A stretch of DNA of 63,371 bases, counting the filler. It is 5 parts of 5 records of this genome, joined end to end, with 100 filler letters (N's around TTAATTAATTAA, not from the genome) between each part and the next. Parts side by side here need not be neighbours in the genome. Positions count along the whole stretch, not along the records: positions 32,460 to 44,080 come from DRR723986_9670; 4 more parts are not named here. The stretch is one strand, 5' to 3'. The translations under genes and the position numbers were made by a program. Below are positions 1 through 63,371 of this stretch, piece after piece (within the stretch, counting starts at the first letter, position 1; every line of letters starts with the position of its first letter). The notes below the pieces were generated by a model. It had not been told where the DNA came from. It searched no databases and worked only from the letters and a program-made list of their open reading frames with translations.

Positions 1-418
1 GGCTGTTGGTAACCCAAAGTCTCTGTGAATTGGTTCGCCGCTGAATGCCTGAATTGTTAAATATTTGACCGTTCATTGTTTTTGTCTTGCATTGAGTTCG
101 CGATTGTTTGCAATTTGTAGGTGGGAGCTGTTTCCAACTCCAAGACTCTAAGACCGGACTCAAAGCCCCCCACCCCAACGAGGCTCACTGAGTAATAGAC
201 AAGCGGCCGGACGCGTCTCGTTACAGCATACGATATAATTGTCGGCTACCGAATTTTACGCGTTACCCGCCGAGAGACTTGTGACCCGAATATTTGAGGC
301 TGGAGACGCGGAGACTAACAAGAAAACTCAAACGCAGCCCAGGCGAAGCCTACAGCTGCCCGTGCATACAAGTTAAATTGTTAAACATTGGCCACAGACT
401 TTGCCTGCCGCGCGCCAC

Positions 419-2458
419 CTACTTTTGCAGGACGCGGAATTCTACACGGCGATTACGCCGACGATTATCTGATCCGGAATTTTTAACATCCGGCTGGGTT
501 TCGCCATAGCCCTTGCTAACGAGGCGTGAAGGCGCCACACCACGATCGATCAGGAACTGGCGTACCGCGCTGGCGCGCACTTCACTGAGGCGTTGATTGT
601 TTTCCGGTGTGCCGACGTCGTCCGTATGCCCCGCGATTTCCACCTGCATGCCGCTATTATCGGCCATGAGTTTAACCAGTTGGCGCAGTTCAACAAATGA
701 CTCCGGCTGGAGTTCAAACTCACCCGTATCAAAGTACAAATTGTTAATCGTGATTTTGGCGCCGCTTTCAATTGGCACGAGCATCAGATTGCGTTCCAGC
801 TCCTGATATTGCCCCAGTTCACGCAGCTCCAGGTTTTCCGAAACTGGCAGAAAACCGGTTTTACTGGCCGAAAACCCGTAGAGATCACCGGCCGGAAGAA
901 TGATGCTGTAGGTGCCGTCATTTGCGTCGGAATTAGCCTCACCTATCGCTTTGCCGGTGGTTAAAGACGTATAACTTATTGAAGTTGCCAGCGCCGAAGA
1001 ATCGCGTGAGTTTAACACACGGCCGCGCACCAGAACTACTGCGGAAGGGCGTAAAGCCTCGGGTAAACGCGCGCGATAAATATCATTGCCACCCTGGCCG
1101 TTTTTGCGATTGCTTACGAAATAGACAAACTCACCATTTGCCGGCAGCGTGTAATAATTATCCCAGCCTTTGGTGTTAAGTTGTGGGCCCAAATTGCGCG
1201 GTTCGGTCCATTCAGTCCACGAGTCTCCAATCCGGCGCGTTACAAACATATCGGAGGAGCCATAACCGGGTCGGCCACTCGTCGAATAATATAGCGTGCG
1301 ATCATCGGAAGCCAGAAACGGGCCACTTTCCATATCAGCCGTGTTAACAACCGGTCCCAGTGACTGCGGAATAGACCAACGTCCGTCTTCTTGTTTAAAA
1401 GTCACAAACAAGTCTTTGCTACCGACACTTTCTTCGCGCTGCACCGACATGATTACTGCCGTGCCTGTATTGGAAAGACTGAACTCAGCGAAGCGGCTTT
1501 GATTGTAAAAGTTGCGAATGCGCAGCCCCTGAGGCCGCGCCCAACCAGCCGAATCGCGCCGTGCAATCGAGACACCATTGATAATCCTGCCGTCGGGCCG
1601 GTAGTTGTTAATCACCAGCACTGACTGTCCATCCGGCGTGATCGATGTCATCGCCGAATTCCCCTTGTGGTTAAGTGGTTCTCCAACATTGCGCGCTTTG
1701 CCAACGATTTCGCCATTTTTCAGGTCGGCAACCCAAATATTCTGCGCTGTACGAATCGTATTGCCGGGATGATTCTGGCGCACAAAATAGAGCGTTTTAC
1801 CATCGGGAGACACCACAGGTGAAATTTCTTCGGCTTTGGAATTAACAAGTGTCCCCAGGTTCTGCGGTTCTTCAAGAAGCTCTATATTCTCGACAAGGTT
1901 AATGGCAACTTCAATTGTATCGGTGTGGTCGGCAATGCCAATCGCATCAATTTGATTCAGGCCCGGATTTGCCTTGGTGTTAATCTCCAGTTTGAGGGAT
2001 TTAACTTTATATGGCGTTTGTTCGATGATAAAACGCGTAAGACGACCTTTTTTTACAGGCACAAATTTTTTGTTAACATACACTTCGTGCGCCGTTCCGG
2101 CACTGTCGCGCAAGGTAATGCGCCTGATGCCACCCGGGTTAAGGTTTTCGTGAATTACAATCTGCTGGACCTGCTGTGCTTCGGCAAAGCTGACGTCGAT
2201 AAACTCGCCGCCATTGCGCTTGGGCTTGGACGGCATCCAGGCACACACCGTTGGACCATGTTTGGACATGACACTCGGGCTTCCCAGCGCCTGCCTGGCG
2301 GAATACTGACCGGGCACACCCTGCTGACGGTGCTGGGACGAAACCTTAAGAACGGAGTCCGCCCACTGAACGTCGGCAGCCTGTGCAGCCCCAAACTGCA
2401 AGAAACTCAGCAAAACAGCTGTCAGAGGTAGAACGGAAACCGGCAGTCGTCGAGTCAT
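419..2458 (-). CDS. OmpA-family protein: signal peptide, N-terminal discoidin/pappalysin-like domain, PD40/WD40-like repeats, carboxypeptidase-regulatory-like domain, C-terminal OmpA peptidoglycan-binding domain (PorE-like)
   Basis: 679-aa ORF with a signal peptide (..GAAQA). PD40-type motifs (EISPVVSPDGKTLYF, ESGPFLASDDRTLYYS). OmpA_C motifs LYFDTGEFEL, EIAGHTDDVG..NQRLSEVRA, GYGETQP, NRRVEF. Confidence 0.9.
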   Translation of the reverse strand: MTRRLPVSVLPLTAVLLSFLQFGAAQAADVQWADSVLKVSSQHRQQGVPGQYSARQALGSPSVMSKHGPTVCAWMPSKPKRNGGEFIDVSFAEAQQVQQIVIHENLNPGGIRRITLRDSAGTAHEVYVNKKFVPVKKGRLTRFIIEQTPYKVKSLKLEINTKANPGLNQIDAIGIADHTDTIEVAINLVENIELLEEPQNLGTLVNSKAEEISPVVSPDGKTLYFVRQNHPGNTIRTAQNIWVADLKNGEIVGKARNVGEPLNHKGNSAMTSITPDGQSVLVINNYRPDGRIINGVSIARRDSAGWARPQGLRIRNFYNQSRFAEFSLSNTGTAVIMSVQREESVGSKDLFVTFKQEDGRWSIPQSLGPVVNTADMESGPFLASDDRTLYYSTSGRPGYGSSDMFVTRRIGDSWTEWTEPRNLGPQLNTKGWDNYYTLPANGEFVYFVSNRKNGQGGNDIYRARLPEALRPSAVVLVRGRVLNSRDSSALATSISYTSLTTGKAIGEANSDANDGTYSIILPAGDLYGFSASKTGFLPVSENLELRELGQYQELERNLMLVPIESGAKITINNLYFDTGEFELQPESFVELRQLVKLMADNSGMQVEIAGHTDDVGTPENNQRLSEVRASAVRQFLIDRGVAPSRLVSKGYGETQPDVKNSGSDNRRRNRRVEFRVLQK

Positions 2459-2605
2459 CAGATGTAATCGCTTTCAGCGTGAAGGAATGTGTACCTGCAG
2501 CCCGCAAGTTACGCAGAAACGCGTGGAATCGAGCCATCAGCCTCGAATATGCAGCCCACTATCAAGTCCGGCAGTTAAACAGCAAACAAAGCGCCTGTAT
2601 TCAAT

Positions 2606-4186
2606 TTAGAGCGAGGTCTCATGCGGCGTCAGGAAAACAGCCTCCTGGCGCTCGGTGTAGAACTCGCGGTGCAGCGGGTTGATCGTAAACTCCACACGCC
2701 GATTGATTGCGCGGCCGGTTTCGGTCTCGTTGTCCGCTACCGGGAACTGCTCTCCATAACCAAAAGTCCAGATGCGCTCCGGGTCGATGTTCAACTCTTT
2801 AACCACGGCTTCCTTGACGGCCAGCGCGCGATTGCGTGAGAGTTTGAGGTTGAGTTCTTCATCGCCAACGCTGTCGGTGTGTCCCACGAGCGCTACGATT
2901 GTTTTGTCGTCATCGCGCAGCATGGCACAAACGCGCTCGACGGCTTCATTGTTGGAGTCACGCAGCGAATCGGGGCCGGGCAGCGCATAGGAAGCCGTCT
3001 TAAATTTTACGGGGATGACTTCCATTGGTTTTTCGGGAATAAAAGTCTGGCGTGCGGCCGGGAAGTTGCCGTCGCTTTTAACAGTTTCCTTATCGCAGAG
3101 GGTGACGGTCAGGCGGTGCACGCTATTAGTTTTGCGCGTGACGTATTCGATCTGGTACGAATGCCGCCAGCGATTGCGCAGGTCGTCGAACATCACACGG
3201 AACCCGTCGCTGCGGCAGAGGCGGTAGAAACTGCCGCCACTGGCACGCGCCAGGTCATTGCGCAGAATTTGTTCGGGAGCGTTCTGGCCGAATGCGATCG
3301 TATTGATAGTTATGCCGCGTTCAAAGGCGATTCCGGCCAGGCCACTCGGCAGGTTGGCCGGATCGGAGTTGGTGTCCATTCCGTCGGTGAAAGCGATGAT
3401 GTGTTTGACGTCTTCAGCTGCGGGCCGCGCTTCCAGGGAGTCGAGCCCAACGCCAATCGCGTCGTACAGTGCCGTGGTTCCGCCGGAAGTACCGCAGTCA
3501 TTACAGAACTTCTGCAGCAGAGCTTTGCGCGCCACGCCGTCTTTAAGCGACTTGGGAGAAACGCCGTCAAGCGGGTTGGCGACGTTGCGCACGTCGGAAG
3601 AGAACGGAAACAGACTAAAACGATCTTTGCTTTTGGCTGTGAGGCTCTGCTCTATCATCAAAAAGGTCGCCTGCTGCACGTCACAGACGCGCGCATCACC
3701 CATTGAGCCGCTCTGATCCATGATCAGCGCAACATCCATCGGATTGCTGGCGCCTTTGACTTGAACAGCTTTGACGTCCGGCGGAGCGACTTCATGCTGC
3801 GTCTGGCCGTCGTCATCGACTACACACCAGGACTTGCCGTCCAGGCCTGTGATGAAGTTCCCTTGCTTGTCATAGACCTGAACTCGCGCTTTGACGCGCA
3901 CGCTGTCCGTGCCTTGCAGCTCAAAACCGACGCTACTGATTTGCAGCGTCAGGTCGCCGGCCTTGTTGCGCAGGTGATTGATGAAGTTGTGCGCCGTCCC
4001 GTTCGGTACGATCTTAACGATGTTTGTGCCCTGGTTGCAGGCATCCGAGACGGGGCTGGAAGGACCGTCGGGGCCACAAAGGTTTTCGACCCATTCGCGC
4101 TGCACAGTTGGAGTCACACAGCCCGGCAGGCTGACAGCTACGAGCACAAAAGTAAAACAAGCAATCAAACGAAGATGCAGATGCAT
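2606..4186 (-). CDS. Lipoprotein with von Willebrand factor A domain and C-terminal OmpA domain
   Basis: Lipobox-like SLPGC after a hydrophobic stretch. VWA MIDAS motifs DQSGS, TALYDAI, AFTDG. OmpA_C motifs LVGHTDSVGDEELNLKLSRNRA, GYGEQFP, NRRVEF. Confidence 0.88.
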   Translation of the reverse strand: MHLHLRLIACFTFVLVAVSLPGCVTPTVQREWVENLCGPDGPSSPVSDACNQGTNIVKIVPNGTAHNFINHLRNKAGDLTLQISSVGFELQGTDSVRVKARVQVYDKQGNFITGLDGKSWCVVDDDGQTQHEVAPPDVKAVQVKGASNPMDVALIMDQSGSMGDARVCDVQQATFLMIEQSLTAKSKDRFSLFPFSSDVRNVANPLDGVSPKSLKDGVARKALLQKFCNDCGTSGGTTALYDAIGVGLDSLEARPAAEDVKHIIAFTDGMDTNSDPANLPSGLAGIAFERGITINTIAFGQNAPEQILRNDLARASGGSFYRLCRSDGFRVMFDDLRNRWRHSYQIEYVTRKTNSVHRLTVTLCDKETVKSDGNFPAARQTFIPEKPMEVIPVKFKTASYALPGPDSLRDSNNEAVERVCAMLRDDDKTIVALVGHTDSVGDEELNLKLSRNRALAVKEAVVKELNIDPERIWTFGYGEQFPVADNETETGRAINRRVEFTINPLHREFYTERQEAVFLTPHETSL

Positions 4187-4359
4187 ACGCGTTCACCCGG
4201 AAGTAAATGAACAGAAATCGATATGAGCTCAGCCGCTGAACAAGGTGAAGTTCAGTCCGGCCGACAGACCATGAATCCAAATTTTGAATGCAGTTTTTTG
4301 AGTTGTGCGTGCGCCGGAAACCCCATCCAGGAATGTCGGCCTCACAGTCGCTGCAGCAA

Positions 4360-5088
4360 TCAGCCCGGCTTGACCGCCTCAATCACCAAAGTCTCAAAGC
4401 CGACCAATTCCGGCTGACCGGCATGTTTTCCGTGCATCTCGATGTCGTGCAGCGTCGGGTCATCCGACTGACTCATTTTGTAGCGTTTGCAGTCCGTAAA
4501 ACCGGCGGCCTGCTTGGCGCTGTTCAGCGTGGGCTCATCGTACAAAAACTGATGTCCCCAGGCGCGGAAGGCGTTGTTGAGCACAAATACGGGCGAATAC
4601 TGCTCTACGCCATCCAAATATGTATCCGTCATCCACTTGATGTAGCGCTTGTGGATTGTCGCTTCCGGATCTGCATGCAGGCCGAGCAGGGCTGCCATGT
4701 CCGGTGTAGCGGTACGGATGCGCCCACCGGGTTTTAGCACTCGCAAACACTCGCGCAGCATCATCTGCCCCATCGGGTAGGTGATGTGCTCAATCATGTG
4801 TTCGCTGTAGATGTAGTCAAAGGTGTTATCGTCAAATGGGTAAGGCTTGCAGGCATCCATAAACACGATATCAGGAGTTTCGCGGCCAATATCCGTGCAG
4901 AGCCACCCTTTGAGGGCCGAACGCCCCGCCCCGATCTGCAGCTTGCGCACATCCGGGTTTTGCGTCATATAACGATTGATAGCTCCACCGCGCAGCAGCG
5001 GACGCAGAGTGACGTTGTACAGCGACTTCAAGTCCTGGCGTATACCAACAATACTTCCGAATCGTTTGGCAAAATCGCGTAATCCCAT
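4360..5088 (-). CDS. Class I SAM-dependent methyltransferase (Methyltransf_11-like)
   Basis: Motif I LQIGAG, then FDDNTFDYIYSEHMIEH and LRVLKPGGRIR. Confidence 0.85.
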   Translation of the reverse strand: MGLRDFAKRFGSIVGIRQDLKSLYNVTLRPLLRGGAINRYMTQNPDVRKLQIGAGRSALKGWLCTDIGRETPDIVFMDACKPYPFDDNTFDYIYSEHMIEHITYPMGQMMLRECLRVLKPGGRIRTATPDMAALLGLHADPEATIHKRYIKWMTDTYLDGVEQYSPVFVLNNAFRAWGHQFLYDEPTLNSAKQAAGFTDCKRYKMSQSDDPTLHDIEMHGKHAGQPELVGFETLVIEAVKPG

Positions 5089-5651
5089 AGTTATCTCTTA
5101 ATAATTCAACTTCGCCCCAAAAGCCAAAATCATCCTTCAAAAATACAACAATCTGAAGTATTAACTCCATTGAAATGTGGTTTTACAGCCATTTTTTGAA
5201 TGTTTGCAAGCTGGAACATTTGGGTATGTGTTGTTGCACACGTGTTTGCTCAACTAATTTTTATTTGCACCACACCGTCATTTTTTCTATTATTTCGCCA
5301 CTGCCAAAAAGTTAATCGCTTCAAATTTTCACACTCGTCACACGACGAGTTAAACATTTCTCTACATTCGACTTAAACAATCAGCGCAAGCACATGTTTG
5401 CGCCGGATATGCCATTATGCTGTCTTTTCGTCAGGATACATTCAGCAAACATCACCGTTTGCACCTGCGCCAGGTATAAGACAAACCATACATCGATTTT
5501 ACGGTGAAATGACTGCGGAGACTTCTGCAGCCAAAACACCTGGCCTGTGCCTTGTTGATGGATATTGACAAATGCACAAGGCATCTCTGTACAACCACTT
5601 AATTGGAGCATTTTAATGCAATTCTTAACTACGTCAGGCAAGCTGTTTTTT

Positions 5652-6710
5652 ATGCGCAGCACTGCATTGTTGGCGCTTGCCGGTTTATTGACAATTTCGG
5701 CCTGCGATGATGAATCAGTCAACCCGGTCCAAAGTCCGGAAACGGAAACTACAACGGTTCACCTGGCCGGTCAGGCCTTTGAGTATGTTCTCCCCGCCGA
5801 AGACTGGCGGAGCAGCACTCTGCAGTTTGTTGAAACCCTCGAACCCTACGCCGCACCGGATCCCAGCGAGAGCCGTGCGTTTGTAGGTGAATTCACCGAA
5901 GTGATTATGGCGGTACACTATCCAAGTGCCGAAGGTTATGTACACTCACAGCTGTACACGATGCAGCTTAACAATCGCTCGCGTGAGTTAACACTCAATG
6001 GCCAGCGTATCACCAAACTGGAGCAGATATTTACTGAAACGTCTGAGACTGCAACCGGTGAAGTTGGCCTCTGCGTCCACACCGACAAACCCGTAGCCAT
6101 GGAAGTTGAAGGCGCCGTCAAGGGCTGTGAAGTTGTGGGTGACGGTTTTGTTGAAGCGCTGCGCCGCGACGCGACTTCCGACGAAGAGCCCGAGCCAAAG
6201 GAAAAAGAGAAGAAGTGGGTTACAGACAAAGACAGCTGTGTAGTCGTAATTTGTGAACCATTTGGTGATCGCCCCGATATCACGCCGGAAGCCGAGTGCA
6301 CCTATCTGGAAGGTCTGGGACTGAAAGACAAAGTCACAAAAACTGCCGACCCAGAAAACGACTACGACTGCCACGGCTGGACATTTACCTGTGGCAAAAA
6401 ATGGATTAACAACGACCAGGTCCAGGATATTCTGGACGATAATGATTATGAGGAAACCGACGATCCAAAGCCAGGTGACATCGTAGTTTACAAAAAAGAC
6501 GGCGAAATCACACACAGTGGTCACGTGCAGGATGACGGCGACGGCGGCACAAAGATCGAGAGCAAGTGGGGGCGTCGCGGCCGCTACTGTCACGCACCGG
6601 AAGATGTACCACCTTCCTACGGCACACCTTGTTATTACAAGAATGACCGCACGGCACCGGATGGATCGGATAACCCACAGAAGGACGACGACACGCTGAA
6701 GCAGATTTAA
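5652..6710 (+). CDS. Predicted lipoprotein with C-terminal papain-like cysteine-hydrolase domain (DUF7689-like)
   Basis: Start reassigned to ATG 5652: MRSTALLALAGLLTISA-C-DDES is a lipoprotein signal with acidic +2..+4 residues. C-terminal motifs YDCHGWTF, PKPGDIVVY, ITHSG, IESKWG. Confidence 0.7.
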   Translation: MRSTALLALAGLLTISACDDESVNPVQSPETETTTVHLAGQAFEYVLPAEDWRSSTLQFVETLEPYAAPDPSESRAFVGEFTEVIMAVHYPSAEGYVHSQLYTMQLNNRSRELTLNGQRITKLEQIFTETSETATGEVGLCVHTDKPVAMEVEGAVKGCEVVGDGFVEALRRDATSDEEPEPKEKEKKWVTDKDSCVVVICEPFGDRPDITPEAECTYLEGLGLKDKVTKTADPENDYDCHGWTFTCGKKWINNDQVQDILDDNDYEETDDPKPGDIVVYKKDGEITHSGHVQDDGDGGTKIESKWGRRGRYCHAPEDVPPSYGTPCYYKNDRTAPDGSDNPQKDDDTLKQI

Positions 6711-7208
6711 CAGTTGTTTTAGAGCCAAGTTTAATTTGTACGACCAACAACTGCAAGCTTCACGCCACGTGAGGTTTGCAGCTGTATTCGTTTAAAGCCG
6801 AAAACAGCGCTCTGAAAGGATGAAAACTCTAGTTGGATTTTTGGGCTGCCAGGTCCCGGACTATCTGAACACAGAAGCGCTTTGCCATTTTCACTGCGTT
6901 CAATTGCTCGCTTTTTTCTCTTGTTTTGCACTGATGCTTCAGTGACTAACAAGAAGGTCAAAAAGCAAGCCTGAAAAGCCCGGAGGGCGCGCAGGCGCTG
7001 CAATAATACATCGTGATTAATGACATAAAACGTCAAGTACTACCACACCAGTAAAAAATGTTTGTAACTCCCGGCCAACAATTGCGTTCTGTGGGTGGTA
7101 ATCGCACTTGTGCCGTGCAAGTCGCTCAACAAAGCTGCAAGATTTGGAGCAGTCCCTGTCTGTCGGTAAACACACAAAGCCGCAAAATCAGCCCACGAAG
7201 GAATAAAG

Positions 7209-9527
7209 ATGCCCTGTCGAAATTGTATTCAAACGATTTGTCTCTGTATGATATTCCTGTGTGGTTCAGCAATGAGCGTCCAGGCCTATCGTGATGGTTT
7301 TGCGTATTGGATTTCTGACGACAAACCGGATACAAGTTTATGGCGAATGGACCTGGAAAGCTGTACGGCGGAACTTGTTAACACGATTGAGATTTCAGGC
7401 TCAATAATTTCGTCCTATATCGATACGCGCAATGATCTGTATTGTGTGTTGCATGCGAGCGAAGACGAGAAACAAGTGCTGGTCAAGATGTTTGACCTTG
7501 AGAGCGGAGAATTGCAACATCAGGCCAATTGTTTAAAAGGTGATTCGGACGCCAATTTGTACAACCCCGTGGATGGCCTATTTTATGGAATTAGTACAGT
7601 AAAAAACGGCAGCAGGTCAGTAAAAACTTTAAATCCCTGGACCGGAGTGAGCAACCTGGGCAGTGTGGTTCTGGAGGATATTAACAACAATACAAGCGTT
7701 CTGGACTATAACCGCGGATATATTTACAGTTTTGGCCCGCGATCCTTTCCGAAGAGAGTAGATGTCAAAACGGGTGAAATGAAAACGTACTTTGAGTCCG
7801 GGTTAAGGTACCACGACTATAGCAACTTTCAGTTTGACCCACTTACAGGTGACATTTACTTCCTTTATAAAACAAATAACTTCAGTCTCCTGGAAGACAT
7901 GCGTTACTATTTAGCTCGGTTTGATCCTGAGACAGGTGAGACTGAAAAATTCTCGGATATTGTCACTGCTTCGACTCAGGAGCGATCATTTGGCAATGCA
8001 GTGAATGCAATGCGCCGTCGGATATATTTACCTTCTTATGGCTTAGTCAAATTCTATGACATGGATGGAGAACGCCTCAAGTTCAGTTCGTTGAGCAATT
8101 TTCTCCACATGCAGCGATTCGAAGTTTATCAACCCTACGACCTGCTAAATCCAGCCAAGTTGTTTAATGGAAAAGTGATTGCAGATCAAAACAACAATTG
8201 TGTTATTGACGCATCAGATGTTGCCCTGGCCAACCTGGCGCTGGAAGTTAATCCCGGCAACATTGAATTGCATACAAGTCCAAGCGGTGAATTCCGCGCC
8301 TACTTGCCCGAAGGCAAATACACGATAGAGCTCAAAGATAATGATCTTTGGCGCATCGGCTGTGAGTCCGATCCAGCCGTTTTTGAAATTGACTCGCGCG
8401 ATCCAGCACAAGCTGCGGCTGAGATCCTGGTCTCCTCAAAACAGAATTTGTATCGCCTGGAAACAAGTTTGATTGCCTCGCGTGCAATAGCCGGGCGCGA
8501 CATCCAGTACCACATTCAATATTGGAATTCAGGTACGGTCGAATTTAACGGCGCGTTGCAGTTTCAGCATGATGACATCCTGACATCGTTTAGTTCAAAT
8601 CCGGTAGCTGATCGTTACTCGGCGGCACTTGCCGGCTGGGATATTAACAATCTGCCTGTGGGTGCCAGCCGCCAGATCCGGGTTGAGCTCAAGATTCCAG
8701 GCGATGAGTCTCTACGTGGAAGAACTCTGTGTGCCGAAACCAAAACACTCGATCAGGGTGGTGTAGTCTTATCACACTCACTTTCCAATGATGAGTTCTG
8801 TGATCATATTCGGGCCGCTTATGATCCGAATGATATTGCAGTCGCACCGCGTGGTATGGGAGAGTCAGGAATGATAACACCGGATTATTCACACCTGGCG
8901 TATACGATTCGTTTTCAGAATATTGGTGATGCGCCTGCGCGCGATGTGATAGTCTTGGATACGCTCGACAGTGAACTGGACTTGCGTGAATTGCAGTTTG
9001 GGGCTGCGTCACATGCTTATACCGTAAAGGTGTTGAGAAACAGAGTACTGGAATTTCGCTTTGAGGACATCGAGTTGCCTGGCAAAGCCGAAGATGAGGC
9101 AGGCAGTCAGGGCTTTCTCAAGTTCAAAGTTGGCTTAACAAAAGATTTGCCCTTGAATACCGAGATCCACAACCAGGCCGCTATTTACTTTGACTTTAAT
9201 TCGCCTGTCTTGACCAATACCGTGCTTAACACTATTGGTCAGCTCACCACAGATGTACTTGAGTATGGCTTAACAATCGGCGAGCAAAATGTTAAGGGTT
9301 TGCTTGTACACAGCGACGGACGCGGGTACATACTTGTAGATTCGGAACGAGCTCTGAGCGGCGAAATCCGTGTATACTCGATAATTGGAACGTCGGTTCT
9401 ACAGCATAGTTTTGATCGACGACACACATTGGAGCTCGACCTAAGCGCTCAACCGGCCGGCCAATATCTCGTTCAAATAACTTCGGACGGCAACACCACT
9501 GTTAAATCTATTGTTGTGCTGCCTTGA
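7209..9527 (+). CDS. Secreted protein with N-terminal beta-propeller-like region, Ig-like/DUF7619-type domain and C-terminal T9SS type A sorting-like domain
   Basis: Signal peptide. AYDPNDIAV..YTIRFQNIG..V..DTL..IYFDFNSPVLTN is typical of DUF7619. The C-terminus IRVYSIIG..LDLSAQPAGQYLVQITSDGNTTVKSIVV resembles a T9SS CTD. Confidence 0.8.
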   Translation: MPCRNCIQTICLCMIFLCGSAMSVQAYRDGFAYWISDDKPDTSLWRMDLESCTAELVNTIEISGSIISSYIDTRNDLYCVLHASEDEKQVLVKMFDLESGELQHQANCLKGDSDANLYNPVDGLFYGISTVKNGSRSVKTLNPWTGVSNLGSVVLEDINNNTSVLDYNRGYIYSFGPRSFPKRVDVKTGEMKTYFESGLRYHDYSNFQFDPLTGDIYFLYKTNNFSLLEDMRYYLARFDPETGETEKFSDIVTASTQERSFGNAVNAMRRRIYLPSYGLVKFYDMDGERLKFSSLSNFLHMQRFEVYQPYDLLNPAKLFNGKVIADQNNNCVIDASDVALANLALEVNPGNIELHTSPSGEFRAYLPEGKYTIELKDNDLWRIGCESDPAVFEIDSRDPAQAAAEILVSSKQNLYRLETSLIASRAIAGRDIQYHIQYWNSGTVEFNGALQFQHDDILTSFSSNPVADRYSAALAGWDINNLPVGASRQIRVELKIPGDESLRGRTLCAETKTLDQGGVVLSHSLSNDEFCDHIRAAYDPNDIAVAPRGMGESGMITPDYSHLAYTIRFQNIGDAPARDVIVLDTLDSELDLRELQFGAASHAYTVKVLRNRVLEFRFEDIELPGKAEDEAGSQGFLKFKVGLTKDLPLNTEIHNQAAIYFDFNSPVLTNTVLNTIGQLTTDVLEYGLTIGEQNVKGLLVHSDGRGYILVDSERALSGEIRVYSIIGTSVLQHSFDRRHTLELDLSAQPAGQYLVQITSDGNTTVKSIVVLP

Positions 9528-9649
9528 GCCAGACAATGAACAGACTACCAAGTCTAGGACCAAGCAGGCCGCAAATACGTATTGCCCCCCTGTGCTTACC
9601 TGACAGCCTCAAGTGCTTGAGGCTGGAGACTCATTGCCAAACATAACTG

Positions 9650-9700
9650 TCAAAAGAGCCTGAGCCCGGAATGTAATGCAGGAGCTCAAAGCGATCTGAG
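9650..9700 (+). repeat. Copy D of a dispersed degenerate intergenic repeat
   Basis: Ungapped 41/51 identity (manual count) to the reverse complement of 20389-20439. Confidence 0.75.
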
Positions 9701-9759
9701 CTCCAAAGTGTAATATATAAATGCTCAACTACAAAATTTAAAATAGCTCAATTTTAAAC

Positions 9760-9788
9760 TTGACATGAAGTCAGGCAGGCTGTATATT
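9760..9788 (+). promoter_or_regulatory. Sigma70-type promoter
   Basis: TTGACA (9760-9765), 17-bp spacer, TATATT (9783-9788), with an AT-rich UP-like tract upstream. Confidence 0.7.
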
Positions 9789-9802
9789 GGCACCACTGCT
9801 GC

Positions 9803-9831
9803 TAACACGATATCATCATGTAACACGATAT
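9803..9831. promoter_or_regulatory. Perfect 11-bp direct repeat TAACACGATAT x2, candidate operator
   Basis: Copies at 9803-9813 and 9821-9831 (18-bp period), just downstream of the predicted promoter. Confidence 0.5.
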
Positions 9832-10127
9832 ACTGCCTTTAATTAACAGTTATATAACATTCCACAGAGCGTGTGGATCCCCAAAACCAGGAATGGTTTA
9901 ACTGTAGTATCAAACATTAAAACTATACCTTTTGCTGCATTTGTTAATGCCGGCCCGGCTAACTTATTCCGTTAACAAATGTATTCAGATTGAACAACGT
10001 TAACTAGATACATAATCCCATCCTTTGCATTGGGTTAAAACCTGCAATAATTGCAGCGTTTTTGGGTTCCTTATGCCCAAACTCAAACAAGGGGTACTTT
10101 ACCTTTGTCTAAATTAAGGACTATTCC

Positions 10128-10499
10128 ATGAAAGCCAAGCACTACATCAGCATGCTGGTAATGACATTTGTAGCCGTAGCCGGTTTTAACATTTCAACTC
10201 TGGAAGCCAATAGCCCGGCCTCCGTCTACAACAATACCAGTTGCGCGTTTAACATCACCTACGTTACGGATCAGAACACTATTTTTGGGCCACAGCTTGT
10301 TGGTCCTGGTGGATCTTATGACATCAAAGTTCCGACCGGTGAGAAAGTTGCCAAGATCATTGTTAACGGTCAGAGTAACGATCCAAGCATTGCCGTTGGT
10401 ACATGCGCAGCCCTGCAGACAGGTCCGGCACTCTGTACTTCCACCACGCCTCCAACTCGCTTCTGCCGTCGCGATCGTCAGGTTTGGGTGATTCGTTAA
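10128..10499 (+). CDS. Small secreted hypothetical protein with 4 Cys
   Basis: SD-like AAGGA upstream, an N-terminal signal peptide, and a following intrinsic terminator. Confidence 0.75.
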   Translation: MKAKHYISMLVMTFVAVAGFNISTLEANSPASVYNNTSCAFNITYVTDQNTIFGPQLVGPGGSYDIKVPTGEKVAKIIVNGQSNDPSIAVGTCAALQTGPALCTSTTPPTRFCRRDRQVWVIR

Positions 10500-10526
10500 T
10501 CAGATTTGAGCAGAGTTAATCAATTG

Positions 10527-10568
10527 AGCTGGTGAGTTCACTTCGTTAAGTGGGCTTGCCGGCTTTTT
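10527..10568 (+). terminator. Intrinsic terminator
   Basis: AGCTGGTGAGTTCACTT-CGTT-AAGTGGGCTTGCCGGCT stem with G-U pairs, followed by a T-run. Confidence 0.7.
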
Positions 10569-10591
10569 GTGTACAACGTAAAGACTGATTG

Positions 10592-11152
10592 CTATTCGCC
10601 AGTTTTAGCGTCCGCGCGGTAACGCTCTACATAATTTTGATAGCCGGCGGCTTGTTTAGGCAGTTGTTCCAGTTCTGCCTGTTTAAGTGGACGTATTATT
10701 TTGGCAGGCACACCAGCGACCAACACACCTTCGGGCACTTCAAATCCTTCGCGGACAACCGCGCCGGCAGCGACGATAGAATTTGAGCCGACAATTGCAC
10801 GGTCAAGAACCTTGGCACCCATGCCAATTAAACAGGTGTCTTTAATCGTTGCGCCATGCAAAACCGCACTGTGACCGATCGTAACGTAATCGCCGATATT
10901 AAGTGAATACTTTTTATGTGTAACGTGCAGCATGGAAAGGTCCTGCACATTCGTATGTTTTCCGATCCGAATGTGGTGCACGTCACCGCGAATGACAGTG
11001 TTAAACCATACGGACGAATGTTCACCGATGCTGACGTCACCAATAATTCGGGCGCCGTCACACAAAAACACACTTTGATGAATCTGGGGTGTAATACCTT
11101 CAAACGGCAGAATGCTGACGCGCGGATTATCGGAAAGGTTTAGTGACTGCAC
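10592..11152 (-). CDS. Gamma carbonic anhydrase family protein (YrdA/CaiE-like)
   Basis: Hexapeptide repeats with IIGDVSIG..SSVWFNTVIRGD..NVQD..LH..VTIGHSAVLHG (Zn-binding His). Confidence 0.93.
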   Translation of the reverse strand: MQSLNLSDNPRVSILPFEGITPQIHQSVFLCDGARIIGDVSIGEHSSVWFNTVIRGDVHHIRIGKHTNVQDLSMLHVTHKKYSLNIGDYVTIGHSAVLHGATIKDTCLIGMGAKVLDRAIVGSNSIVAAGAVVREGFEVPEGVLVAGVPAKIIRPLKQAELEQLPKQAAGYQNYVERYRADAKTGE

Positions 11153-11247
11153 GCGGACTCCGCAAATTCAAATTGATATTTTGGAACTTAAACAATGCCT
11201 GCAGACAGCTCGATCTCACAGCACACAACACAATGTAGCCGACCGTC

Positions 11248-12720
11248 TTATTGGGCAGCCGTCGTATCATCGGCTCCCGGGTGGCATTCGCCCATGGCCT
11301 CACGCAGCCTGCCTACATTTTCGGAACTGAAGAAATGTGGAAACTCGCGTTCAAAGTCTTTGAGTTTGCTGTCGTCACACTTAACAGATTGCACCAGGTA
11401 ACGCACCACATCATTGCGGCGGCGGCGTTTGGCTGAAATTCGCGCCAGCGCAAAATACCCTTCGGACCATTCCGGCGCCAGTTCACAGACGCGCTTGAAG
11501 GCCTGGGCAGCATCTTCAAAACGCTCCAGGTCTATCAGGGTTTCGCCGTAATCGAACCAGCATTCGAAGTCACCGCCGTCCAGCTCCAGGACTTTCAGGT
11601 AACATTCAAGAGCTTCGTTCAAATGGCGGATATTGTACAGGACGTCGGCCTTGGCGTACCAGACATCCGAAGATTCATCGTCAATTGAAAGCGACTGATT
11701 GTAGTCTTCGAGCGCCTGCCGGTAGAGTTCAAGTGCATCGTAACAGGAACCACGTCCAAAATAGGCTTCGGAGTTATCCGGTGCCAGCTTGGTGGAACGC
11801 GTATAACACTTGATAGCCTCACGGTAGCGGCCCAGCTCTTCATAGGCACTGCCCATGTTGTACCAGATGGTTCCGTCGTCCGGTTCCAGCGAGAGCGCTT
11901 CCTTAAACGAAGACAGCGCTTCATTCATCCGCCCCAGCGCCATGTAGGCGATGCCACGGTTAAACCAGGCGGGCGAAAGTGAAGCATTGATGGCCAGGGC
12001 CATATCGTAATTTTCAACAGCCTCGTAGTAGCGGCCTTTGCGACTGAAAATCGCACCACGGTTGAACCAGGCATTGTCGGAGAAGGGGTCTTCGTCCAGA
12101 AAGGCGTCGTAGGCGGCAATAGCCTGATCGAGCAGCCCCAGGTTTTCGTAACAGACGCCCAATTCGTACCAGGCATCCAGCCCAAAACGCTCGGTCTGCG
12201 CCAGGTAGGTAAAAATTTTGACGGCTTTGCGGAATTCGCCGAACTGCTCCAGAATTACGGCTTTGGTGTACAGCGCATCTTCGTTGCTCGGTTCAAGTTC
12301 CAGAAGTTTTTCCAGCTCGCGCATCGCGCCCTCGGTATCGCCAGTATTGGCCATGGTCACACAGCGGTGCACATTGGTCTCCATATCGGCGGGATTGAGG
12401 TTTAAGGCTGAATCGTAGGCGGCCAGGGCTTCGTCAAAACGCAGCATGTTGTGCAGAACCATGCCCTTCTTTTGCCAGGCATCGCCGGAATACGGCGCGA
12501 ATTCAACCCAAAGGTTGGCGAAACAGAGCGCATCTTCCAACTTGTCTTTATCGAGGCAGTATTCGATTAATTCTTCCAGAGTTTCGACATCCGGAACAAC
12601 TCCACGGTCGTTTTCACCGCGGCGTAGCGCTTCGCGCAGACGCTTGACCTCTTCCTCAAGGTTTTTGCGTCCGGGTTGTGACCCGCTCTGTTGATCGTCG
12701 TCAAAGTCAAACGTATTCAT
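11248..12720 (-). CDS. Tetratricopeptide repeat protein
   Basis: Many 34-aa TPR units (AWFNRG..A..Y..AL, WYNMG..Y..LG.Y.EA..Y). Confidence 0.92.
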   Translation of the reverse strand: MNTFDFDDDQQSGSQPGRKNLEEEVKRLREALRRGENDRGVVPDVETLEELIEYCLDKDKLEDALCFANLWVEFAPYSGDAWQKKGMVLHNMLRFDEALAAYDSALNLNPADMETNVHRCVTMANTGDTEGAMRELEKLLELEPSNEDALYTKAVILEQFGEFRKAVKIFTYLAQTERFGLDAWYELGVCYENLGLLDQAIAAYDAFLDEDPFSDNAWFNRGAIFSRKGRYYEAVENYDMALAINASLSPAWFNRGIAYMALGRMNEALSSFKEALSLEPDDGTIWYNMGSAYEELGRYREAIKCYTRSTKLAPDNSEAYFGRGSCYDALELYRQALEDYNQSLSIDDESSDVWYAKADVLYNIRHLNEALECYLKVLELDGGDFECWFDYGETLIDLERFEDAAQAFKRVCELAPEWSEGYFALARISAKRRRRNDVVRYLVQSVKCDDSKLKDFEREFPHFFSSENVGRLREAMGECHPGADDTTAAQ

Positions 12721-12867
12721 ACTATTCCATTATTCTATTAATCGTTTGCAATGACGCTCATACGCTTCTGCAATTTTACCGCTGCCACGCGCCAAATCCA
12801 AACCATCTGACACTGACCTAACGCACTTTTTTGCCGCAGCGAGCGGTCGCGTTACCCCAGAGAACAC

Positions 12868-12897
12868 AAAAGCCGAACGGTGGATACCATTCGGCTT
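12868..12897 (-). terminator. Intrinsic terminator downstream of frr
   Basis: Minus strand AGCCGAATGGT-ATCC-ACCGTTCGGCT followed by TTT. Confidence 0.65.
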
Positions 12898-12957
12898 GTG
12901 TTATGCGCATTTTTTTACGCGGAAAGAGTCTAAGATGGTCAGTTGACCGCTTAACGA

Positions 12958-13512
12958 TCAGACCTGCATGATTTCAGCTTCTTTGGCTTTGAGGAGCTCG
13001 TCAACTTTGGCAACGTACTTGTTGGTCAGCTTTTGAATATCGTCCTCACCGCCTTTGAGTTGATCTTCTGAAATCTCTTTGGCTTTCTCGAGTTTTTTCA
13101 TCTCGTCAATTGCGTTGCGGCGATGGCTACGCAGTGCTACACGGCTGTTTTCAGCTGTATGTCCACACAGTTTGACGATTTCCTTGCGGCGCTCTTCAGT
13201 CAGGAGAGGCACAGGAACGCGAATCACACTGCCATCATTACTTGGGTTGAGGCCCAGATTGGCGGACATAATGCCTTTTTCGATTTCACCGAGGAGTGAT
13301 TTCTCCCAGGGCTGGACCAAAATGGAGCGGGCATCAGGTACAGAAACGGTCGCAACCTGAGAAAGCGGAGTTGGTGCTCCGTAGTAATCTACTTTTACAC
13401 TGTCCAGCAAATTCGCGGAAGCGCGCCCGGTGCGGGCTTTGGCTAGCTCTCTGTTAAAGTGCTCTATGGCTTCAGCCATCATTCCTTCAGCTAATATTAA
13501 AATCTCATCCAT
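12958..13512 (-). CDS. frr: Ribosome recycling factor
   Basis: RTGRA..LLDSVKVDYYG, NLGLNP.NDG, LTEERRKE. Downstream of pyrH. Confidence 0.97.
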   Translation of the reverse strand: MDEILILAEGMMAEAIEHFNRELAKARTGRASANLLDSVKVDYYGAPTPLSQVATVSVPDARSILVQPWEKSLLGEIEKGIMSANLGLNPSNDGSVIRVPVPLLTEERRKEIVKLCGHTAENSRVALRSHRRNAIDEMKKLEKAKEISEDQLKGGEDDIQKLTNKYVAKVDELLKAKEAEIMQV

Positions 13513-13614
13513 AACGCACCGTAATCTATAATGTTAGATGAAAAATTGTTTGCAGTAGGCCTGCCAGAACGTGCGCAGCACACACTGACTGGCATGTGGG
13601 CTGAAGGCAAAGTC

Positions 13615-14325
13615 TTAGCGCACGAGGCTTCCGACTTTTTCACCTTCAATCAAGGATTTCAGCGCGCCGACGTTGTTCAGGTCAAACACTACGATTGGAA
13701 CGTTGTTTTCCTTGGCCAGGGTAATTGCCGTAAGGTCCATCACGCGCAAATTGCGTTCGATGACTTCCTGATACGTAATATCGTCAAAACGCACGGCAGC
13801 CGGGTCTTTCTCCGGATCGCGATCATAGACACCGTCAACACGTGTACCTTTGATGATCACATCGGCTTCGATTTCAATTGCGCGCAGAGCGGCGGCCGTA
13901 TCGGTCGTAAAATACGGATTTCCGGTTCCGGCGCCGAATATTACAACGCGATTTTTCTCCAGATGGCGCACGGCGCGGCGGCGAATGAATGGCTCGGCTA
14001 TCTGCTTCATCTCAATCGATGTCTGCAGGCGCGTCGGCACATTCTTGAGCTCCAGGGCGTTCTGCAAGGCAATCGCGTTGATCACCGTCGCCAACATCCC
14101 CATGTAGTCGCCGGACACCTTGTCGATGCCCTGTGCGGCAGCCTGTACGCCGCGGTAAATATTACCGCCGCCAATTACCAGGCCTATCTCCACACCCAGG
14201 TCATAGATTTCGGCTACCTGATCTGAAATGTAATTCAGAACGTCGGAACTGATTCCGTAATCTTCCTTGCCCAGCAGGGCTTCCCCGCTCAGCTTAAGTA
14301 AAATGCGTTTGTACTGTGGCTGCAT
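13615..14325 (-). CDS. pyrH: UMP kinase
   Basis: [34 protein letters not shown]. Confidence 0.98.
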
Positions 14326-14339
14326 AGTTCTCAGTAATC

Positions 14340-14373
14340 AAAAAAAAGTCCCAGGTTAACAACCTGAGACTTT
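14340..14373 (-). terminator. Intrinsic terminator between tsf and pyrH
   Basis: Plus-strand A-run followed by the AGTCCCAGGTT..AACCTGAGACT hairpin, which reads as hairpin then U-run on the minus strand. Confidence 0.6.
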
Positions 14374-14393
14374 ATTATCTGATGGGAAAATTA

Positions 14394-15266
14394 TTAGGCT
14401 TCGCTCGGAACGCCGTCACCAAGTGAGAACCGTTTAAATCCGGTAACATTTACGCTGTCACCGGACGCCGTTTTGACGCCCGCCAAAACTTCGGCCACGG
14501 TTTTACCGCTGTCTTTCACAAAGGTCTGATCGACCAGGCAGTTCTCCTGGTAGAATTTTTCAAGGCGACCAGTTGCGATACGCTCAGCGATATTCTCGGG
14601 TTTGCCGGAAGCAACTGCTTGCTCGCGGTAAATCTCAATTTCTTTGGCAATCACGTCGGCATTAACTGCATCGCGATTAACGTAACCGGGATTCATCGCC
14701 GCAATTTGCATGGCGATGTCACGCAGCATCGTGCGGCCTTCGTCTTCAGCCGGTACGCCGTCAGCCTGCAGCATTACACCCAGCTTGTTGCCAACGTGAG
14801 TGTAGGTAACCACACATGGCACATCACTGACGCGCTCAAAGCGGCTGATCAGAATGCGCTCGCTGAATTTGGCCAGCGTTTCGTTCAGCGAATCGTTCAG
14901 CGTCTTACCAGCTTCGATTTCAGTCGCCAAAGCGGCATCAACACTTGGTGGATTGCCTTCGTAAACGGCTTTCAGCACGTTATCGGCAAAGGTAGTGAAC
15001 TCATCGTTGCGCGCAACGAAGTCAGTTTCACAGTTGATTTCAACGATTGCGCCGGTACGCATGTCGTCGGAAGTTTGCGTGAGGATCAGGCCTTCATTGG
15101 AAGAGCGGTCTGCGCGTTTGGCAGCAGAAGCCGCGCCACGTTTGCGCAGGTAGTCTACCGCCGCATCCATGTCACCATCGTTTTCAGCCAGGGCTTTTTT
15201 TACATCGGCAAGACCTGCGCCGGTTTTATCACGAAGAGACTTGATTTGTTCTAACGTTATGGACAT
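14394..15266 (-). CDS. tsf: Translation elongation factor Ts
   Basis: Start at MSITLEQIKSLRDKTGAG. EINCETDFVARN motif, DIAMQIAAMNP. Confidence 0.97.
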   Translation of the reverse strand: MSITLEQIKSLRDKTGAGLADVKKALAENDGDMDAAVDYLRKRGAASAAKRADRSSNEGLILTQTSDDMRTGAIVEINCETDFVARNDEFTTFADNVLKAVYEGNPPSVDAALATEIEAGKTLNDSLNETLAKFSERILISRFERVSDVPCVVTYTHVGNKLGVMLQADGVPAEDEGRTMLRDIAMQIAAMNPGYVNRDAVNADVIAKEIEIYREQAVASGKPENIAERIATGRLEKFYQENCLVDQTFVKDSGKTVAEVLAGVKTASGDSVNVTGFKRFSLGDGVPSEA

Positions 15267-15460
15267 AATAGATCCGAATCGTTTATCGTTCGCAAAAAGC
15301 ATTCACCAGAATTCGGGGAGCCGAGCAAGTCCAGAGTACAGAGTTTTCACGCGGAATGATCATGCCGTCGGTATAAAACTTCTGCCCTGGAACTTCACAT
15401 CAAATAACTGCAGCAAACAACAGTGCTGCGCCGGCGCATCTGGCCGGCGCAACCTTGTGA

Positions 15461-16510
15461 TTATTCGCTTTTGGCAGGTGCGGCTGCACCAGCGTCGGCA
15501 GCGGGAGCGGCCTTCGCTTCAGTCTTCGGTGCTTCTGCCGGTTTAGCAGCAGCGGGAGCGTCAGCAGGCTTGGGTGCATCAGCTGCTTTGGCAGCAGGCT
15601 TAGGTGCATCAGCTGCTTTCGCGGCTGGGGCTGGTTTGCCCTTGCCTGCACCGTCACCACCGCGTCCGCGGCCACCGCCCTGGCGTCCACCGCCGGATCC
15701 GGCACCGCCGCCACGACCACCGCGGCTACGCATTTTGCGGCGTACCTGTGGTGATGTATCACCGTCGCCGTCACCTTCTTTGAACTCACGATCGCCACCG
15801 GCAATCTCATCCGCACGGCGGATTTTGGCTGTCTGTGATCCATTGTGGATACCGTCAGCCATCGCCTTGGAAATCAGCTCGATCGTTTTGATCGAATCGT
15901 CATTCGCCGGGATAGGATATGCAACTTCCAGTGGGTCACAGTTTGTATCTACAACTGCGAATACAGGAATGCCAAGTTTGTTGGCTTCTTTGATCGCAAG
16001 GTGTTCTTTCTTGATGTCTACAACGAAGAGCGCACCAGGCAGACGAGACATGTCGCGAATACCGCCAAAGACCCGCATCAGCTTGTCTTTTTCGCGGGAG
16101 AGCGTCAGGCGCTCTTTCTTACGCAGTTTCTCAAATGTGCCGTCGGTCTCCATCTTCTCAATGCTTTCCAGATGGCGAATGCTGCGTCGGATCGTAGCAA
16201 AGTTGGTAAGCATCCCACCCAGCCAGCGCTCAGTAACGAAGTACGAGCCGGCACGTTCGGCTTCTGCCGCCATGACGAGTTTTGCTTGTTTTTTGGTACC
16301 GACGAAGAGGAATTTCTGACCGCGTTCTGCAACTTCGCGTGCAGCGTCAACAGCCAGGTCGACGAGCATTTGGGTTTTGCGCAGGTCTAGGATGTGGATT
16401 CCGTTGCGCTCACCAAAGATGAACGGCCGCATTTTTGGGTTCCAGCGGCGCGTGAGGTGCCCGAAGTGAGCACCAGCTTCGAGCAGTTGCTCGATCTTGA
16501 TGTATGCCAT
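15461..16510 (-). CDS. rpsB: 30S ribosomal protein S2 with long low-complexity C-terminal extension
   Basis: [46 protein letters not shown] upstream. Confidence 0.98.
15562..15619. repeat. 30-nt tandem duplication in the rpsB tail ([10 protein letters not shown])
   Basis: CAGCAGGCTTGGGTGCATCAGCTGCTTT at 15562 and CAGCAGGCTTAGGTGCATCAGCTGCTTT at 15592. Confidence 0.85.
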
Positions 16511-16524
16511 GGTAGTGGCTCCTT

Positions 16525-16620
16525 AGTATGTTTCGTGTTAGCACGACTGCCTGGATCACCTTCCCCGGAAAACCTTCCTGAAATCTCAAGAAGGCCACAC
16601 ACCGGAAAATCACCAAGGCA
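16525..16620 (-). promoter_or_regulatory. Structured rpsB 5' leader, candidate S2 autoregulatory element
   Basis: Nested minus-strand stems TGCCT/AGGCA, TTTTCCGG/CCGGGGAA and GGCCTTCTTGA/TCAGGAAGGTT, then TCGTG-CTAA-CACGA just before the SD. Confidence 0.55.
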
Positions 16621-16661
16621 TGATTAGTATAGAAACAGCAAACCGGACAGGTCGAAAAGTC

Positions 16662-17051
16662 TTAACGTTTCGAGAACTGGAAACGCTTCCGAGCTTTCTT
16701 GCGACCGTACTTCTTACGCTCAACCATCCGCGGATCACGCGTCATGACGCCGGCGGGACGAAGTGTCTCTTTAAGAGCTTCATCCATAACAACCAGCGCG
16801 CGCGCAACACCAAGCTGAGCAGCACCGGCCTGACCTGTAATTCCACCGCCGTGGCAGCGAATGTGCAGGTCTACAGCACCAAGCTGGTCTACGAGTTGCA
16901 ATGGTTTGCGAACCGCTTTCTGCAGAATTTCGACTGGGAAGAATTCTTCCAGTGTCTTGGAGTTGACCGTTATGTTGCCGCTACCCGGGGAGATAACCCG
17001 CACGCGTGCGACAGCATTCTTGCGACGGCCAAGACCACGATATTCGTTCAT
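16662..17051 (-). CDS. rpsI: 30S ribosomal protein S9
   Basis: GRRKNAVARV, GGGITGQAGA, TRDPRMVERKKYGRKKARKRFQFSKR. Confidence 0.99.
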   Translation of the reverse strand: MNEYRGLGRRKNAVARVRVISPGSGNITVNSKTLEEFFPVEILQKAVRKPLQLVDQLGAVDLHIRCHGGGITGQAGAAQLGVARALVVMDEALKETLRPAGVMTRDPRMVERKKYGRKKARKRFQFSKR

Positions 17052-17079
17052 GAAAATCCTCGTTAATAATCAAACGGCG

Positions 17080-17550
17080 TCAGGCCGTGTAAGGCAATTC
17101 GTATTCTTGCGGCTTCTGGGCCGCATGAGGGTGCTCAGCACCGCGATACACTTTCAATTTCTTAATGATGCGGCGTCCAAGACGGTTTTTAGGAATCATA
17201 CCCCAGACTGACTGGCGAATGACAAATTCCGGCTTGTTTTGCATGGCATCGCGATACTTGGTAAAGATCCCACCACCAGGGTAACCTGTGTGACGGAAAT
17301 ACTCTTTCTGGCTCTCGCGCTTACCAGTCAGCACAACTTTGTCTGCATTGATGACGACAACGAAGTCACCACCATCAACATGCGGCGTAAAGTCAGGCTT
17401 GTGTTTGCCACGCATCAGGTGTGCGATCTGAGTTGCCAAACGCCCAAGCGTTTTGCCCTCAGCATCAATCACCCACCAACGCGGCGCAACATCTTCCTTA
17501 CGTACGGAGCGCGTTACGCGCGCCGTCGGATGCAGGATTTTTTCGGCCAT
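17080..17550 (-). CDS. rplM: 50S ribosomal protein L13
   Basis: WWVIDAEGKTLGRLA, GKHKPDFTPHVDGGDFVVVINA, HPHAAQKP. Confidence 0.99.
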   Translation of the reverse strand: MAEKILHPTARVTRSVRKEDVAPRWWVIDAEGKTLGRLATQIAHLMRGKHKPDFTPHVDGGDFVVVINADKVVLTGKRESQKEYFRHTGYPGGGIFTKYRDAMQNKPEFVIRQSVWGMIPKNRLGRRIIKKLKVYRGAEHPHAAQKPQEYELPYTA

Positions 17551-17743
17551 TGTTGAATCGTTTGCGATTATAATTCGACATTTATTGGAAAGCCTGCAAA
17601 ATTACTGCTTGAACGCCAGAATTACAAGTGTTATCTTGATCCTTTCAGATTATTCCCTATCTCAACCTCGTATATAGTCCGCCAGCATGCCCCGGCCGCC
17701 CGCATGGTCACAGCTGCCCAAGCGGTCCAGGAGCCCCCCAAAC

Positions 17744-18568
17744 GTGAGCCGTGCCGTACCCCAAGTCCATGAACCCCAGGACGCCGCCGCCTGGTTTGAC
17801 GCCTTCGATCGCCTCGTCCATATTCTGAGAACCGACTGCCCCTGGGACCGTAAACAAACCCACGATACAATCTCCCACATGCTAATCGAAGAGTGTTATG
17901 AAACACTCGAAGCCATCAGCGATAAAAACGACCAAGACTTCCCCAAAGAACTCGGTGACCTCCTCCTTCATATCGTCATGCACTCCGTCATGGCCGAAGA
18001 ACGCGGCGCCTTCACCGTACGCGACGTCATCAAAAAAGAGTTTGATAAACTCGTTGAACGCCACCCACATGTTTTTGGTGATACAAACGTGGCCGACGCC
18101 GATGCTGTCAAACAGAACTGGGAACAGATTAAAATGCGCGAAGGTCGCCGCTCGGCACTCGAAGGTGTGCCACGCCACATGCCCGCCGTCCTGCGCGCCC
18201 AACGCATTCAGGAAAAAGCGTCCAATGTCGGATTTGACTGGGATAATAAAGACGACGTCTGGGCCAAAGTGCATGAAGAAGTCGATGAACTGCGCCGCGC
18301 CGCGCAATCCGGTCACACCGCAGATGTGCAGGCTGAGTTCGGTGACGTCCTCTTCTCACTCATAAATGCCGCCCGGCATGAAAATATTGTCGGCGAAGAA
18401 GCGTTACAGGCTACGAACAACAAATTCATCTGCCGTTTTCAATTTATTGAAGACCAGGCCGCGGCAAAGGGCATGCAGCTCAAAGATATGACGCTGGCTG
18501 AAATGGATGAGCTTTGGGACCTAGCCAAACATGAAGAACGGCACAACAACTCCGACTCTGCGGATTGA
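17744..18568 (+). CDS. mazG: Nucleoside triphosphate pyrophosphohydrolase MazG
   Basis: CPWDRKQTH, EECYE, ELGDLLLH, RHPHVFG, GFDW, EFGDVLF. Start placed at GTG 17744 after AGGAG (the ORF track starts at 17687). Confidence 0.95.
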   Translation: MSRAVPQVHEPQDAAAWFDAFDRLVHILRTDCPWDRKQTHDTISHMLIEECYETLEAISDKNDQDFPKELGDLLLHIVMHSVMAEERGAFTVRDVIKKEFDKLVERHPHVFGDTNVADADAVKQNWEQIKMREGRRSALEGVPRHMPAVLRAQRIQEKASNVGFDWDNKDDVWAKVHEEVDELRRAAQSGHTADVQAEFGDVLFSLINAARHENIVGEEALQATNNKFICRFQFIEDQAAAKGMQLKDMTLAEMDELWDLAKHEERHNNSDSAD

Positions 18569-19463
18569 ACAGCTTTCCAAGACCTATCGCAACGGCCGCT
18601 CCGACGCCGTAGCAGCCCTCAAACCGTTTGACCTGGAACTCTACCCCGGTGAGATATTTGGATTGCTCGGCCCCAACGGCGCCGGCAAAACAACTCTGGT
18701 AAAAACTCTGCTCGGCATTGTTAAACCCACCGGCGGCAAAGCCTTCATCCTCAACAAAGCAATCGGAACCGTCAGTGCCAAACAGCACATCGGTTACCTG
18801 CCCGAGAATCACCGCTTCCCCGGCCACCTCAGTGGCGCGCAGCTCATGCGCATCTTCGGCGAACTCAGCGGCGTCAGTGGAGACAAACTCAAGAGTCGCA
18901 CCGCCGAACTCCTCGAACTGGTTGAGTTGACGAATTGGCAGGGCACCGCCGTCCGCAAATATTCCAAAGGTATGCAGCAGCGCCTCGGCCTCGCCCAGGC
19001 GCTCATCAGCAAACCCGATCTGCTTTTCCTGGATGAACCGACCGACGGTATCGACCCCGTTGGCCGCAAACGCATCCGCGACGTCCTCGTGCACGCACGC
19101 GATCAGGGAACCACGATTTTCCTGAACTCACACCTGCTCTCCGAAGTCGAACTGCTGACCGACCGCGTTACAATCCTCAACAAAGGCACAGTTGTTGCGG
19201 CCGGCACAACCGAAGAACTCACCGCAACGCCCGACGTATACACACTCGAATTTGATCCTGCTCAGGCCGCCAAAATTAACGGCCTGGAAGGTGTCAGCAA
19301 TCTGGACCGCCAGGGCGGCACGCTCGATTTGCATGCCTCCTCCGTCGATATTCTCAATCAGCGTATCGACACTCTGCGCCAGAACGAAGTCCTGTTAAAA
19401 GCCGTGCGCCCCAAGCGCAACTCACTCGAACAACTCTTTTTTGACGTCATCGAGCAACAATGA
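18531..19463 (+). CDS. ABC transporter ATP-binding protein (ABC-2/DrrA-like exporter)
   Basis: Walker A GPNGAGKT, signature YSKGMQQR, Walker B LLFLDEPT, NSH switch. Confidence 0.95.
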   Translation: MKNGTTTPTLRIEQLSKTYRNGRSDAVAALKPFDLELYPGEIFGLLGPNGAGKTTLVKTLLGIVKPTGGKAFILNKAIGTVSAKQHIGYLPENHRFPGHLSGAQLMRIFGELSGVSGDKLKSRTAELLELVELTNWQGTAVRKYSKGMQQRLGLAQALISKPDLLFLDEPTDGIDPVGRKRIRDVLVHARDQGTTIFLNSHLLSEVELLTDRVTILNKGTVVAAGTTEELTATPDVYTLEFDPAQAAKINGLEGVSNLDRQGGTLDLHASSVDILNQRIDTLRQNEVLLKAVRPKRNSLEQLFFDVIEQQ

Positions 19464-20290
19464 GAAGATTTTCAGCGATCCTGCGCGAGACATTCCTGGA
19501 AGTGCTCTCGAACAAAGTTCTCCTCGGCTTTTTAGTCATCGCCGGCCTCGGCCTCATTGCCCTGGTCATCGCGATCAACATGCCGGAAACTTCGGCCAAA
19601 ATTGCACGCCTCCAACCTTCGCCCGACTTTCCGGATGCCGCCGCCCTCGAAACCTTCGTCCGCGAGTGGTTCTCCATTACCGTCGGTTTCTTTTTCTACA
19701 ACACCTTCCTGGTGGTAGCCACAATTATTACGGCCGGCCTGGTCCCGTCAATGATGCGCAAAGGTGTCATTGACCTCTACCTTTCCAAGCCAATTTCGCG
19801 CTCACAGTTGCTCTTCGGCAAGGTCCTCGGCGGACTGATCATCATTCTGGGCTGTATCATCTTTTTTGTTGGTGGCGTCTGGCTCATCTTCGGCCTCAAA
19901 ACCGGCATTTGGGACACAGCACCGATAATGTCGATGTTCCCCATCATGGTTTCATTTTTTGGCATGTATGGCATTTTAGTCTACATCGGCGTCACGAGCG
20001 AATCCCCTTTCCTCGGAATAATTATCGTATTCCTTCTCGCGGGCCTCGTCAGCACAACTCTTGCCAACCGCGAAACCGCACTCTACGGCCTGGTTCCCAG
20101 CGACATCGGCCGCACGTTCATCGATCTGTTGTACTTTCTCTTCCCCCAAACCAGCGAATCTGCGGAAATTGCGGGCGACATCATGTACGGCAAACGCGTC
20201 AACAGCTACTGGCCGCTCTATCAAGCGTGTGCAACCGGTCTTGTCTTTTTCTCTCTGGCCGCTGCCAGCTTCCGTCGCAAGGAATTCTAA
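19460..20290 (+). CDS. ABC-2 type permease subunit
   Basis: About 6 hydrophobic segments, LYLSKPISRSQLLFGK motif, ATGA overlap with the ATPase gene. Confidence 0.9.
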   Translation: MRRFSAILRETFLEVLSNKVLLGFLVIAGLGLIALVIAINMPETSAKIARLQPSPDFPDAAALETFVREWFSITVGFFFYNTFLVVATIITAGLVPSMMRKGVIDLYLSKPISRSQLLFGKVLGGLIIILGCIIFFVGGVWLIFGLKTGIWDTAPIMSMFPIMVSFFGMYGILVYIGVTSESPFLGIIIVFLLAGLVSTTLANRETALYGLVPSDIGRTFIDLLYFLFPQTSESAEIAGDIMYGKRVNSYWPLYQACATGLVFFSLAAASFRRKEF

Positions 20291-20388
20291 TTTCGATTTG
20301 AGTGGCGCAGCGACTCCTTTTTCTGGATAAACATCCTCCGCATCGGTGACTTCCTTCAGCCGATCATGGATCGTATTTCTGTGTTTTT

Positions 20389-20452
20389 CTCAGACCGCTT
20401 TGAGTCCTTTCACTGCGTTCCGGCCTCAGGCTTTTTTGAATTCTTGTTAGTC
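20389..20452 (-). repeat. Copy C of the dispersed degenerate intergenic repeat
   Basis: Contains GACTAACAAGAA (also at 313-324 and 6944-6955) and the 51-nt block shared with 9650-9700. Confidence 0.75.
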
Positions 20453-20656
20453 CTTGAGTGCCAAGTCTCAGGTAATTGAGATAGCTGAGAGTCGCAGCAG
20501 CCTCCAAACCTCAAGTCACAATTCAGCAGAACCCTCTGAGCCTCCTACCGTTCAGCGACAATCTCCGGCCGCTGAGACTCAAATTCTTGCCGCTGAGTTC
20601 TTTGGTCTTGAATTCTTAAGACCTGTAGACTTACGGCTCACAGCACTTAGGGCTGT

Positions 20657-20756
20657 NNNNNNNNNNNNNNNNNNNNNNNNNNNNNNNNNNNNNNNNNNNN
20701 TTAATTAATTAANNNNNNNNNNNNNNNNNNNNNNNNNNNNNNNNNNNNNNNNNNNN
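20657..20756. other. Artificial contig-joining spacer
   Basis: 44 N + TTAATTAATTAA (stops in all six frames) + 44 N. Gene content changes abruptly across it. Confidence 0.99.
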
Positions 20757-21315
20757 AACCGGCGTGTGCATCATGCAGATGGAGGCAGGGTTGGACACCG
20801 GCCCGGTGCGCCTGTGGCGAGCCTTGCAGATTGAACACACCGACACTGCGTCTACCTTGCACGACAAACTGGCCACACTGGGCGGTGATTTGTTGGTGGA
20901 GGCTCTGGATTCCCTTCAAGTGGCAACACTGCCCCTGGTTCCACAACCTGATGTCGGAGTGACCTACGCCGAGAAAATCACAAAAGCGGAGGGCGTGATC
21001 AACTGGCACCGCAGCGCTGTGGAACTTCAGCGTACACTGCGTGCCTTCGATCCTTTTCCCGGTGCGAACACGGTGTGGGGCGGTGAAGCCCTGAAGTGTT
21101 TTGATCCCGAAACGGTCGCCTTGGCTGGCTTGATGGGTAACCCGGGTGAAGTGTTGTCCGTTGGTTCAGCTGGCATTGAAGTGCAATGCGGGCAGGGTGT
21201 GTTGCGTATTCGAACCCTTCAGAAGGCCGGCAGTAAACGTCAGCCTGCGCAGCAGGTGGCACAGGCTTTGGGTTTGCAGGCCGGAAACCAATTGGGCGCA
21301 TTGGTCTCCAATTAG
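20757..21315 (+). CDS. fmt: Methionyl-tRNA formyltransferase, 5'-truncated by contig edge
   Basis: IMQMEAGLDTGP, TYAEKITK, RAFDPFPGA. Upstream of htpX-rsmB. Confidence 0.95.
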
Positions 21316-21335
21316 GCGAAGGGACTCGCGCGAAT

Positions 21336-21363
21336 CTTGAAATTTCGCAAAAAAACCCTAGTT
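21336..21363 (+). promoter_or_regulatory. Sigma32 (RpoH)-type promoter of htpX
   Basis: CTTGAAA-N13-CCCTAGTT upstream of a known heat-shock gene. Confidence 0.6.
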
Positions 21364-21412
21364 TCAATTTGTCGAATCAACGGGCCGCAGATCGGCCAAG
21401 GTGAGTAAGATC

Positions 21413-22270
21413 ATGTTTAACTGGATGAAAACATTCATGTTGATGGCGGCCATTACCGCCCTGTTCGTGCTGCTGGGCGGCATGATGGGAGGCCGTGGCG
21501 GCATGTTGTTGGCCTTGGGTTTTGCACTGGCGATGAACTTCGGAGCCTATTGGTTTTCCGACAAAATGGTTTTGCGCATGTACAAAGCCAAGGAAGTGGA
21601 TGCCAGCAATGCGCCAGAGTTTTACAACATGGTGGCTGAACTTGCACAGCGCGCAGACATGCCGATGCCGCGCGTTTACCTGATCAACGACAGCGCCCCC
21701 AATGCATTTGCGACCGGGCGCAATCCTGAAAATGCCGCTGTGGCAGCGACCACCGGAATTTTGCAGGTACTGTCTGCTCGAGAACTGCGCGGTGTCATGG
21801 CGCATGAATTGGCGCACGTGAAGCACCGGGACATCCTGATTTCCACAATTTCGGCCACAATGGCAGGTGCCATCTCGGCCCTGGCCAACTTTGCCCTGTT
21901 TTTTGGCGGGCGTGACGAGAATGGTCAGCCCATGAACCCGATTGCCAGCATTGCCCTGGCCATTCTCGCGCCATTGGCTGCGTCGCTGATTCAAATGTCA
22001 ATCTCGCGCGCCCGTGAATATGAGGCAGACCGCGGAGGCGCAGAAATTTGCGGCGACCCGGCAGCCTTGGCCAGCGCACTGGACAAAATTCAACGGTATG
22101 CCAAGGGCATTCCGTTCCGCACCACCGAAGCGCATCCGGAAACCGCTCAAATGATGATCATGAACCCACTGTCCGGCCAAGGTATTGCCGGCCTGTTTTC
22201 TACTCACCCACCCACTGAAGAACGAATCGCCCGCTTGATGGAAATGGCCCGCACTGGCGGTCCACGTTGA
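21413..22270 (+). CDS. htpX: Zinc metalloprotease HtpX
   Basis: [38 protein letters not shown] 21413 preferred over GTG 21401. Confidence 0.96.
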
Positions 22271-23634
22271 AGCCGGTTCACAGCACACCGCCCAAACTGA
22301 CAGAAGCCAGCTTGGCCTTTGCCCTGCTTCGGGCTGCAGCAGTCATGACCCGTGTACTGCGGGAGGGCCGTTCGCTCGACCAGGCCTTGGCCGCTGAAAC
22401 CAAAGGTGTTAAAACCCCGCAGGCTTTGGGTGCAATTCAAGACCTGGCTTACTTCGGCATGCGCAACCTGGGCCGTGGGCAAGTATTAACCCGCTTGATC
22501 AGCGGCAAAGCGCTGCTGAACCCCGAGCCCCTGAATGAATTGATGGCCTTGGGTTTCGGTTTGCTGTGGGATGACAAAAACCCGAAGTACCCGGCGCACA
22601 CTGTGGTAGACCAAATGGTGTATGCCTGCACGGGCAGCGAGCAATTTGCACGTGCCAAGGGCCTGGCAAATGCCTGTTTGCGCAACTTTCTGCGTGATTC
22701 AAACACCTGGCGAAGCAAGGCGCTTGAAGATCCGCTGGCGCAGCACAACTTGCCTGTCTGGTGGATTGAAAAACTGAAAACCAGTCACCCGCAACACTGG
22801 GAAACGATGTTGGCACAGGCGCAAAGCCACCCGCCTTTGGTGGTGCGCGTGAATACCCGCAGCAGTTCTGCATCCGCCTATGCGGAGCAGTTGAATGCAG
22901 CGGGCCTGGAAGCACGAGTGATTGGCGAGCAGGCCGTGTTGCTGGCCAAGCCAGTGCCAGTCTCTGCACTGCCAGGATTTGATTTGGGCCAGGTGTCGGT
23001 GCAAGACAGCGCAGCACAGTTGGCCGCGCAGTTGTTGAATCCTCAAACTGGTCAGCGCATTCTGGACGCATGTGCCGCACCCGGCGGTAAAACCGGGCAT
23101 TTGCTAGAGTTGGCCGACATTGAACTGGTTGCCCTGGATTCCAGTCCGCAGCGCCTGGGCCGCGTCGAAGACAACATCCGCCGTATTGCGCCCACCCTGA
23201 ATGGTCAATGGGATTTGCGTTTGAAAGTGGCGCAGGCCGAGTTGCTCGACACGTGGTGGGATGGTGTGCCTTTTGACGGTATTTTGGCCGATGTACCATG
23301 CACGGGCTCTGGCGTTGTTCGCCGTCACCCCGATATTCCGTGGTTGCGCAGACCGGACGATATTGCCAAGTTGTCGCAGATTCAACACAAAATACTGAAT
23401 GCCTTGTGGTCTACCCTAAAGCCGGGCGGTACACTTTTGCTGGTGACCTGTTCCATCTTTCCTGAAGAGGGGCCCCTGTTGGCAAAAGCATTTCTCGACA
23501 ATCATTCCGATGCCCTGGCGCAAACCGCGCCCGGCTGGGTGTTGCCAGTTGCAGCGGCCAACCCTGATCAAGGCTTTGATGCATCTCCCGACGGGTTCTT
23601 TTACGCCAAGTTTGAAAGATCCCTAACCTCTTGA
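22267..23634 (+). CDS. rsmB: 16S rRNA m5C967 methyltransferase
   Basis: NusB-like N-terminus. [33 protein letters not shown]. Confidence 0.95.
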
Positions 23635-23643
23635 GGAAGTGCC

Positions 23644-24261
23644 TTGAAATTTAGCCAGGCCCACTCCTCGTTATGGACACGTGCTTTGCATGGCCTGCTG
23701 GGCCTTGTGCTGATGTGCGTGCTGGCTGTGGGGCTGGCCCAGCTTGATTCTTCAACGCGGGTCACCGCGGTCAAGCTCGAGCCCAGCAAGCCCCCGGCGG
23801 CTGCCGCATGGAACCTGGCTGCCGAGTTCGAGATTGAATTGGGCCACAAGTTGCGAGAGGCGGTTGATCGGGGCTTACCGTTGCAGTTTACGGTCGATTT
23901 TCAGTTGATGCGTTCCCGCTGGTATTGGGTTGATGAAGAAGTGGTCAGCACCACCTACCCGCTTAACCTGTCCTACAACGCCCTGACCCGAACCTACCGC
24001 GTAGTGACCCCCACCAACACCTACAATACCCCCACGCTTGAAGACGCCATGCAGCACATGACCAAGGTGCGGGACTGGGCTGTTATTCCTCGCGATCGAA
24101 TCGAAATCGGGCAACCTTACACCGCACAAGTGCGTTTTCGATTGTTGCTGACTGAACTGCCGAAGCCTTTCCAGATCAGCGCATTGGTAAACAGCGAATG
24201 GGATTTGTCCTCTGAGTGGCTCACCTTTGAATTTACGCCCAAGCGCGAGGCCTTGAAATGA
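23644..24261 (+). CDS. DUF4390 domain protein
   Basis: LREAVDRGLPL.F, RWYW.DE, LSYNALTR.Y, LPKPFQI.AL. Canonical position between rsmB and the NtrY-like kinase. Confidence 0.9.
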   Translation: MKFSQAHSSLWTRALHGLLGLVLMCVLAVGLAQLDSSTRVTAVKLEPSKPPAAAAWNLAAEFEIELGHKLREAVDRGLPLQFTVDFQLMRSRWYWVDEEVVSTTYPLNLSYNALTRTYRVVTPTNTYNTPTLEDAMQHMTKVRDWAVIPRDRIEIGQPYTAQVRFRLLLTELPKPFQISALVNSEWDLSSEWLTFEFTPKREALK

Positions 24262-26531
24262 ATCCCTGGCTGGAGAACACCCGGTGGCTGCGTTACACGC
24301 TGCTGATTCTGGGCAGCCTGGGTGGCGTGTTGCTGTTTCTTCTGGCTTCGGCCTCTTCGAACACTGATTTTTTTGAAAGCAATTATCCCTTGCTGATTAC
24401 GCTGAACGGCATTATCGCCGCGGGCTTGTTCAGCATTTTGGCCTTGCTGATTGTTCGCATGGTGCGCCGGTACCGTGCAGGTGTGTTTGGCTCGCGGCTC
24501 ATGTTGCGCATGTCCTTGTCGTTTGCGCTGATGGGGCTGATTCCCGGTTTTGTGTTGTACCTGGTGTCGGTGCAATTTCTGGCAAAGAGTATTGACAGCT
24601 GGTTTGACGTGCGGGTGGACGGCGCACTGGAATCAGGCTTGAACCTGGGCCAAACTGCGCTGGACAGTTTGATCAATGAACTGGCCCTGAAAGGACAGTC
24701 CATTTCAATCGAACTATCGCGTGCTACACCCAGCGAGCAATTGCTGGAGCTGCCCCGCCTGCGCGATGCTGCCAATGTGCAAGAACTCACCCTTCTGACA
24801 GAAACCGGGCAAATTCTGGGGAGTTCAGGAGGCGCACTTGATAGCCTGTTGCCCAGCTTGCCCACGCAGGTGATGTTGCGCCAGGCCTTGATGACGCGAC
24901 CCTTTCAACAAATTGAACCTGACCCCGAAGACCCTGATGGGCGCCTGTACATGCGTGTGGTGGTACCGATTGCCCCGCCCCTGACCAGTTTTGATTTGGG
25001 TCAGCGCTATGTACAAATCATGCACCCGGTGCCCACTACGCTTTCACAGCGGGCCAATGCCGTGCAAAGCGTGTACCGCGATTATCAGGAATTGCAGCTG
25101 TCGCGTTCGGGTTTGCGAAAAATTTATGGCATTACACTGACCCTGGCACTGTTGCTTACGGTGTTTGTATCGGTGGCTGCGGCGTTCTGGCTTTCATCGC
25201 GCTTGTCATCGCCTTTGTTGTGGCTTGCCGAGGGTACCAAGGCCCTGGCCAGTGGCAACTTTAAAACCATGCAGCCTGTGAATGCGGACGATGAATTGCG
25301 TGAGTTGGTTGATTCATTCAACACTATGACCCGGCAACTGTCGGAGGCGCAGCGCCGCTTGCAGGCCAATCAAAACCAGCTGGCGGCCAACAACGACTTC
25401 TTGCAAAGTTTGCTGACCAGCCTGTCGGCCGGTGTGCTGGTACTCGATCACAAACTGCGCCTGAAAATGTACAACGACGGCGCGCTTCGGATTTTTGATC
25501 GTTCACTGGCCGAGAACCAGGGCCATCCGCTGGATGACATGCCCGGGCTGGAGGGGTTTGCCATGGCGGTGCGCGCAAGCGTGGCCGACAACCAGGGCAA
25601 TGAAGGTGAAGAAAGTGGCATTTGGCAAAAACAGCTGGAGATTCCGCGAGCCTTTGATTCGCAAAGTTCAAAGTCGATTCTTGTTCGAGGTTCACGCTTG
25701 CCGGGTGAAAAAGCCGGTTACGTGCTGGTGTGCGACGACATCACTGCATTGATTTCTGCCCAGCGCACAGCGGCCTGGGGTGAAGTGGCGCGTCGCCTTG
25801 CGCATGAAATCAAAAATCCGTTGACCCCAATTCAGCTTTCTGCCGAGCGCCTGCAAATGAAGTTGGCCGACAAACTGCAAGAGCCAGAGTCTGGAATTTT
25901 GCAGCGTGCCACGCGCACGATTGTGAACCAGGTGGAATCACTGAAACGTTTGGTCAATGATTTCCGCGACTACGCACGTTTGCCACCAGCAGATTTGAAG
26001 CCACTGGATTTGAATGATCTGGTGGTCGATGTCTTGGCGCTGTACGATGTGCATGTGGGCATTGAAGAACAGGCTGAAACCCGCTTCATTCCAAAATTGA
26101 CTGAAAATTTGCCGCTGGTGGCTGGAGATTCGTCGCAGTTGCGCCAAGTGATTCATAATTTGTTGCAAAATGCTTTAGACGCATGTGTCGATTGTGATCA
26201 GCCCAAAGTAGAAGTGCGAACAGAAGGTTTGAAAGCGCCGGAAGGCGAACTGGAACAGTTGGTGGGTGTGAAGTTGGTGGTGGCTGACAACGGGCCGGGG
26301 TTTAATCCTGACTTGCTGGCAAAAGCCTTTGAGCCTTACATCACTACAAAAACCAAAGGCACCGGTTTGGGTTTGGCAATCGTTAGAAAAATTGCAGATG
26401 AGCACAAGGCGCGAATAGCCATTAGAAACAGGGTAGATGCACAAGGGCGGGTTGTCGGTGCAGCGGTGGAATTGACCTTCCCCGTGCTGCAGGACGCCTT
26501 GAACAATGCCGAACATAGTCAGGCCGCATAA
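24258..26531 (+). CDS. NtrY/PlrS-like sensor histidine kinase (TM, HAMP, PAS, HisKA, HATPase)
   Basis: SIDSWF, AWGEVARRLAHEIKNPLTPIQLSAERL, NLLQNA, DNGPG, GTGLGL. Confidence 0.95.
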   Translation: MNPWLENTRWLRYTLLILGSLGGVLLFLLASASSNTDFFESNYPLLITLNGIIAAGLFSILALLIVRMVRRYRAGVFGSRLMLRMSLSFALMGLIPGFVLYLVSVQFLAKSIDSWFDVRVDGALESGLNLGQTALDSLINELALKGQSISIELSRATPSEQLLELPRLRDAANVQELTLLTETGQILGSSGGALDSLLPSLPTQVMLRQALMTRPFQQIEPDPEDPDGRLYMRVVVPIAPPLTSFDLGQRYVQIMHPVPTTLSQRANAVQSVYRDYQELQLSRSGLRKIYGITLTLALLLTVFVSVAAAFWLSSRLSSPLLWLAEGTKALASGNFKTMQPVNADDELRELVDSFNTMTRQLSEAQRRLQANQNQLAANNDFLQSLLTSLSAGVLVLDHKLRLKMYNDGALRIFDRSLAENQGHPLDDMPGLEGFAMAVRASVADNQGNEGEESGIWQKQLEIPRAFDSQSSKSILVRGSRLPGEKAGYVLVCDDITALISAQRTAAWGEVARRLAHEIKNPLTPIQLSAERLQMKLADKLQEPESGILQRATRTIVNQVESLKRLVNDFRDYARLPPADLKPLDLNDLVVDVLALYDVHVGIEEQAETRFIPKLTENLPLVAGDSSQLRQVIHNLLQNALDACVDCDQPKVEVRTEGLKAPEGELEQLVGVKLVVADNGPGFNPDLLAKAFEPYITTKTKGTGLGLAIVRKIADEHKARIAIRNRVDAQGRVVGAAVELTFPVLQDALNNAEHSQAA

Positions 26532-26549
26532 AGAAGGAACTTTCTAACC

Positions 26550-27272
26550 ATGGCGACCATTCTCGTTGTAGATGACGAAATTGGAATTCGAGAACTGTTG
26601 TCCGAGATTCTCGGCGACGAAGGGCATGCGGTGCTGCTTGCTGAAAACGCAGGCCAGGCACGTGCATTGCGTGACCAAGAGCAGCCTGATCTTGTGTTGC
26701 TCGACATCTGGATGCCGGACACTGACGGCGTGACTTTGCTAAAGGAATGGTCGGTGAAAGGGCTGTTGACCATGCCCGTGATCATGATGAGTGGTCACGC
26801 AACTATTGATACCGCTGTTGAAGCCACGCGAATTGGTGCGCTCGACTTTCTGGAAAAACCCATTTCATTGCAAAAACTGTTGGGCGCTGTTGAAAAAGGT
26901 TTGGCCCGCGGGAAAATGGTTCAATCTGCACGCGCGCTGATGCAGTCGCAGCCCAAGTCCAATGGCGTGGGTAGCGCTGCCAGTTTGTCCAGTGGGGCAC
27001 CCGCCACGACACACAGTGGCTCGGCTGCTGCACCCGATTCAAGCCCCTTGGGTCAGGCCCTGGCCGAGTTGTCCACACTCGATCTGGATGCCCAACTGCG
27101 CGATGCCCGTGATTCATTTGAACGTATTTATTTTGAATACCACCTGCGTCTGGAAAACGGCAGCATGACCCGGCTGGCCGAGCGCACAGGCATTGAACGC
27201 ACGCATTTGTATCGCAAACTGAAGCAGCTGGGCGTGGAAGTGGGCCGCACCGCGCGCAAAAATATCGCATGA
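26550..27272 (+). CDS. NtrX/PlrR-like response regulator (REC + Fis HTH, no AAA+ domain)
   Basis: ILVVDDE, LLDIWMPD, FLEKP. C-terminal LAERTGIERTHLYRKLKQLG. Only 240 aa. Confidence 0.93.
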   Translation: MATILVVDDEIGIRELLSEILGDEGHAVLLAENAGQARALRDQEQPDLVLLDIWMPDTDGVTLLKEWSVKGLLTMPVIMMSGHATIDTAVEATRIGALDFLEKPISLQKLLGAVEKGLARGKMVQSARALMQSQPKSNGVGSAASLSSGAPATTHSGSAAAPDSSPLGQALAELSTLDLDAQLRDARDSFERIYFEYHLRLENGSMTRLAERTGIERTHLYRKLKQLGVEVGRTARKNIA

Positions 27273-28645
27273 AAATCATCATCGTCGGCGCCGGGCGTGT
27301 GGGGGCCAGCCTCGCTGAAAGCCTGGTGTCCGAACACAATGACATTACCCTGATCGATCCAGACCCCAAAGTACTGGCGGATCTTCAAGACCGCTACGAC
27401 TTGCGTACCATTGCAGGCAATGGCGCTTTGCCGCGCGTGTTGAAACAGGCCGGTGCCGAGGATGCCGACATGCTGGTGGCGGTTACCCGCAGCGATGAAA
27501 CCAATTTGGTGGCTTGCCGAATGGCTGCGCTGATGTTCAATGTGCCTCGCCGAATTGCGCGTGTGCGCTCGCCCGAAATGATGGAGCAGGCCCACCTGCA
27601 TGGTGATGAAGGCTTCAATGTGGACCACGTGATTTGCCCGGAGCAAAGCGTGACCAATCACATTGAGCGCCTGATCGAATTTCCCGATGCTTTGCAGGTA
27701 CTTGATTTTGCCGATGGCAAGGTGACGCTGGTGTCAGTTCGCGCGTATGCGGGCGGGCCTTTGGTGTCGCACCCCATTGAAGACATTCGCAAGCACTTGC
27801 CCAAAGTCGATGTTCGAATTGTGGCCCTGTTTCGCGAAAACCAGCCTGTGGCGGTTGAGGGTTATACGATGATTCAACCCGGCGACGAAGTGTTTTGTTT
27901 GTCTGCCACTGAGCACGTGCGCACGGTGATGGCTGAACTTCGCCGCATGTCCAAACCCGTCACCAAAGTGATGATCGCCGGAGGCGGCAACATTGGTCTG
28001 CGCCTGGCTCGTAGCCTTGAAGACAATTACCAGGTGAAGGTGATTGATGCCGACCGCAAGCGCTGTGAAGACCTGGCGAATCAGTTGGGCTCGCGTACCC
28101 TGGTGTTGTACGGCGATGCCACCGATGAAGATTTACTGGCCGAAGAAAATGTGCAGGACGTGGACACTTTCATTGCGCTGACCAACGACGATGAAAACAA
28201 CATCATGTCGTCCTTGTTGGCCAAGCGGATGGGCGCACGCCGGGTTATTGCACTGATTCAGCGCAAGGTATATGCCGAGCTGGTGCAGGGCGGGCAAATT
28301 GACATTGCATTGGCGCCTTCGAATGCAACACTCAGTGAATTGCTCAAGCACATCCGCAGGGGTGATGTGGTGGCTGTTCACCGCTTGCGTCGCGGCGTGG
28401 CGGAAGCCATTGAAACCATTGCGCACGGCGATTCCAAGTCGTCGAAAGTGGTGGGCCGTGCCATTGAAAAAATTGACATGCCCAAGGGTGCCGTGATCGG
28501 CGCAATTGTGCGTGGTGACCAAGTCATCATGGCGCACCACGACACAGTCATTGAGGCAGAAGACCACATCATTACTTTTGTAGAAAACCGCAAACTGATA
28601 CCGCAGGTGGAAAAACTGTTCCAGGTCGGTGTGGGATTTATCTAA
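27269..28645 (+). CDS. trkA: Trk system potassium uptake regulatory subunit
   Basis: Two RCK/NAD-binding motifs (GAGRVG, GGGNIG). 458 aa. Confidence 0.96.
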   Translation: MKIIIVGAGRVGASLAESLVSEHNDITLIDPDPKVLADLQDRYDLRTIAGNGALPRVLKQAGAEDADMLVAVTRSDETNLVACRMAALMFNVPRRIARVRSPEMMEQAHLHGDEGFNVDHVICPEQSVTNHIERLIEFPDALQVLDFADGKVTLVSVRAYAGGPLVSHPIEDIRKHLPKVDVRIVALFRENQPVAVEGYTMIQPGDEVFCLSATEHVRTVMAELRRMSKPVTKVMIAGGGNIGLRLARSLEDNYQVKVIDADRKRCEDLANQLGSRTLVLYGDATDEDLLAEENVQDVDTFIALTNDDENNIMSSLLAKRMGARRVIALIQRKVYAELVQGGQIDIALAPSNATLSELLKHIRRGDVVAVHRLRRGVAEAIETIAHGDSKSSKVVGRAIEKIDMPKGAVIGAIVRGDQVIMAHHDTVIEAEDHIITFVENRKLIPQVEKLFQVGVGFI

Positions 28646-28660
28646 CGTGGCGCGTGCAGC

Positions 28661-30121
28661 ATGAGGAACTCGCTCTTTCCAGTGCTGGGTGTATTGGGCT
28701 TTGCCGTGGCGCTGTTCTCGGTGGCGTTTTTGGTGCCGCTGACTTATGCATTCGTAACCGATGAACCCACTGTGCAGGCATTTGCCACAGGTTTTTTAGT
28801 CACCTTTGGTATTGGGGTCACAGCACACGTATTAACCCGCCGCTTTCGCCGGGAACTTCAACCCAGAGACGGTTTTCTGTTGGTGTCTACGGTGTGGTCG
28901 GGTTTGCCTGCCTTTGCCACCATTCCGATGGTGCTGTTCTTTGATGATCTTAGCGTTACCGACGCCTACTTCGAGATGGTCTCTGCCATCACCACCACGG
29001 GCGCTACTGCATTAAGCGGCCTGGACAACATGCCGGACAGCATCAATATCTGGCGGCACTTGCTGTCGTGGATGGGTGGCATGGGTATCCTGGTTCTAGC
29101 GGTGGCAATCTTGCCGTTGCTGGGTGTGGGTGGATCTCAGGTGTTCAAGGCCGAGACTCCCGGCCCGATGAAAGACAGCAAATTGACCCCACGGATTACA
29201 GAGACTGCCAAGTCGTTGTACATGGTCTATCTCATGATCTCAGTTGCTTGTGTGATTAGTTACAAGCTTGCGGGCATGGGCTGGCTGGACGCATTCCTTT
29301 ACACGGGGACTACAGTTTCCCTCTCAGGAATGGCGGCGCATGACAGCAGTTACATGTATTTTGATTCGGCTTCAATCGAGATGGTCGCTGTGGGGTTCAT
29401 GATGATCGCTGCAGTGAACTTCTCCATCCACTTTTTAGCCTGGCGTGGAAAATCGTTTCGTCCGTATGCCAATTGCCCGGAAGCGAAGTGGTTTTTCCTG
29501 CTGATGTTTGGATCGGTGACGTTGATCACCATGTATTTGTTGGCGCATCAGGAATACACCACTTTCAGCGAAGCATTTCGGTTCGCACTTTTCAATACAG
29601 TGTCAGTGGCCACTACGACAGGTTTCGCGAACACTGATTATTCCAAATGGCCACTTTTCGCGCCCCTACTCATGATCTTCATGAGTATGTTTGCGACTGC
29701 CGCGGGGTCGACTGGTGGTGGCATCAAGATGCTACGTGCGGTCATTCTGTTCAAGCATGCGATTGGCGAGTTGTCGCGTATTCTTCATCCCCGTGCAATC
29801 AACCCGGTGCGCATTCGAGGTTCGGCAGTGAGCTCGCAGGTGATTTTCGGTGTGCTCGCATTCATGCTGATGTATGGCATGAGTGTGATCACCATCACCA
29901 TGTTGTTGATATTTACAGGCCTTGATCCAATTTCTGCGCTAACCACGGGTATCTCAATGATCAACAACCTTGGCCCAGCGTTGGGTCAATTTGGCCCTGT
30001 GGACAACTATGCCGCTCTAGGTGACTTTCAAACCTGGCTTTGTTCATTTGCCATGTTGCTCGGTCGCCTGGAAATGTTCACCATCTTGGTGCTGTTCACG
30101 CCAGCGTTCTGGCGCAAATGA
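28661..30121 (+). CDS. trkH: Trk system potassium uptake membrane protein
   Basis: Pore loops TTTGA, TTTGF, GSTGGGIK, NNLGP, and LLGRLE. Confidence 0.96.
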   Translation: MRNSLFPVLGVLGFAVALFSVAFLVPLTYAFVTDEPTVQAFATGFLVTFGIGVTAHVLTRRFRRELQPRDGFLLVSTVWSGLPAFATIPMVLFFDDLSVTDAYFEMVSAITTTGATALSGLDNMPDSINIWRHLLSWMGGMGILVLAVAILPLLGVGGSQVFKAETPGPMKDSKLTPRITETAKSLYMVYLMISVACVISYKLAGMGWLDAFLYTGTTVSLSGMAAHDSSYMYFDSASIEMVAVGFMMIAAVNFSIHFLAWRGKSFRPYANCPEAKWFFLLMFGSVTLITMYLLAHQEYTTFSEAFRFALFNTVSVATTTGFANTDYSKWPLFAPLLMIFMSMFATAAGSTGGGIKMLRAVILFKHAIGELSRILHPRAINPVRIRGSAVSSQVIFGVLAFMLMYGMSVITITMLLIFTGLDPISALTTGISMINNLGPALGQFGPVDNYAALGDFQTWLCSFAMLLGRLEMFTILVLFTPAFWRK

Positions 30122-30525
30122 AAACGCGGCTTTTTCTGGTGCCTGGCCGCGACCCGGAAGCACGAGCCCGGCGAATTGAAGCACTGCTTTCCGAGCAGGC
30201 TGGCGTTGGCAAGATTACCTTGATGGCCAGTACCGAGATTTTTTCCTACGCATCAGTGGAGGCTCAGGCAGAGTTGTTCCGTCTGGACTCTGAGCGCAAA
30301 GCGCGCGGTATTCACGTGCTGCGCTTAAGTCCCGGTTGCTTGTGTTGTTCCTCCAAATTGGTGCTGACAACTCACCTAGCTCGCACCTTAAGATTGAATC
30401 AACCCAATGTATTGTTAATGGAACTGGAAAGCCAAAGCCACCCGGAACAGGTGTTACAGTTATTAAAAGAGCCTCAATGGAGTGACTGGTTTGCCGATAT
30501 AACACTTGTGGAGGATGTTGCGTAA
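30118..30525 (+). CDS. Short CobW/COG0523-like protein retaining GCLCC but lacking Walker A
   Basis: ATGA-coupled to the trkH stop. LSPGCLCCSS..L...L..LR...P..LLMELE...HP resembles the YeiR/YjiA middle segment. Confidence 0.65.
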   Translation: MKTRLFLVPGRDPEARARRIEALLSEQAGVGKITLMASTEIFSYASVEAQAELFRLDSERKARGIHVLRLSPGCLCCSSKLVLTTHLARTLRLNQPNVLLMELESQSHPEQVLQLLKEPQWSDWFADITLVEDVA

Positions 30526-30549
30526 GGGGTTAGACGCCCAAGGCGTGGC

Positions 30550-30577
30550 CTTGAAATTGCTAGATAGATCACCATAT
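30550..30577 (+). promoter_or_regulatory. Sigma32 (RpoH)-type promoter
   Basis: CTTGAAA-N13-CACCATAT, close to the CTTGAAA-N13/14-CCCCATnT consensus, 31 bp before the DUF3567 start. Confidence 0.65.
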
Positions 30578-30608
30578 TCAACCTGAAAGTATTATTTGGA
30601 GGTTTGCG

Positions 30609-30857
30609 ATGTTAATGATGATTGATAGCCCCTTTTACTGCGTGGTGGATTTGGTCATGAGCGAGGGGCAACCCAGCCTTGGCATTGAAATCGTGGACAA
30701 GAACAATCAGCGCGAACTGTTTTTGCAGGGCGACGCGGCTGAAAAATTCCGCGAAGAGGTGAAATACCTTGCCGCCCAAGAACCCGATATCGACGACATC
30801 GAAGCTTTTATTGAAAGCTACAAACCCTGGATGCAACACCCGGTTACGTTGCACTGA
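30609..30857 (+). CDS. DUF3567 (BTH_I0359-like) protein
   Basis: GIEIVDK..RELFL.G..AE.FR..V and C-terminal PVTLH. SD GGAGG. Confidence 0.85.
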   Translation: MLMMIDSPFYCVVDLVMSEGQPSLGIEIVDKNNQRELFLQGDAAEKFREEVKYLAAQEPDIDDIEAFIESYKPWMQHPVTLH

Positions 30858-30913
30858 ACGTGTCTTGAAAATGCCTCTGCTGTTCTGGCAGAGGCCACCT
30901 TCTCAATCCCAAT

Positions 30914-32200
30914 TCAAGCGAATCTTGGTTTGGCGTGAGTTTCGCGGCTCAACATCAAACTGACAATTGACGAGCCCACCCACACAGCAAGTACCAGCAT
31001 GCACACAGTCATGCCAGCTTTTGAATAAGCACCGGTGATGTTTTCCACGGCTGCATAGTGGTCAAGAATCGCACCCAGTACAGGCTGCTGCACCAGTGGG
31101 CCGACCATGACACCCAGGTTCACAATGCCCACTGCGGTAGCACCCAAATGGTGGGGCACCGACTCCTTCACGTAACCGAAGCTCAGCACCATGGAGCCAC
31201 CCCCAAAGGCCGTGATCCACAACAAAACCGACACCAGTGAAATCGGAAGTTCAGGTTGAATACCCAAAATGATGAAGCCACTGATCGACAAAACCGCGCC
31301 TATAAAATAGGGCAGTTTGCGCTGCTTGAGCTTGTCGGAAAGCGCACCAAAAAACAGGCTGCCAGCGGCAAAGGCGATCAGCATGCCGGTGATAATCAGT
31401 GAGGCCTCTTTCACGCTGAGCCCATGCCAGGTGGTGAGGTAGGGCACACCCCACAGGCCGGTGAACGTTAGAATTGCACCGCAAACACCACTGGGAATCC
31501 AGAAAATCAACCACACCGCAGGAAAGCGAAGTGTGTGGCCCAAAGCGGTAAGCAATGGCAAGGTGACTTCATTGGCGGGGCGTTTGGCCACGTGGTTTTT
31601 GTAGCCGCGCTGCGAGGGCATGTCGCGAACATAAATCCAGATCAGCAGGCCCAGTGCCACGGCAATCATTCCACTGGCGCCCATGACCATGCGCCAGCCA
31701 AACAAATCGGAAAGTGCACGCAAGGGCACGCCTGCCAGTACGGCACCCATGGTGCCCACGGCCAGGCTGACACCGGACATGCTGGCGAAACGCGCCGGCG
31801 AAAACCACTGGGCCACCAACATCAGCATGGACACCCAGGCCACTGCAACCGAGCCACCCACCAAGCCGCGACCCACTGCCGCCCAACCCAGGGTGGGTGC
31901 AAAGCCGAACATGAGAGCACCCATACCGCCGAGCATACAGCCCGCAGTCAGAATTTTGCGCGGACCAATTCGATCGACCAACAGCCCCACAGGTATTTGC
32001 ATGGCTGCGTAAAAGTAGAAGTAAAACGCAGAGAGGTTGCCTAGTGCTGCGCGGCTGAGGTCGAACGTGGTGCTGAGTTCCTCGGTGAGTACGCCAGGTG
32101 TAACGCGCTGAAAGAAACCGAACAGGTAAAACGCGGCTGCCAGGCCCCAGATGATGAACGACATCCGCAGGGGGGGCGGGGAAAGGTGATTGGGCGACAT
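30914..32200 (-). CDS. MFS transporter
   Basis: About 12 TM segments with MFS motifs GLLVDRIGPRK and GALSDKLKQRK. Start placed at ATG 32200. Confidence 0.92.
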   Translation of the reverse strand: MSPNHLSPPPLRMSFIIWGLAAAFYLFGFFQRVTPGVLTEELSTTFDLSRAALGNLSAFYFYFYAAMQIPVGLLVDRIGPRKILTAGCMLGGMGALMFGFAPTLGWAAVGRGLVGGSVAVAWVSMLMLVAQWFSPARFASMSGVSLAVGTMGAVLAGVPLRALSDLFGWRMVMGASGMIAVALGLLIWIYVRDMPSQRGYKNHVAKRPANEVTLPLLTALGHTLRFPAVWLIFWIPSGVCGAILTFTGLWGVPYLTTWHGLSVKEASLIITGMLIAFAAGSLFFGALSDKLKQRKLPYFIGAVLSISGFIILGIQPELPISLVSVLLWITAFGGGSMVLSFGYVKESVPHHLGATAVGIVNLGVMVGPLVQQPVLGAILDHYAAVENITGAYSKAGMTVCMLVLAVWVGSSIVSLMLSRETHAKPRFA

Positions 32201-32359
32201 GGTGTTGTTCTTGTGGTGACTGCAGGCAGTGTCGCATGTGGGCGCGCTTGTGCCACTTGGGTGTAACCCGAGTGGTCTCTTGCTCAACTCGGCGTGGGTT
32301 CCTTGTGTCGCACAGGGCTGGTGATTGGGGAGCTGAACTTGAAGGGTCACCGCTGCCCG

Positions 32360-32459
32360 NNNNNNNNNNNNNNNNNNNNNNNNNNNNNNNNNNNNNNNNN
32401 NNNTTAATTAATTAANNNNNNNNNNNNNNNNNNNNNNNNNNNNNNNNNNNNNNNNNNNN
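32360..32459. other. Artificial contig-joining spacer
   Basis: 44 N + TTAATTAATTAA + 44 N. Confidence 0.99.
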
Positions 32460-33472
32460 CCGTAATATGCGGGCCAGCTGGCGCCGTAACCGGGGTAGAA
32501 AGCGTCATAAACATCGCGGGTAAAATATTCGAATCCGAATTTATCGAACCATTTTGCGTTGGTTTTACCGAATAAGAAAAGCGAATCACGTTGGTTTTTG
32601 GCTAAATGCGGATTAAAGGGGATGGCTTCGGGCGCAAAATAATATGTCGAGTTGCCGCCCATTTCGTGCAGATCAACATAAACCAGAGGATACCATTCCT
32701 GCAGGGCCTTCACATGGCCTTGGGTTTCAGGCTGGGTTAGGGAGATATAATCCCGGTTCATATCGAACAAATAATGGTTGGTACGCCCAGAAGGCCAAGG
32801 TTCATTGTGCTCTGCTGAGGCGGGGTCACTATCTGCTTCCAAGCCTTTTGCTGTGCGGAAGCGGTGAATAAAGCGGTCTCGGCCATCCGGGTTTTGCAGT
32901 GGATTAATAAAAACAATGCTTTGATCAAGAATATCAGGGACACGATCATCACCGCGCGCCGCAAGTAGGTGATAAGCTGTCATCATTGCGGCATCGGTAG
33001 ATGAAATTTCATTGCCGTGAATACTGTAGGCAAGCCACGTAGATGAGGGCATGTCATTGATTAGCTGCGCGGCGTCTGCATCTGAAGTAACGCGTGGGTC
33101 ACTAAGGGCTTTCATGCCTGCTTTAAAGGTGTCGAGGCGCGCGATATTGGCTTCACTTGAGATCGCGATATAGATCAAATCCCGGCCTTCCCAGGACTGG
33201 CCGTATTTCATGATGCGCATTTTACCGGGTGCTTTTGCGGCCAACGCTTCCATGTAACGGCGCATGTCACCGTGTGTGGTGATACGCTGTCCTGAACTAT
33301 AGCCCAGCACATCCTTTACGGTTGGAATTTCGGGGTTGTAGTTTGCGCCGGGCCAAAAATATTCGTTTTCCGGATTGCTAGAAATGCTCGCGCTTTGTGC
33401 AAATGAAACCACGCTTGCAGCGGCAAGTGCAAACGAAAGCATTAGTGCGGATACTGTGCGGATAATAGACAT
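32460..33472 (-). CDS. M14 family zinc carboxypeptidase, secreted, 3'-truncated
   Basis: Signal peptide. YSIHGNE, QNPDGR, DMNRD, DLHEMG. Confidence 0.92.
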
Positions 33473-33747
33473 GGACCCCTCCCAAATAAGGTGCAGCAGA
33501 TAAAATGCAGGACTTAGTTCAATAAAGTTAAATCACGCGCTTGAAAACCCCAGAAGAATAACTTATCCGTGCGCCTTAAATAAAGCCGATGCTGGGGTTC
33601 AAAAAAATGCTGTTAGTTTCGCTTGATTTTTAAAAGTCATGCCCTTATGGTGCGCGCCTTGATTTGAGGTGTTCACTAGTTGGTGGGCACCGTTATTTTG
33701 CCCGGCGGCCATTATTGCAGGCACCGGCGAGTGATAAGGTAAGTAAA

Positions 33748-33933
33748 ATGGCAGTTCCAAAGAGTAAGATATCCCCGTCTCGCCGTGGTATGCGTCGTTC
33801 GCATGATGCGCTGAAAGCTGTAAACTATCAGGAAGACACACACACTGGTGAGTTCAAGCTGCGTCATCACATAGACCTGAAAACAGGCATGTATCGCGGT
33901 AAACAGATTATTGAGCCAAAAGGCGACTACTAA
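33748..33933 (+). CDS. rpmF: 50S ribosomal protein L32 (cysteine-free form)
   Basis: [30 protein letters not shown]. Start ATG 33748. Confidence 0.97.
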
Positions 33934-34049
33934 GCCTTAACGCTTAATAGTTTATAAATTTAAAGGCGTTTCCCTTGGAAGCGCCTTTTTTATTGCGCAA
34001 TTTACCGCTATCTTCAAATAACACTCAAACTATGGATACGGAGAGACTG

Positions 34050-34820
34050 ATGATAAAGAATACCTTAAGTGTTCTGGCGTTATTGATTTTGACGGCGTGT
34101 ATGGCCGAAAATTCGGTTACAGGTCGTTCACAATTTATCATCATTCCACCCAGTCAAGATTCGGCGCTAGGGCTGGAGGCGCTGAATGAAGTTAAGAAAA
34201 CTGCTCCTGTTGTTACCACAGGCCGTATGGCTGATCGTGTGCAGCGCATCGGCCGTAGGATTGCCGCCATATCAGACAAGCCTGACATGGACTGGGAATT
34301 TATCGTTATCGATGAACCAATACTAAACGCTTGGGCATTGCCGGGTGGTAAAGTGGCAGTATACCGTAAAATGCTTGATAACTTGAACGACCAGCAACTG
34401 GCTGCTGTTTTAGGGCATGAGGTTGCACACGCTGTACTCAGACACGGCGCAGAGCAAATGAGCCGCGCACAGGCGCAAAATATGGCGATCATCGGCCTTG
34501 GTGTTTTAGTAAGCAGCCAGACAGAAGACCAGCAAACTGCTCAAATGGCAATCGGGCTAGGTGCCTTGGCCGCGCAAGGTTTTGTGTCACTTCCCCACAG
34601 CCGCAAAATGGAGCTGGAAGCAGACCATATTGGTACCATTTACATGGCAAAAGCCGGTTATGATCCGCGCAATGCGGTGACACTTTGGCAAAAAATGGCA
34701 AGCCTTAAAGAAGGCGGTGGTGGCCAGCCGACATTTCTGTCGACCCATCCAGCAGACGATAAGCGTATTGGCAGGCTTTCGGCGCGAATGGACGAATATC
34801 TGGAGTACTATCGAAAGTAA
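34050..34820 (+). CDS. M48 family metallopeptidase lipoprotein
   Basis: Lipobox LTAC, NAWALPGGK, HEVAH, SRKMELEAD, FLSTHP. Confidence 0.93.
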   Translation: MIKNTLSVLALLILTACMAENSVTGRSQFIIIPPSQDSALGLEALNEVKKTAPVVTTGRMADRVQRIGRRIAAISDKPDMDWEFIVIDEPILNAWALPGGKVAVYRKMLDNLNDQQLAAVLGHEVAHAVLRHGAEQMSRAQAQNMAIIGLGVLVSSQTEDQQTAQMAIGLGALAAQGFVSLPHSRKMELEADHIGTIYMAKAGYDPRNAVTLWQKMASLKEGGGGQPTFLSTHPADDKRIGRLSARMDEYLEYYRK

Positions 34821-34827
34821 GGGCTAT

Positions 34828-35670
34828 TTAACTGCCATAGTCCAGTCCAATATCAACTGCGTGCGCCGACTGGGTGAGCCTGCCGACAGATATATAATCA
34901 ACGCCGGTTTCCGCAATTGCGCGAATGCTATTGAGCGTAACACCGCCAGACGCCTCGCAAGGTATTCGGCCCGCAACAATTTTCAGGGCTTTACGTAAAA
35001 CATCAGGCGGCATGTTATCGAGCAGCAAGCTTGTGGCGCCAGCTTCAACCGCCTCGGCAACTTGTTCTAGCGTGTCGCACTCAACTTGAACTTTTTGGTG
35101 GCCTGCAGATACAGCGCTTGTAACCGCATTTGCGACAGACCCAGCAACAGCAATATGGTTATCTTTGATCATGACAGCATCAAAAAGCCCCATACGGTGA
35201 TTATGCGCCCCGCCGCACGCTGCTGCATATTTGCCAAGCACTCTCAGGCCCGGAATGGTTTTGCGTGTATCAAGTAATTTGGCGTTTGTGCCTTCTATTG
35301 CCGTCGCATAGCGCTGCGTTAGAGTTGCAATACCGGAAAGATGCTGCAGTATATTCAGTGCCGTACGCTCCGCCGACAAAAGCGCCTGCGCCGCGCCCGA
35401 TATTATGGCAATTTTATCGTCCGCGGCTAAATGGTCGCCGTCTTGTGCGTAAAAGATGACCTGCGCATTTGAATCCAACCTGCGGAAAATTGGTTCTATG
35501 AGTGGCAAGCCGGATAGAACCATTGCTTCCCGCGCATTCATTGCCGCAGTCAGCTTTGCATTTGGCGGGATAACAGAGTTGGCAGTGATATCGCCAAATC
35601 CAATGTCCTCAGCAAATGCGCTATCAATGAAAGCATCTATTTCGGCATTATTAAGGGGAAAATCCGTCAC
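34828..35670 (-). CDS. nadC: Quinolinate phosphoribosyltransferase
   Basis: ED.G.GDIT, DTRKTIPG, MIKDNH, LLLDN, EASGG. Confidence 0.97.
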   Translation of the reverse strand: MTDFPLNNAEIDAFIDSAFAEDIGFGDITANSVIPPNAKLTAAMNAREAMVLSGLPLIEPIFRRLDSNAQVIFYAQDGDHLAADDKIAIISGAAQALLSAERTALNILQHLSGIATLTQRYATAIEGTNAKLLDTRKTIPGLRVLGKYAAACGGAHNHRMGLFDAVMIKDNHIAVAGSVANAVTSAVSAGHQKVQVECDTLEQVAEAVEAGATSLLLDNMPPDVLRKALKIVAGRIPCEASGGVTLNSIRAIAETGVDYISVGRLTQSAHAVDIGLDYGS

Positions 35671-35688
35671 TGCTGTATGCCTGAACAG

Positions 35689-36684
35689 TTAAGCAATTTC
35701 TGACACGTCTTTTGACGGGCCTGCAGTTGGACTCATTTCCAGCATTTTCCGGAGCGGCTTTTCTGCCGCAACGCGGGTTGCTTCGTCCAAATCGATCTCT
35801 GGGCCCAAGTCCCGAAGGCACATGAACAGTTTTTGCATAGTGTTCAGCGCCATATACGGGCAGGTGTTGCAGCCACAGTTGCCGTCTGCGCCGGGTGCAC
35901 CAATGAATGTTTTGTGCGGTGCAGCTTTTTCCATTTGGTGAATAATGCCAGGCTCGGTAGCAATAATCAGGGTGTCTGCTTCGCTTTCAAGGGCATATTT
36001 TAAAATTGAGCTTGTCGAACCAGCATGATCTGCATGCTGGATAATGGCATCAGGGCATTCCGGGTGCGCCAGCACAGGCGCATCAGGGTTTTTTGCCTTC
36101 AGCTTTATCAATTCTTTTTCGCTGAACAGCTCATGCACAATACATGTGCCTTGCCACAAAAGCATGTCGCGGTTCAATTTGCGGGAAAGATAGCCACCCA
36201 AATGCCGGTCCGGTGCGAAGATAATCTTTTGGTCTTCCGGAATTTGGCGCACAATATGCTCAGCGTTAGAACTGGTGACAATTATATCGGTTAAAGCTTT
36301 AACGGCAGCGGAGCAGTTAATGTAACTAAGCACCATATGGTCAGGGTGCGCCTTGACAAATTTTTCAAATTCTTCGGGAGGACAACTGTCCTCTAAGCTG
36401 CAACCAGCAGCCAGGTCAGGGAGTACTACGGTTTTTTCTGGGCTTAGAATTTTGGCCACTTCCGCCATGAAGCGCACACCGCAAAAAACGATGACATCGG
36501 CATCGGTTTCAGCCGCCTTGCGGGAAAGGTCCAGGCTATCGCCAACAAAGTCAGCAATGTCCTGAATTTCAGGCGCTTGATAATAATGCGCCAAAATGAC
36601 AGCATTTTTCTCTTCGCGCAGGCGCTTGATTTCAGCAACAAGGTCGAGCGTTGGGTCAACCGTTGATTTGGACATCAAATTCAT
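35689..36684 (-). CDS. nadA: Quinolinate synthase
   Basis: [34 protein letters not shown]. Confidence 0.97.
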
Positions 36685-36816
36685 AAAACTCTCCGAAGCA
36701 CTCCAATTAGGAGCTTTTTAGAGCCCGCTTCCGGGGATACAAAGTTTAGTGCGGCATATTTACAGGGACGAACGCTGAAGTGCAATCAAGGATTTTTTGC
36801 AGGCACATGACGAAAA

Positions 36817-37734
36817 CTAAGCCGCCTTATAGCGCGCATTAAGGGTGGTATCTCCATCACAGTTTACTCTGCCATCGTCGGTCATGGCTATTAAATGCGC
36901 CAAAACTGACCGTGCAGCTGCCGGATGTAGCCGTTTGTCGACACTCTTATACATATGCGAAACCAACTCCTCTATGGTTTCACTGCCACCTTTGAGGTGA
37001 TCTAAAATTTGGCCTTCACGCATTTTCCTGTGCGTGATTATGCCGCGGATGAAAGAGTTAGGCTTATCAACCCAAGGGCCGTGTGTTGGCGCAAGCATAG
37101 TTGGTTCAAGCGCCGCTACTTTTTTCAGGCTTTCAATATAATCTTTCATATCACCGTCTGGCGGCGAAATAACAGTTGTTGCCCATCCCATAATATGGTC
37201 GCCGACAAATAGCGTGTTTTCTTCTTTCAGTAAAAAACACAGGTGATTGGCGGTATGGCCAGGTGTGTGAATGGTCTTAATGGTCCAACCATCTCCTGAA
37301 AGCGTGTCGCCGTCGCGCAGTATTTTATCTGGTGCAAATAGCTTGTCTGCGCCCGCTTCAACTTCTTCCTCGACAAGCCCGCCCCGCCGTCCTGTACCGT
37401 GGGCCCCATATCCATACACGGTCGCACCGGTTTTGTCCTTCAACCAACCAGAAAGCGGCGAGTGGTCTTGGTGGGTGTGAGTAACCAAAATGAATTTGAG
37501 GCATTTGCCGTCAAGGGCTTTCAGCAGTGCTTCCCCGTGGCGTGGCATGTCTGGGCCAGGGTCTATAAGGGCGGCATCGGTCCCGTTACCAATAATATAG
37601 GTGCCGGTACCGGTGTAGGTATAGGGACTGGGGTTTTCGCAAAGCACACGCGTTACCAGTGCAGACATTTTTTCTGCCGTCCGATAGTTTGCTGTGAAGT
37701 CTTGTTGAAACTTTGGGTTTTCTTCGGAAGCCAC
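36817..37734 (-). CDS. MBL-fold metallo-hydrolase (LACTB2-like, C-terminal winged helix)
   Basis: NPSPYT..GT, THTHQDH, HTPGHT.NH, GDHIMGW, PTHGP. Confidence 0.93.
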   Translation of the reverse strand: MASEENPKFQQDFTANYRTAEKMSALVTRVLCENPSPYTYTGTGTYIIGNGTDAALIDPGPDMPRHGEALLKALDGKCLKFILVTHTHQDHSPLSGWLKDKTGATVYGYGAHGTGRRGGLVEEEVEAGADKLFAPDKILRDGDTLSGDGWTIKTIHTPGHTANHLCFLLKEENTLFVGDHIMGWATTVISPPDGDMKDYIESLKKVAALEPTMLAPTHGPWVDKPNSFIRGIITHRKMREGQILDHLKGGSETIEELVSHMYKSVDKRLHPAAARSVLAHLIAMTDDGRVNCDGDTTLNARYKAA

Positions 37735-37787
37735 CGGTCACCTTTTTGTTGTTGCGTTCTTAACATGGTAGCAAAATTTGGGAATGC

Positions 37788-37847
37788 AAAAAGAAAAACC
37801 GGCGTTGCCTCGGTGGAATGGGAAAGAGGGCAACGCCGGTTTTTTTT
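37788..37847. terminator. Bidirectional intrinsic terminator with large loop
   Basis: AAAAACCGGCGTTGCC..GGCAACGCCGGTTTTT inverted repeat with A/T runs on both sides. Confidence 0.85.
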
Positions 37848-37943
37848 ATGGTGAATATGGTCCACTTGGCAGCAGGATCATATTATTTCAGGTGGTTTCG
37901 GGTTTTGGTGGCAGCCAGAGGTCCCAAAGCATTGCACCTTGTG
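37788..37943 (-). ncRNA. Candidate sigma54-dependent small RNA (~155 nt)
   Basis: Bounded by a -24/-12 promoter and a long intrinsic terminator. Three stem-loops, two of them carrying GCUGCCA. No substantial ORF. Confidence 0.6.
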
Positions 37944-37954
37944 CTATCTCTATC

Positions 37955-37970
37955 GCAACAGGCATGCCAA
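37955..37970 (-). promoter_or_regulatory. Sigma54 (RpoN) -24/-12 promoter
   Basis: Minus strand TTGGCATGCCTGTTGC gives GG-N10-GC, one mismatch to TGGCAC-N5-TTGC. Confidence 0.75.
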
Positions 37971-37986
37971 TTAATATAGTATTTAA

Positions 37987-37999
37987 AAACAATAACTTA
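37987..37999. promoter_or_regulatory. IHF binding site
   Basis: AAACAATAACTTA vs consensus WATCAANNNNTTR (1 mismatch), in AT-rich DNA about 45-55 bp upstream of the predicted sigma54 start. Confidence 0.6.
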
Positions 38000-38065
38000 A
38001 AAATTTTATCTGCTCAATTGTCCCAAAAAAACACAGGCATTGTTATGGAAAACCTTCATTGCGTA

Positions 38066-38878
38066 TCATTGCGGGACAGGTGGTAAAAAACCAAGCTTTT
38101 GCAATATGGTCATGGCAGTTTCGCTTAAAAGCCATTGTTGAAAGCTCCTGGCCGCTACATTTGCTTCGCTAGGGTCTTTGCGCGGAATCATGGCGATATA
38201 GTCAATTGATGGATAACTGGAAACTGGCAGTTGCATTACCTCGCAGGCGAGGGCGCTTTTATGGGCATCAGTGGCATAAACGAACCCCGGCAAGCCGCCG
38301 CGTTCGGTCAATAATAGGGCAAGTCGGACATTGCCAGCGTATGCGGCGTTTTTTGCGGCATCGCTCCAAATTGATAGGTGTTCAAGTGCTTGTTTTGTGT
38401 AGTCACCTGCTGGCGAAACGCGCGGGTCTGCCATTGCAAACCGCCTTGATGCAAGAAGATGTTTGAGCGCATCAGGTGTTTTCAGGTCTGGTAAGGTCAC
38501 CATTTGGCTGCAGGGCCAAACCATACTAATATGATTTGTTGCGATAATGACATTATCACCATCTGCGAATCCAATATTTGTTAGATGTGTAATCCATTTG
38601 CGGTTAGCCGATATAAACAAGTCAGCTTGAGCACCGGCCTCAATTTGTCGGGCAATGACACCGCTGGCACCGAGGGAAATTCGTGTTTGGACGCTGCCGG
38701 GTTGTGCCTGCCATGCTTCGGTCAGAAGTTGCAAAGAATCAGCCAGGCTCGCAGCAGCGAAGATAGTAATCGGGTCTTGAGGCTTAGAGTTTTTTTGCTC
38801 TGACGCATTGCCCATCTGAGAGCACAAGCATACGGCGGCGGCGAGCAGTATATTTTTAACAGCTACCCTAATAGGCAC
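38066..38878 (-). CDS. modA: Molybdate ABC transporter substrate-binding protein
   Basis: ITIFAAASL, GASGVIARQIEAGAQADLFISAN, PAGDY, FVYATDA. Start uncertain, GTG 38878 overlapping the ispB stop was chosen. Confidence 0.85.
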   Translation of the reverse strand: MPIRVAVKNILLAAAVCLCSQMGNASEQKNSKPQDPITIFAAASLADSLQLLTEAWQAQPGSVQTRISLGASGVIARQIEAGAQADLFISANRKWITHLTNIGFADGDNVIIATNHISMVWPCSQMVTLPDLKTPDALKHLLASRRFAMADPRVSPAGDYTKQALEHLSIWSDAAKNAAYAGNVRLALLLTERGGLPGFVYATDAHKSALACEVMQLPVSSYPSIDYIAMIPRKDPSEANVAARSFQQWLLSETAMTILQKLGFLPPVPQ

Positions 38879-39911
38879 GGTCGATGCAGAAATCAACAAC
38901 ATCAAGCATGGCAGTTTTTGCACTATTATCGTCAAAAATTGCCAACGCATCTTTTGCCATTTCTCCATAGTGGCGCGCTCTGTCCACTGTTGCCGAAAGG
39001 GTACCATACTTTTGCAGTGTCGCTAGTGCAGTGGGCAGATCATCTTCTGTTTGCCGCACTGCTTGCATTGTCCTTTTCCAGAACTCCCGCTCTTCCTCGG
39101 TGCCGCGCCTGTAGGCAAGGATAACAGGAAGGGTAATTTTGCCTTCCCGGAAGTCATCTCCGGTATTTTTCCCCATAGTCGCGCGTTTGGACGAATAATC
39201 CATCGCATCGTCTATAAGCTGGAAAGCAATACCAAGATTGCGGCCGTATGCTTCCAGCGCTGAAATTACATCTTCGTTGCGATCTGCCACCACACCTGCA
39301 ACTTCGCAAGCAGCAGCAAAAAGAACTGCAGTTTTCGCAGTGATAACTTCCAAATATTTTTCTTCGGTGGTCGAAAGGTCATTGGCAGTTGTCAGCTGTA
39401 ACACTTCGCCTTCTGTAATAACTGAAGAAGCTGATGATAATATTTTAAGAACACGAAGGCTGTCGCTTTTCACCATCAATTCAAATGCTCGGCTGAACAG
39501 AAAGTCTCCCACGAGAACCGTTGGCTGGTTGCCATAAATGAGGTTGGCGGTTTTTTTGCCGCGGCGCAGAGTGCTTTCGTCCACCACATCGTCGTGCAAC
39601 AGGGTTGCTGTATGAATAAATTCAACGGCCGTGGCCAAGCCGATGTGTCGCGTGCCGTCGTATCCAATCAATTTGGCAGAGGCGAGCGTTAACATGGGCC
39701 GCAAACGTTTGCCACCTGAAGAGATAAGATGGCCTGCCAAGTCAGGAATCAGTGATACGGGGCTTTGCATGCGCGAAAGAATGGTTTCGTTCACCAACGC
39801 CATATCAGCATCTGTCAGCTTTTGCAGTTGATCAATTGCTGTTTGTTCGTCGGTGCTCGAAGTTCTACCGTGAATTGAAACCACATTATCGGGCCGATTA
39901 ATGTCGGACAT
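38868..39911 (-). CDS. ispB: Polyprenyl (octa/decaprenyl) diphosphate synthase
   Basis: GGKRLRP, LLHDDVVD..RRG, FQLIDD, GDDFREGK. Confidence 0.94.
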   Translation of the reverse strand: MSDINRPDNVVSIHGRTSSTDEQTAIDQLQKLTDADMALVNETILSRMQSPVSLIPDLAGHLISSGGKRLRPMLTLASAKLIGYDGTRHIGLATAVEFIHTATLLHDDVVDESTLRRGKKTANLIYGNQPTVLVGDFLFSRAFELMVKSDSLRVLKILSSASSVITEGEVLQLTTANDLSTTEEKYLEVITAKTAVLFAAACEVAGVVADRNEDVISALEAYGRNLGIAFQLIDDAMDYSSKRATMGKNTGDDFREGKITLPVILAYRRGTEEEREFWKRTMQAVRQTEDDLPTALATLQKYGTLSATVDRARHYGEMAKDALAIFDDNSAKTAMLDVVDFCIDRAY

Positions 39912-40111
39912 GGAATACCCCAAATAAATACTCTAAAATCATTCATTGTGCCGCCAGCATGAAAACCCAAGTAGCTGACTACAATAAGAGACTAGTAACG
40001 GACTGCGGTGAATTCAAGACTTCAGAGGCTTAGATATCGTGCCCGCGTCATTTGACCGCAATCGGATTTGTCGTACAATCACCTTGTATCAGCGGGAAAG
40101 CAACTAAACTT

Positions 40112-40900
40112 ATGGTAATAGGCGATCACGAAGACGTTGACGGTTTGGAGCAGAGCCCGGCTAAGGGCGCTGATACCACGATTGACGACTTTTTAGGTGG
40201 TGCAATACGTTTAATCCAACCAAAAGACGGGTACCGCGTCTCTATGGACACCGTCATGCTCGCCGCAACTGTTCCGGCAAAGCCCGGGGAAACAGTGTTG
40301 GAAGCCGGGGTTGGTTCTGCAGGTGCAGCCTTGTGTTTGGCAAGGCGTTTACCGGGTGTGCATGTTTTTGGTGTTGATATACAGCCATCAATGATTGAGC
40401 TGGCCCGGCAGAATATTAGTTGTAACGATCTTAGTGACTTTGTCTCGGTAGGGCGCGGATGTGTGACTGAACGAACCGGCCCGGAAGCGACATATGATCA
40501 TGTGATGATCAACCCACCGTATTTAGCTAAGGGTAAAGCCATAAGGCCGCCTGAGGCCAACAAGGGCCTAGCGCATATGGATTCTGCCGCAACGCTGGCG
40601 GACTGGATAAAATTTAGCATATACAATGTGAAAAACCGGGGCACGGTCTCAATTGTCTATCGTGCGGACCGAATTGATGAGGTCATCTCTCATCTGTACC
40701 GGCGGGTGGGTGATTTGAAAATTCTACCCCTTTGGCCGCGTGCGGGCGTTGCGGCAAAGCGTGTGATTATTCAAGGGCGCAAGGGCGTCCACGGGGCTGC
40801 ACAGTTGCTGCCCGGCCTTGCATTGCACGGTGAGGTTGACAGATATACTGCTGAGGCGAGGAAAATCCTGTGGGACGGTGCACCACTGCCACTGGAGTAG
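40112..40900 (+). CDS. tRNA1(Val) adenine(37)-N6 methyltransferase family (YfiC/TrmN6-like)
   Basis: FLGG...L.QP..GYR..D, LEAGVGSG, NPPY. Divergent from ispB as is usual in Alphaproteobacteria. Confidence 0.85.
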   Translation: MVIGDHEDVDGLEQSPAKGADTTIDDFLGGAIRLIQPKDGYRVSMDTVMLAATVPAKPGETVLEAGVGSAGAALCLARRLPGVHVFGVDIQPSMIELARQNISCNDLSDFVSVGRGCVTERTGPEATYDHVMINPPYLAKGKAIRPPEANKGLAHMDSAATLADWIKFSIYNVKNRGTVSIVYRADRIDEVISHLYRRVGDLKILPLWPRAGVAAKRVIIQGRKGVHGAAQLLPGLALHGEVDRYTAEARKILWDGAPLPLE

Positions 40901-41045
40901 GTGAAAACATTCTATTAGTGCTGCAAATTGAGTAAAAGCCTTTGCGAGAACGCGACAAAGCAGTTAATCACAGGCAAATCGGATAAAAGGCCAGTATACA
41001 CTGGCGAATAGTATAGCGAATGAATCAGCTAAATAAGGACTATCA

Positions 41046-41927
41046 ATGGCGGGTAAACTAGGCAAATTTCTGTTTAAAGTGCGACGGTCTATATTTGGGG
41101 ACCCGCCGCCACGCGTCTCTGTGTTGCCGCTATACGGCGTTATTGCGGCTGGTGGGCGTTTCAAACAGGCGGTTAATATGGCCAGCTATGCTGAGCGCAT
41201 TGAAGAAGCTTTTTCTGCGCCCGGTTTGTCTGCCGTTGCGCTAATGATTAACTCGCCTGGCGGCTCACCGGTGCAATCGGCCCTTATTACCAAGCGAATC
41301 CGAGATTTGGCCGCAGAAAAAAACGTGCCGGTTATCGCCTTTGCTGAAGATGTGGCGGCGTCGGGCGGCTATATGTTGGCGCTTGCGGGTGATGAAATTT
41401 ACGCGAACGAATCGTCATTGATAGGCAGCATCGGTGTTGTATCATCTGGCTTTGGCTTCACTGAGGCTATTGCAAAAATTGGTGTGGAGCGCAGGCTATA
41501 CACAGCGGGCGAAAGCAAATCCATGTTGGATAGCTTCTCGGAAGAAAAACCGGAAGACGTTGCTCGCTTGAAAGAAATGCAAACTGAAATTCATGAGCAT
41601 TTCAAGAAAATGGTCCGTGATCGACGCGGCAAACGCTTAAAGGGCCTGCGCGGCAAAATATTTTCAGGCGAAGTTTTCACCGGCCCTGAGGCCGTGAAGC
41701 ACGGCCTGATTGACGATATTGGCGATATGCGCACCGTCATGCGGGAGCGGTTCGGTAAAGACGTGAAGTTCGATGTGTTAAGCGAGAAAAAGTCGCGTTT
41801 TGGTTCACTGCTGGGGCTGAAACACGGTCATGACCTGCAGGCCGGTTTAGGTGGCCTTGCGGACCTGCCACATGCCACTATTTCTGCTGTGGAAGAGCGG
41901 CTAATTTGGAATAAATATGGGCTTTAA
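41046..41927 (+). CDS. S49 family peptidase (SppA-like)
   Basis: INSPGGSPVQS, DVAASGGY, GSIGV. Confidence 0.93.
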   Translation: MAGKLGKFLFKVRRSIFGDPPPRVSVLPLYGVIAAGGRFKQAVNMASYAERIEEAFSAPGLSAVALMINSPGGSPVQSALITKRIRDLAAEKNVPVIAFAEDVAASGGYMLALAGDEIYANESSLIGSIGVVSSGFGFTEAIAKIGVERRLYTAGESKSMLDSFSEEKPEDVARLKEMQTEIHEHFKKMVRDRRGKRLKGLRGKIFSGEVFTGPEAVKHGLIDDIGDMRTVMRERFGKDVKFDVLSEKKSRFGSLLGLKHGHDLQAGLGGLADLPHATISAVEERLIWNKYGL

Positions 41928-41953
41928 GTGAGCGCAAGAAGAGGACGTATCCG

Positions 41954-42256
41954 GTGGATCAAAAACATAAAGCCCAATTACAAGCTTACCGTGAAAGCAT
42001 TGATAACATTGATGCATCGCTGGTTTTTATGCTCGCCGAGCGTTTTAAAATTACCAAAGCTGTTGGTTTCTATAAAAAAGAACATGACCTGCCACCGGCC
42101 GACCCTGGCCGCGAGCAAGAACAGGTTGCCCGGCTGCGTGCATTAGCCAAAAGCGCCAATCTGGACCCAGAATTCAGCGAAAAGTTTCTGAATTTTATCA
42201 TTCGTGAAGTTATCCAGCACCATGAACGCATCCGAGAACAAGGTGACCTGACATGA
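41954..42256 (+). CDS. Chorismate mutase (AroQ-type, stand-alone)
   Basis: RESIDNID..L.ERF..T..VG..K, DP.RE..Q..RLR. Confidence 0.92.
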   Translation: MDQKHKAQLQAYRESIDNIDASLVFMLAERFKITKAVGFYKKEHDLPPADPGREQEQVARLRALAKSANLDPEFSEKFLNFIIREVIQHHERIREQGDLT

Positions 42257-42993
42257 CCGTTGATGGACCCGAACAGCTGGAGAAACTGCGCGAAATAGGC
42301 GCCATATGCCGAGATGTTTTGCGCGCAATGGCTGCAAAAATTGCCCCCGGTGTTACACCGCGTGCGCTGGATGATATGGCGGGCAAAATGCTGAAAGAGC
42401 GCGGCGCGCAGTCTGCCCCTATTTTGGCCTATGACTTCCCCGGTCATACATGCATTTCAGTGGGCGACGCCATTGCGCACGGTATTCCGTCTGACATCCC
42501 CCTCAAGGAAGGCGAACTGATTAATATTGATGTTTCCGCAGAAAAAGACGGCTTTTTCGGTGACACTGGTGCCAGTTTCCCCGTGGGTAATGTGTCTGAT
42601 GAATTGAAAAACCTGCTTAAGGCCACCGAGGCAGCTCAGCGCAAGGCTATGTTTGCCGCACGCGCGGGCCAGCCAGTGAATGTTGTCGGCAAGGCGGTTG
42701 AGCGCGAAGCGAAAAAGCATGGGCTGAAAATTATTGAAGGTTTAAATGGTCACGGCGTCGGGGCGTGGATTCACGAAGACCCGTCTGTGCCTAACATTTA
42801 TTACCCTAGCGAGCGCACCCGCCTCAAGGAAGGTCAGGTCATTACTATTGAGCCGTTTTTGGCCACCAAAAGCCACCAATATGCAGAAGACGAAGATGGT
42901 TGGACACTGCGTTTGGCGCAGGGCGGATACGGCGCGCAGTTTGAGCATACATTTATGGTCACCAAAGGTGCGCCAGTTGTCTTTACCAATTAA
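42253..42993 (+). CDS. map: Methionine aminopeptidase type I
   Basis: CISV...AHGIP, NIDVS, GDTG, GHGVG..HE.P, TIEP, QFEHT. Confidence 0.95.
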   Translation: MTVDGPEQLEKLREIGAICRDVLRAMAAKIAPGVTPRALDDMAGKMLKERGAQSAPILAYDFPGHTCISVGDAIAHGIPSDIPLKEGELINIDVSAEKDGFFGDTGASFPVGNVSDELKNLLKATEAAQRKAMFAARAGQPVNVVGKAVEREAKKHGLKIIEGLNGHGVGAWIHEDPSVPNIYYPSERTRLKEGQVITIEPFLATKSHQYAEDEDGWTLRLAQGGYGAQFEHTFMVTKGAPVVFTN

Positions 42994-43127
42994 GCTGATT
43001 TTTATGAGGAAAACAGGCGCATTAAACTGGGTTTACGCCAACCTTGGCAAAGCTTTCTTGACCGTCCGCAGGCATCCCGCTAGGTTGCCTCAAATTCAGC
43101 CAATCCCAAACGCTTGAAACCATTGAA

Positions 43128-44027
43128 ATGACTCAAACTTCTGCGCCTTCACAACCCAACGCACCATCGGCTATGCCGTTTCAGAAAATGATCCTGACTT
43201 TGCAGAATTATTGGGCTGATCATGGCTGTGCAATTTTGCAGCCTTATGACCTTGAAATGGGCGCAGGCACTTTTCACCCGGCAACCACGCTCAGGGCTTT
43301 GGGCCCAGAGGCTTGGAAAGCCGCCTACGTGCAGCCTTGTCGCCGCCCAACCGATGGCCGCTACGGTGAAAACCCTAATCGTTTGCAGCATTATTACCAG
43401 TTTCAGGTGATTTTGAAGCCAAGCCCGGCGAACATGCAGGAGCTGTATCTGGGCAGCCTTAAAGCCATTGGTATTGACGCCGCGCTCCATGACATTCGTT
43501 TTGTTGAGGACGACTGGGAAAGCCCGACGCTGGGCGCTTGGGGCCTTGGCTGGGAAGTGTGGTGCGACGGCATGGAAGTGAGCCAGTACACCTATTTCCA
43601 GCAGGTGGGCGGCATTGAATGCAAGCCGGTTTCCGGCGAGCTTACATATGGGCTGGAACGCTTGGCCATGTTCGTTCAGGGCGTCGATAACGTTTATGAC
43701 CTGGATTTCAACGGTGCGGGTATCTCGTATGGCGATGTGTATTTGGAAAACGAGCGCGAGCAGTCTGCCTATAACTTTGAGCATGCCGACACCGACAAAT
43801 TGTTTGAAGACTTCAAAAAAGCACAAGACGAATGCGCCAAGTTGCTTGAGGCCGAGTTGCCGCTGCCTGCTTACGAGCAGTGCATTAAATCAAGTCACAC
43901 TTTCAATATGTTAGACGCGCGCGGGGTTATTTCGGTAACCGAGCGGCAGGCTTATATTGGCCGTGTGCGAGATCTGGCGAAGGGCTGCTGTGCGGCCTGG
44001 ATTAAAAAGAACGGGTGGGACATATAA
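43128..44027 (+). CDS. glyQ: Glycine--tRNA ligase alpha subunit
   Basis: [35 protein letters not shown]. Confidence 0.98.
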
Positions 44028-44080
44028 TGGCCGACCTGCTGATTGAATTATTTTCCGAGGAAATCCCGGCGCGCATGCAG
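44027..44080 (+). CDS. glyS: Glycine--tRNA ligase beta subunit, N-terminal fragment
   Basis: [18 protein letters not shown] overlapping the glyQ stop, cut by the contig end. Confidence 0.9.
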
Positions 44081-44180
44081 NNNNNNNNNNNNNNNNNNNN
44101 NNNNNNNNNNNNNNNNNNNNNNNNTTAATTAATTAANNNNNNNNNNNNNNNNNNNNNNNNNNNNNNNNNNNNNNNNNNNN
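44081..44180. other. Artificial contig-joining spacer
   Basis: 44 N + TTAATTAATTAA + 44 N. Confidence 0.99.
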
Positions 44181-44212
44181 GGCTCTCATGGATTCACTCC
44201 TGAATCAATCGT

Positions 44213-44241
44213 AAAAAGGGGCCTGGCAAGACGCCAGGCCC
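44213..44241 (-). terminator. Intrinsic terminator after pedE/exaA
   Basis: GGGCCTGGC/GCCAGGCCC 9-bp stem followed by a T-run on the minus strand. Confidence 0.8.
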
Positions 44242-44255
44242 GAACCGGAGGAAGA

Positions 44256-46112
44256 TTATCGGGAGGCCTGTGCCCAGGAAGGCATCTTGAAGACCCAGAA
44301 GGACCCGCCCTGGGAAATGGGCTTGGTCAGCTCCGCCATGTCGCCACCCCACAATGGAACGGCCCCGCCATAGCCAGAGGCCACACCGATGTATTGTTCT
44401 CCGTCCATTTCCCAGGTGATCGGCGACGAGATGATTCCCGAGCCGGTCTGGAACTTCCAGAGTTCTTCGCCGGTCTCGGCATCGAAGGCCTTGAGATATC
44501 CGTCACCGGTTCCGGTGAAGACGAGGCCACCCTTGGTGGTCAGAACGCCCGCCCACAATGGCATTCTTTCCTTGTGCTCCCACTCAATGTCACCGGTGAT
44601 CGGATTCATGGCTCGAAGTATGCCTACGTGGTCGTCGTACATCCGCTTGATCCGGAAGCCCTGACCCAGGTAAGCCGCACCTTTTTTGTAGGTAACTTCC
44701 TCTGTCCAGTAATCCTCTTTCCAATGGTTGGCTGGAACATAGAACAGGCCGGTGTCCTGGCTGTAGGCCATCGGGTTCCAGTTTTTACCGCCCAGGAAAG
44801 GGGGCGAGACTTCAATAGACTTGCCTCGGGTTTCTCCTTCAGCAACCGCTGGCGGCCGCTGGCCTTCGACCTCGACCGGGCGGCCGGATTCCAGGTCGAT
44901 GTGGGTGGCCCAGGTGATATTGTCGACAAAAGGAAACGCATTCTTCAATTTACCGTTTTCACGGTTGACCACGTAGAAAAATCCATTGCGGTCGGCGTGG
45001 GCCGTAGCTTTTACCGTGTCCCCGTCTTCATCATATTCGAACAGCACGAGTTCGTTGTTACCGGAGAAATCCCAGGCGTCGTTTGGCGTGTGCTGATAGA
45101 ACCATTTGACCTCTCCCGTGGTTGGATCGACGCCAACCTGGCCGGAGGTGTAGAGGTTGTCGTAGTCAGCGGGGTCGCCTCCGGGCGAAGTACGTTTCCA
45201 GGTATTCCAGGGGGCCGGGTTGCCGGCGCCGATGATAATGGTGTTGGTTTCTGAATCGAAGCTGGCGCTTTGCCAGGGTGCGCCGCCGCCATGGCTCCAG
45301 GCCTCAACTTTTCCGGTTTCAGTATTCGGATCATCAGGCCAGCTGGGTGCCCGAGGGTCTCCCGTTGGCGTACTTTTTTCGCCGTTGAGCCGACCGAAGT
45401 GGCCTTCAACGAACGGGCGCATCCAGATTTCTTCGCCGGTATCCGGGTCGCGGGCAAACAGTTTGCCGACGACGCCGAATTCGTCACCGGAGGAACCATG
45501 AATCAGCAGGGCTTTTCCGGTTTTCTGGTCTTTCACCAGCACCGGGGCTCCGGTCATGGTGTAGCCCGCCTCGTGATCGGCGAACTTCTCGCGCCAGACC
45601 ACTTTTCCGGTGTCTTTATTCAACGCGACGATGCCGGCATCGAGGGTACCGAAGAACACCTTGTCACCAAAGATCGCGGCGCCCCGGTTGACCACGTCGC
45701 AACAGGGACGAATACCCTCGGGCAGGCGGTGACTGTATTCCCACAACCGCTCCCCGGTCCTGGCATCCAGCGCGAACAAACGGGAGTATGAGCCGGTGAC
45801 GTAGATCACGCCGTCATGGACCAAGGCCTGGGATTCCTGACCGCGCTGCTTTTCATCACCGAAGGAGAAGGACCAGGCGGGAACTAGGCGCTCCACGTTA
45901 TCGCGGTTGATGGTTGTCATCGGGCTGTAACGCTGGGCTTTGGGGCCGATGCCGTATCCCAGCACGTTTTCGGGGCTGCGGGCGTCATTGGCAATGTCAT
46001 CCCAGGTAACCTCTTTGGCCTGGAGTTGGCCGGCCAGACCGGCCGTGGTCCCCAGCGCCAGTGCCAGACTGATACCCCGCAACAGCGGGTGCTTGCGTGT
46101 TCTGATGCTCAT
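44256..46112 (-). CDS. exaA: PQQ-dependent ethanol dehydrogenase, Ca2+-type (PedE/ExaA)
   Basis: Signal peptide, vicinal CC (PCCDVVNRG), Trp-docking repeats. Active site AWDFSGNNE has Ser at the lanthanide-Asp position. Start ATG 46112. Confidence 0.93.
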
Positions 46113-46242
46113 ATTCTTTCCCCTTGGTTTTTGTTGTCGCCATCGTCTTGCCCATGGCATCGACGTCTCGAGTATTGGCAGTGACCGGGGAATCTGGCGA
46201 CGGAAAACCGCCTCTCATTGCCGGGAAAATGTCAGGGAAAAC

Positions 46243-46257
46243 CGGGAAATGTTCCCG
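46243..46257. promoter_or_regulatory. Palindromic operator CGGGAA-ATG-TTCCCG
   Basis: Perfect arms. Same arms at 48059-48073, plus a half-site CGGGAA at 46222. Confidence 0.7.
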
Positions 46258-46339
46258 AACGGGCGCTTTTTATCTGAAATACATCGAGTTTCACCGGAGG
46301 AATTCGGGCCCTCATGCTTTGGCCTTCGCTCTCTGCGTC

Positions 46340-46380
46340 TACTACCAAGGAACTACGCCAAAACCCCCAAAGTGGCATTC
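46340..46380 (+). promoter_or_regulatory. TACTACCAAG box upstream of the cytochrome c550 gene
   Basis: Identical 10-mer at 47981 and 52944. CCCCC (+24) and CATTC (+36) are shared with the 52944 copy. Confidence 0.65.
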
Positions 46381-46478
46381 GGAATGCCCCGGTGGATTCC
46401 TAGACTGGAAGTCAGCACGTTGGCGACTGATAAATCCAATAGCCAACCACTGGGAATCCAATAACAGAGGTAGCAACA

Positions 46479-46907
46479 ATGGCAATGTCCTTTTCACTCA
46501 AAGCACTGGTGACTGCGTCCCTGCTTGGCCTGGCGGGCCTGGTCTTTGCGCACGGCAACGTCACACCACAGGAAGTGGATACGGGCAACCTGCCGACACT
46601 CGGCGATGAAATCCGGATGGAAAACCCGTTCCGGGAAGGTAACGAGTACGGCGATATGAACGCCCAGGCGGTCAAGATTGGCGAGAGCGCTTACGCCGGC
46701 AATTGCGCGGGCTGCCATGGAATTCGAGCGATGTCCGGAGGCCTTACGCCTGATCTGCGGGAACTGACGGAATGGGATGACGAGTATTTTATCAACCGCG
46801 TGCGCAATGGCACCGACCGGGGCATGCCGTCATGGAAGAAAACCCTGGACCAGAACGCAATGTGGGCCATTCGGAGTTATGTGGAGTCTCTGCCCAAGCC
46901 GGAGTAA
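46479..46907 (+). CDS. exaB: Cytochrome c550 (PedF/ExaB)
   Basis: Signal peptide, AHGNVTPQ.VDT, heme motif CAGCH, PDLR, GMP. Confidence 0.93.
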   Translation: MAMSFSLKALVTASLLGLAGLVFAHGNVTPQEVDTGNLPTLGDEIRMENPFREGNEYGDMNAQAVKIGESAYAGNCAGCHGIRAMSGGLTPDLRELTEWDDEYFINRVRNGTDRGMPSWKKTLDQNAMWAIRSYVESLPKPE

Positions 46908-46982
46908 CGGAAGTTGCTTCGATTCGCTCAAGGTTAAAACCGGGTCGGCCCAGTGCCGGCCCGTCGTCGTTGGGAGAATACA

Positions 46983-47939
46983 ATGAAAATACTGGCGCCC
47001 ATTCTTGCTTTACTGCTCTTCACCCAGGCCATCCTGGCTCAGGAAATCGATGATGGTGACAAGCTGCTCAACCGTCCCGCGGAGCGCAACTACGACGTCA
47101 TCCTTGAATCCGGCTACCTGAAGGTTGGGGTGTATCAGAATTTCCCGCCGTATTCCTATCAGGTGGATGGCGAACCGAAAGGGATCGATGTTGAACTCGG
47201 GCGTCGGATCGCCCGTGAAATGGGCGTGGAGTTCAAAGTGCACTGGATTGTGCCGGATGAGAATCTGGGTGACGATCTGCGCAACAATGTGTGGAAGGGC
47301 CATTACCTGGCAAAGCGCCGGCTCGCCGACGTGATGCTTCGGGTGCCTTATGACAAGACCTACGCGTACATGCAGGATTCCACCGGCGAGTACATCAACG
47401 AACAGGTTGTACTGTTTGGTCCTTACCAGCAGGAAACCTGGCAGATCGCCTTTGATCCGGCGAGGCTCGACAGCGTTGAGACGGTCGCTGTGTTTCAGTA
47501 TCACCCCATCGGCGTGGAGATCGATACCCTTCCTGATTTTTACCTGACCTCGGCGTTTGCTGGCCGTATGCGAGAGAAGGTTCGCTATTACGGAAACGTC
47601 GCGGAGGCTTTCGGTGCGATGCGCTCTGGCGAGGTGAGTGCGGTGATGGGGATGCGAGCGGAAATCGACCATGAGCTTTCCAAGCCCGAAAACGCGCAAT
47701 TCAAAGCTGCGAGTAACGGTTTTCCCGGTATTGGCAAGCAGGTCTGGGATGTTGGTATGGCGATCAAACACACCCATCGGCAGCTTGGCTATGCGCTCGA
47801 AACCATTGTAGACAGGTTAGTGAGATCCGGTGAGATGAACGAGCTGATGTCCGGCCAGCAGCTCCGATACAGTGTGCCCGGGTACTATCGGGATTTTCTT
47901 GATCAGGCCTCTTTGGCCCGCGCCGAGGGCCGTCATTAG
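46983..47939 (+). CDS. Periplasmic substrate-binding protein of PQQ-ADH clusters (PedG-like)
   Basis: Signal peptide, LKVGVYQNFPPYS, DENLGDDLRN.VWKGH. Located between pedF and pedH. Confidence 0.85.
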   Translation: MKILAPILALLLFTQAILAQEIDDGDKLLNRPAERNYDVILESGYLKVGVYQNFPPYSYQVDGEPKGIDVELGRRIAREMGVEFKVHWIVPDENLGDDLRNNVWKGHYLAKRRLADVMLRVPYDKTYAYMQDSTGEYINEQVVLFGPYQQETWQIAFDPARLDSVETVAVFQYHPIGVEIDTLPDFYLTSAFAGRMREKVRYYGNVAEAFGAMRSGEVSAVMGMRAEIDHELSKPENAQFKAASNGFPGIGKQVWDVGMAIKHTHRQLGYALETIVDRLVRSGEMNELMSGQQLRYSVPGYYRDFLDQASLARAEGRH

Positions 47940-47941
47940 TG

Positions 47942-47973
47942 AGAAAGGCTCGCCATCGGCGAGCTTTCTTTTT
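47942..47973 (+). terminator. Intrinsic terminator
   Basis: AGAAAGGCTCGCC-ATC-GGCGAGCTTTCT followed by a T-run. Confidence 0.75.
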
Positions 47974-48058
47974 GGGGTATTACTACCAAGTGATTAGAAA
48001 ACCTGTTCCCCGGGGCAATTGTTGGTTTTGGTGTCAGCGCGAAGAATCGTACCAGAGG

Positions 48059-48073
48059 CGGGAAAAGTTCCCG
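48059..48073. promoter_or_regulatory. Palindromic operator CGGGAA-AAG-TTCCCG
   Basis: Same arms as 46243-46257, ending 55 bp before the pedH ATG. Confidence 0.7.
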
Positions 48074-48128
48074 GTTCGCTGAAACGACGACAAGAGAACC
48101 GAAAACAAGAGACTTGGAGAGCGCAACC

Positions 48129-49904
48129 ATGAGAACCAACAAGTTCGGGATTCGCATTGCGGCCAGCGCCCTGGCGATGGCAGTTTCGTATGGCGCCCAT
48201 GCGGTAACCGACGACGAGATTGTCAACGATCACAAGAGCCCCGAGGATGTAGTGAGCTATGGCATGGGCACGCAGGGCCAGCGCTACAGCCCGGTGGCGG
48301 ACCTGAACACCAGCAACGTTCAATACCTGCAGCCGGCATGGGCTTTTTCGTTTGGCAGTGAAAAAATGCGGGGGCAGGAATCCCAGCCGCTGGTAAAAGA
48401 TGGGGTGATGTACGTTACCGCCTCCTATTCAAGAATGTACGCCATTGATGCCCGGACCGGTGAGGAACTCTGGCAGTACGATGCGCGCCTGCCGGATGGC
48501 ATCATGCCCTGTTGTGACGTGGTAAACCGCGGCGCTGCCATCTATGGTGACAAAGTGATCTTTGGAACTCTGGACGCCAAACTGGTGGCGCTCAATAAAG
48601 AGACCGGCAAGCCCGTCTGGATTAAGAAAGTGGCGGACTATCAGGCCGGTTATGCCATCACGGCTGCTCCGATGATCGTCAAAGGCAAGGTCATTACCGG
48701 GGTCTCCGGCGGTGAGTTCGGTATTGTCGGCAAGGTTGAAGCCTACGACGCCAACACGGGTGATCTGGTCTGGACCCGCCCGACCGTAGAAGGCCACATG
48801 GGCTATGTCTACAAGGATGGCAAAAAAATTGAGAATGGTATTTCTGGCGGCAAGGCTGGAGTGACCTGGCCCGGTGAAATGTGGAAGAACGGTGGTGCCG
48901 CCACCTGGCTGGGCGGGACCTATGACCCCGATACTGATTCCCTGTTCTTCGGCACAGGTAACCCCGCCCCGTGGAACTCTCACCTGCGCCCGGGTGACAA
49001 CCTGTTCTCGTCTTCCCGTCTGGCGATCGATCCGGATGATGGCAGCATCAAGTGGCATTTCCAGACCACGCCGAACGATGGTTGGGATTACGACGGGGTG
49101 AACGAACTGATCTCCTTTGACTACGAGGAAAACGGCAAAATCGTCAAGGCCGCCGCAACGGCAGACCGAAACGGTTTCTTCTATGTTCTGAACCGTGAGA
49201 ACGGCGATTTCATCCGTGGCTTTCCCTTTGTAGACAAGATTACCTGGGCCGAGGGGCTGGACCCCGACACCGGTCGTCCGATCTACACCGAGGGTGGTCG
49301 CCCGGGTAATCCTACCGATATGGACGGTAGCAAAGGGGAGACGGTGCTGGCCCAGCCCGCGTTCCTTGGTGGCAAGAACTGGATGCCGATGGCCTACAGC
49401 CAACAGACGGAACTGTTTTATGTACCGTCTAATGAATGGGCCATGGATATCTGGAACGAGCCGGTTTCCTATAAAAAGGGTGCGGCGTTCCTGGGCGCTG
49501 GATTCACTATCAAGCCGGTCAACGATGACTACATCGGCGTTCTGCGGGCTATGGATCCAAAGACCGGTGAAGAGGTTTGGCGCTACGAGAATACGGCACC
49601 CCTGTGGGGTGGTGTGATGACGACGGCGGGCGGTCTGGTCTTCACCGGCACGCCGGAAGGGCATCTGAAGGCGTTTGATGCCAAGACTGGCGAAGAGCTC
49701 TACCGCTTCAACACAGGCTCTGGTGTGGTTGGCACTCCGATCACCTGGACCATGGACGGTGAGCAGTATGTGTCCGTGGCCTCTGGCTGGGGTGGTGCGG
49801 TTCCGCTCTGGGGAGGAGAAGTTGCCAAGGTGGTGAAAAACTTCAACCAGGGGGGCATGGTGTGGACGTTCAAGTTACCCAAAGACCGGATCGCCAGTAA
49901 GTGA
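48129..49904 (+). CDS. pedH: PQQ-dependent alcohol dehydrogenase, lanthanide-type (PedH/ExaF)
   Basis: Signal peptide, PCCDVVNRG. Active site GWDYDGVNE has the extra Asp (D-Y-D) diagnostic of Ln3+-binding PQQ-ADHs. Confidence 0.92.
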
Positions 49905-49912
49905 TCTGAACG

Positions 49913-49946
49913 ATAAAAAAGGTCGCCCCCGGGCGACCTTTTTTAT
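49913..49946. terminator. Bidirectional intrinsic terminator
   Basis: ATAAAAAAGGTCGCCC..GGGCGACCTTTTTTAT between convergent genes. Confidence 0.88.
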
Positions 49947-49965
49947 TCCCCTGCCGGAGACAGGC

Positions 49966-51069
49966 CTATTCTATGGCCGATTCGCCACTCTTTGCCGGGA
50001 GGCCTGAAGGGCTTAACCAGACCGGCGCTTTTCTGTGCGGCGCAAGGCGCCTGGGGTGTAATCCCAAGCCGTGCTCTTTGCGCCACTGGCGTGGGCTGGT
50101 TCCATACCAGCGTTGAAATGCCCGGGAGAATGAGGCCAGGTCTGAGTAACCGAGAATGCCTGCCAGTTGGGTCAGACTCACGGTCGATTCCTGCAGATAT
50201 CGTTCTGCCAGGTTCTTGCGTGTGGCGTTAAGCAATGTCTGGAACGAGGTCTTTTCCTGGGCCAGGTACCGTTGCAGGGACCGGGGGCTTAGCATCAGGT
50301 AGTCTGCGACAAGCTCGATGCTTGCGTTGCCGGCGGGCAGGCAGGTTCGAATCAGGCGCTGGACATAGTCTGGCAGTTCCCGCACCGAGAGCGCGTCCAT
50401 TTTCTCCAGATGTTCCCGCATAAGCGCATGCAACCCCGGGTCAGAGTCACTCAGGGGCAGGCTGAGCAAAGACGCATCGAACACCCAGCCGTTGCTGATA
50501 CTGTTAAATTGCGGTGTCACGCCGAGCAGGCGGGCATAGGTTTTGGTGGAGCTTCCTGCTCCGTGTCTGAAATGCACTCCGGCCGGCTTCCAGGCAGGCC
50601 CCATGAGCATCCTCATCAGTGATAACCCGACGCCGATGGCCAATTCCACGATCTGTCGGCTCGGTGTGCTCTCCTGTAGCGCCGGTTCGTAACAGAGGAA
50701 GGCCATTCCTTCCTGAACCGAAGTGGTCACCTCGGCAGCACTGGAATGCAAGTGGTAGTACCGGGTGAGCTCGCTGAGCGAGTCCCCTACGGTATTGGCG
50801 TTCTTGAACAGGTATAGAAGCCTGCCAAAGACTGCGGTGCCCTGAAAAATGCCGTATTCAAGACCAAACAGGGGATGTCCGGAGGCCCTGGCGCAGTTTT
50901 CAAGGAGCTGTGTAAAGCGCGTGTAGGCGATGAGGCTGTCTGGTTGCTGCAGAGTGTCCTCGGTCAGACCGGCGCTGGCGAGCATGTCCCGGTAGTCGAG
51001 GGTATGTTTACGACAGAACTCGTCGAGCCGGGCCAATGACGAGGCGCGGGAAAGGTCAGTCAGGGGCAT
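49966..51069 (-). CDS. AraC family transcriptional regulator
   Basis: Arabinose_bd_2-like N-terminus. HTH region LSPRSLQRYL..LGYSDLASFSRAFQRWYGTSP. Confidence 0.93.
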   Translation of the reverse strand: MPLTDLSRASSLARLDEFCRKHTLDYRDMLASAGLTEDTLQQPDSLIAYTRFTQLLENCARASGHPLFGLEYGIFQGTAVFGRLLYLFKNANTVGDSLSELTRYYHLHSSAAEVTTSVQEGMAFLCYEPALQESTPSRQIVELAIGVGLSLMRMLMGPAWKPAGVHFRHGAGSSTKTYARLLGVTPQFNSISNGWVFDASLLSLPLSDSDPGLHALMREHLEKMDALSVRELPDYVQRLIRTCLPAGNASIELVADYLMLSPRSLQRYLAQEKTSFQTLLNATRKNLAERYLQESTVSLTQLAGILGYSDLASFSRAFQRWYGTSPRQWRKEHGLGLHPRRLAPHRKAPVWLSPSGLPAKSGESAIE

Positions 51070-51117
51070 GGCGGCATCTTGTTGTTCCGTGGGCGGTGAG
51101 AGGGAGTCTTCCTGATA

Positions 51118-51153
51118 TGGCGCAAATTATCAAATTTTTGGCGCGTATTATCA
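51118..51153 (+). promoter_or_regulatory. Tandem direct repeat TGGCGCnnATTATCA, candidate AraC-type sites
   Basis: TGGCGCAAATTATCA (51118) and TGGCGCGTATTATCA (51139), 21-bp period, between the divergent araC and ligase genes. Confidence 0.7.
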
Positions 51154-51240
51154 GGTTTGTATCAAGTCGGTGCGCGAGGATTTGGAAGGGTCTTCCCGGA
51201 CCCATGGCATAACAACTTATAAAACCCAACAGGAATAAAC

Positions 51241-52866
51241 ATGAAACCCTGGCTTGATTCTTACCCCAGCGATGTTCCCCATACCGTTGACGTGGATGCC
51301 TATGATTCGGTTCTCGGCCTGTTCAGGGATGCGATAGCCAAGTTCCCCGATCACGTAGCCATTGAGTGTTTTGGCGCATCCCTGACCTTTCGGGAGCTGG
51401 ACGATGAGTCTGATGTCTTGGCCCACGCGCTGCAAAGCCGGTATGGCGTGGCGAAGGGGGATCGGATTGCTGTAATGCTGCCAAACATCTTTGCCTATCC
51501 GATTGCCCTGCTGGCAGTGCTGAAAACCGGTGCCGTGCAGGTAAACGTCAATCCGCTCTATACTCCGAGGGAACTTGAGCACCAGCTTAACGATTCGGGC
51601 GCTGAGACCATTCTTGTCTATTCCGGGTCGGCACCGTCACTGGCTGCCATCCGACACCAGACGTCGATCACGCGGGTCATCACCGTTAATCCCGGGGACG
51701 GCACCGCTCTCTCGATCCCGGGCTCGGACATTCCCGAAGATCTTGGGGATTACACCCCATTGGCGAATCTGCTGGCGGAACACGCTGGCAAGCGACCGCA
51801 AGCCGTACCCCTGGCGGGTGACGATGTGCTGTTTCTTCAGTATACCGGGGGCACCACCGGCCCCTCCAAGGGTGCGACGCTCAGTCACCGTAATCTGATT
51901 GCCAATACCCTGCAGTTCCGCAGCTTTATACCCGCGGCCAATGAACCGGGAGCGGAAGTGGTGGTGCTGGCGCTGCCCATGTACCACATTTTCGGTCTGA
52001 TGATCTTTGTTGCCTACGCGGCCATCGGTTCAAAGGCGATACTGATACCTAATCCCCGGGACATGGACGCCTACCTGGCCGCGATCAAGGACGCCGGATT
52101 CAGTGTTATTGGTGGTGTCAACACCCTGTATGCCGGCATGACCAAGCATCCTTTGTTCAAACAGGTGGACCTGTCTCGCTACAAGGTGGCGTTTGGGGGC
52201 GGCTCGAAGATCTTCCCGAGTACCTCTGAAGCATGGAAAGCTCATACCGGCGCTCACATCGTTGAAGGTTTTGGTTTGTCTGAGACGGCTCCCATTCTGA
52301 CGTTGAACCTGATGGGGCAGGACCGTTTCAGTGGGACTGTGGGATATCCGGTACCTTCGACCGATGTCAAAGTCGTTGATGACAATGAACAGGAGGTGCC
52401 GATAGGGACCCCGGGCGAATTGTGTGCCAGCGGTCCCCAGGTGATGAGAGGTTATTGGAACCGGATCCAGGAGACTGAAGCCGCCTTCACCCGAGATGGC
52501 TACTTCAAGACCGGTGATGTGGCAGTGATGCATCCGGACGGCCAGTTCGAGATTGTTGACCGCAAGAAAGACATGATTCTGGTTTCCGGATTCAATGTGT
52601 ACCCGAACGAAATTGAAGCGGTGGCAGCAGAGTTGCCCGAAGTCGCGGAAGCGGCCTGTATCGGTATACCGGACGAGAAAACCGGGGAGCGGATCCGGCT
52701 GTTTGTGGCGCCCGTTGCCGGTGCCGATGTTGATGAGGAGGCGCTGATCAGTCATTGCCGCCAAAGCCTTGCCAGTTACAAAGTTCCAAAGGAAGTGACA
52801 GTTCTGGAGGAATTGCCCAAATCCAATGTGGGCAAAATCCTGCGTAAAGATCTCCGGAATCTCTAA
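51241..52866 (+). CDS. Long-chain fatty acid--CoA ligase (FadD-like)
   Basis: YTGGTTGPSKG, EGFGLSET, FKTGD, DRKKDMI, KSNVGKILR. Confidence 0.93.
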   Translation: MKPWLDSYPSDVPHTVDVDAYDSVLGLFRDAIAKFPDHVAIECFGASLTFRELDDESDVLAHALQSRYGVAKGDRIAVMLPNIFAYPIALLAVLKTGAVQVNVNPLYTPRELEHQLNDSGAETILVYSGSAPSLAAIRHQTSITRVITVNPGDGTALSIPGSDIPEDLGDYTPLANLLAEHAGKRPQAVPLAGDDVLFLQYTGGTTGPSKGATLSHRNLIANTLQFRSFIPAANEPGAEVVVLALPMYHIFGLMIFVAYAAIGSKAILIPNPRDMDAYLAAIKDAGFSVIGGVNTLYAGMTKHPLFKQVDLSRYKVAFGGGSKIFPSTSEAWKAHTGAHIVEGFGLSETAPILTLNLMGQDRFSGTVGYPVPSTDVKVVDDNEQEVPIGTPGELCASGPQVMRGYWNRIQETEAAFTRDGYFKTGDVAVMHPDGQFEIVDRKKDMILVSGFNVYPNEIEAVAAELPEVAEAACIGIPDEKTGERIRLFVAPVAGADVDEEALISHCRQSLASYKVPKEVTVLEELPKSNVGKILRKDLRNL

Positions 52867-53070
52867 CCCTCACCGCTGCTTGACGCAGACGCGGGCCCTG
52901 CCAAAGGGCCGCGTCTGAGCACCTGCGTGCACGTCCTGCAATCTACTACCAAGGGATGAGTTTTTCGCCCCCTTGGGATCATTCACCAATCCTGGTTTCA
53001 CGACTACATTGAATAGGTAAACGCGAAGGCCGCGTTGGCAAGCGACAAACACAACAATGAGGTCAATGTC

Positions 53071-54591
53071 ATGATCTACGCACAACCAGGAAAGGACGGT
53101 TCCGTTGTTTCTTTCAAATCCCGCTACGAGAACTACATTGGCGGTGAATGGGTAGCACCGGTTAAAGGCCAGTATTTCGAGAACATCACTCCCGTTACCG
53201 GCGAGGCGTTCTGTGAGATCCCGCGCTCGACGGCAGAGGACATTGAGCTTGCCCTGGATGCCGCCCATAAAGCAGCTCCAGCCTGGGGCAAAACCTCCCC
53301 AACCGAACGTTCCAATATTCTGCTCAAAATCGCGGACCGAATTGAAGCCAACCTCGAAAAGCTGGCCGTTGCTGAAACCTGGGATAACGGTAAAGCGGTG
53401 CGCGAGACCCTGAACGCAGACATTCCGTTGGCGGCTGATCATTTCCGCTACTTCGCGGGCTGTATTCGTGCTCAGGAAGGCCATATGGGCGAAATTGACC
53501 ACAACACTGTGGCGTACCATTTCCATGAGCCCCTCGGTGTGGTTGGTCAGATCATTCCCTGGAACTTCCCGCTTCTGATGGCGGCCTGGAAGCTGGGCCC
53601 CTGTCTGGCAGCGGGTAACTGCACGGTGCTCAAACCTGCCGAGCAGACTCCTGCCAGTATTCTGGTTCTGATGGAAATCATCGGCGACCTGTTGCCGCCG
53701 GGTGTACTCAACATCGTTAACGGTTACGGTATTGAGGCCGGTCAGGCGCTCGCCACCAGCAAACGTATCGCCAAGATCGCGTTTACCGGCTCTACCCCGG
53801 TTGGCTCCCACATTCTGAAGTGTGCGGCTGAAAACATCATTCCTTCCACCGTCGAGTTGGGTGGCAAATCGCCGAACATCTACTTCTCCGATGTCATGAA
53901 GGCTGAGCCTGAGTTCATCGACAAGTGTGTTGAAGGTCTGGTGTTGGCGTTCTTCAACCAGGGCGAAGTGTGCACCTGCCCCTCCCGGGCTCTGGTTCAG
54001 GAAGACATGTTTGAGGAATTCATGCAAAAGGTCGTCGAGCGCACCAAGGCGATCAAGCGCGGTAATCCGTTGGACACCGAAGTGCAGGTAGGTGCCCAGG
54101 CCTCGAAAGAACAGTTCGACAAGATTATGTCGTATATGGAAATCGGCAAGCAGGAAGGGGCGGTTGTCCTGACCGGCGGTGACCGTGAACATCTCGACGA
54201 TGAATTCAACAACGGTTTTTACATCCAGCCGACCCTGTTCAAGGGTGACAACAAGATGCGAGTGTTCCAGGAGGAGATCTTTGGACCGGTTGTTGGGGTG
54301 ACCACCTTCAAGACCGAAGAAGAAGCACTGGCTATCGCGAACGACACCGAATTTGGTCTGGGAGCGGGCGTCTGGACCCGTGATACCAATCGGGCTTACC
54401 GCATGGGGCGTGCCATTCAGGCTGGCCGGGTGTGGATGAACTGCTACCACGCCTACCCCGCCCACGCGGCATTTGGCGGTTACAAGCGCTCGGGTGTTGG
54501 TCGTGAGACCCACAAGATGGCGCTTGATCATTATCAGCAAACCAAAAACCTGCTGGTGAGCTACGACACCAACCCGCTGGGATTCTTCTGA
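53071..54591 (+). CDS. exaC: NAD-dependent acetaldehyde dehydrogenase (ExaC/AldB)
   Basis: MIYAQPG start, [40 protein letters not shown]-terminus. Confidence 0.94.
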
Positions 54592-54603
54592 TCCGGGTGC
54601 GTC

Positions 54604-54629
54604 GGGGCTGTCTGCATCGGCCCCTTTTT
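54604..54629 (+). terminator. Intrinsic terminator after exaC
   Basis: GGGGCTG..CGGCCCC followed by TTTTT. Confidence 0.65.
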
Positions 54630-54719
54630 CGTGTGACCGCACAAGGACGGTGCTTTTGTTGAGCCCGGCGTCTGCCGGGTGGCTCCTGCTGGAGCCCGGG
54701 ATGTTTTACCACTCTCCTT

Positions 54720-54743
54720 AGGCCCTTCCCAGGGCCTTTTTTT
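54720..54743 (+). terminator. Second intrinsic terminator
   Basis: AGGCCCT-TCCC-AGGGCCT followed by a T-run. Confidence 0.75.
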
Positions 54744-54754
54744 ATGGCATTTGT

Positions 54755-54813
54755 TTTTTGTAGACGACTGGTCTAAAGTGTTCTCAGGTTTTTGTAGACG
54801 AGCGGTCTAAAGT
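54755..54813. promoter_or_regulatory. Two TAGAC-N5-GTCTA operators (NemR/AcuR-type box)
   Basis: TAGACGACTGGTCTA (54761-54775) and TAGACGAGCGGTCTA (54795-54809), inside a 25-bp direct repeat with 34-bp period just before the TetR gene. Confidence 0.8.
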
Positions 54814-54820
54814 AAGCGTA

Positions 54821-55074
54821 ATGGCAGAATCCAAGACACCCCAACGCAGGCGCGGCAGGCCACCCAAGAGCCAGAACGTCAGCTATCAGGATACCCGGCA
54901 GGCGTTGATTGAATTCGGGCTGGCAGTGCTGACCGAGAAGGGCTATTCCTATACCGGTATCGACGAAATCCTGAGGCTGGCCGGCGTACCCAAGGGGTCG
55001 TTTTATCACTACTTCGACAACAAAGAAGCGTTCGGCCGGGCGCTGATCGAAGCCTACGGTGACTTCTTCGCCCG
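54821..55074 (+). CDS. TetR family regulator, AcuR/NemR-like, 3'-truncated
   Basis: RRGRPPK N-terminus. HTH TEKGYSYTGIDEILRLAGVPKGSFYHYF. Confidence 0.9.
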
Positions 55075-55174
55075 NNNNNNNNNNNNNNNNNNNNNNNNNN
55101 NNNNNNNNNNNNNNNNNNTTAATTAATTAANNNNNNNNNNNNNNNNNNNNNNNNNNNNNNNNNNNNNNNNNNNN
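55075..55174. other. Artificial contig-joining spacer
   Basis: 44 N + TTAATTAATTAA + 44 N. Confidence 0.99.
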
Positions 55175-55843
55175 CAGGCCAACAGGGATTTGCCAGTACT
55201 GGCATTATTGGTTGAGAGGGATTTTATCGAAGGCTACGCCACGCGCTCTGCCGGCCAGGTATCTGCCGTGTATTACGACGTGCCTCTGTTACGACAGGCG
55301 CTCACTGGCAAGGTCATCCTGCCCCAGGCAACCCGTGTGGCCTTGCTTGCCACAACCCAAAGCGTGGAGTTCTATGAACCTCTGATTGACCAACTGGCGC
55401 CCTATGGCCTGGAAGCCAAGGTGTTTATTGCCGACACCGAGGATCAGCTTATTCCGAGCCTGATCCGAGCCCTCAGCTTCGGCGATTTTCTCCTTGCCGG
55501 GCCGGATGATGCCATTTACAACCCTCGAAATATCAAACACATTCTGCTGACAGCCTATCGCAAGAACAAGATCCTTATCGGCCCGAGCCAGGCCTATGTG
55601 AAGGCCGGCGCCCTCGCCTCCAGCTATGCGCCGTTCAATGAGATGGCTGAGCTTGCAACCAGCCACTTGATGGCATATTTCGAAACCGGATCCTTCCCGG
55701 CGCCGACCTATCCGGAAGAATATCGGGTTGAAGTAAACCAGCAGGTTGCGCGATCCCTGAACATCCCGCTGCCAGAACGGGAGTGGATTGCCCAGGCGGT
55801 ACAAAACATGATTAGCGAGAACAACGAGGAGGCAGGCCAATGA
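55175..55843 (+). CDS. ABC-type substrate-binding-like protein, 5'-truncated
   Basis: IYN..NIKHILLTAYR, AYVKAGALAS, VNQQVARSLNI resemble the ABC_sub_bind C-terminus. Overlaps the kinase start. Confidence 0.75.
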   Translation, partial: QANRDLPVLALLVERDFIEGYATRSAGQVSAVYYDVPLLRQALTGKVILPQATRVALLATTQSVEFYEPLIDQLAPYGLEAKVFIADTEDQLIPSLIRALSFGDFLLAGPDDAIYNPRNIKHILLTAYRKNKILIGPSQAYVKAGALASSYAPFNEMAELATSHLMAYFETGSFPAPTYPEEYRVEVNQQVARSLNIPLPEREWIAQAVQNMISENNEEAGQ

Positions 55844-57774
55844 GCAGCACAGCCAACACTCCCGGCATGTCACTCTCGCGGCGTCTTCTCCTGCTTGGCG
55901 CCCTGCCCGCGGTTGTGATTTTTGTGGCATTGATGATTTTCTTTACCTCAGCCCGTCTCGAAGATGCCCGTCTGGATTTGGCCCAAAGCAGTCAGATGCT
56001 TGCAGACAGCCTCGCCCCAGCACTTGAGTATGCCGTGGTCTCCGGTAACTCAACGGCTCTGGAGCAGGTCCTCGGGCAGTCCCTGAAACGCAGCAAAGCA
56101 GACTGGATTCGCGTGACCGACGTCGTTGGCGAAGAGCTCGGTTTTGTCAGCCGAGGTATCGAATCGGAACACACAGCAGACGGAATCTTCGACATCTATG
56201 AGGCCGAGATTCTGCAGGAACCACTGGAGATCGGTTCCGGTGGAGCGGGTGACTGGTTTACCGGCGGCTGGAACTTCAATTCCGGATCGCTTCGGGTCGG
56301 ACTGGTGCAAGTCGGGGTGACCCCCGCCGTTCTGGAAACCCGAAGGCAGGATATTCTCTGGAGCTCCCTGACCGTGGGCTTTGCCTTGCTGGTGTTCAGC
56401 CTGCTGCTGGCAAACCATTTCCTGAACAATATCCTTCAGCCCATGCGACAACTGTCCAGCCGCGTTGGCAAGCTGATTGTCGGTGACTACACCACGCAAA
56501 CGGTCTCCAGCAAGGGCAGTGCCCGGGAAATTGCGGAGATACAGCAACAGTTGAACGAACTCGCAGTTCACCTGGAACAACTTCGGTCGGCCCGGGACCA
56601 GACACTGGCGATTTCTGAAAGTGCCCGGGAGAAAGCGGAACACGCCAGCCAGGCCAAGTCAGAGTTTCTCGCTACCATGAGTCATGAACTTCGGACTCCC
56701 CTGAACGGAGTGCTCGGCATGGTTGACCTGATTCATGAAGAGCCGTTGACCAAGCGCCAGAGCGACTATTTGACCACGGCCCGGCAATCCACGGAAGACC
56801 TGCTGACCGTGATCTCCGATATCCTGGACTACGCCAGAATGGACAATGGCAATCTGGTATTGGACCAACAGGCCTTCGATCTTCAGAGCCTGTTCACCAA
56901 TTGCGTCGCCTCATACCGTCACGCCGCAGAAAAGCAGGGGCTGAGCCTGGATCTCCAATTCCTCGGTGAATGGCCACGGCATCCTGCCGTGCTGGGGGAT
57001 GCGCCGCGAGTGAGACAGATCCTTGCCGGGCTGATCGACAACTCACTGAAGTTCACCAGCGAAGGGTTCGTCGGTATCCGGGTGAACTGGCTTGAGCTTG
57101 AAAACCACTGCGTACTCGTCCAATGCTCGGTTAAGGATTCAGGCTCTGGTATTCCTGCGGAACGACTGCAAAGTGTCTTCAACAGCTTTGAGCAGCTCGA
57201 CACCGGCGATAACCGGGCTCACGGTGGCACAGGGCTCGGGCTGTCGCTGGTCCAGCGCCTGGTCGAATTGATGGGCGGGCATGTGCAGGTGGAGTCCGAC
57301 ATCGGCCAGGGGTCCTCATTCCGGTTCGAGCTGCCATTCGAACTAGCCTATCAAAACCCTCCAACCGATGAGCCACGGGAACAGGTCACCGGTACCGCCC
57401 GGGCCCTCGTGGTCGAGGATAATCTGGTGAACCAGAAAGTAACGGAAGCGCTGTTGCGGAAGTTCGGGTTCCAGACCGAATGCGTGACCAATGGCACCGA
57501 TGCTGTTAGACGGATCAAAAATGACCACGAAGGTTATGATGTCATTCTGATGGACTGCCAGATGCCAGTGATGGATGGCTATGATGCCACCCGCATGATC
57601 CGCGACTGGGAACAGGGAAATGGTCAGAGCGGCGTACCCATTATCGCACTGACCGCAGATGTGTCTGAGGATACTGAGAAAGCCTGCAAAGAAGCAGGTA
57701 TGAACGACTATCTGACCAAGCCCGTGCGCAGGGATACGCTCCGGGAGGTACTCTCTCGCTGGATTCGCGTGTAA
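55840..57774 (+). CDS. Hybrid sensor histidine kinase/response regulator
   Basis: 2 TM + HAMP. KSEFLATMSHELRTPLNG, DNSLKFT, GGTGLGL. REC motifs LVVEDN, LMDCQMP, YLTKP. Confidence 0.95.
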   Translation: MSSTANTPGMSLSRRLLLLGALPAVVIFVALMIFFTSARLEDARLDLAQSSQMLADSLAPALEYAVVSGNSTALEQVLGQSLKRSKADWIRVTDVVGEELGFVSRGIESEHTADGIFDIYEAEILQEPLEIGSGGAGDWFTGGWNFNSGSLRVGLVQVGVTPAVLETRRQDILWSSLTVGFALLVFSLLLANHFLNNILQPMRQLSSRVGKLIVGDYTTQTVSSKGSAREIAEIQQQLNELAVHLEQLRSARDQTLAISESAREKAEHASQAKSEFLATMSHELRTPLNGVLGMVDLIHEEPLTKRQSDYLTTARQSTEDLLTVISDILDYARMDNGNLVLDQQAFDLQSLFTNCVASYRHAAEKQGLSLDLQFLGEWPRHPAVLGDAPRVRQILAGLIDNSLKFTSEGFVGIRVNWLELENHCVLVQCSVKDSGSGIPAERLQSVFNSFEQLDTGDNRAHGGTGLGLSLVQRLVELMGGHVQVESDIGQGSSFRFELPFELAYQNPPTDEPREQVTGTARALVVEDNLVNQKVTEALLRKFGFQTECVTNGTDAVRRIKNDHEGYDVILMDCQMPVMDGYDATRMIRDWEQGNGQSGVPIIALTADVSEDTEKACKEAGMNDYLTKPVRRDTLREVLSRWIRV

Positions 57775-57779
57775 CAACG

Positions 57780-57814
57780 AGCGCCGGAGTTGGCAGGCTT
57801 TGCACTCCGGCGCT
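57780..57814. terminator. Hairpin/terminator between convergent genes
   Basis: AGCGCCGGAGT/ACTCCGGCGCT 11-bp inverted repeat. Confidence 0.7.
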
Positions 57815-57824
57815 TTCCACCCTG

Positions 57825-59186
57825 TCAGGCCACCGGCTCTCGCATGGTGACAAACTCTTCAGCGGATGTCGGGTGAATGCCCATCGTAGCGTCAAACTGG
57901 GCCTTGGTGGCACCGGTTTTAATAGCCACCGCCAGTCCCTGGATGATTTCACCGGCATCAGGCCCAACCATATGGGCGCCCAGAACCTTGTCTGAACTAT
58001 CGTCCACAATCAGCTTCATCAGACAACGCTCATCACGGCCGCTCAGGGTGTACTTCATGGGGCGAAACTCGGAACGGTAAATCCGCAGCGAATGCCCCGC
58101 GTCCCGCGCTTCTTTCTCGGTTAACCCGACCGTTCCGATATTAGGCTGACAGAAGACAGCCGTGGGTATGGCGCTGTAGTCCATATCACCCTGGCCATCA
58201 CCAAACAGCCGCCGGGACAGCACCATGGCCTGCGCCAGCGCAACCGGCGTTAGCTGCGGCGTTCCGATGACATCACCAAGGGCGGAGATGGACGGTACCG
58301 CCGTCTGGAAATGATCGTTCACCTCAACATGACCCGAAGCATTGAGTTCCACTCCCAGATCGGTCAGCCCGAGTCCGTCTACGAGCGCGCGGCGACCTGT
58401 CGCAGCCATAACCAGCCCGGTCTCCATGCTGCTGCCATCGCTCAGATTCACCTGGTAGTGAGCATTCAACTGCTCGACAGATTCAATCGTGACATTGAAC
58501 CGGAGATCCACGCCTTTCTTGCGCATCTCCTGTTCCGTGAACTTGCGGATATCCTCGTCAAACCCTCGCAGGAACAGCTCGCCCCGGTACAGCAGCGTGG
58601 TCTCCACACCAAGACCCGCGAGAATGCCGGCGAACTCGACGGCAATGTAACCACCGCCCCAGACCACGGCGTGGCGAGGTAACTGTGGCAGGTAAAACAT
58701 CTCATTGGAGGTGAGCAGAAATTCCTTGCCGGGAACATCCGGAACCACTGGCCAGCTGCCCGTGGCAACTGTGATGTGCGCTGCCGAAAAAGCTCTATCA
58801 CCAACGATCACCGTGTGAGGGTCGCGGAGACTGGCCGTACCCTCAATGATGGTGACGCCGGCATTCTCGAGCAATCGGCCATAAATGCCATTCAAGCGCT
58901 CTATCTCGGCATTCTTGTTGGCGACCAGCGTTGGCCAGTCAAACGAGACATCGTCTGTTGGCACAGACCAGCCATATCCGTGTGCATCTTCGAGCTCTTC
59001 CCTGACGTGCGCTCCATAGACAAAGAGTTTTTTCGGAACACAACCCACGTTAACGCAGGTTCCTCCCAGGTAACGGGATTCCACCACCGCCACCCGGGCA
59101 CCGCGCTGGGCCGACATGCGGGCGAGCCGGACACCGCCGGAACCGGCCCCGATAACGATCAGATCAAAATCATGGCTCTCAGACAC
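57825..59186 (-). CDS. gor: Glutathione-disulfide reductase
   Basis: [40 protein letters not shown]. Confidence 0.96.
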
Positions 59187-59203
59187 TGTTTCTCCTGTTT
59201 ACT

Positions 59204-59875
59204 TCAAGATTGCTGTTGCCGGGGCTCACTCGACTGATCTTCGTCTGCGAGCACTTCCCGGAACAACACGTGGTCTTCAAAATCACCAAGCCGGATCTTG
59301 CCCAGGCTTCGGAACCCCTCGGATTCATAAAACGGCAGGTAACGGCTGTTCCCGGTATCGAGCACCAATCCACTGCCCCGGGGGTTTTCCTCACACAGGC
59401 GCTCCACTGCCTGCAGCAACATCCGACCATACCCCTTGTGCTGGTATTTTGGGTTGACTCCCATCAACGGCAACTGATGCGCCTGCCTCTGCGGCAAAAG
59501 GTCGCGAATCCTGCGATGATACTCCAGATACCGGCGCGTAGATGAAAAGCCCGCCGTCAGAACCATACGCACCCGCCAGCCAAGCTGGTCTGCCAGATTC
59601 AGCCTGAGTTCCGGCTCACCCACAAACGCAACAGCAACCAGTGTTTCGTCCACCATCACACCGATGGCATCCTGATTCAGCTCCAGATAAAGGTCGATCA
59701 ATTCCCGGATGGTCGCCCTCACCCTCTGGCTGTAACCGGGTTTCCGGTGATCGAACAGGTACTGGAATGTCGGCTCCTCCCGATAGGCATGAAAAAGCAC
59801 CGACTGGGCCTCGTTTCGTGCCGTCTCGTCCAGGCGTACCAGAACAGCTTCAGCATTATTGTTGTTGTGTGCCAT
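59204..59875 (-). CDS. GNAT family N-acetyltransferase
   Basis: GVNPKYQHKGYGRMLL acetyl-CoA motif, FYESEGF. Confidence 0.9.
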   Translation of the reverse strand: MAHNNNNAEAVLVRLDETARNEAQSVLFHAYREEPTFQYLFDHRKPGYSQRVRATIRELIDLYLELNQDAIGVMVDETLVAVAFVGEPELRLNLADQLGWRVRMVLTAGFSSTRRYLEYHRRIRDLLPQRQAHQLPLMGVNPKYQHKGYGRMLLQAVERLCEENPRGSGLVLDTGNSRYLPFYESEGFRSLGKIRLGDFEDHVLFREVLADEDQSSEPRQQQS

Positions 59876-59913
59876 CGTGTTGCTCCCTCGCTAGTGTGGG
59901 TCACGCTTGCCGG

Positions 59914-60447
59914 TCAGATCGCCAGCGTAAGCCTCACGGATACCTGCCCGGGCCCATTGCCCCGATCCAGTGCGGCTTGGTCAATCACCACGCCATGATT
60001 ACTGTGCAAACGCTCAAGCCAGGCTGCCACATCAGCGTAGGCGGCGTTTTCAAGCCAGACCCGGATAGCATCCTCTCCGCTGGGCTCGAACCGTTGCAAG
60101 GAAAGTCCGGCCTCCCCGGCTGAACGAGTCACCAGGGCCATCAGCGCACGCCCGTCTTCCGGCTTGTCAGCCCCTGCCGCGGTTGTCGCTGCGCCACCGG
60201 TCGTGCCCAGACGCTGAATGGTCGTTTCATTGGCCTGCATCCAGGCCAGCAGCTCTGCGGCATTCTCACGGTTTGAGGCCGCCCGATCATGAAACTGAGT
60301 AATCGGCTGCCAGATCAGCAGATAAATCAATGCCAGCAACAGGGCAATGCCCAGAACGGTCAATGCCTGACGGTCGCGGGTGGGTAACTGATCATAGCGG
60401 GCAATCAGTTTGCCGACGGCCGGTTGATCCTTGATGCGTGACCACAT
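59914..60447 (-). CDS. gspM: Type II secretion system protein M
   Basis: RDR..L + single TM + periplasmic ferredoxin-like domain. Follows gspL. Confidence 0.9.
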   Translation of the reverse strand: MWSRIKDQPAVGKLIARYDQLPTRDRQALTVLGIALLLALIYLLIWQPITQFHDRAASNRENAAELLAWMQANETTIQRLGTTGGAATTAAGADKPEDGRALMALVTRSAGEAGLSLQRFEPSGEDAIRVWLENAAYADVAAWLERLHSNHGVVIDQAALDRGNGPGQVSVRLTLAI

Positions 60448-60451
60448 GGGC

Positions 60452-61759
60452 TTATCCTCCTGAAACCGTGAGGCGGCCCCGGGCGCCGCTGGATTCGTTG
60501 ACCACGGAACCGATCTGGGCCTGCAGCCCTTCGCTGGCGAGTCCGTTACGCAGACGGCTTAACCGATCATAACTGTCGGCCCGGATATCCACCACGAGTT
60601 CGCCCCGGCTCCGGCTGTAGTTAATCGAGTTAAAGGTAACAGCTCCGGGATTCTGCAGGCGGCCGTACTGATCGCCGGTGTATTTCATCAGGGTGATAAA
60701 ATCCACGTCAGGGCCCTGGGAGCCAGCAACCCGTAACTGGCCTTCGATAACACGTCGTACATTTCCGGCATGGGTTCGGCGGTCCGAGGGAAAGGCATTC
60801 CGGTAAACCGCCATAGCCTGGCTTTCAAGCTGCTCCGCCTGCTGCTGCTGGTAGATTCCCATACCGATCTCCAGCCCCATCTGGATCACGAACCAGAGTG
60901 ATGCCACGGCGATAAGCGGCTTCCAGGGTTTCAGGGGGCTGCTGCCCTCCGCCTTGAACGCGAACGCCCCCTGGCACAGATTAATGGGCTGGCTCAGGTG
61001 ATGGTGGTACGACCAGGCCAGGAACTCGGTTACCGAAAATTCCAACGGCTTCTTTTCGATACGAAGAAGCCCGGTGGTTCCCGAAAGCTCACTCACCAGG
61101 GCCTGGCTCGCGTCCAGATCTGCCTCGGTGCCATATAGCTGCACCGGAATTTCGGCCACCACTTCGTCAGACGAAGGCGCAGCAAGTGTCACTGCAAGCA
61201 GCGGAAGATTATCTGCCTGCATGCGCAGCCACTCTCCCCGCTGGCTCTGCAGAAGTGCCGACTCTGCATCCAGGCAGATGACCCATCCGGATTCCGCCGC
61301 TGGCAACAGTGAAGCGTCTGGATAGACGGCCTCCAGACGGGCGTGGTACCAGCCAGAAAACAGTTGGCGCCAGCGAGCCATCTGCTCGCGATCGATGGCA
61401 GCAACCCGGTAGCCCTCAGGCGTGTGCGGCCCCAGCGCGAGATGAACCGAGTCAATGTCCTGGGCTATCTGCTCCTCAACGGCATACGGCAAGGCCTGCT
61501 GAATAAAACGGGTCTGTTTCGCCGGTATATCCGCCAGACAGAAAACCGCCTCATCACCGGGAATCAGTCCGATCAGCAGCACTTTCTCCAGCGCATTCTG
61601 TGCCAGCGTTTGCTCGATATGCTCCCGTGTATCAGCCGTGCCTCTGGCCTGAGCATCGCCACTGGCATCCTGGAGCACCCAGCTGAACAGCTGGGCATCG
61701 GGGCTCTGGTCCGGGTCCGCATACGGAGGCACCGGCCGGACAAAAAGGCGGTAAGACAT
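60452..61759 (-). CDS. gspL: Type II secretion system protein L
   Basis: ALPYAVEEQIAQDID.VHLA, INLCQG.F, single TM. Confidence 0.93.
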   Translation of the reverse strand: MSYRLFVRPVPPYADPDQSPDAQLFSWVLQDASGDAQARGTADTREHIEQTLAQNALEKVLLIGLIPGDEAVFCLADIPAKQTRFIQQALPYAVEEQIAQDIDSVHLALGPHTPEGYRVAAIDREQMARWRQLFSGWYHARLEAVYPDASLLPAAESGWVICLDAESALLQSQRGEWLRMQADNLPLLAVTLAAPSSDEVVAEIPVQLYGTEADLDASQALVSELSGTTGLLRIEKKPLEFSVTEFLAWSYHHHLSQPINLCQGAFAFKAEGSSPLKPWKPLIAVASLWFVIQMGLEIGMGIYQQQQAEQLESQAMAVYRNAFPSDRRTHAGNVRRVIEGQLRVAGSQGPDVDFITLMKYTGDQYGRLQNPGAVTFNSINYSRSRGELVVDIRADSYDRLSRLRNGLASEGLQAQIGSVVNESSGARGRLTVSGG

Positions 61760-61761
61760 GG

Positions 61762-62760
61762 TTATCCTTCTGAGAAAGTGTAAGGTTCCTTGGTAATGCG
61801 ATTCTTCTGCCCGGTATCCCTGTGAACCGTCCGGACTTCGCCCTCCGGGTTTCTATACACGGTGCTGACCATATTGACGACACGATTATCGTAGGTAATC
61901 CGTGAGACAACTTCAAAAAAACGGGTCTGAAGCGTTAACCCGTTGGCTTTCAGCCCCATCCCCGAGAACTCCGGCAGTGCCAGGAAATCCTGAAGGTTTT
62001 CGAATCGTTCTTCTTCGCGCTTGGCAATAATCGATTCCGCCTGAGCCTCATTCATATCCTCGTGCAGACTCATCAGAACCTGCGCCGTCGCGGTATTCAC
62101 GTTAATGCCGACGCCGGAGACTGGCAGCGCCACCAGATGAGGCCGCAGCGCAGCATAGATTTCCTCGGTCATGCCCTCAATCAGACGCAACTCGGTAATG
62201 GAAACAAAGGGCTGGTTGCCAGTGCGATACGGAGGGTCTGCCATCAGATACTGGCCGTCTTCGGCACCATAAGCGCTGATGGCCTGGTCGTCGGCGTCCA
62301 TCCAGTCAATGAGCGGGTCTACGGTGAGGCCAGTGATACCCAGAGCACGAAATAACCGGGTGAGCCGGTCTTTGGTGATGGGGTCCACTTCTCCGCTCGC
62401 GGTAACCAGATCGTTCAGGTTGATTCTGCCTCCAAGATCATCGATCTGGACCTCGGCAACACCACTGTCGTCCAGAGGCAGAATGGCAGCGTGCATGGCC
62501 CAGAACTCATCCGGACTGTCGACCATCACACTGTTTTCCTTATCCTCTTCGTAGTCCCGAACCAGAATACGCTTGGCAAATTCCTCGGCACCCAGAGCAA
62601 TACTCTGGCCTTGTTGCTGGGCCAGGTAATGGCCAGCCTTGAACACCCGCAGGCTTTGCTGGCGGGTCATGCCCGATGCCATCAACACCACCAGGGCCAT
62701 CGCCAACAGCACCATGATCAGGGCGACGCCCTGCTGCCTGCTCCCGGCAAACTTAATCAT
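61762..62760 (-). CDS. gspK: Type II secretion system minor pseudopilin K
   Basis: QQG/VALIMVL prepilin motif, RINLNDL, DWMDAD, INVNTA. Confidence 0.94.
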   Translation of the reverse strand: MIKFAGSRQQGVALIMVLLAMALVVLMASGMTRQQSLRVFKAGHYLAQQQGQSIALGAEEFAKRILVRDYEEDKENSVMVDSPDEFWAMHAAILPLDDSGVAEVQIDDLGGRINLNDLVTASGEVDPITKDRLTRLFRALGITGLTVDPLIDWMDADDQAISAYGAEDGQYLMADPPYRTGNQPFVSITELRLIEGMTEEIYAALRPHLVALPVSGVGINVNTATAQVLMSLHEDMNEAQAESIIAKREEERFENLQDFLALPEFSGMGLKANGLTLQTRFFEVVSRITYDNRVVNMVSTVYRNPEGEVRTVHRDTGQKNRITKEPYTFSEG

Positions 62761-63371
62761 TGCCGGTCACCCCGCCCGCGGCCTGGCCAGATCCGTCTTC
62801 AGCCGCGTCATCTTCCGACTCGGTCTGAGTCTCCTGTTGCTGATTGATCACCGCCTGGGCCTGCGACGGTTCAAAATCCGGCAAGCTGAACGTGCGGACC
62901 AACTCACCAAAGCGTTCATGTTCCAGTGTAATCTCAATCCCACGAGGCAAGGAGATGTCGGGTCGGGTACCCGGCGTCATCTGCGCCAAAGCGTCATCTT
63001 CCGGCCATTGCTTCTGCCAGTTACCGTTCTCATCCAGAAACCGGATTTCAAACTCCAGAACCTCGTCCAGCATCAGAATGTCCAGGCTTTCGTCTTCCTG
63101 CCCCTCATCCACCACAGGCCAATACCGACGGCGCAGTTCAGTTCCGGTATATTCCCAGCCGACGCGCTGCAGACCGCTACGCCGGAGACCAAGCGGATTG
63201 CGCCAGCCCTGGCGGGTCAGCATCAACGCAAACGAATCATCCCTTGAGGTTAAGGACGGTGAATAATCACCATAAACATCCCGGGCGGGCCGGTTGATGA
63301 TCTGGGTGATGTCACGTTCCAGCAGCAACATGGCTTTCTGCAAGCCGTCGAACGCCTGGGCAACCTCATCC
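62753..63371 (-). CDS. gspJ: Type II secretion system minor pseudopilin J, 5'-truncated by window edge
   Basis: LERDITQ..RP.RD, TRQGWRNP..RS.LQRV, RRYWP..D. Precedes gspK. Confidence 0.9.
   Translation of the reverse strand, partial: DEVAQAFDGLQKAMLLLERDITQIINRPARDVYGDYSPSLTSRDDSFALMLTRQGWRNPLGLRRSGLQRVGWEYTGTELRRRYWPVVDEGQEDESLDILMLDEVLEFEIRFLDENGNWQKQWPEDDALAQMTPGTRPDISLPRGIEITLEHERFGELVRTFSLPDFEPSQAQAVINQQQETQTESEDDAAEDGSGQAAGGVTGND

Follow-up and report, generated by a model that had tools for sequence, protein, structure and literature searches.

A conserved, predicted small RNA gene with a sigma-54-type promoter, and its sister, in Kordiimonas-type marine bacteria

The comparison of one intergenic region across related genomes identifies a conserved, unannotated gene for a predicted small regulatory RNA, sRNA1, in Kordiimonas-type marine bacteria, and it is the comparative data, not any single motif, that show this gene to be real. 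The reading that we favour, and to which we give reasonable but not high confidence, is that sRNA1 is a free-standing gene of about 155 nt driven by an enhancer, an IHF-like site and a sigma-54 promoter, that it has a sister RNA (sRNA2), that the enhancer-binding protein EBP173 is its likely activator, and that it acts in trans. The window, by which we mean the whole stretch of DNA that was analysed (63,371 nt), is made of five contigs joined by N/TTAATTAATTAA linkers and is not one molecule; the sRNA1 locus lies within the contig at 32460-44080. The 5' end of sRNA1 was placed from promoter geometry and its 3' end from the U-run of the terminator, giving the following layout:

38062..38078, minus strand: weak distal enhancer-like site TGTCCCGCAATGATACG (PWM 9.6); the SBP gene upstream has its stop codon within the overlap
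38019..38035, no strand assigned: proximal enhancer (UAS) TGTGTTTTTTTGGGACA, of the form TGT-N11-ACA (PWM 15.8; family motif TGTnYCA-WWW-TGRnACA)
37987..37999, minus strand: IHF-like site TAAGTTATTGTTT, scored with one mismatch against YAANNNNTTGATW, which we take to be the IHF consensus
37955..37970, minus strand: sigma-54 type -24/-12 promoter TTGGCATGCCTGTTGC, whose TGGCAY-N5-(T/C)TGC form is conserved in homologues
37788..37945, minus strand: predicted small RNA sRNA1, about 155 nt (R1 match, fold z = -4.2, ORF not conserved)
37890..37939, minus strand: stem-loop 1 (SL1), tip GGCUGCCACC, with a CUGCCA hexaloop closed by GG/CC (fold and covariation)
37854..37884, minus strand: stem-loop 2 (SL2), loop GCUGCCA (a hairpin in folded homologues, with covariation in the inner helix)
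37795..37844, minus strand: stem-loop 3 (SL3), the intrinsic terminator, with the C/U-rich loop CUCUUUCCCAUUCCACC and a U-run then extending to 37788

A sequence-only reading of the window had already proposed the enhancer, the IHF-like site, the promoter, the loop motifs and the terminator, and all of them were found where it had put them, on the minus strand. The loop motif GCUGCCA lies at 37915-37909 and 37873-37867, and TGGCATGCCTGTTGC at 37969-37955 carries the -24 GG and -12 GC promoter elements at fixed spacing. This promoter is not above chance when taken alone: the window holds one match to the sigma-54 pattern vs 0.66 expected, and at least one match occurs in 53 of 100 shuffles. The significance of the sRNA1 unit therefore comes from its conservation. 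The covariance model R1 finds a single match per genome in 33 of the 45 genomes of the family that contains Kordiimonas and Pseudokordiimonas, 32 of them at full length, and its match in the window spans 37786-37934 (115 bits, E = 2e-24). The arrangement first read from the window, from the enhancer through the IHF-like site and sigma-54 promoter to the three hairpins and the terminator, is thus kept together as a unit in these 33 genomes. The conserved unit is present in 15 of 17 pattern-search matches, and recurs complete, promoter region and RNA together, in L013 and L014. Searches were also made around the 'nearest' genome, G001, where BLAST of the spacer against 41 genomes gave two short partial matches, a pattern search across its order returned only noise (unrelated matches in 61 of 401 genomes), and in 26 genomes of its genus the MBL protein had no match at E up to 1e-40. 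G001 itself matches only a different contig of the window, not the contig that holds sRNA1.

The upstream elements recur together with the RNA. The TGGCAY-N5-(T/C)TGC promoter occupies the same position in every one of the 33 homologues, with TTGA at -12 in two. Upstream of it, 28 of the 33 homologous loci contain 44 TGT-N11-ACA sites in all, from which the family motif and PWM were derived; there are one to three such sites per homologue, phased relative to the TGGCA box at roughly -114, -89/-98 and -68/-77, and the site at 38019..38035 is the only one in the whole window with a PWM score of at least 12. A relaxed IHF pattern (YAA-N4-TTG-W-W-W) occurs no more than 70 nt upstream of the promoter at 24 of 33 sRNA1 loci. 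In genome G425, the strict UAS pattern is found at 3 sites only, all at the two small-RNA genes, and among 21 other sigma-54 consensus promoters solely that of sRNA2 has a UAS. Requiring promoter and UAS in one combined pattern was too strict across the family (23 matches in 14 of 45 genomes). The relatives that carry sRNA1 also carry rpoN (5 of 5 tested) and 7-10 strong PF00158 genes per genome. No enhancer-binding protein gene is present within the window.

The predicted transcript is highly structured. A 161-nt RNA folds at -51.1 kcal/mol vs a shuffle mean of -35.1 (z = -4.2), and none of 200 shuffles folds as well. Across 14 sequences, SL1 and the terminator have 94.2% of their cells paired, and compensatory changes are seen in 16 of 26 pairs; the covariation score for SL1 and SL3 is 0.540 vs 0.281 in shuffles, is reached by none of 500 of these, and falls to 0.08-0.15 when the pairing partners are slid. 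In SL1, compensatory changes affect 6 of the 8 outer pairs, and the GGCUGCCACC columns do not vary in any of the 14 sequences. SL2 forms a motif-tipped hairpin in 27 of 27 folded homologues, with stems that differ around the same loop motif and compensatory changes in the 3-bp closing helix of the CUGCCA hexaloop. In the SL3 terminator, 98.2% of cells are paired, 10 of 16 pairs have compensatory changes, and the loop sequence is kept within each subgroup. In Pseudokordiimonas, the CUGCCA motif of sRNA1 appears on three hairpin tips and the terminator loop adds CUGCC repeats. The checks of conservation proposed with the initial reading thus had a positive outcome, in that covariation supports SL1 and the terminator, and both the GG-N10-GC promoter and the GGCUGCCACC/GCUGCCA loops are kept. 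Its central claim, a small RNA under the control of an enhancer-binding protein and sigma-54, is supported, for what is still a predicted transcript, by the conserved unit and the covariation. Separately, we considered the loops as mimics of the tRNA-Gly(GCC) anticodon loop and rejected this because the closing helix leaves 6 loop bases, not 7.

The same reading could not assign the RNA to a known family, which agrees with our search of Rfam 15: at gathering score there were no matches in the window (63,371 nt) or in six homologous loci (18,497 nt), and at E up to 10 there was terminator-like noise only, the best being STnc240 on the opposite strand, at 31.5 bits vs a cut-off of 55. The Qrr covariance model had no match in the window or the six homologous loci and was absent from the window results even at E up to 10. 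In ANTAR leaders, each of two hairpins has a hexaloop with A as its first base and G as its fourth, and the second hairpin overlaps the terminator; here, the hexaloop is CUGCCA and the terminator is separate from the motif hairpins. We regard sRNA1 as a new family and as a well-supported further case of a kind of regulator that is already known.

A sister RNA, sRNA2, widens this picture. It is about 125 nt long, with two hairpins presenting UUGCCUGAG, and its promoter region has the same TGTnYCA-N3-TGRnACA enhancer, IHF-like site and sigma-54 promoter as that of sRNA1. At 24 of 26 sRNA2-pattern loci, at least one UAS (PWM of at least 12) lies no more than 170 nt upstream, while the rest of these loci (68.7 kb) holds 1 such UAS; the IHF pattern YAA-N4-TTGA-W-W is found at 18 of the 26. 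Of the 151 genomes sampled from the order, 35 contain a single copy by the R2 model, and sRNA2 is more widespread than sRNA1. It sits before an acyltransferase gene, unrelated to MBL, and ends in a canonical terminator; in one species (L218) it has extra UUGCCUGAG hairpins. The two RNAs look like siblings because some sRNA1 genes bear the sRNA2 motif. Duplex energies for pairing between sRNA1 and sRNA2 were not better than those of shuffles in 9 genome pairs.

Based on these results, a mechanism can be proposed. An activator would bind the predicted 17-bp palindromes, TGTnYCA-WWW-TGRnACA, upstream; an IHF-type site would lie between these and the sigma-54 promoter; the resulting sRNA1 transcript would consist of two CUGCCA-presenting hairpins followed by a strong terminator hairpin with a conserved loop; and the same layout of enhancer, IHF-like site and promoter would drive sRNA2. 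The most likely activator of both RNAs is EBP173, a candidate suggested by the 17-bp motif that precedes its own gene. EBP173 is an orphan response regulator with a receiver, an AAA+ domain containing GSFTGA, and a Fis-type HTH. In 29 of 30 family loci, TGTCCTGAAA(T/C)GATACA is found 39-80 nt upstream of the EBP173 gene, and the 122 kb of EBP173 loci contain just 2 other PWM matches; no UAS was found at the LuxO-like, NtrC, FlbD, EBP185 or EBP194 loci. The best match of EBP173 to a Caulobacter zeae enhancer-binding protein (53.6% over 487 aa) is to one that is not FlbD, NtrX or NtrC, and the two have an identical recognition helix region and the same GSFTGA and HTH. EBP173 is probably, judging from these sequences, the orthologue of Caulobacter TacA, an assignment made by elimination. 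Counting against EBP173, genomes G531 and G546 keep both the protein and its own site, and neither small RNA was detected there by R1 or the sRNA2 pattern; the LuxO-like regulator is absent from both.

We consider it rather unlikely that another regulator takes the place of EBP173, be it the orphan LuxO-like protein LuxO-A, which would make the circuit one of the Qrr type, or alternatively NtrC or FlbD. LuxO-A has the LuxO model as its best NCBIfam match (608 bits, cut-off 800) and is found in 43 of 45 family genomes; the genomes that lack it, G531 and G546, have no R1 match and no convincing sRNA2-pattern match (the sole one, in G546, spans an atypical 62 nt), and 34 of 35 sRNA2-positive genomes of the order encode a LuxO-like protein. 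However, sRNA2 is not matched in 30 of the 64 genomes that encode a LuxO-like protein, the UAS is absent from four LuxO-A loci, and three classic boxes (TTGCA-N3-TGCAA) stand elsewhere, upstream of the sigma-54 promoter of an H-NOX/kinase/LuxO-B operon, with bases flanking the CA/TG core that differ from those of the small-RNA UAS. When three LuxO-A upstream regions were inspected by eye for feedback pairing, nothing clearly complementary to the loops was seen. A LuxO-like activator was considered and then downgraded. For NtrC, the geometry of the UAS equals that of the NtrC site, taken as TGCACCA-N3-TGGTGCA, but the UAS is missing from the ntrC locus and from the other sigma-54 promoters of G425, which argues against NtrC. 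In Caulobacter genomes, the palindrome of the small-RNA UAS is found next to genes for the flagellar hook and flagellin, and this could point to FlbD; yet the flagellin sigma-54 promoter of G425 has no UAS (no PWM of at least 7) and instead has CGGCAA-N3-TTGCCG palindromes, which occur in just 1 of 33 sRNA1 upstream regions.

With EBP173 as the favoured activator, a separate question is whether sRNA1 is a gene in its own right. An MBL hydrolase gene adjoins it downstream in 30 of 32 loci, starting about 105-130 nt after the RNA, and in one subgroup the U-run begins a few bases past the terminator stem, not directly after it; read-through into MBL, or a leader role, is therefore conceivable. 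In such a case the sigma-54 promoter would serve MBL, and the terminator of a cis-acting leader would gate read-through, perhaps via a factor that binds the CUGCCA loops. Several observations make this unlikely: in the window and in close relatives alike, the terminator combines a G+C-rich stem of 15-16 bp with a U-run; a conserved block between it and the MBL start resembles what may be MBL's own promoter; the unit is present at only 2 of 80 MBL loci from other genomes; the RNA is present without a downstream MBL gene at locus L160; and sRNA2, of the same design, precedes an unrelated gene.

As a free-standing RNA, sRNA1 most probably works in trans, through pairing between its conserved loops and messenger RNAs. 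The exact complement GGTGGCAGCC has 126 matches in 5 genomes vs 52 for a reversed control. Thirty of these sites were inspected: 26 lie inside ORFs and one, in L369, on a ribosome-binding site, and among these 30 of the 126 sites in the 5 genomes none was a target common to more than one genome. The lack of a conserved complementary target in this search would suit a decoy in the manner of CsrB/RsmZ or GlmY, whose repeated CUGCCA loops would titrate either an RNA-binding protein or a different RNA instead of base-pairing to mRNAs, as would the identical short motif on two hairpin tips (three in Pseudokordiimonas) above freely drifting stems, the further CUGCC repeats in the Pseudokordiimonas terminator loop and the additional UUGCCUGAG hairpins of the L218 sRNA2. 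We nevertheless find such a role distinctly doubtful: two motif copies are a low number for a sponge, pairing between the two RNAs does not exceed that of shuffled controls, and the 10-nt conserved GGCUGCCACC and 17-nt conserved terminator loop would suit seed regions equally. Also against a decoy, we know of no protein that recognises CUGCCA. Finally, the suggestion of the sequence-only reading that the transcript might encode a 14-residue peptide, MLWDLWLPPKPETT (37932-37888), is scarcely credible: the 14-codon ORF is present in the window, but 13 of 33 homologues lack any ATG ORF of at least 8 codons in the RNA, the others would encode unrelated peptides in different frames, and conservation tracks base pairs and loops rather than codons.

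The small RNAs can be compared with several known systems. Qrr, GlmY/Z, CrcZ and NrsZ are sigma-54-dependent small RNAs that serve as central switches in Gammaproteobacteria. The design found here resembles that of Qrr1-5 and LuxO in Vibrio, where sibling sigma-54 small RNAs have upstream sites for one response regulator of the NtrC family; both sets are hairpin-rich RNAs ending in a terminator, and, in G425 at least, small-RNA genes are the only places where sites for the regulator occur. The systems differ in their host, here an alphaproteobacterium, and in the likely regulator, here a TacA-like protein and not LuxO. The LuxO box (TTGCAW3TGCAA) has GCA...TGC, whereas the small-RNA UAS has YCA...TGR. 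GlmY and GlmZ with GlrR (QseF) in Enterobacteria also form a pair of related RNAs, one of which could be a decoy, and their sigma-54 promoters likewise come with an IHF site and up to three TGT...ACA activator sites. The GlrR site, taken as TGTC-N10-GACA, is however 18 bp vs 17 bp here, where position 4 is not conserved; sRNA1 has no Rfam match and no link to glmS was seen. NrsZ of Pseudomonas, under NtrC and sigma-54, is another sigma-54-dependent RNA with repeated similar stem-loops, but has no homology to sRNA1. Within the same bacterial class, the Caulobacter class III/IV flagellar promoters have the same three-part design, and these genes are reported to require sigma-54, IHF and FlbD (PMC3096577). 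The palindrome at flagellin promoters in the Kordiimonas family differs from the small-RNA UAS. EBP173 has the same recognition helix region as the Caulobacter protein that we take to be TacA, which invites comparison with the TacA regulon; the flagellar and stalk outputs of Caulobacter are proteins, while the products here are small RNAs. A term search of PMC7010744 and of the preprint 10.1101/2023.06.06.543975 returned no published TacA DNA motif.

In conclusion, our results provide two small-RNA genes open to testing, a precisely defined enhancer motif of 17 bp and a candidate regulator in cultivable marine bacteria. We found no description in the literature of sigma-54-dependent small RNAs for the Kordiimonas-type alphaproteobacterial group. 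In Caulobacter, the TacA-type phosphorelay is driven by c-di-GMP through ShkA. We tentatively propose that in the non-stalked Kordiimonas-type bacteria the main output of this phosphorelay might be the sibling pair of sigma-54 RNAs, a Qrr/LuxO-like design that would have arisen independently in Alphaproteobacteria, with the CUGCCA and UUGCCUGAG loops as seeds or protein-binding sites. If the link to TacA is true, a cell-cycle and c-di-GMP phosphorelay described in Caulobacter would be tied to post-transcriptional regulation in stalkless relatives.

The spacer is flanked by a solute-binding-protein gene and an MBL-fold hydrolase gene (the MBL gene) on the minus strand, and all the elements that the sequence-only reading had listed for it were confirmed in place:

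38066-39007, minus strand: solute-binding-protein gene (PF13531)
38035-38019, minus strand: TGT-N11-ACA site
37999-37987, minus strand: IHF-like site TAAGTTATTGTTT, inside an A/T-rich stretch
37970-37955, minus strand: sigma-54 promoter element TTGGCATGCCTGTTGC
37915-37909 and 37873-37867, minus strand: pair of hairpins whose loops contain GCUGCCA
3' end at 37788, minus strand: G+C-rich terminator of 15-16 bp, then U5CU5
36817-37668/37734, minus strand: MBL-fold hydrolase gene (PF00753 + PF17778)

The fold energy of the predicted small RNA (sRNA1; stem-loops SL1, SL2 and the terminator), taken over 161 nt, is -51.1 kcal/mol, as compared to a shuffle mean of -35.1 (z = -4.2; equalled in 0/200 shuffles). 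By itself, the sigma-54 promoter match is not significant (1 match versus 0.66 expected, with at least one in 53/100 shuffles), and the case was therefore built on comparison with other genomes.

The five contigs of the window are linked by N44-TTAATTAATTAA-N44 (20657-20756, 32360-32459, 44081-44180 and 55075-55174). One of them (20757-32359) shows 99-100% identity to genome G001. This genome comes from a very large order that is not the one of the Kordiimonas-like contig carrying sRNA1 (32460-44080), and it lacks the latter contig. The proteins closest to the MBL protein come from an uncultured Kordiimonas (70%) and Pseudokordiimonas caeni (61%). Based on these matches, the assembly looks mixed, with sRNA1 in its Kordiimonas-like part. 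A repeat of ~85 nt at a contig end (about 32275-32359), of which many copies are scattered across G001 (78-94% identity), is reminiscent of REP or MITE elements. The only BLAST match of the spacer outside the genus of G001 is a near-identical sigma-54 core with its flank (TTGGCATACCCGTTGCGATAGAG) before a protein-coding gene in G028, a genome of another order (L001, 1520-1550); a second match covers 24 nt in G013, congeneric with G001.

In the uncultured Kordiimonas and in P. caeni, the sRNA1 unit lies between the same two genes as in the window, the Pseudokordiimonas copy having three GCUGCCAC hairpins versus two, and it was found at none of the 78 remaining MBL loci from other taxa. A pattern search of 151 genomes of the Kordiimonas order returned 17 places, 15 of them the sRNA1 unit and 2 due to chance. 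A covariance model built on 14 sequences (R1) matched 33 of the 45 genomes of the family holding Kordiimonas and Pseudokordiimonas, once per genome and at full length in 32. The MBL gene is downstream in 30 of 32 loci (one lacks it and one is at a contig edge), and the binding-protein gene is upstream in 24.

The RNA structure is itself conserved. Pairing holds for 94.2% of the cells of SL1 and the terminator in the alignment of 14 sequences, with compensatory changes at 16/26 pairs. The covariation score of 0.540 compares with 0.281 in shuffles, is reached by none of 500, and falls to 0.08-0.15 once partners are shifted by 1-3 columns. As its stem lengths vary, SL2 did not align in a single register, and homologues were folded one by one; all 27 form a hairpin with CUGCCA at its tip on quite different stems, and the three pairs closing this hexaloop all show compensatory changes (covariation score reached by 0/500 shuffles). 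The GGCUGCCACC of SL1 is invariant among the 14 sequences; in three distant members it is missing from SL1 and kept in SL2. The terminator loop is conserved by subgroup as CCCUUUCCCAAUUCCACC or GCCCCACCUCAAUCCGC. The 14-codon ORF proposed as an alternative reading is not conserved in homologues. Neither the window nor six homologous loci matched an Rfam 15 family at gathering score, and the RNA was likewise not found to belong to the Qrr or GlmY/GlmZ families. At the level of sequence comparison, these results show sRNA1 as a conserved, terminated, non-coding unit whose loop motifs are under purifying selection while its stems drift.

The promoter region follows the same conservation. All 33 homologues carry TGGCAY-N5-(T/C)TGC, bar two with TTGA, and 28 have between one and three TGT-N11-ACA sites, placed at around -114, -89/-98 and -68/-77 relative to the TGGCA box, with the consensus TGTnYCA-WWW-TGRnACA (hereafter UAS). 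A relaxed IHF-type pattern, YAA-N4-TTG-W-W-W, lies between UAS and promoter in 24/33 loci, and rpoN is present in all five sRNA1 carriers tested. Genome-wide, the strict UAS pattern occurs at 0-6 sites per genome and its reversed control at almost none. In genome G425, the single strict site outside sRNA1 precedes a second sigma-54 promoter and a predicted RNA of ~125 nt (sRNA2), which displays UUUUGCCUGAG on two hairpins and ends in a canonical terminator (L203/L248, G425:C1:427259-427470, flanked by DUF2336 and acyltransferase genes; also L227, L220 and at least 20 more loci). By pattern, sRNA2 occurs in the majority of family genomes, several of which lack sRNA1; its covariance model (R2) finds it in 35/151 order genomes, in single copy and three times outside the family, making it more widespread than sRNA1. 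It was not found in the window. A weight matrix (PWM) of the UAS was derived from sRNA1, and the test at sRNA2 is therefore independent: 24/26 sRNA2 pattern loci have a UAS scoring at least 12 within 170 nt upstream, as compared to one such site in their remaining 68.7 kb. Since some sRNA1 genes contain UUGCCUGA, either alongside the second GCUGCCA or instead of it, the two RNAs look like siblings, possibly by common descent. In one species sRNA2 is expanded, the stretch covered containing three UUGCCUGAG hairpins (L218, G534:C25).

Like other multi-hairpin small RNAs, sRNA1 would use its loops as seeds for pairing with mRNAs, and its U-tailed terminator would be suited to binding by Hfq. A search for targets found none. 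Exact complements of the SL1 loop are somewhat enriched (126 matches versus 52 for the reversed control in five genomes); of 30 inspected, 26 fall within ORFs and one on a ribosome-binding site, unseen in a second genome. Pairing between sRNA1 and sRNA2 was no better than in shuffles. sRNA1 may instead be a decoy, or a leader of the MBL gene downstream, the latter reading being weakened by the strong terminator, by a conserved block separating it from the MBL start, by the RNA without an MBL gene at one locus, and by the unrelated gene that follows the sister RNA. This block (37758-37789, same place in homologues) has the form TTGCATTCC..N..CCATGTTAGA in one of the subgroups, has ..GGTTTAG.. 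in the second, and may be the promoter of the MBL gene itself.

As for the activator, G425 encodes nine strong enhancer-binding proteins: FlbD, NtrC, NtrX and PspF by NCBIfam, two LuxO-like proteins and three without an NCBIfam name. The unnamed orphan response regulator EBP173 (receiver, AAA+ with GSFTGA, Fis-type HTH) is encoded by a solitary gene whose neighbours are a racemase gene and a pntA-like gene. The sequence TGTCCTGAAA(T/C)GATACA lies 39-80 nt ahead of its start codon in 29/30 family loci, where 122 kb hold just two further PWM matches. Autoregulation is common among enhancer-binding proteins, and this UAS makes EBP173 the best candidate activator of both RNAs. EBP173 is 53.6% identical to, and shares the HTH stretch EVARRLGIGRSTLYRK with, the sole enhancer-binding protein of Caulobacter zeae other than FlbD, NtrX and NtrC. 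As one study lists NtrC, NtrX, FlbD and TacA for Caulobacter (10.1101/2023.06.06.543975), EBP173 is probably the TacA orthologue. Against its role, EBP173 and its UAS are kept in G531 and G546, two genomes with no small RNA detected, and a further caveat is that the palindrome stands beside hook or flagellin genes in 5/9 Caulobacter genomes. In four of the nine, a perfect TGTnTCA-N3-TGAnACA comes just after flgE, the flagellar hook gene (L372-L377); in a fifth it precedes a flagellin gene by ~190 nt. In Pseudokordiimonas (G426; L211, L212, L213), further UAS-type sites adjoin two PAS_5 genes and one gene for an XRE-type HTH protein. These protein-coding genes may belong to the same regulon, which would then not be confined to small RNAs everywhere.

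The orphan LuxO-like regulator LuxO-A was initially favoured, being present in 43/45 family genomes and missing from G531 and G546, which both gave no R1 match and no convincing match to the sRNA2 pattern. It was then argued against by the three TTGCA-N3-TGCAA boxes, unlike the UAS, before the sigma-54 operon promoter of its paralogue, by the absence of a UAS at four LuxO-A loci, and by the wider distribution of LuxO-like proteins (64/151 order genomes, 30 of them without an sRNA2 match). The LuxO-A gene is always ~5-6 kb from rpoN (G425:C2:479788-486529; same region in G481, G426, G505 and G522). The operon of the paralogue, made up of H-NOX, hybrid histidine kinase (GAF-HisKA-HATPase-REC-Hpt) and LuxO-like regulator (L214, G425:C2:326000-342000; L253), with its own sigma-54 promoter and these three boxes upstream, is similar to the nitric-oxide branch of quorum sensing in Vibrio, here in an alphaproteobacterium. 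NtrC and FlbD are unlikely activators: in G425 the UAS is missing from the 20 other sigma-54 consensus promoters, and the flagellin promoter has CGGCAA-N3-TTGCCG palindromes in its place.

Qrr/LuxO and GlmY-GlmZ/GlrR share this design, in which sibling small RNAs are combined with sigma-54, IHF and the enhancer of a response regulator, and the promoter layout matches Caulobacter flagellar promoters (PMC3096577). Within the portions available of the literature, including PMC12559287, PMC7010744 and PMC4287350, we found neither such a Kordiimonas RNA nor a TacA-dependent small RNA described. A confirmed link to TacA, together with an output consisting mostly of small RNAs, would, if true, raise the significance of this system.
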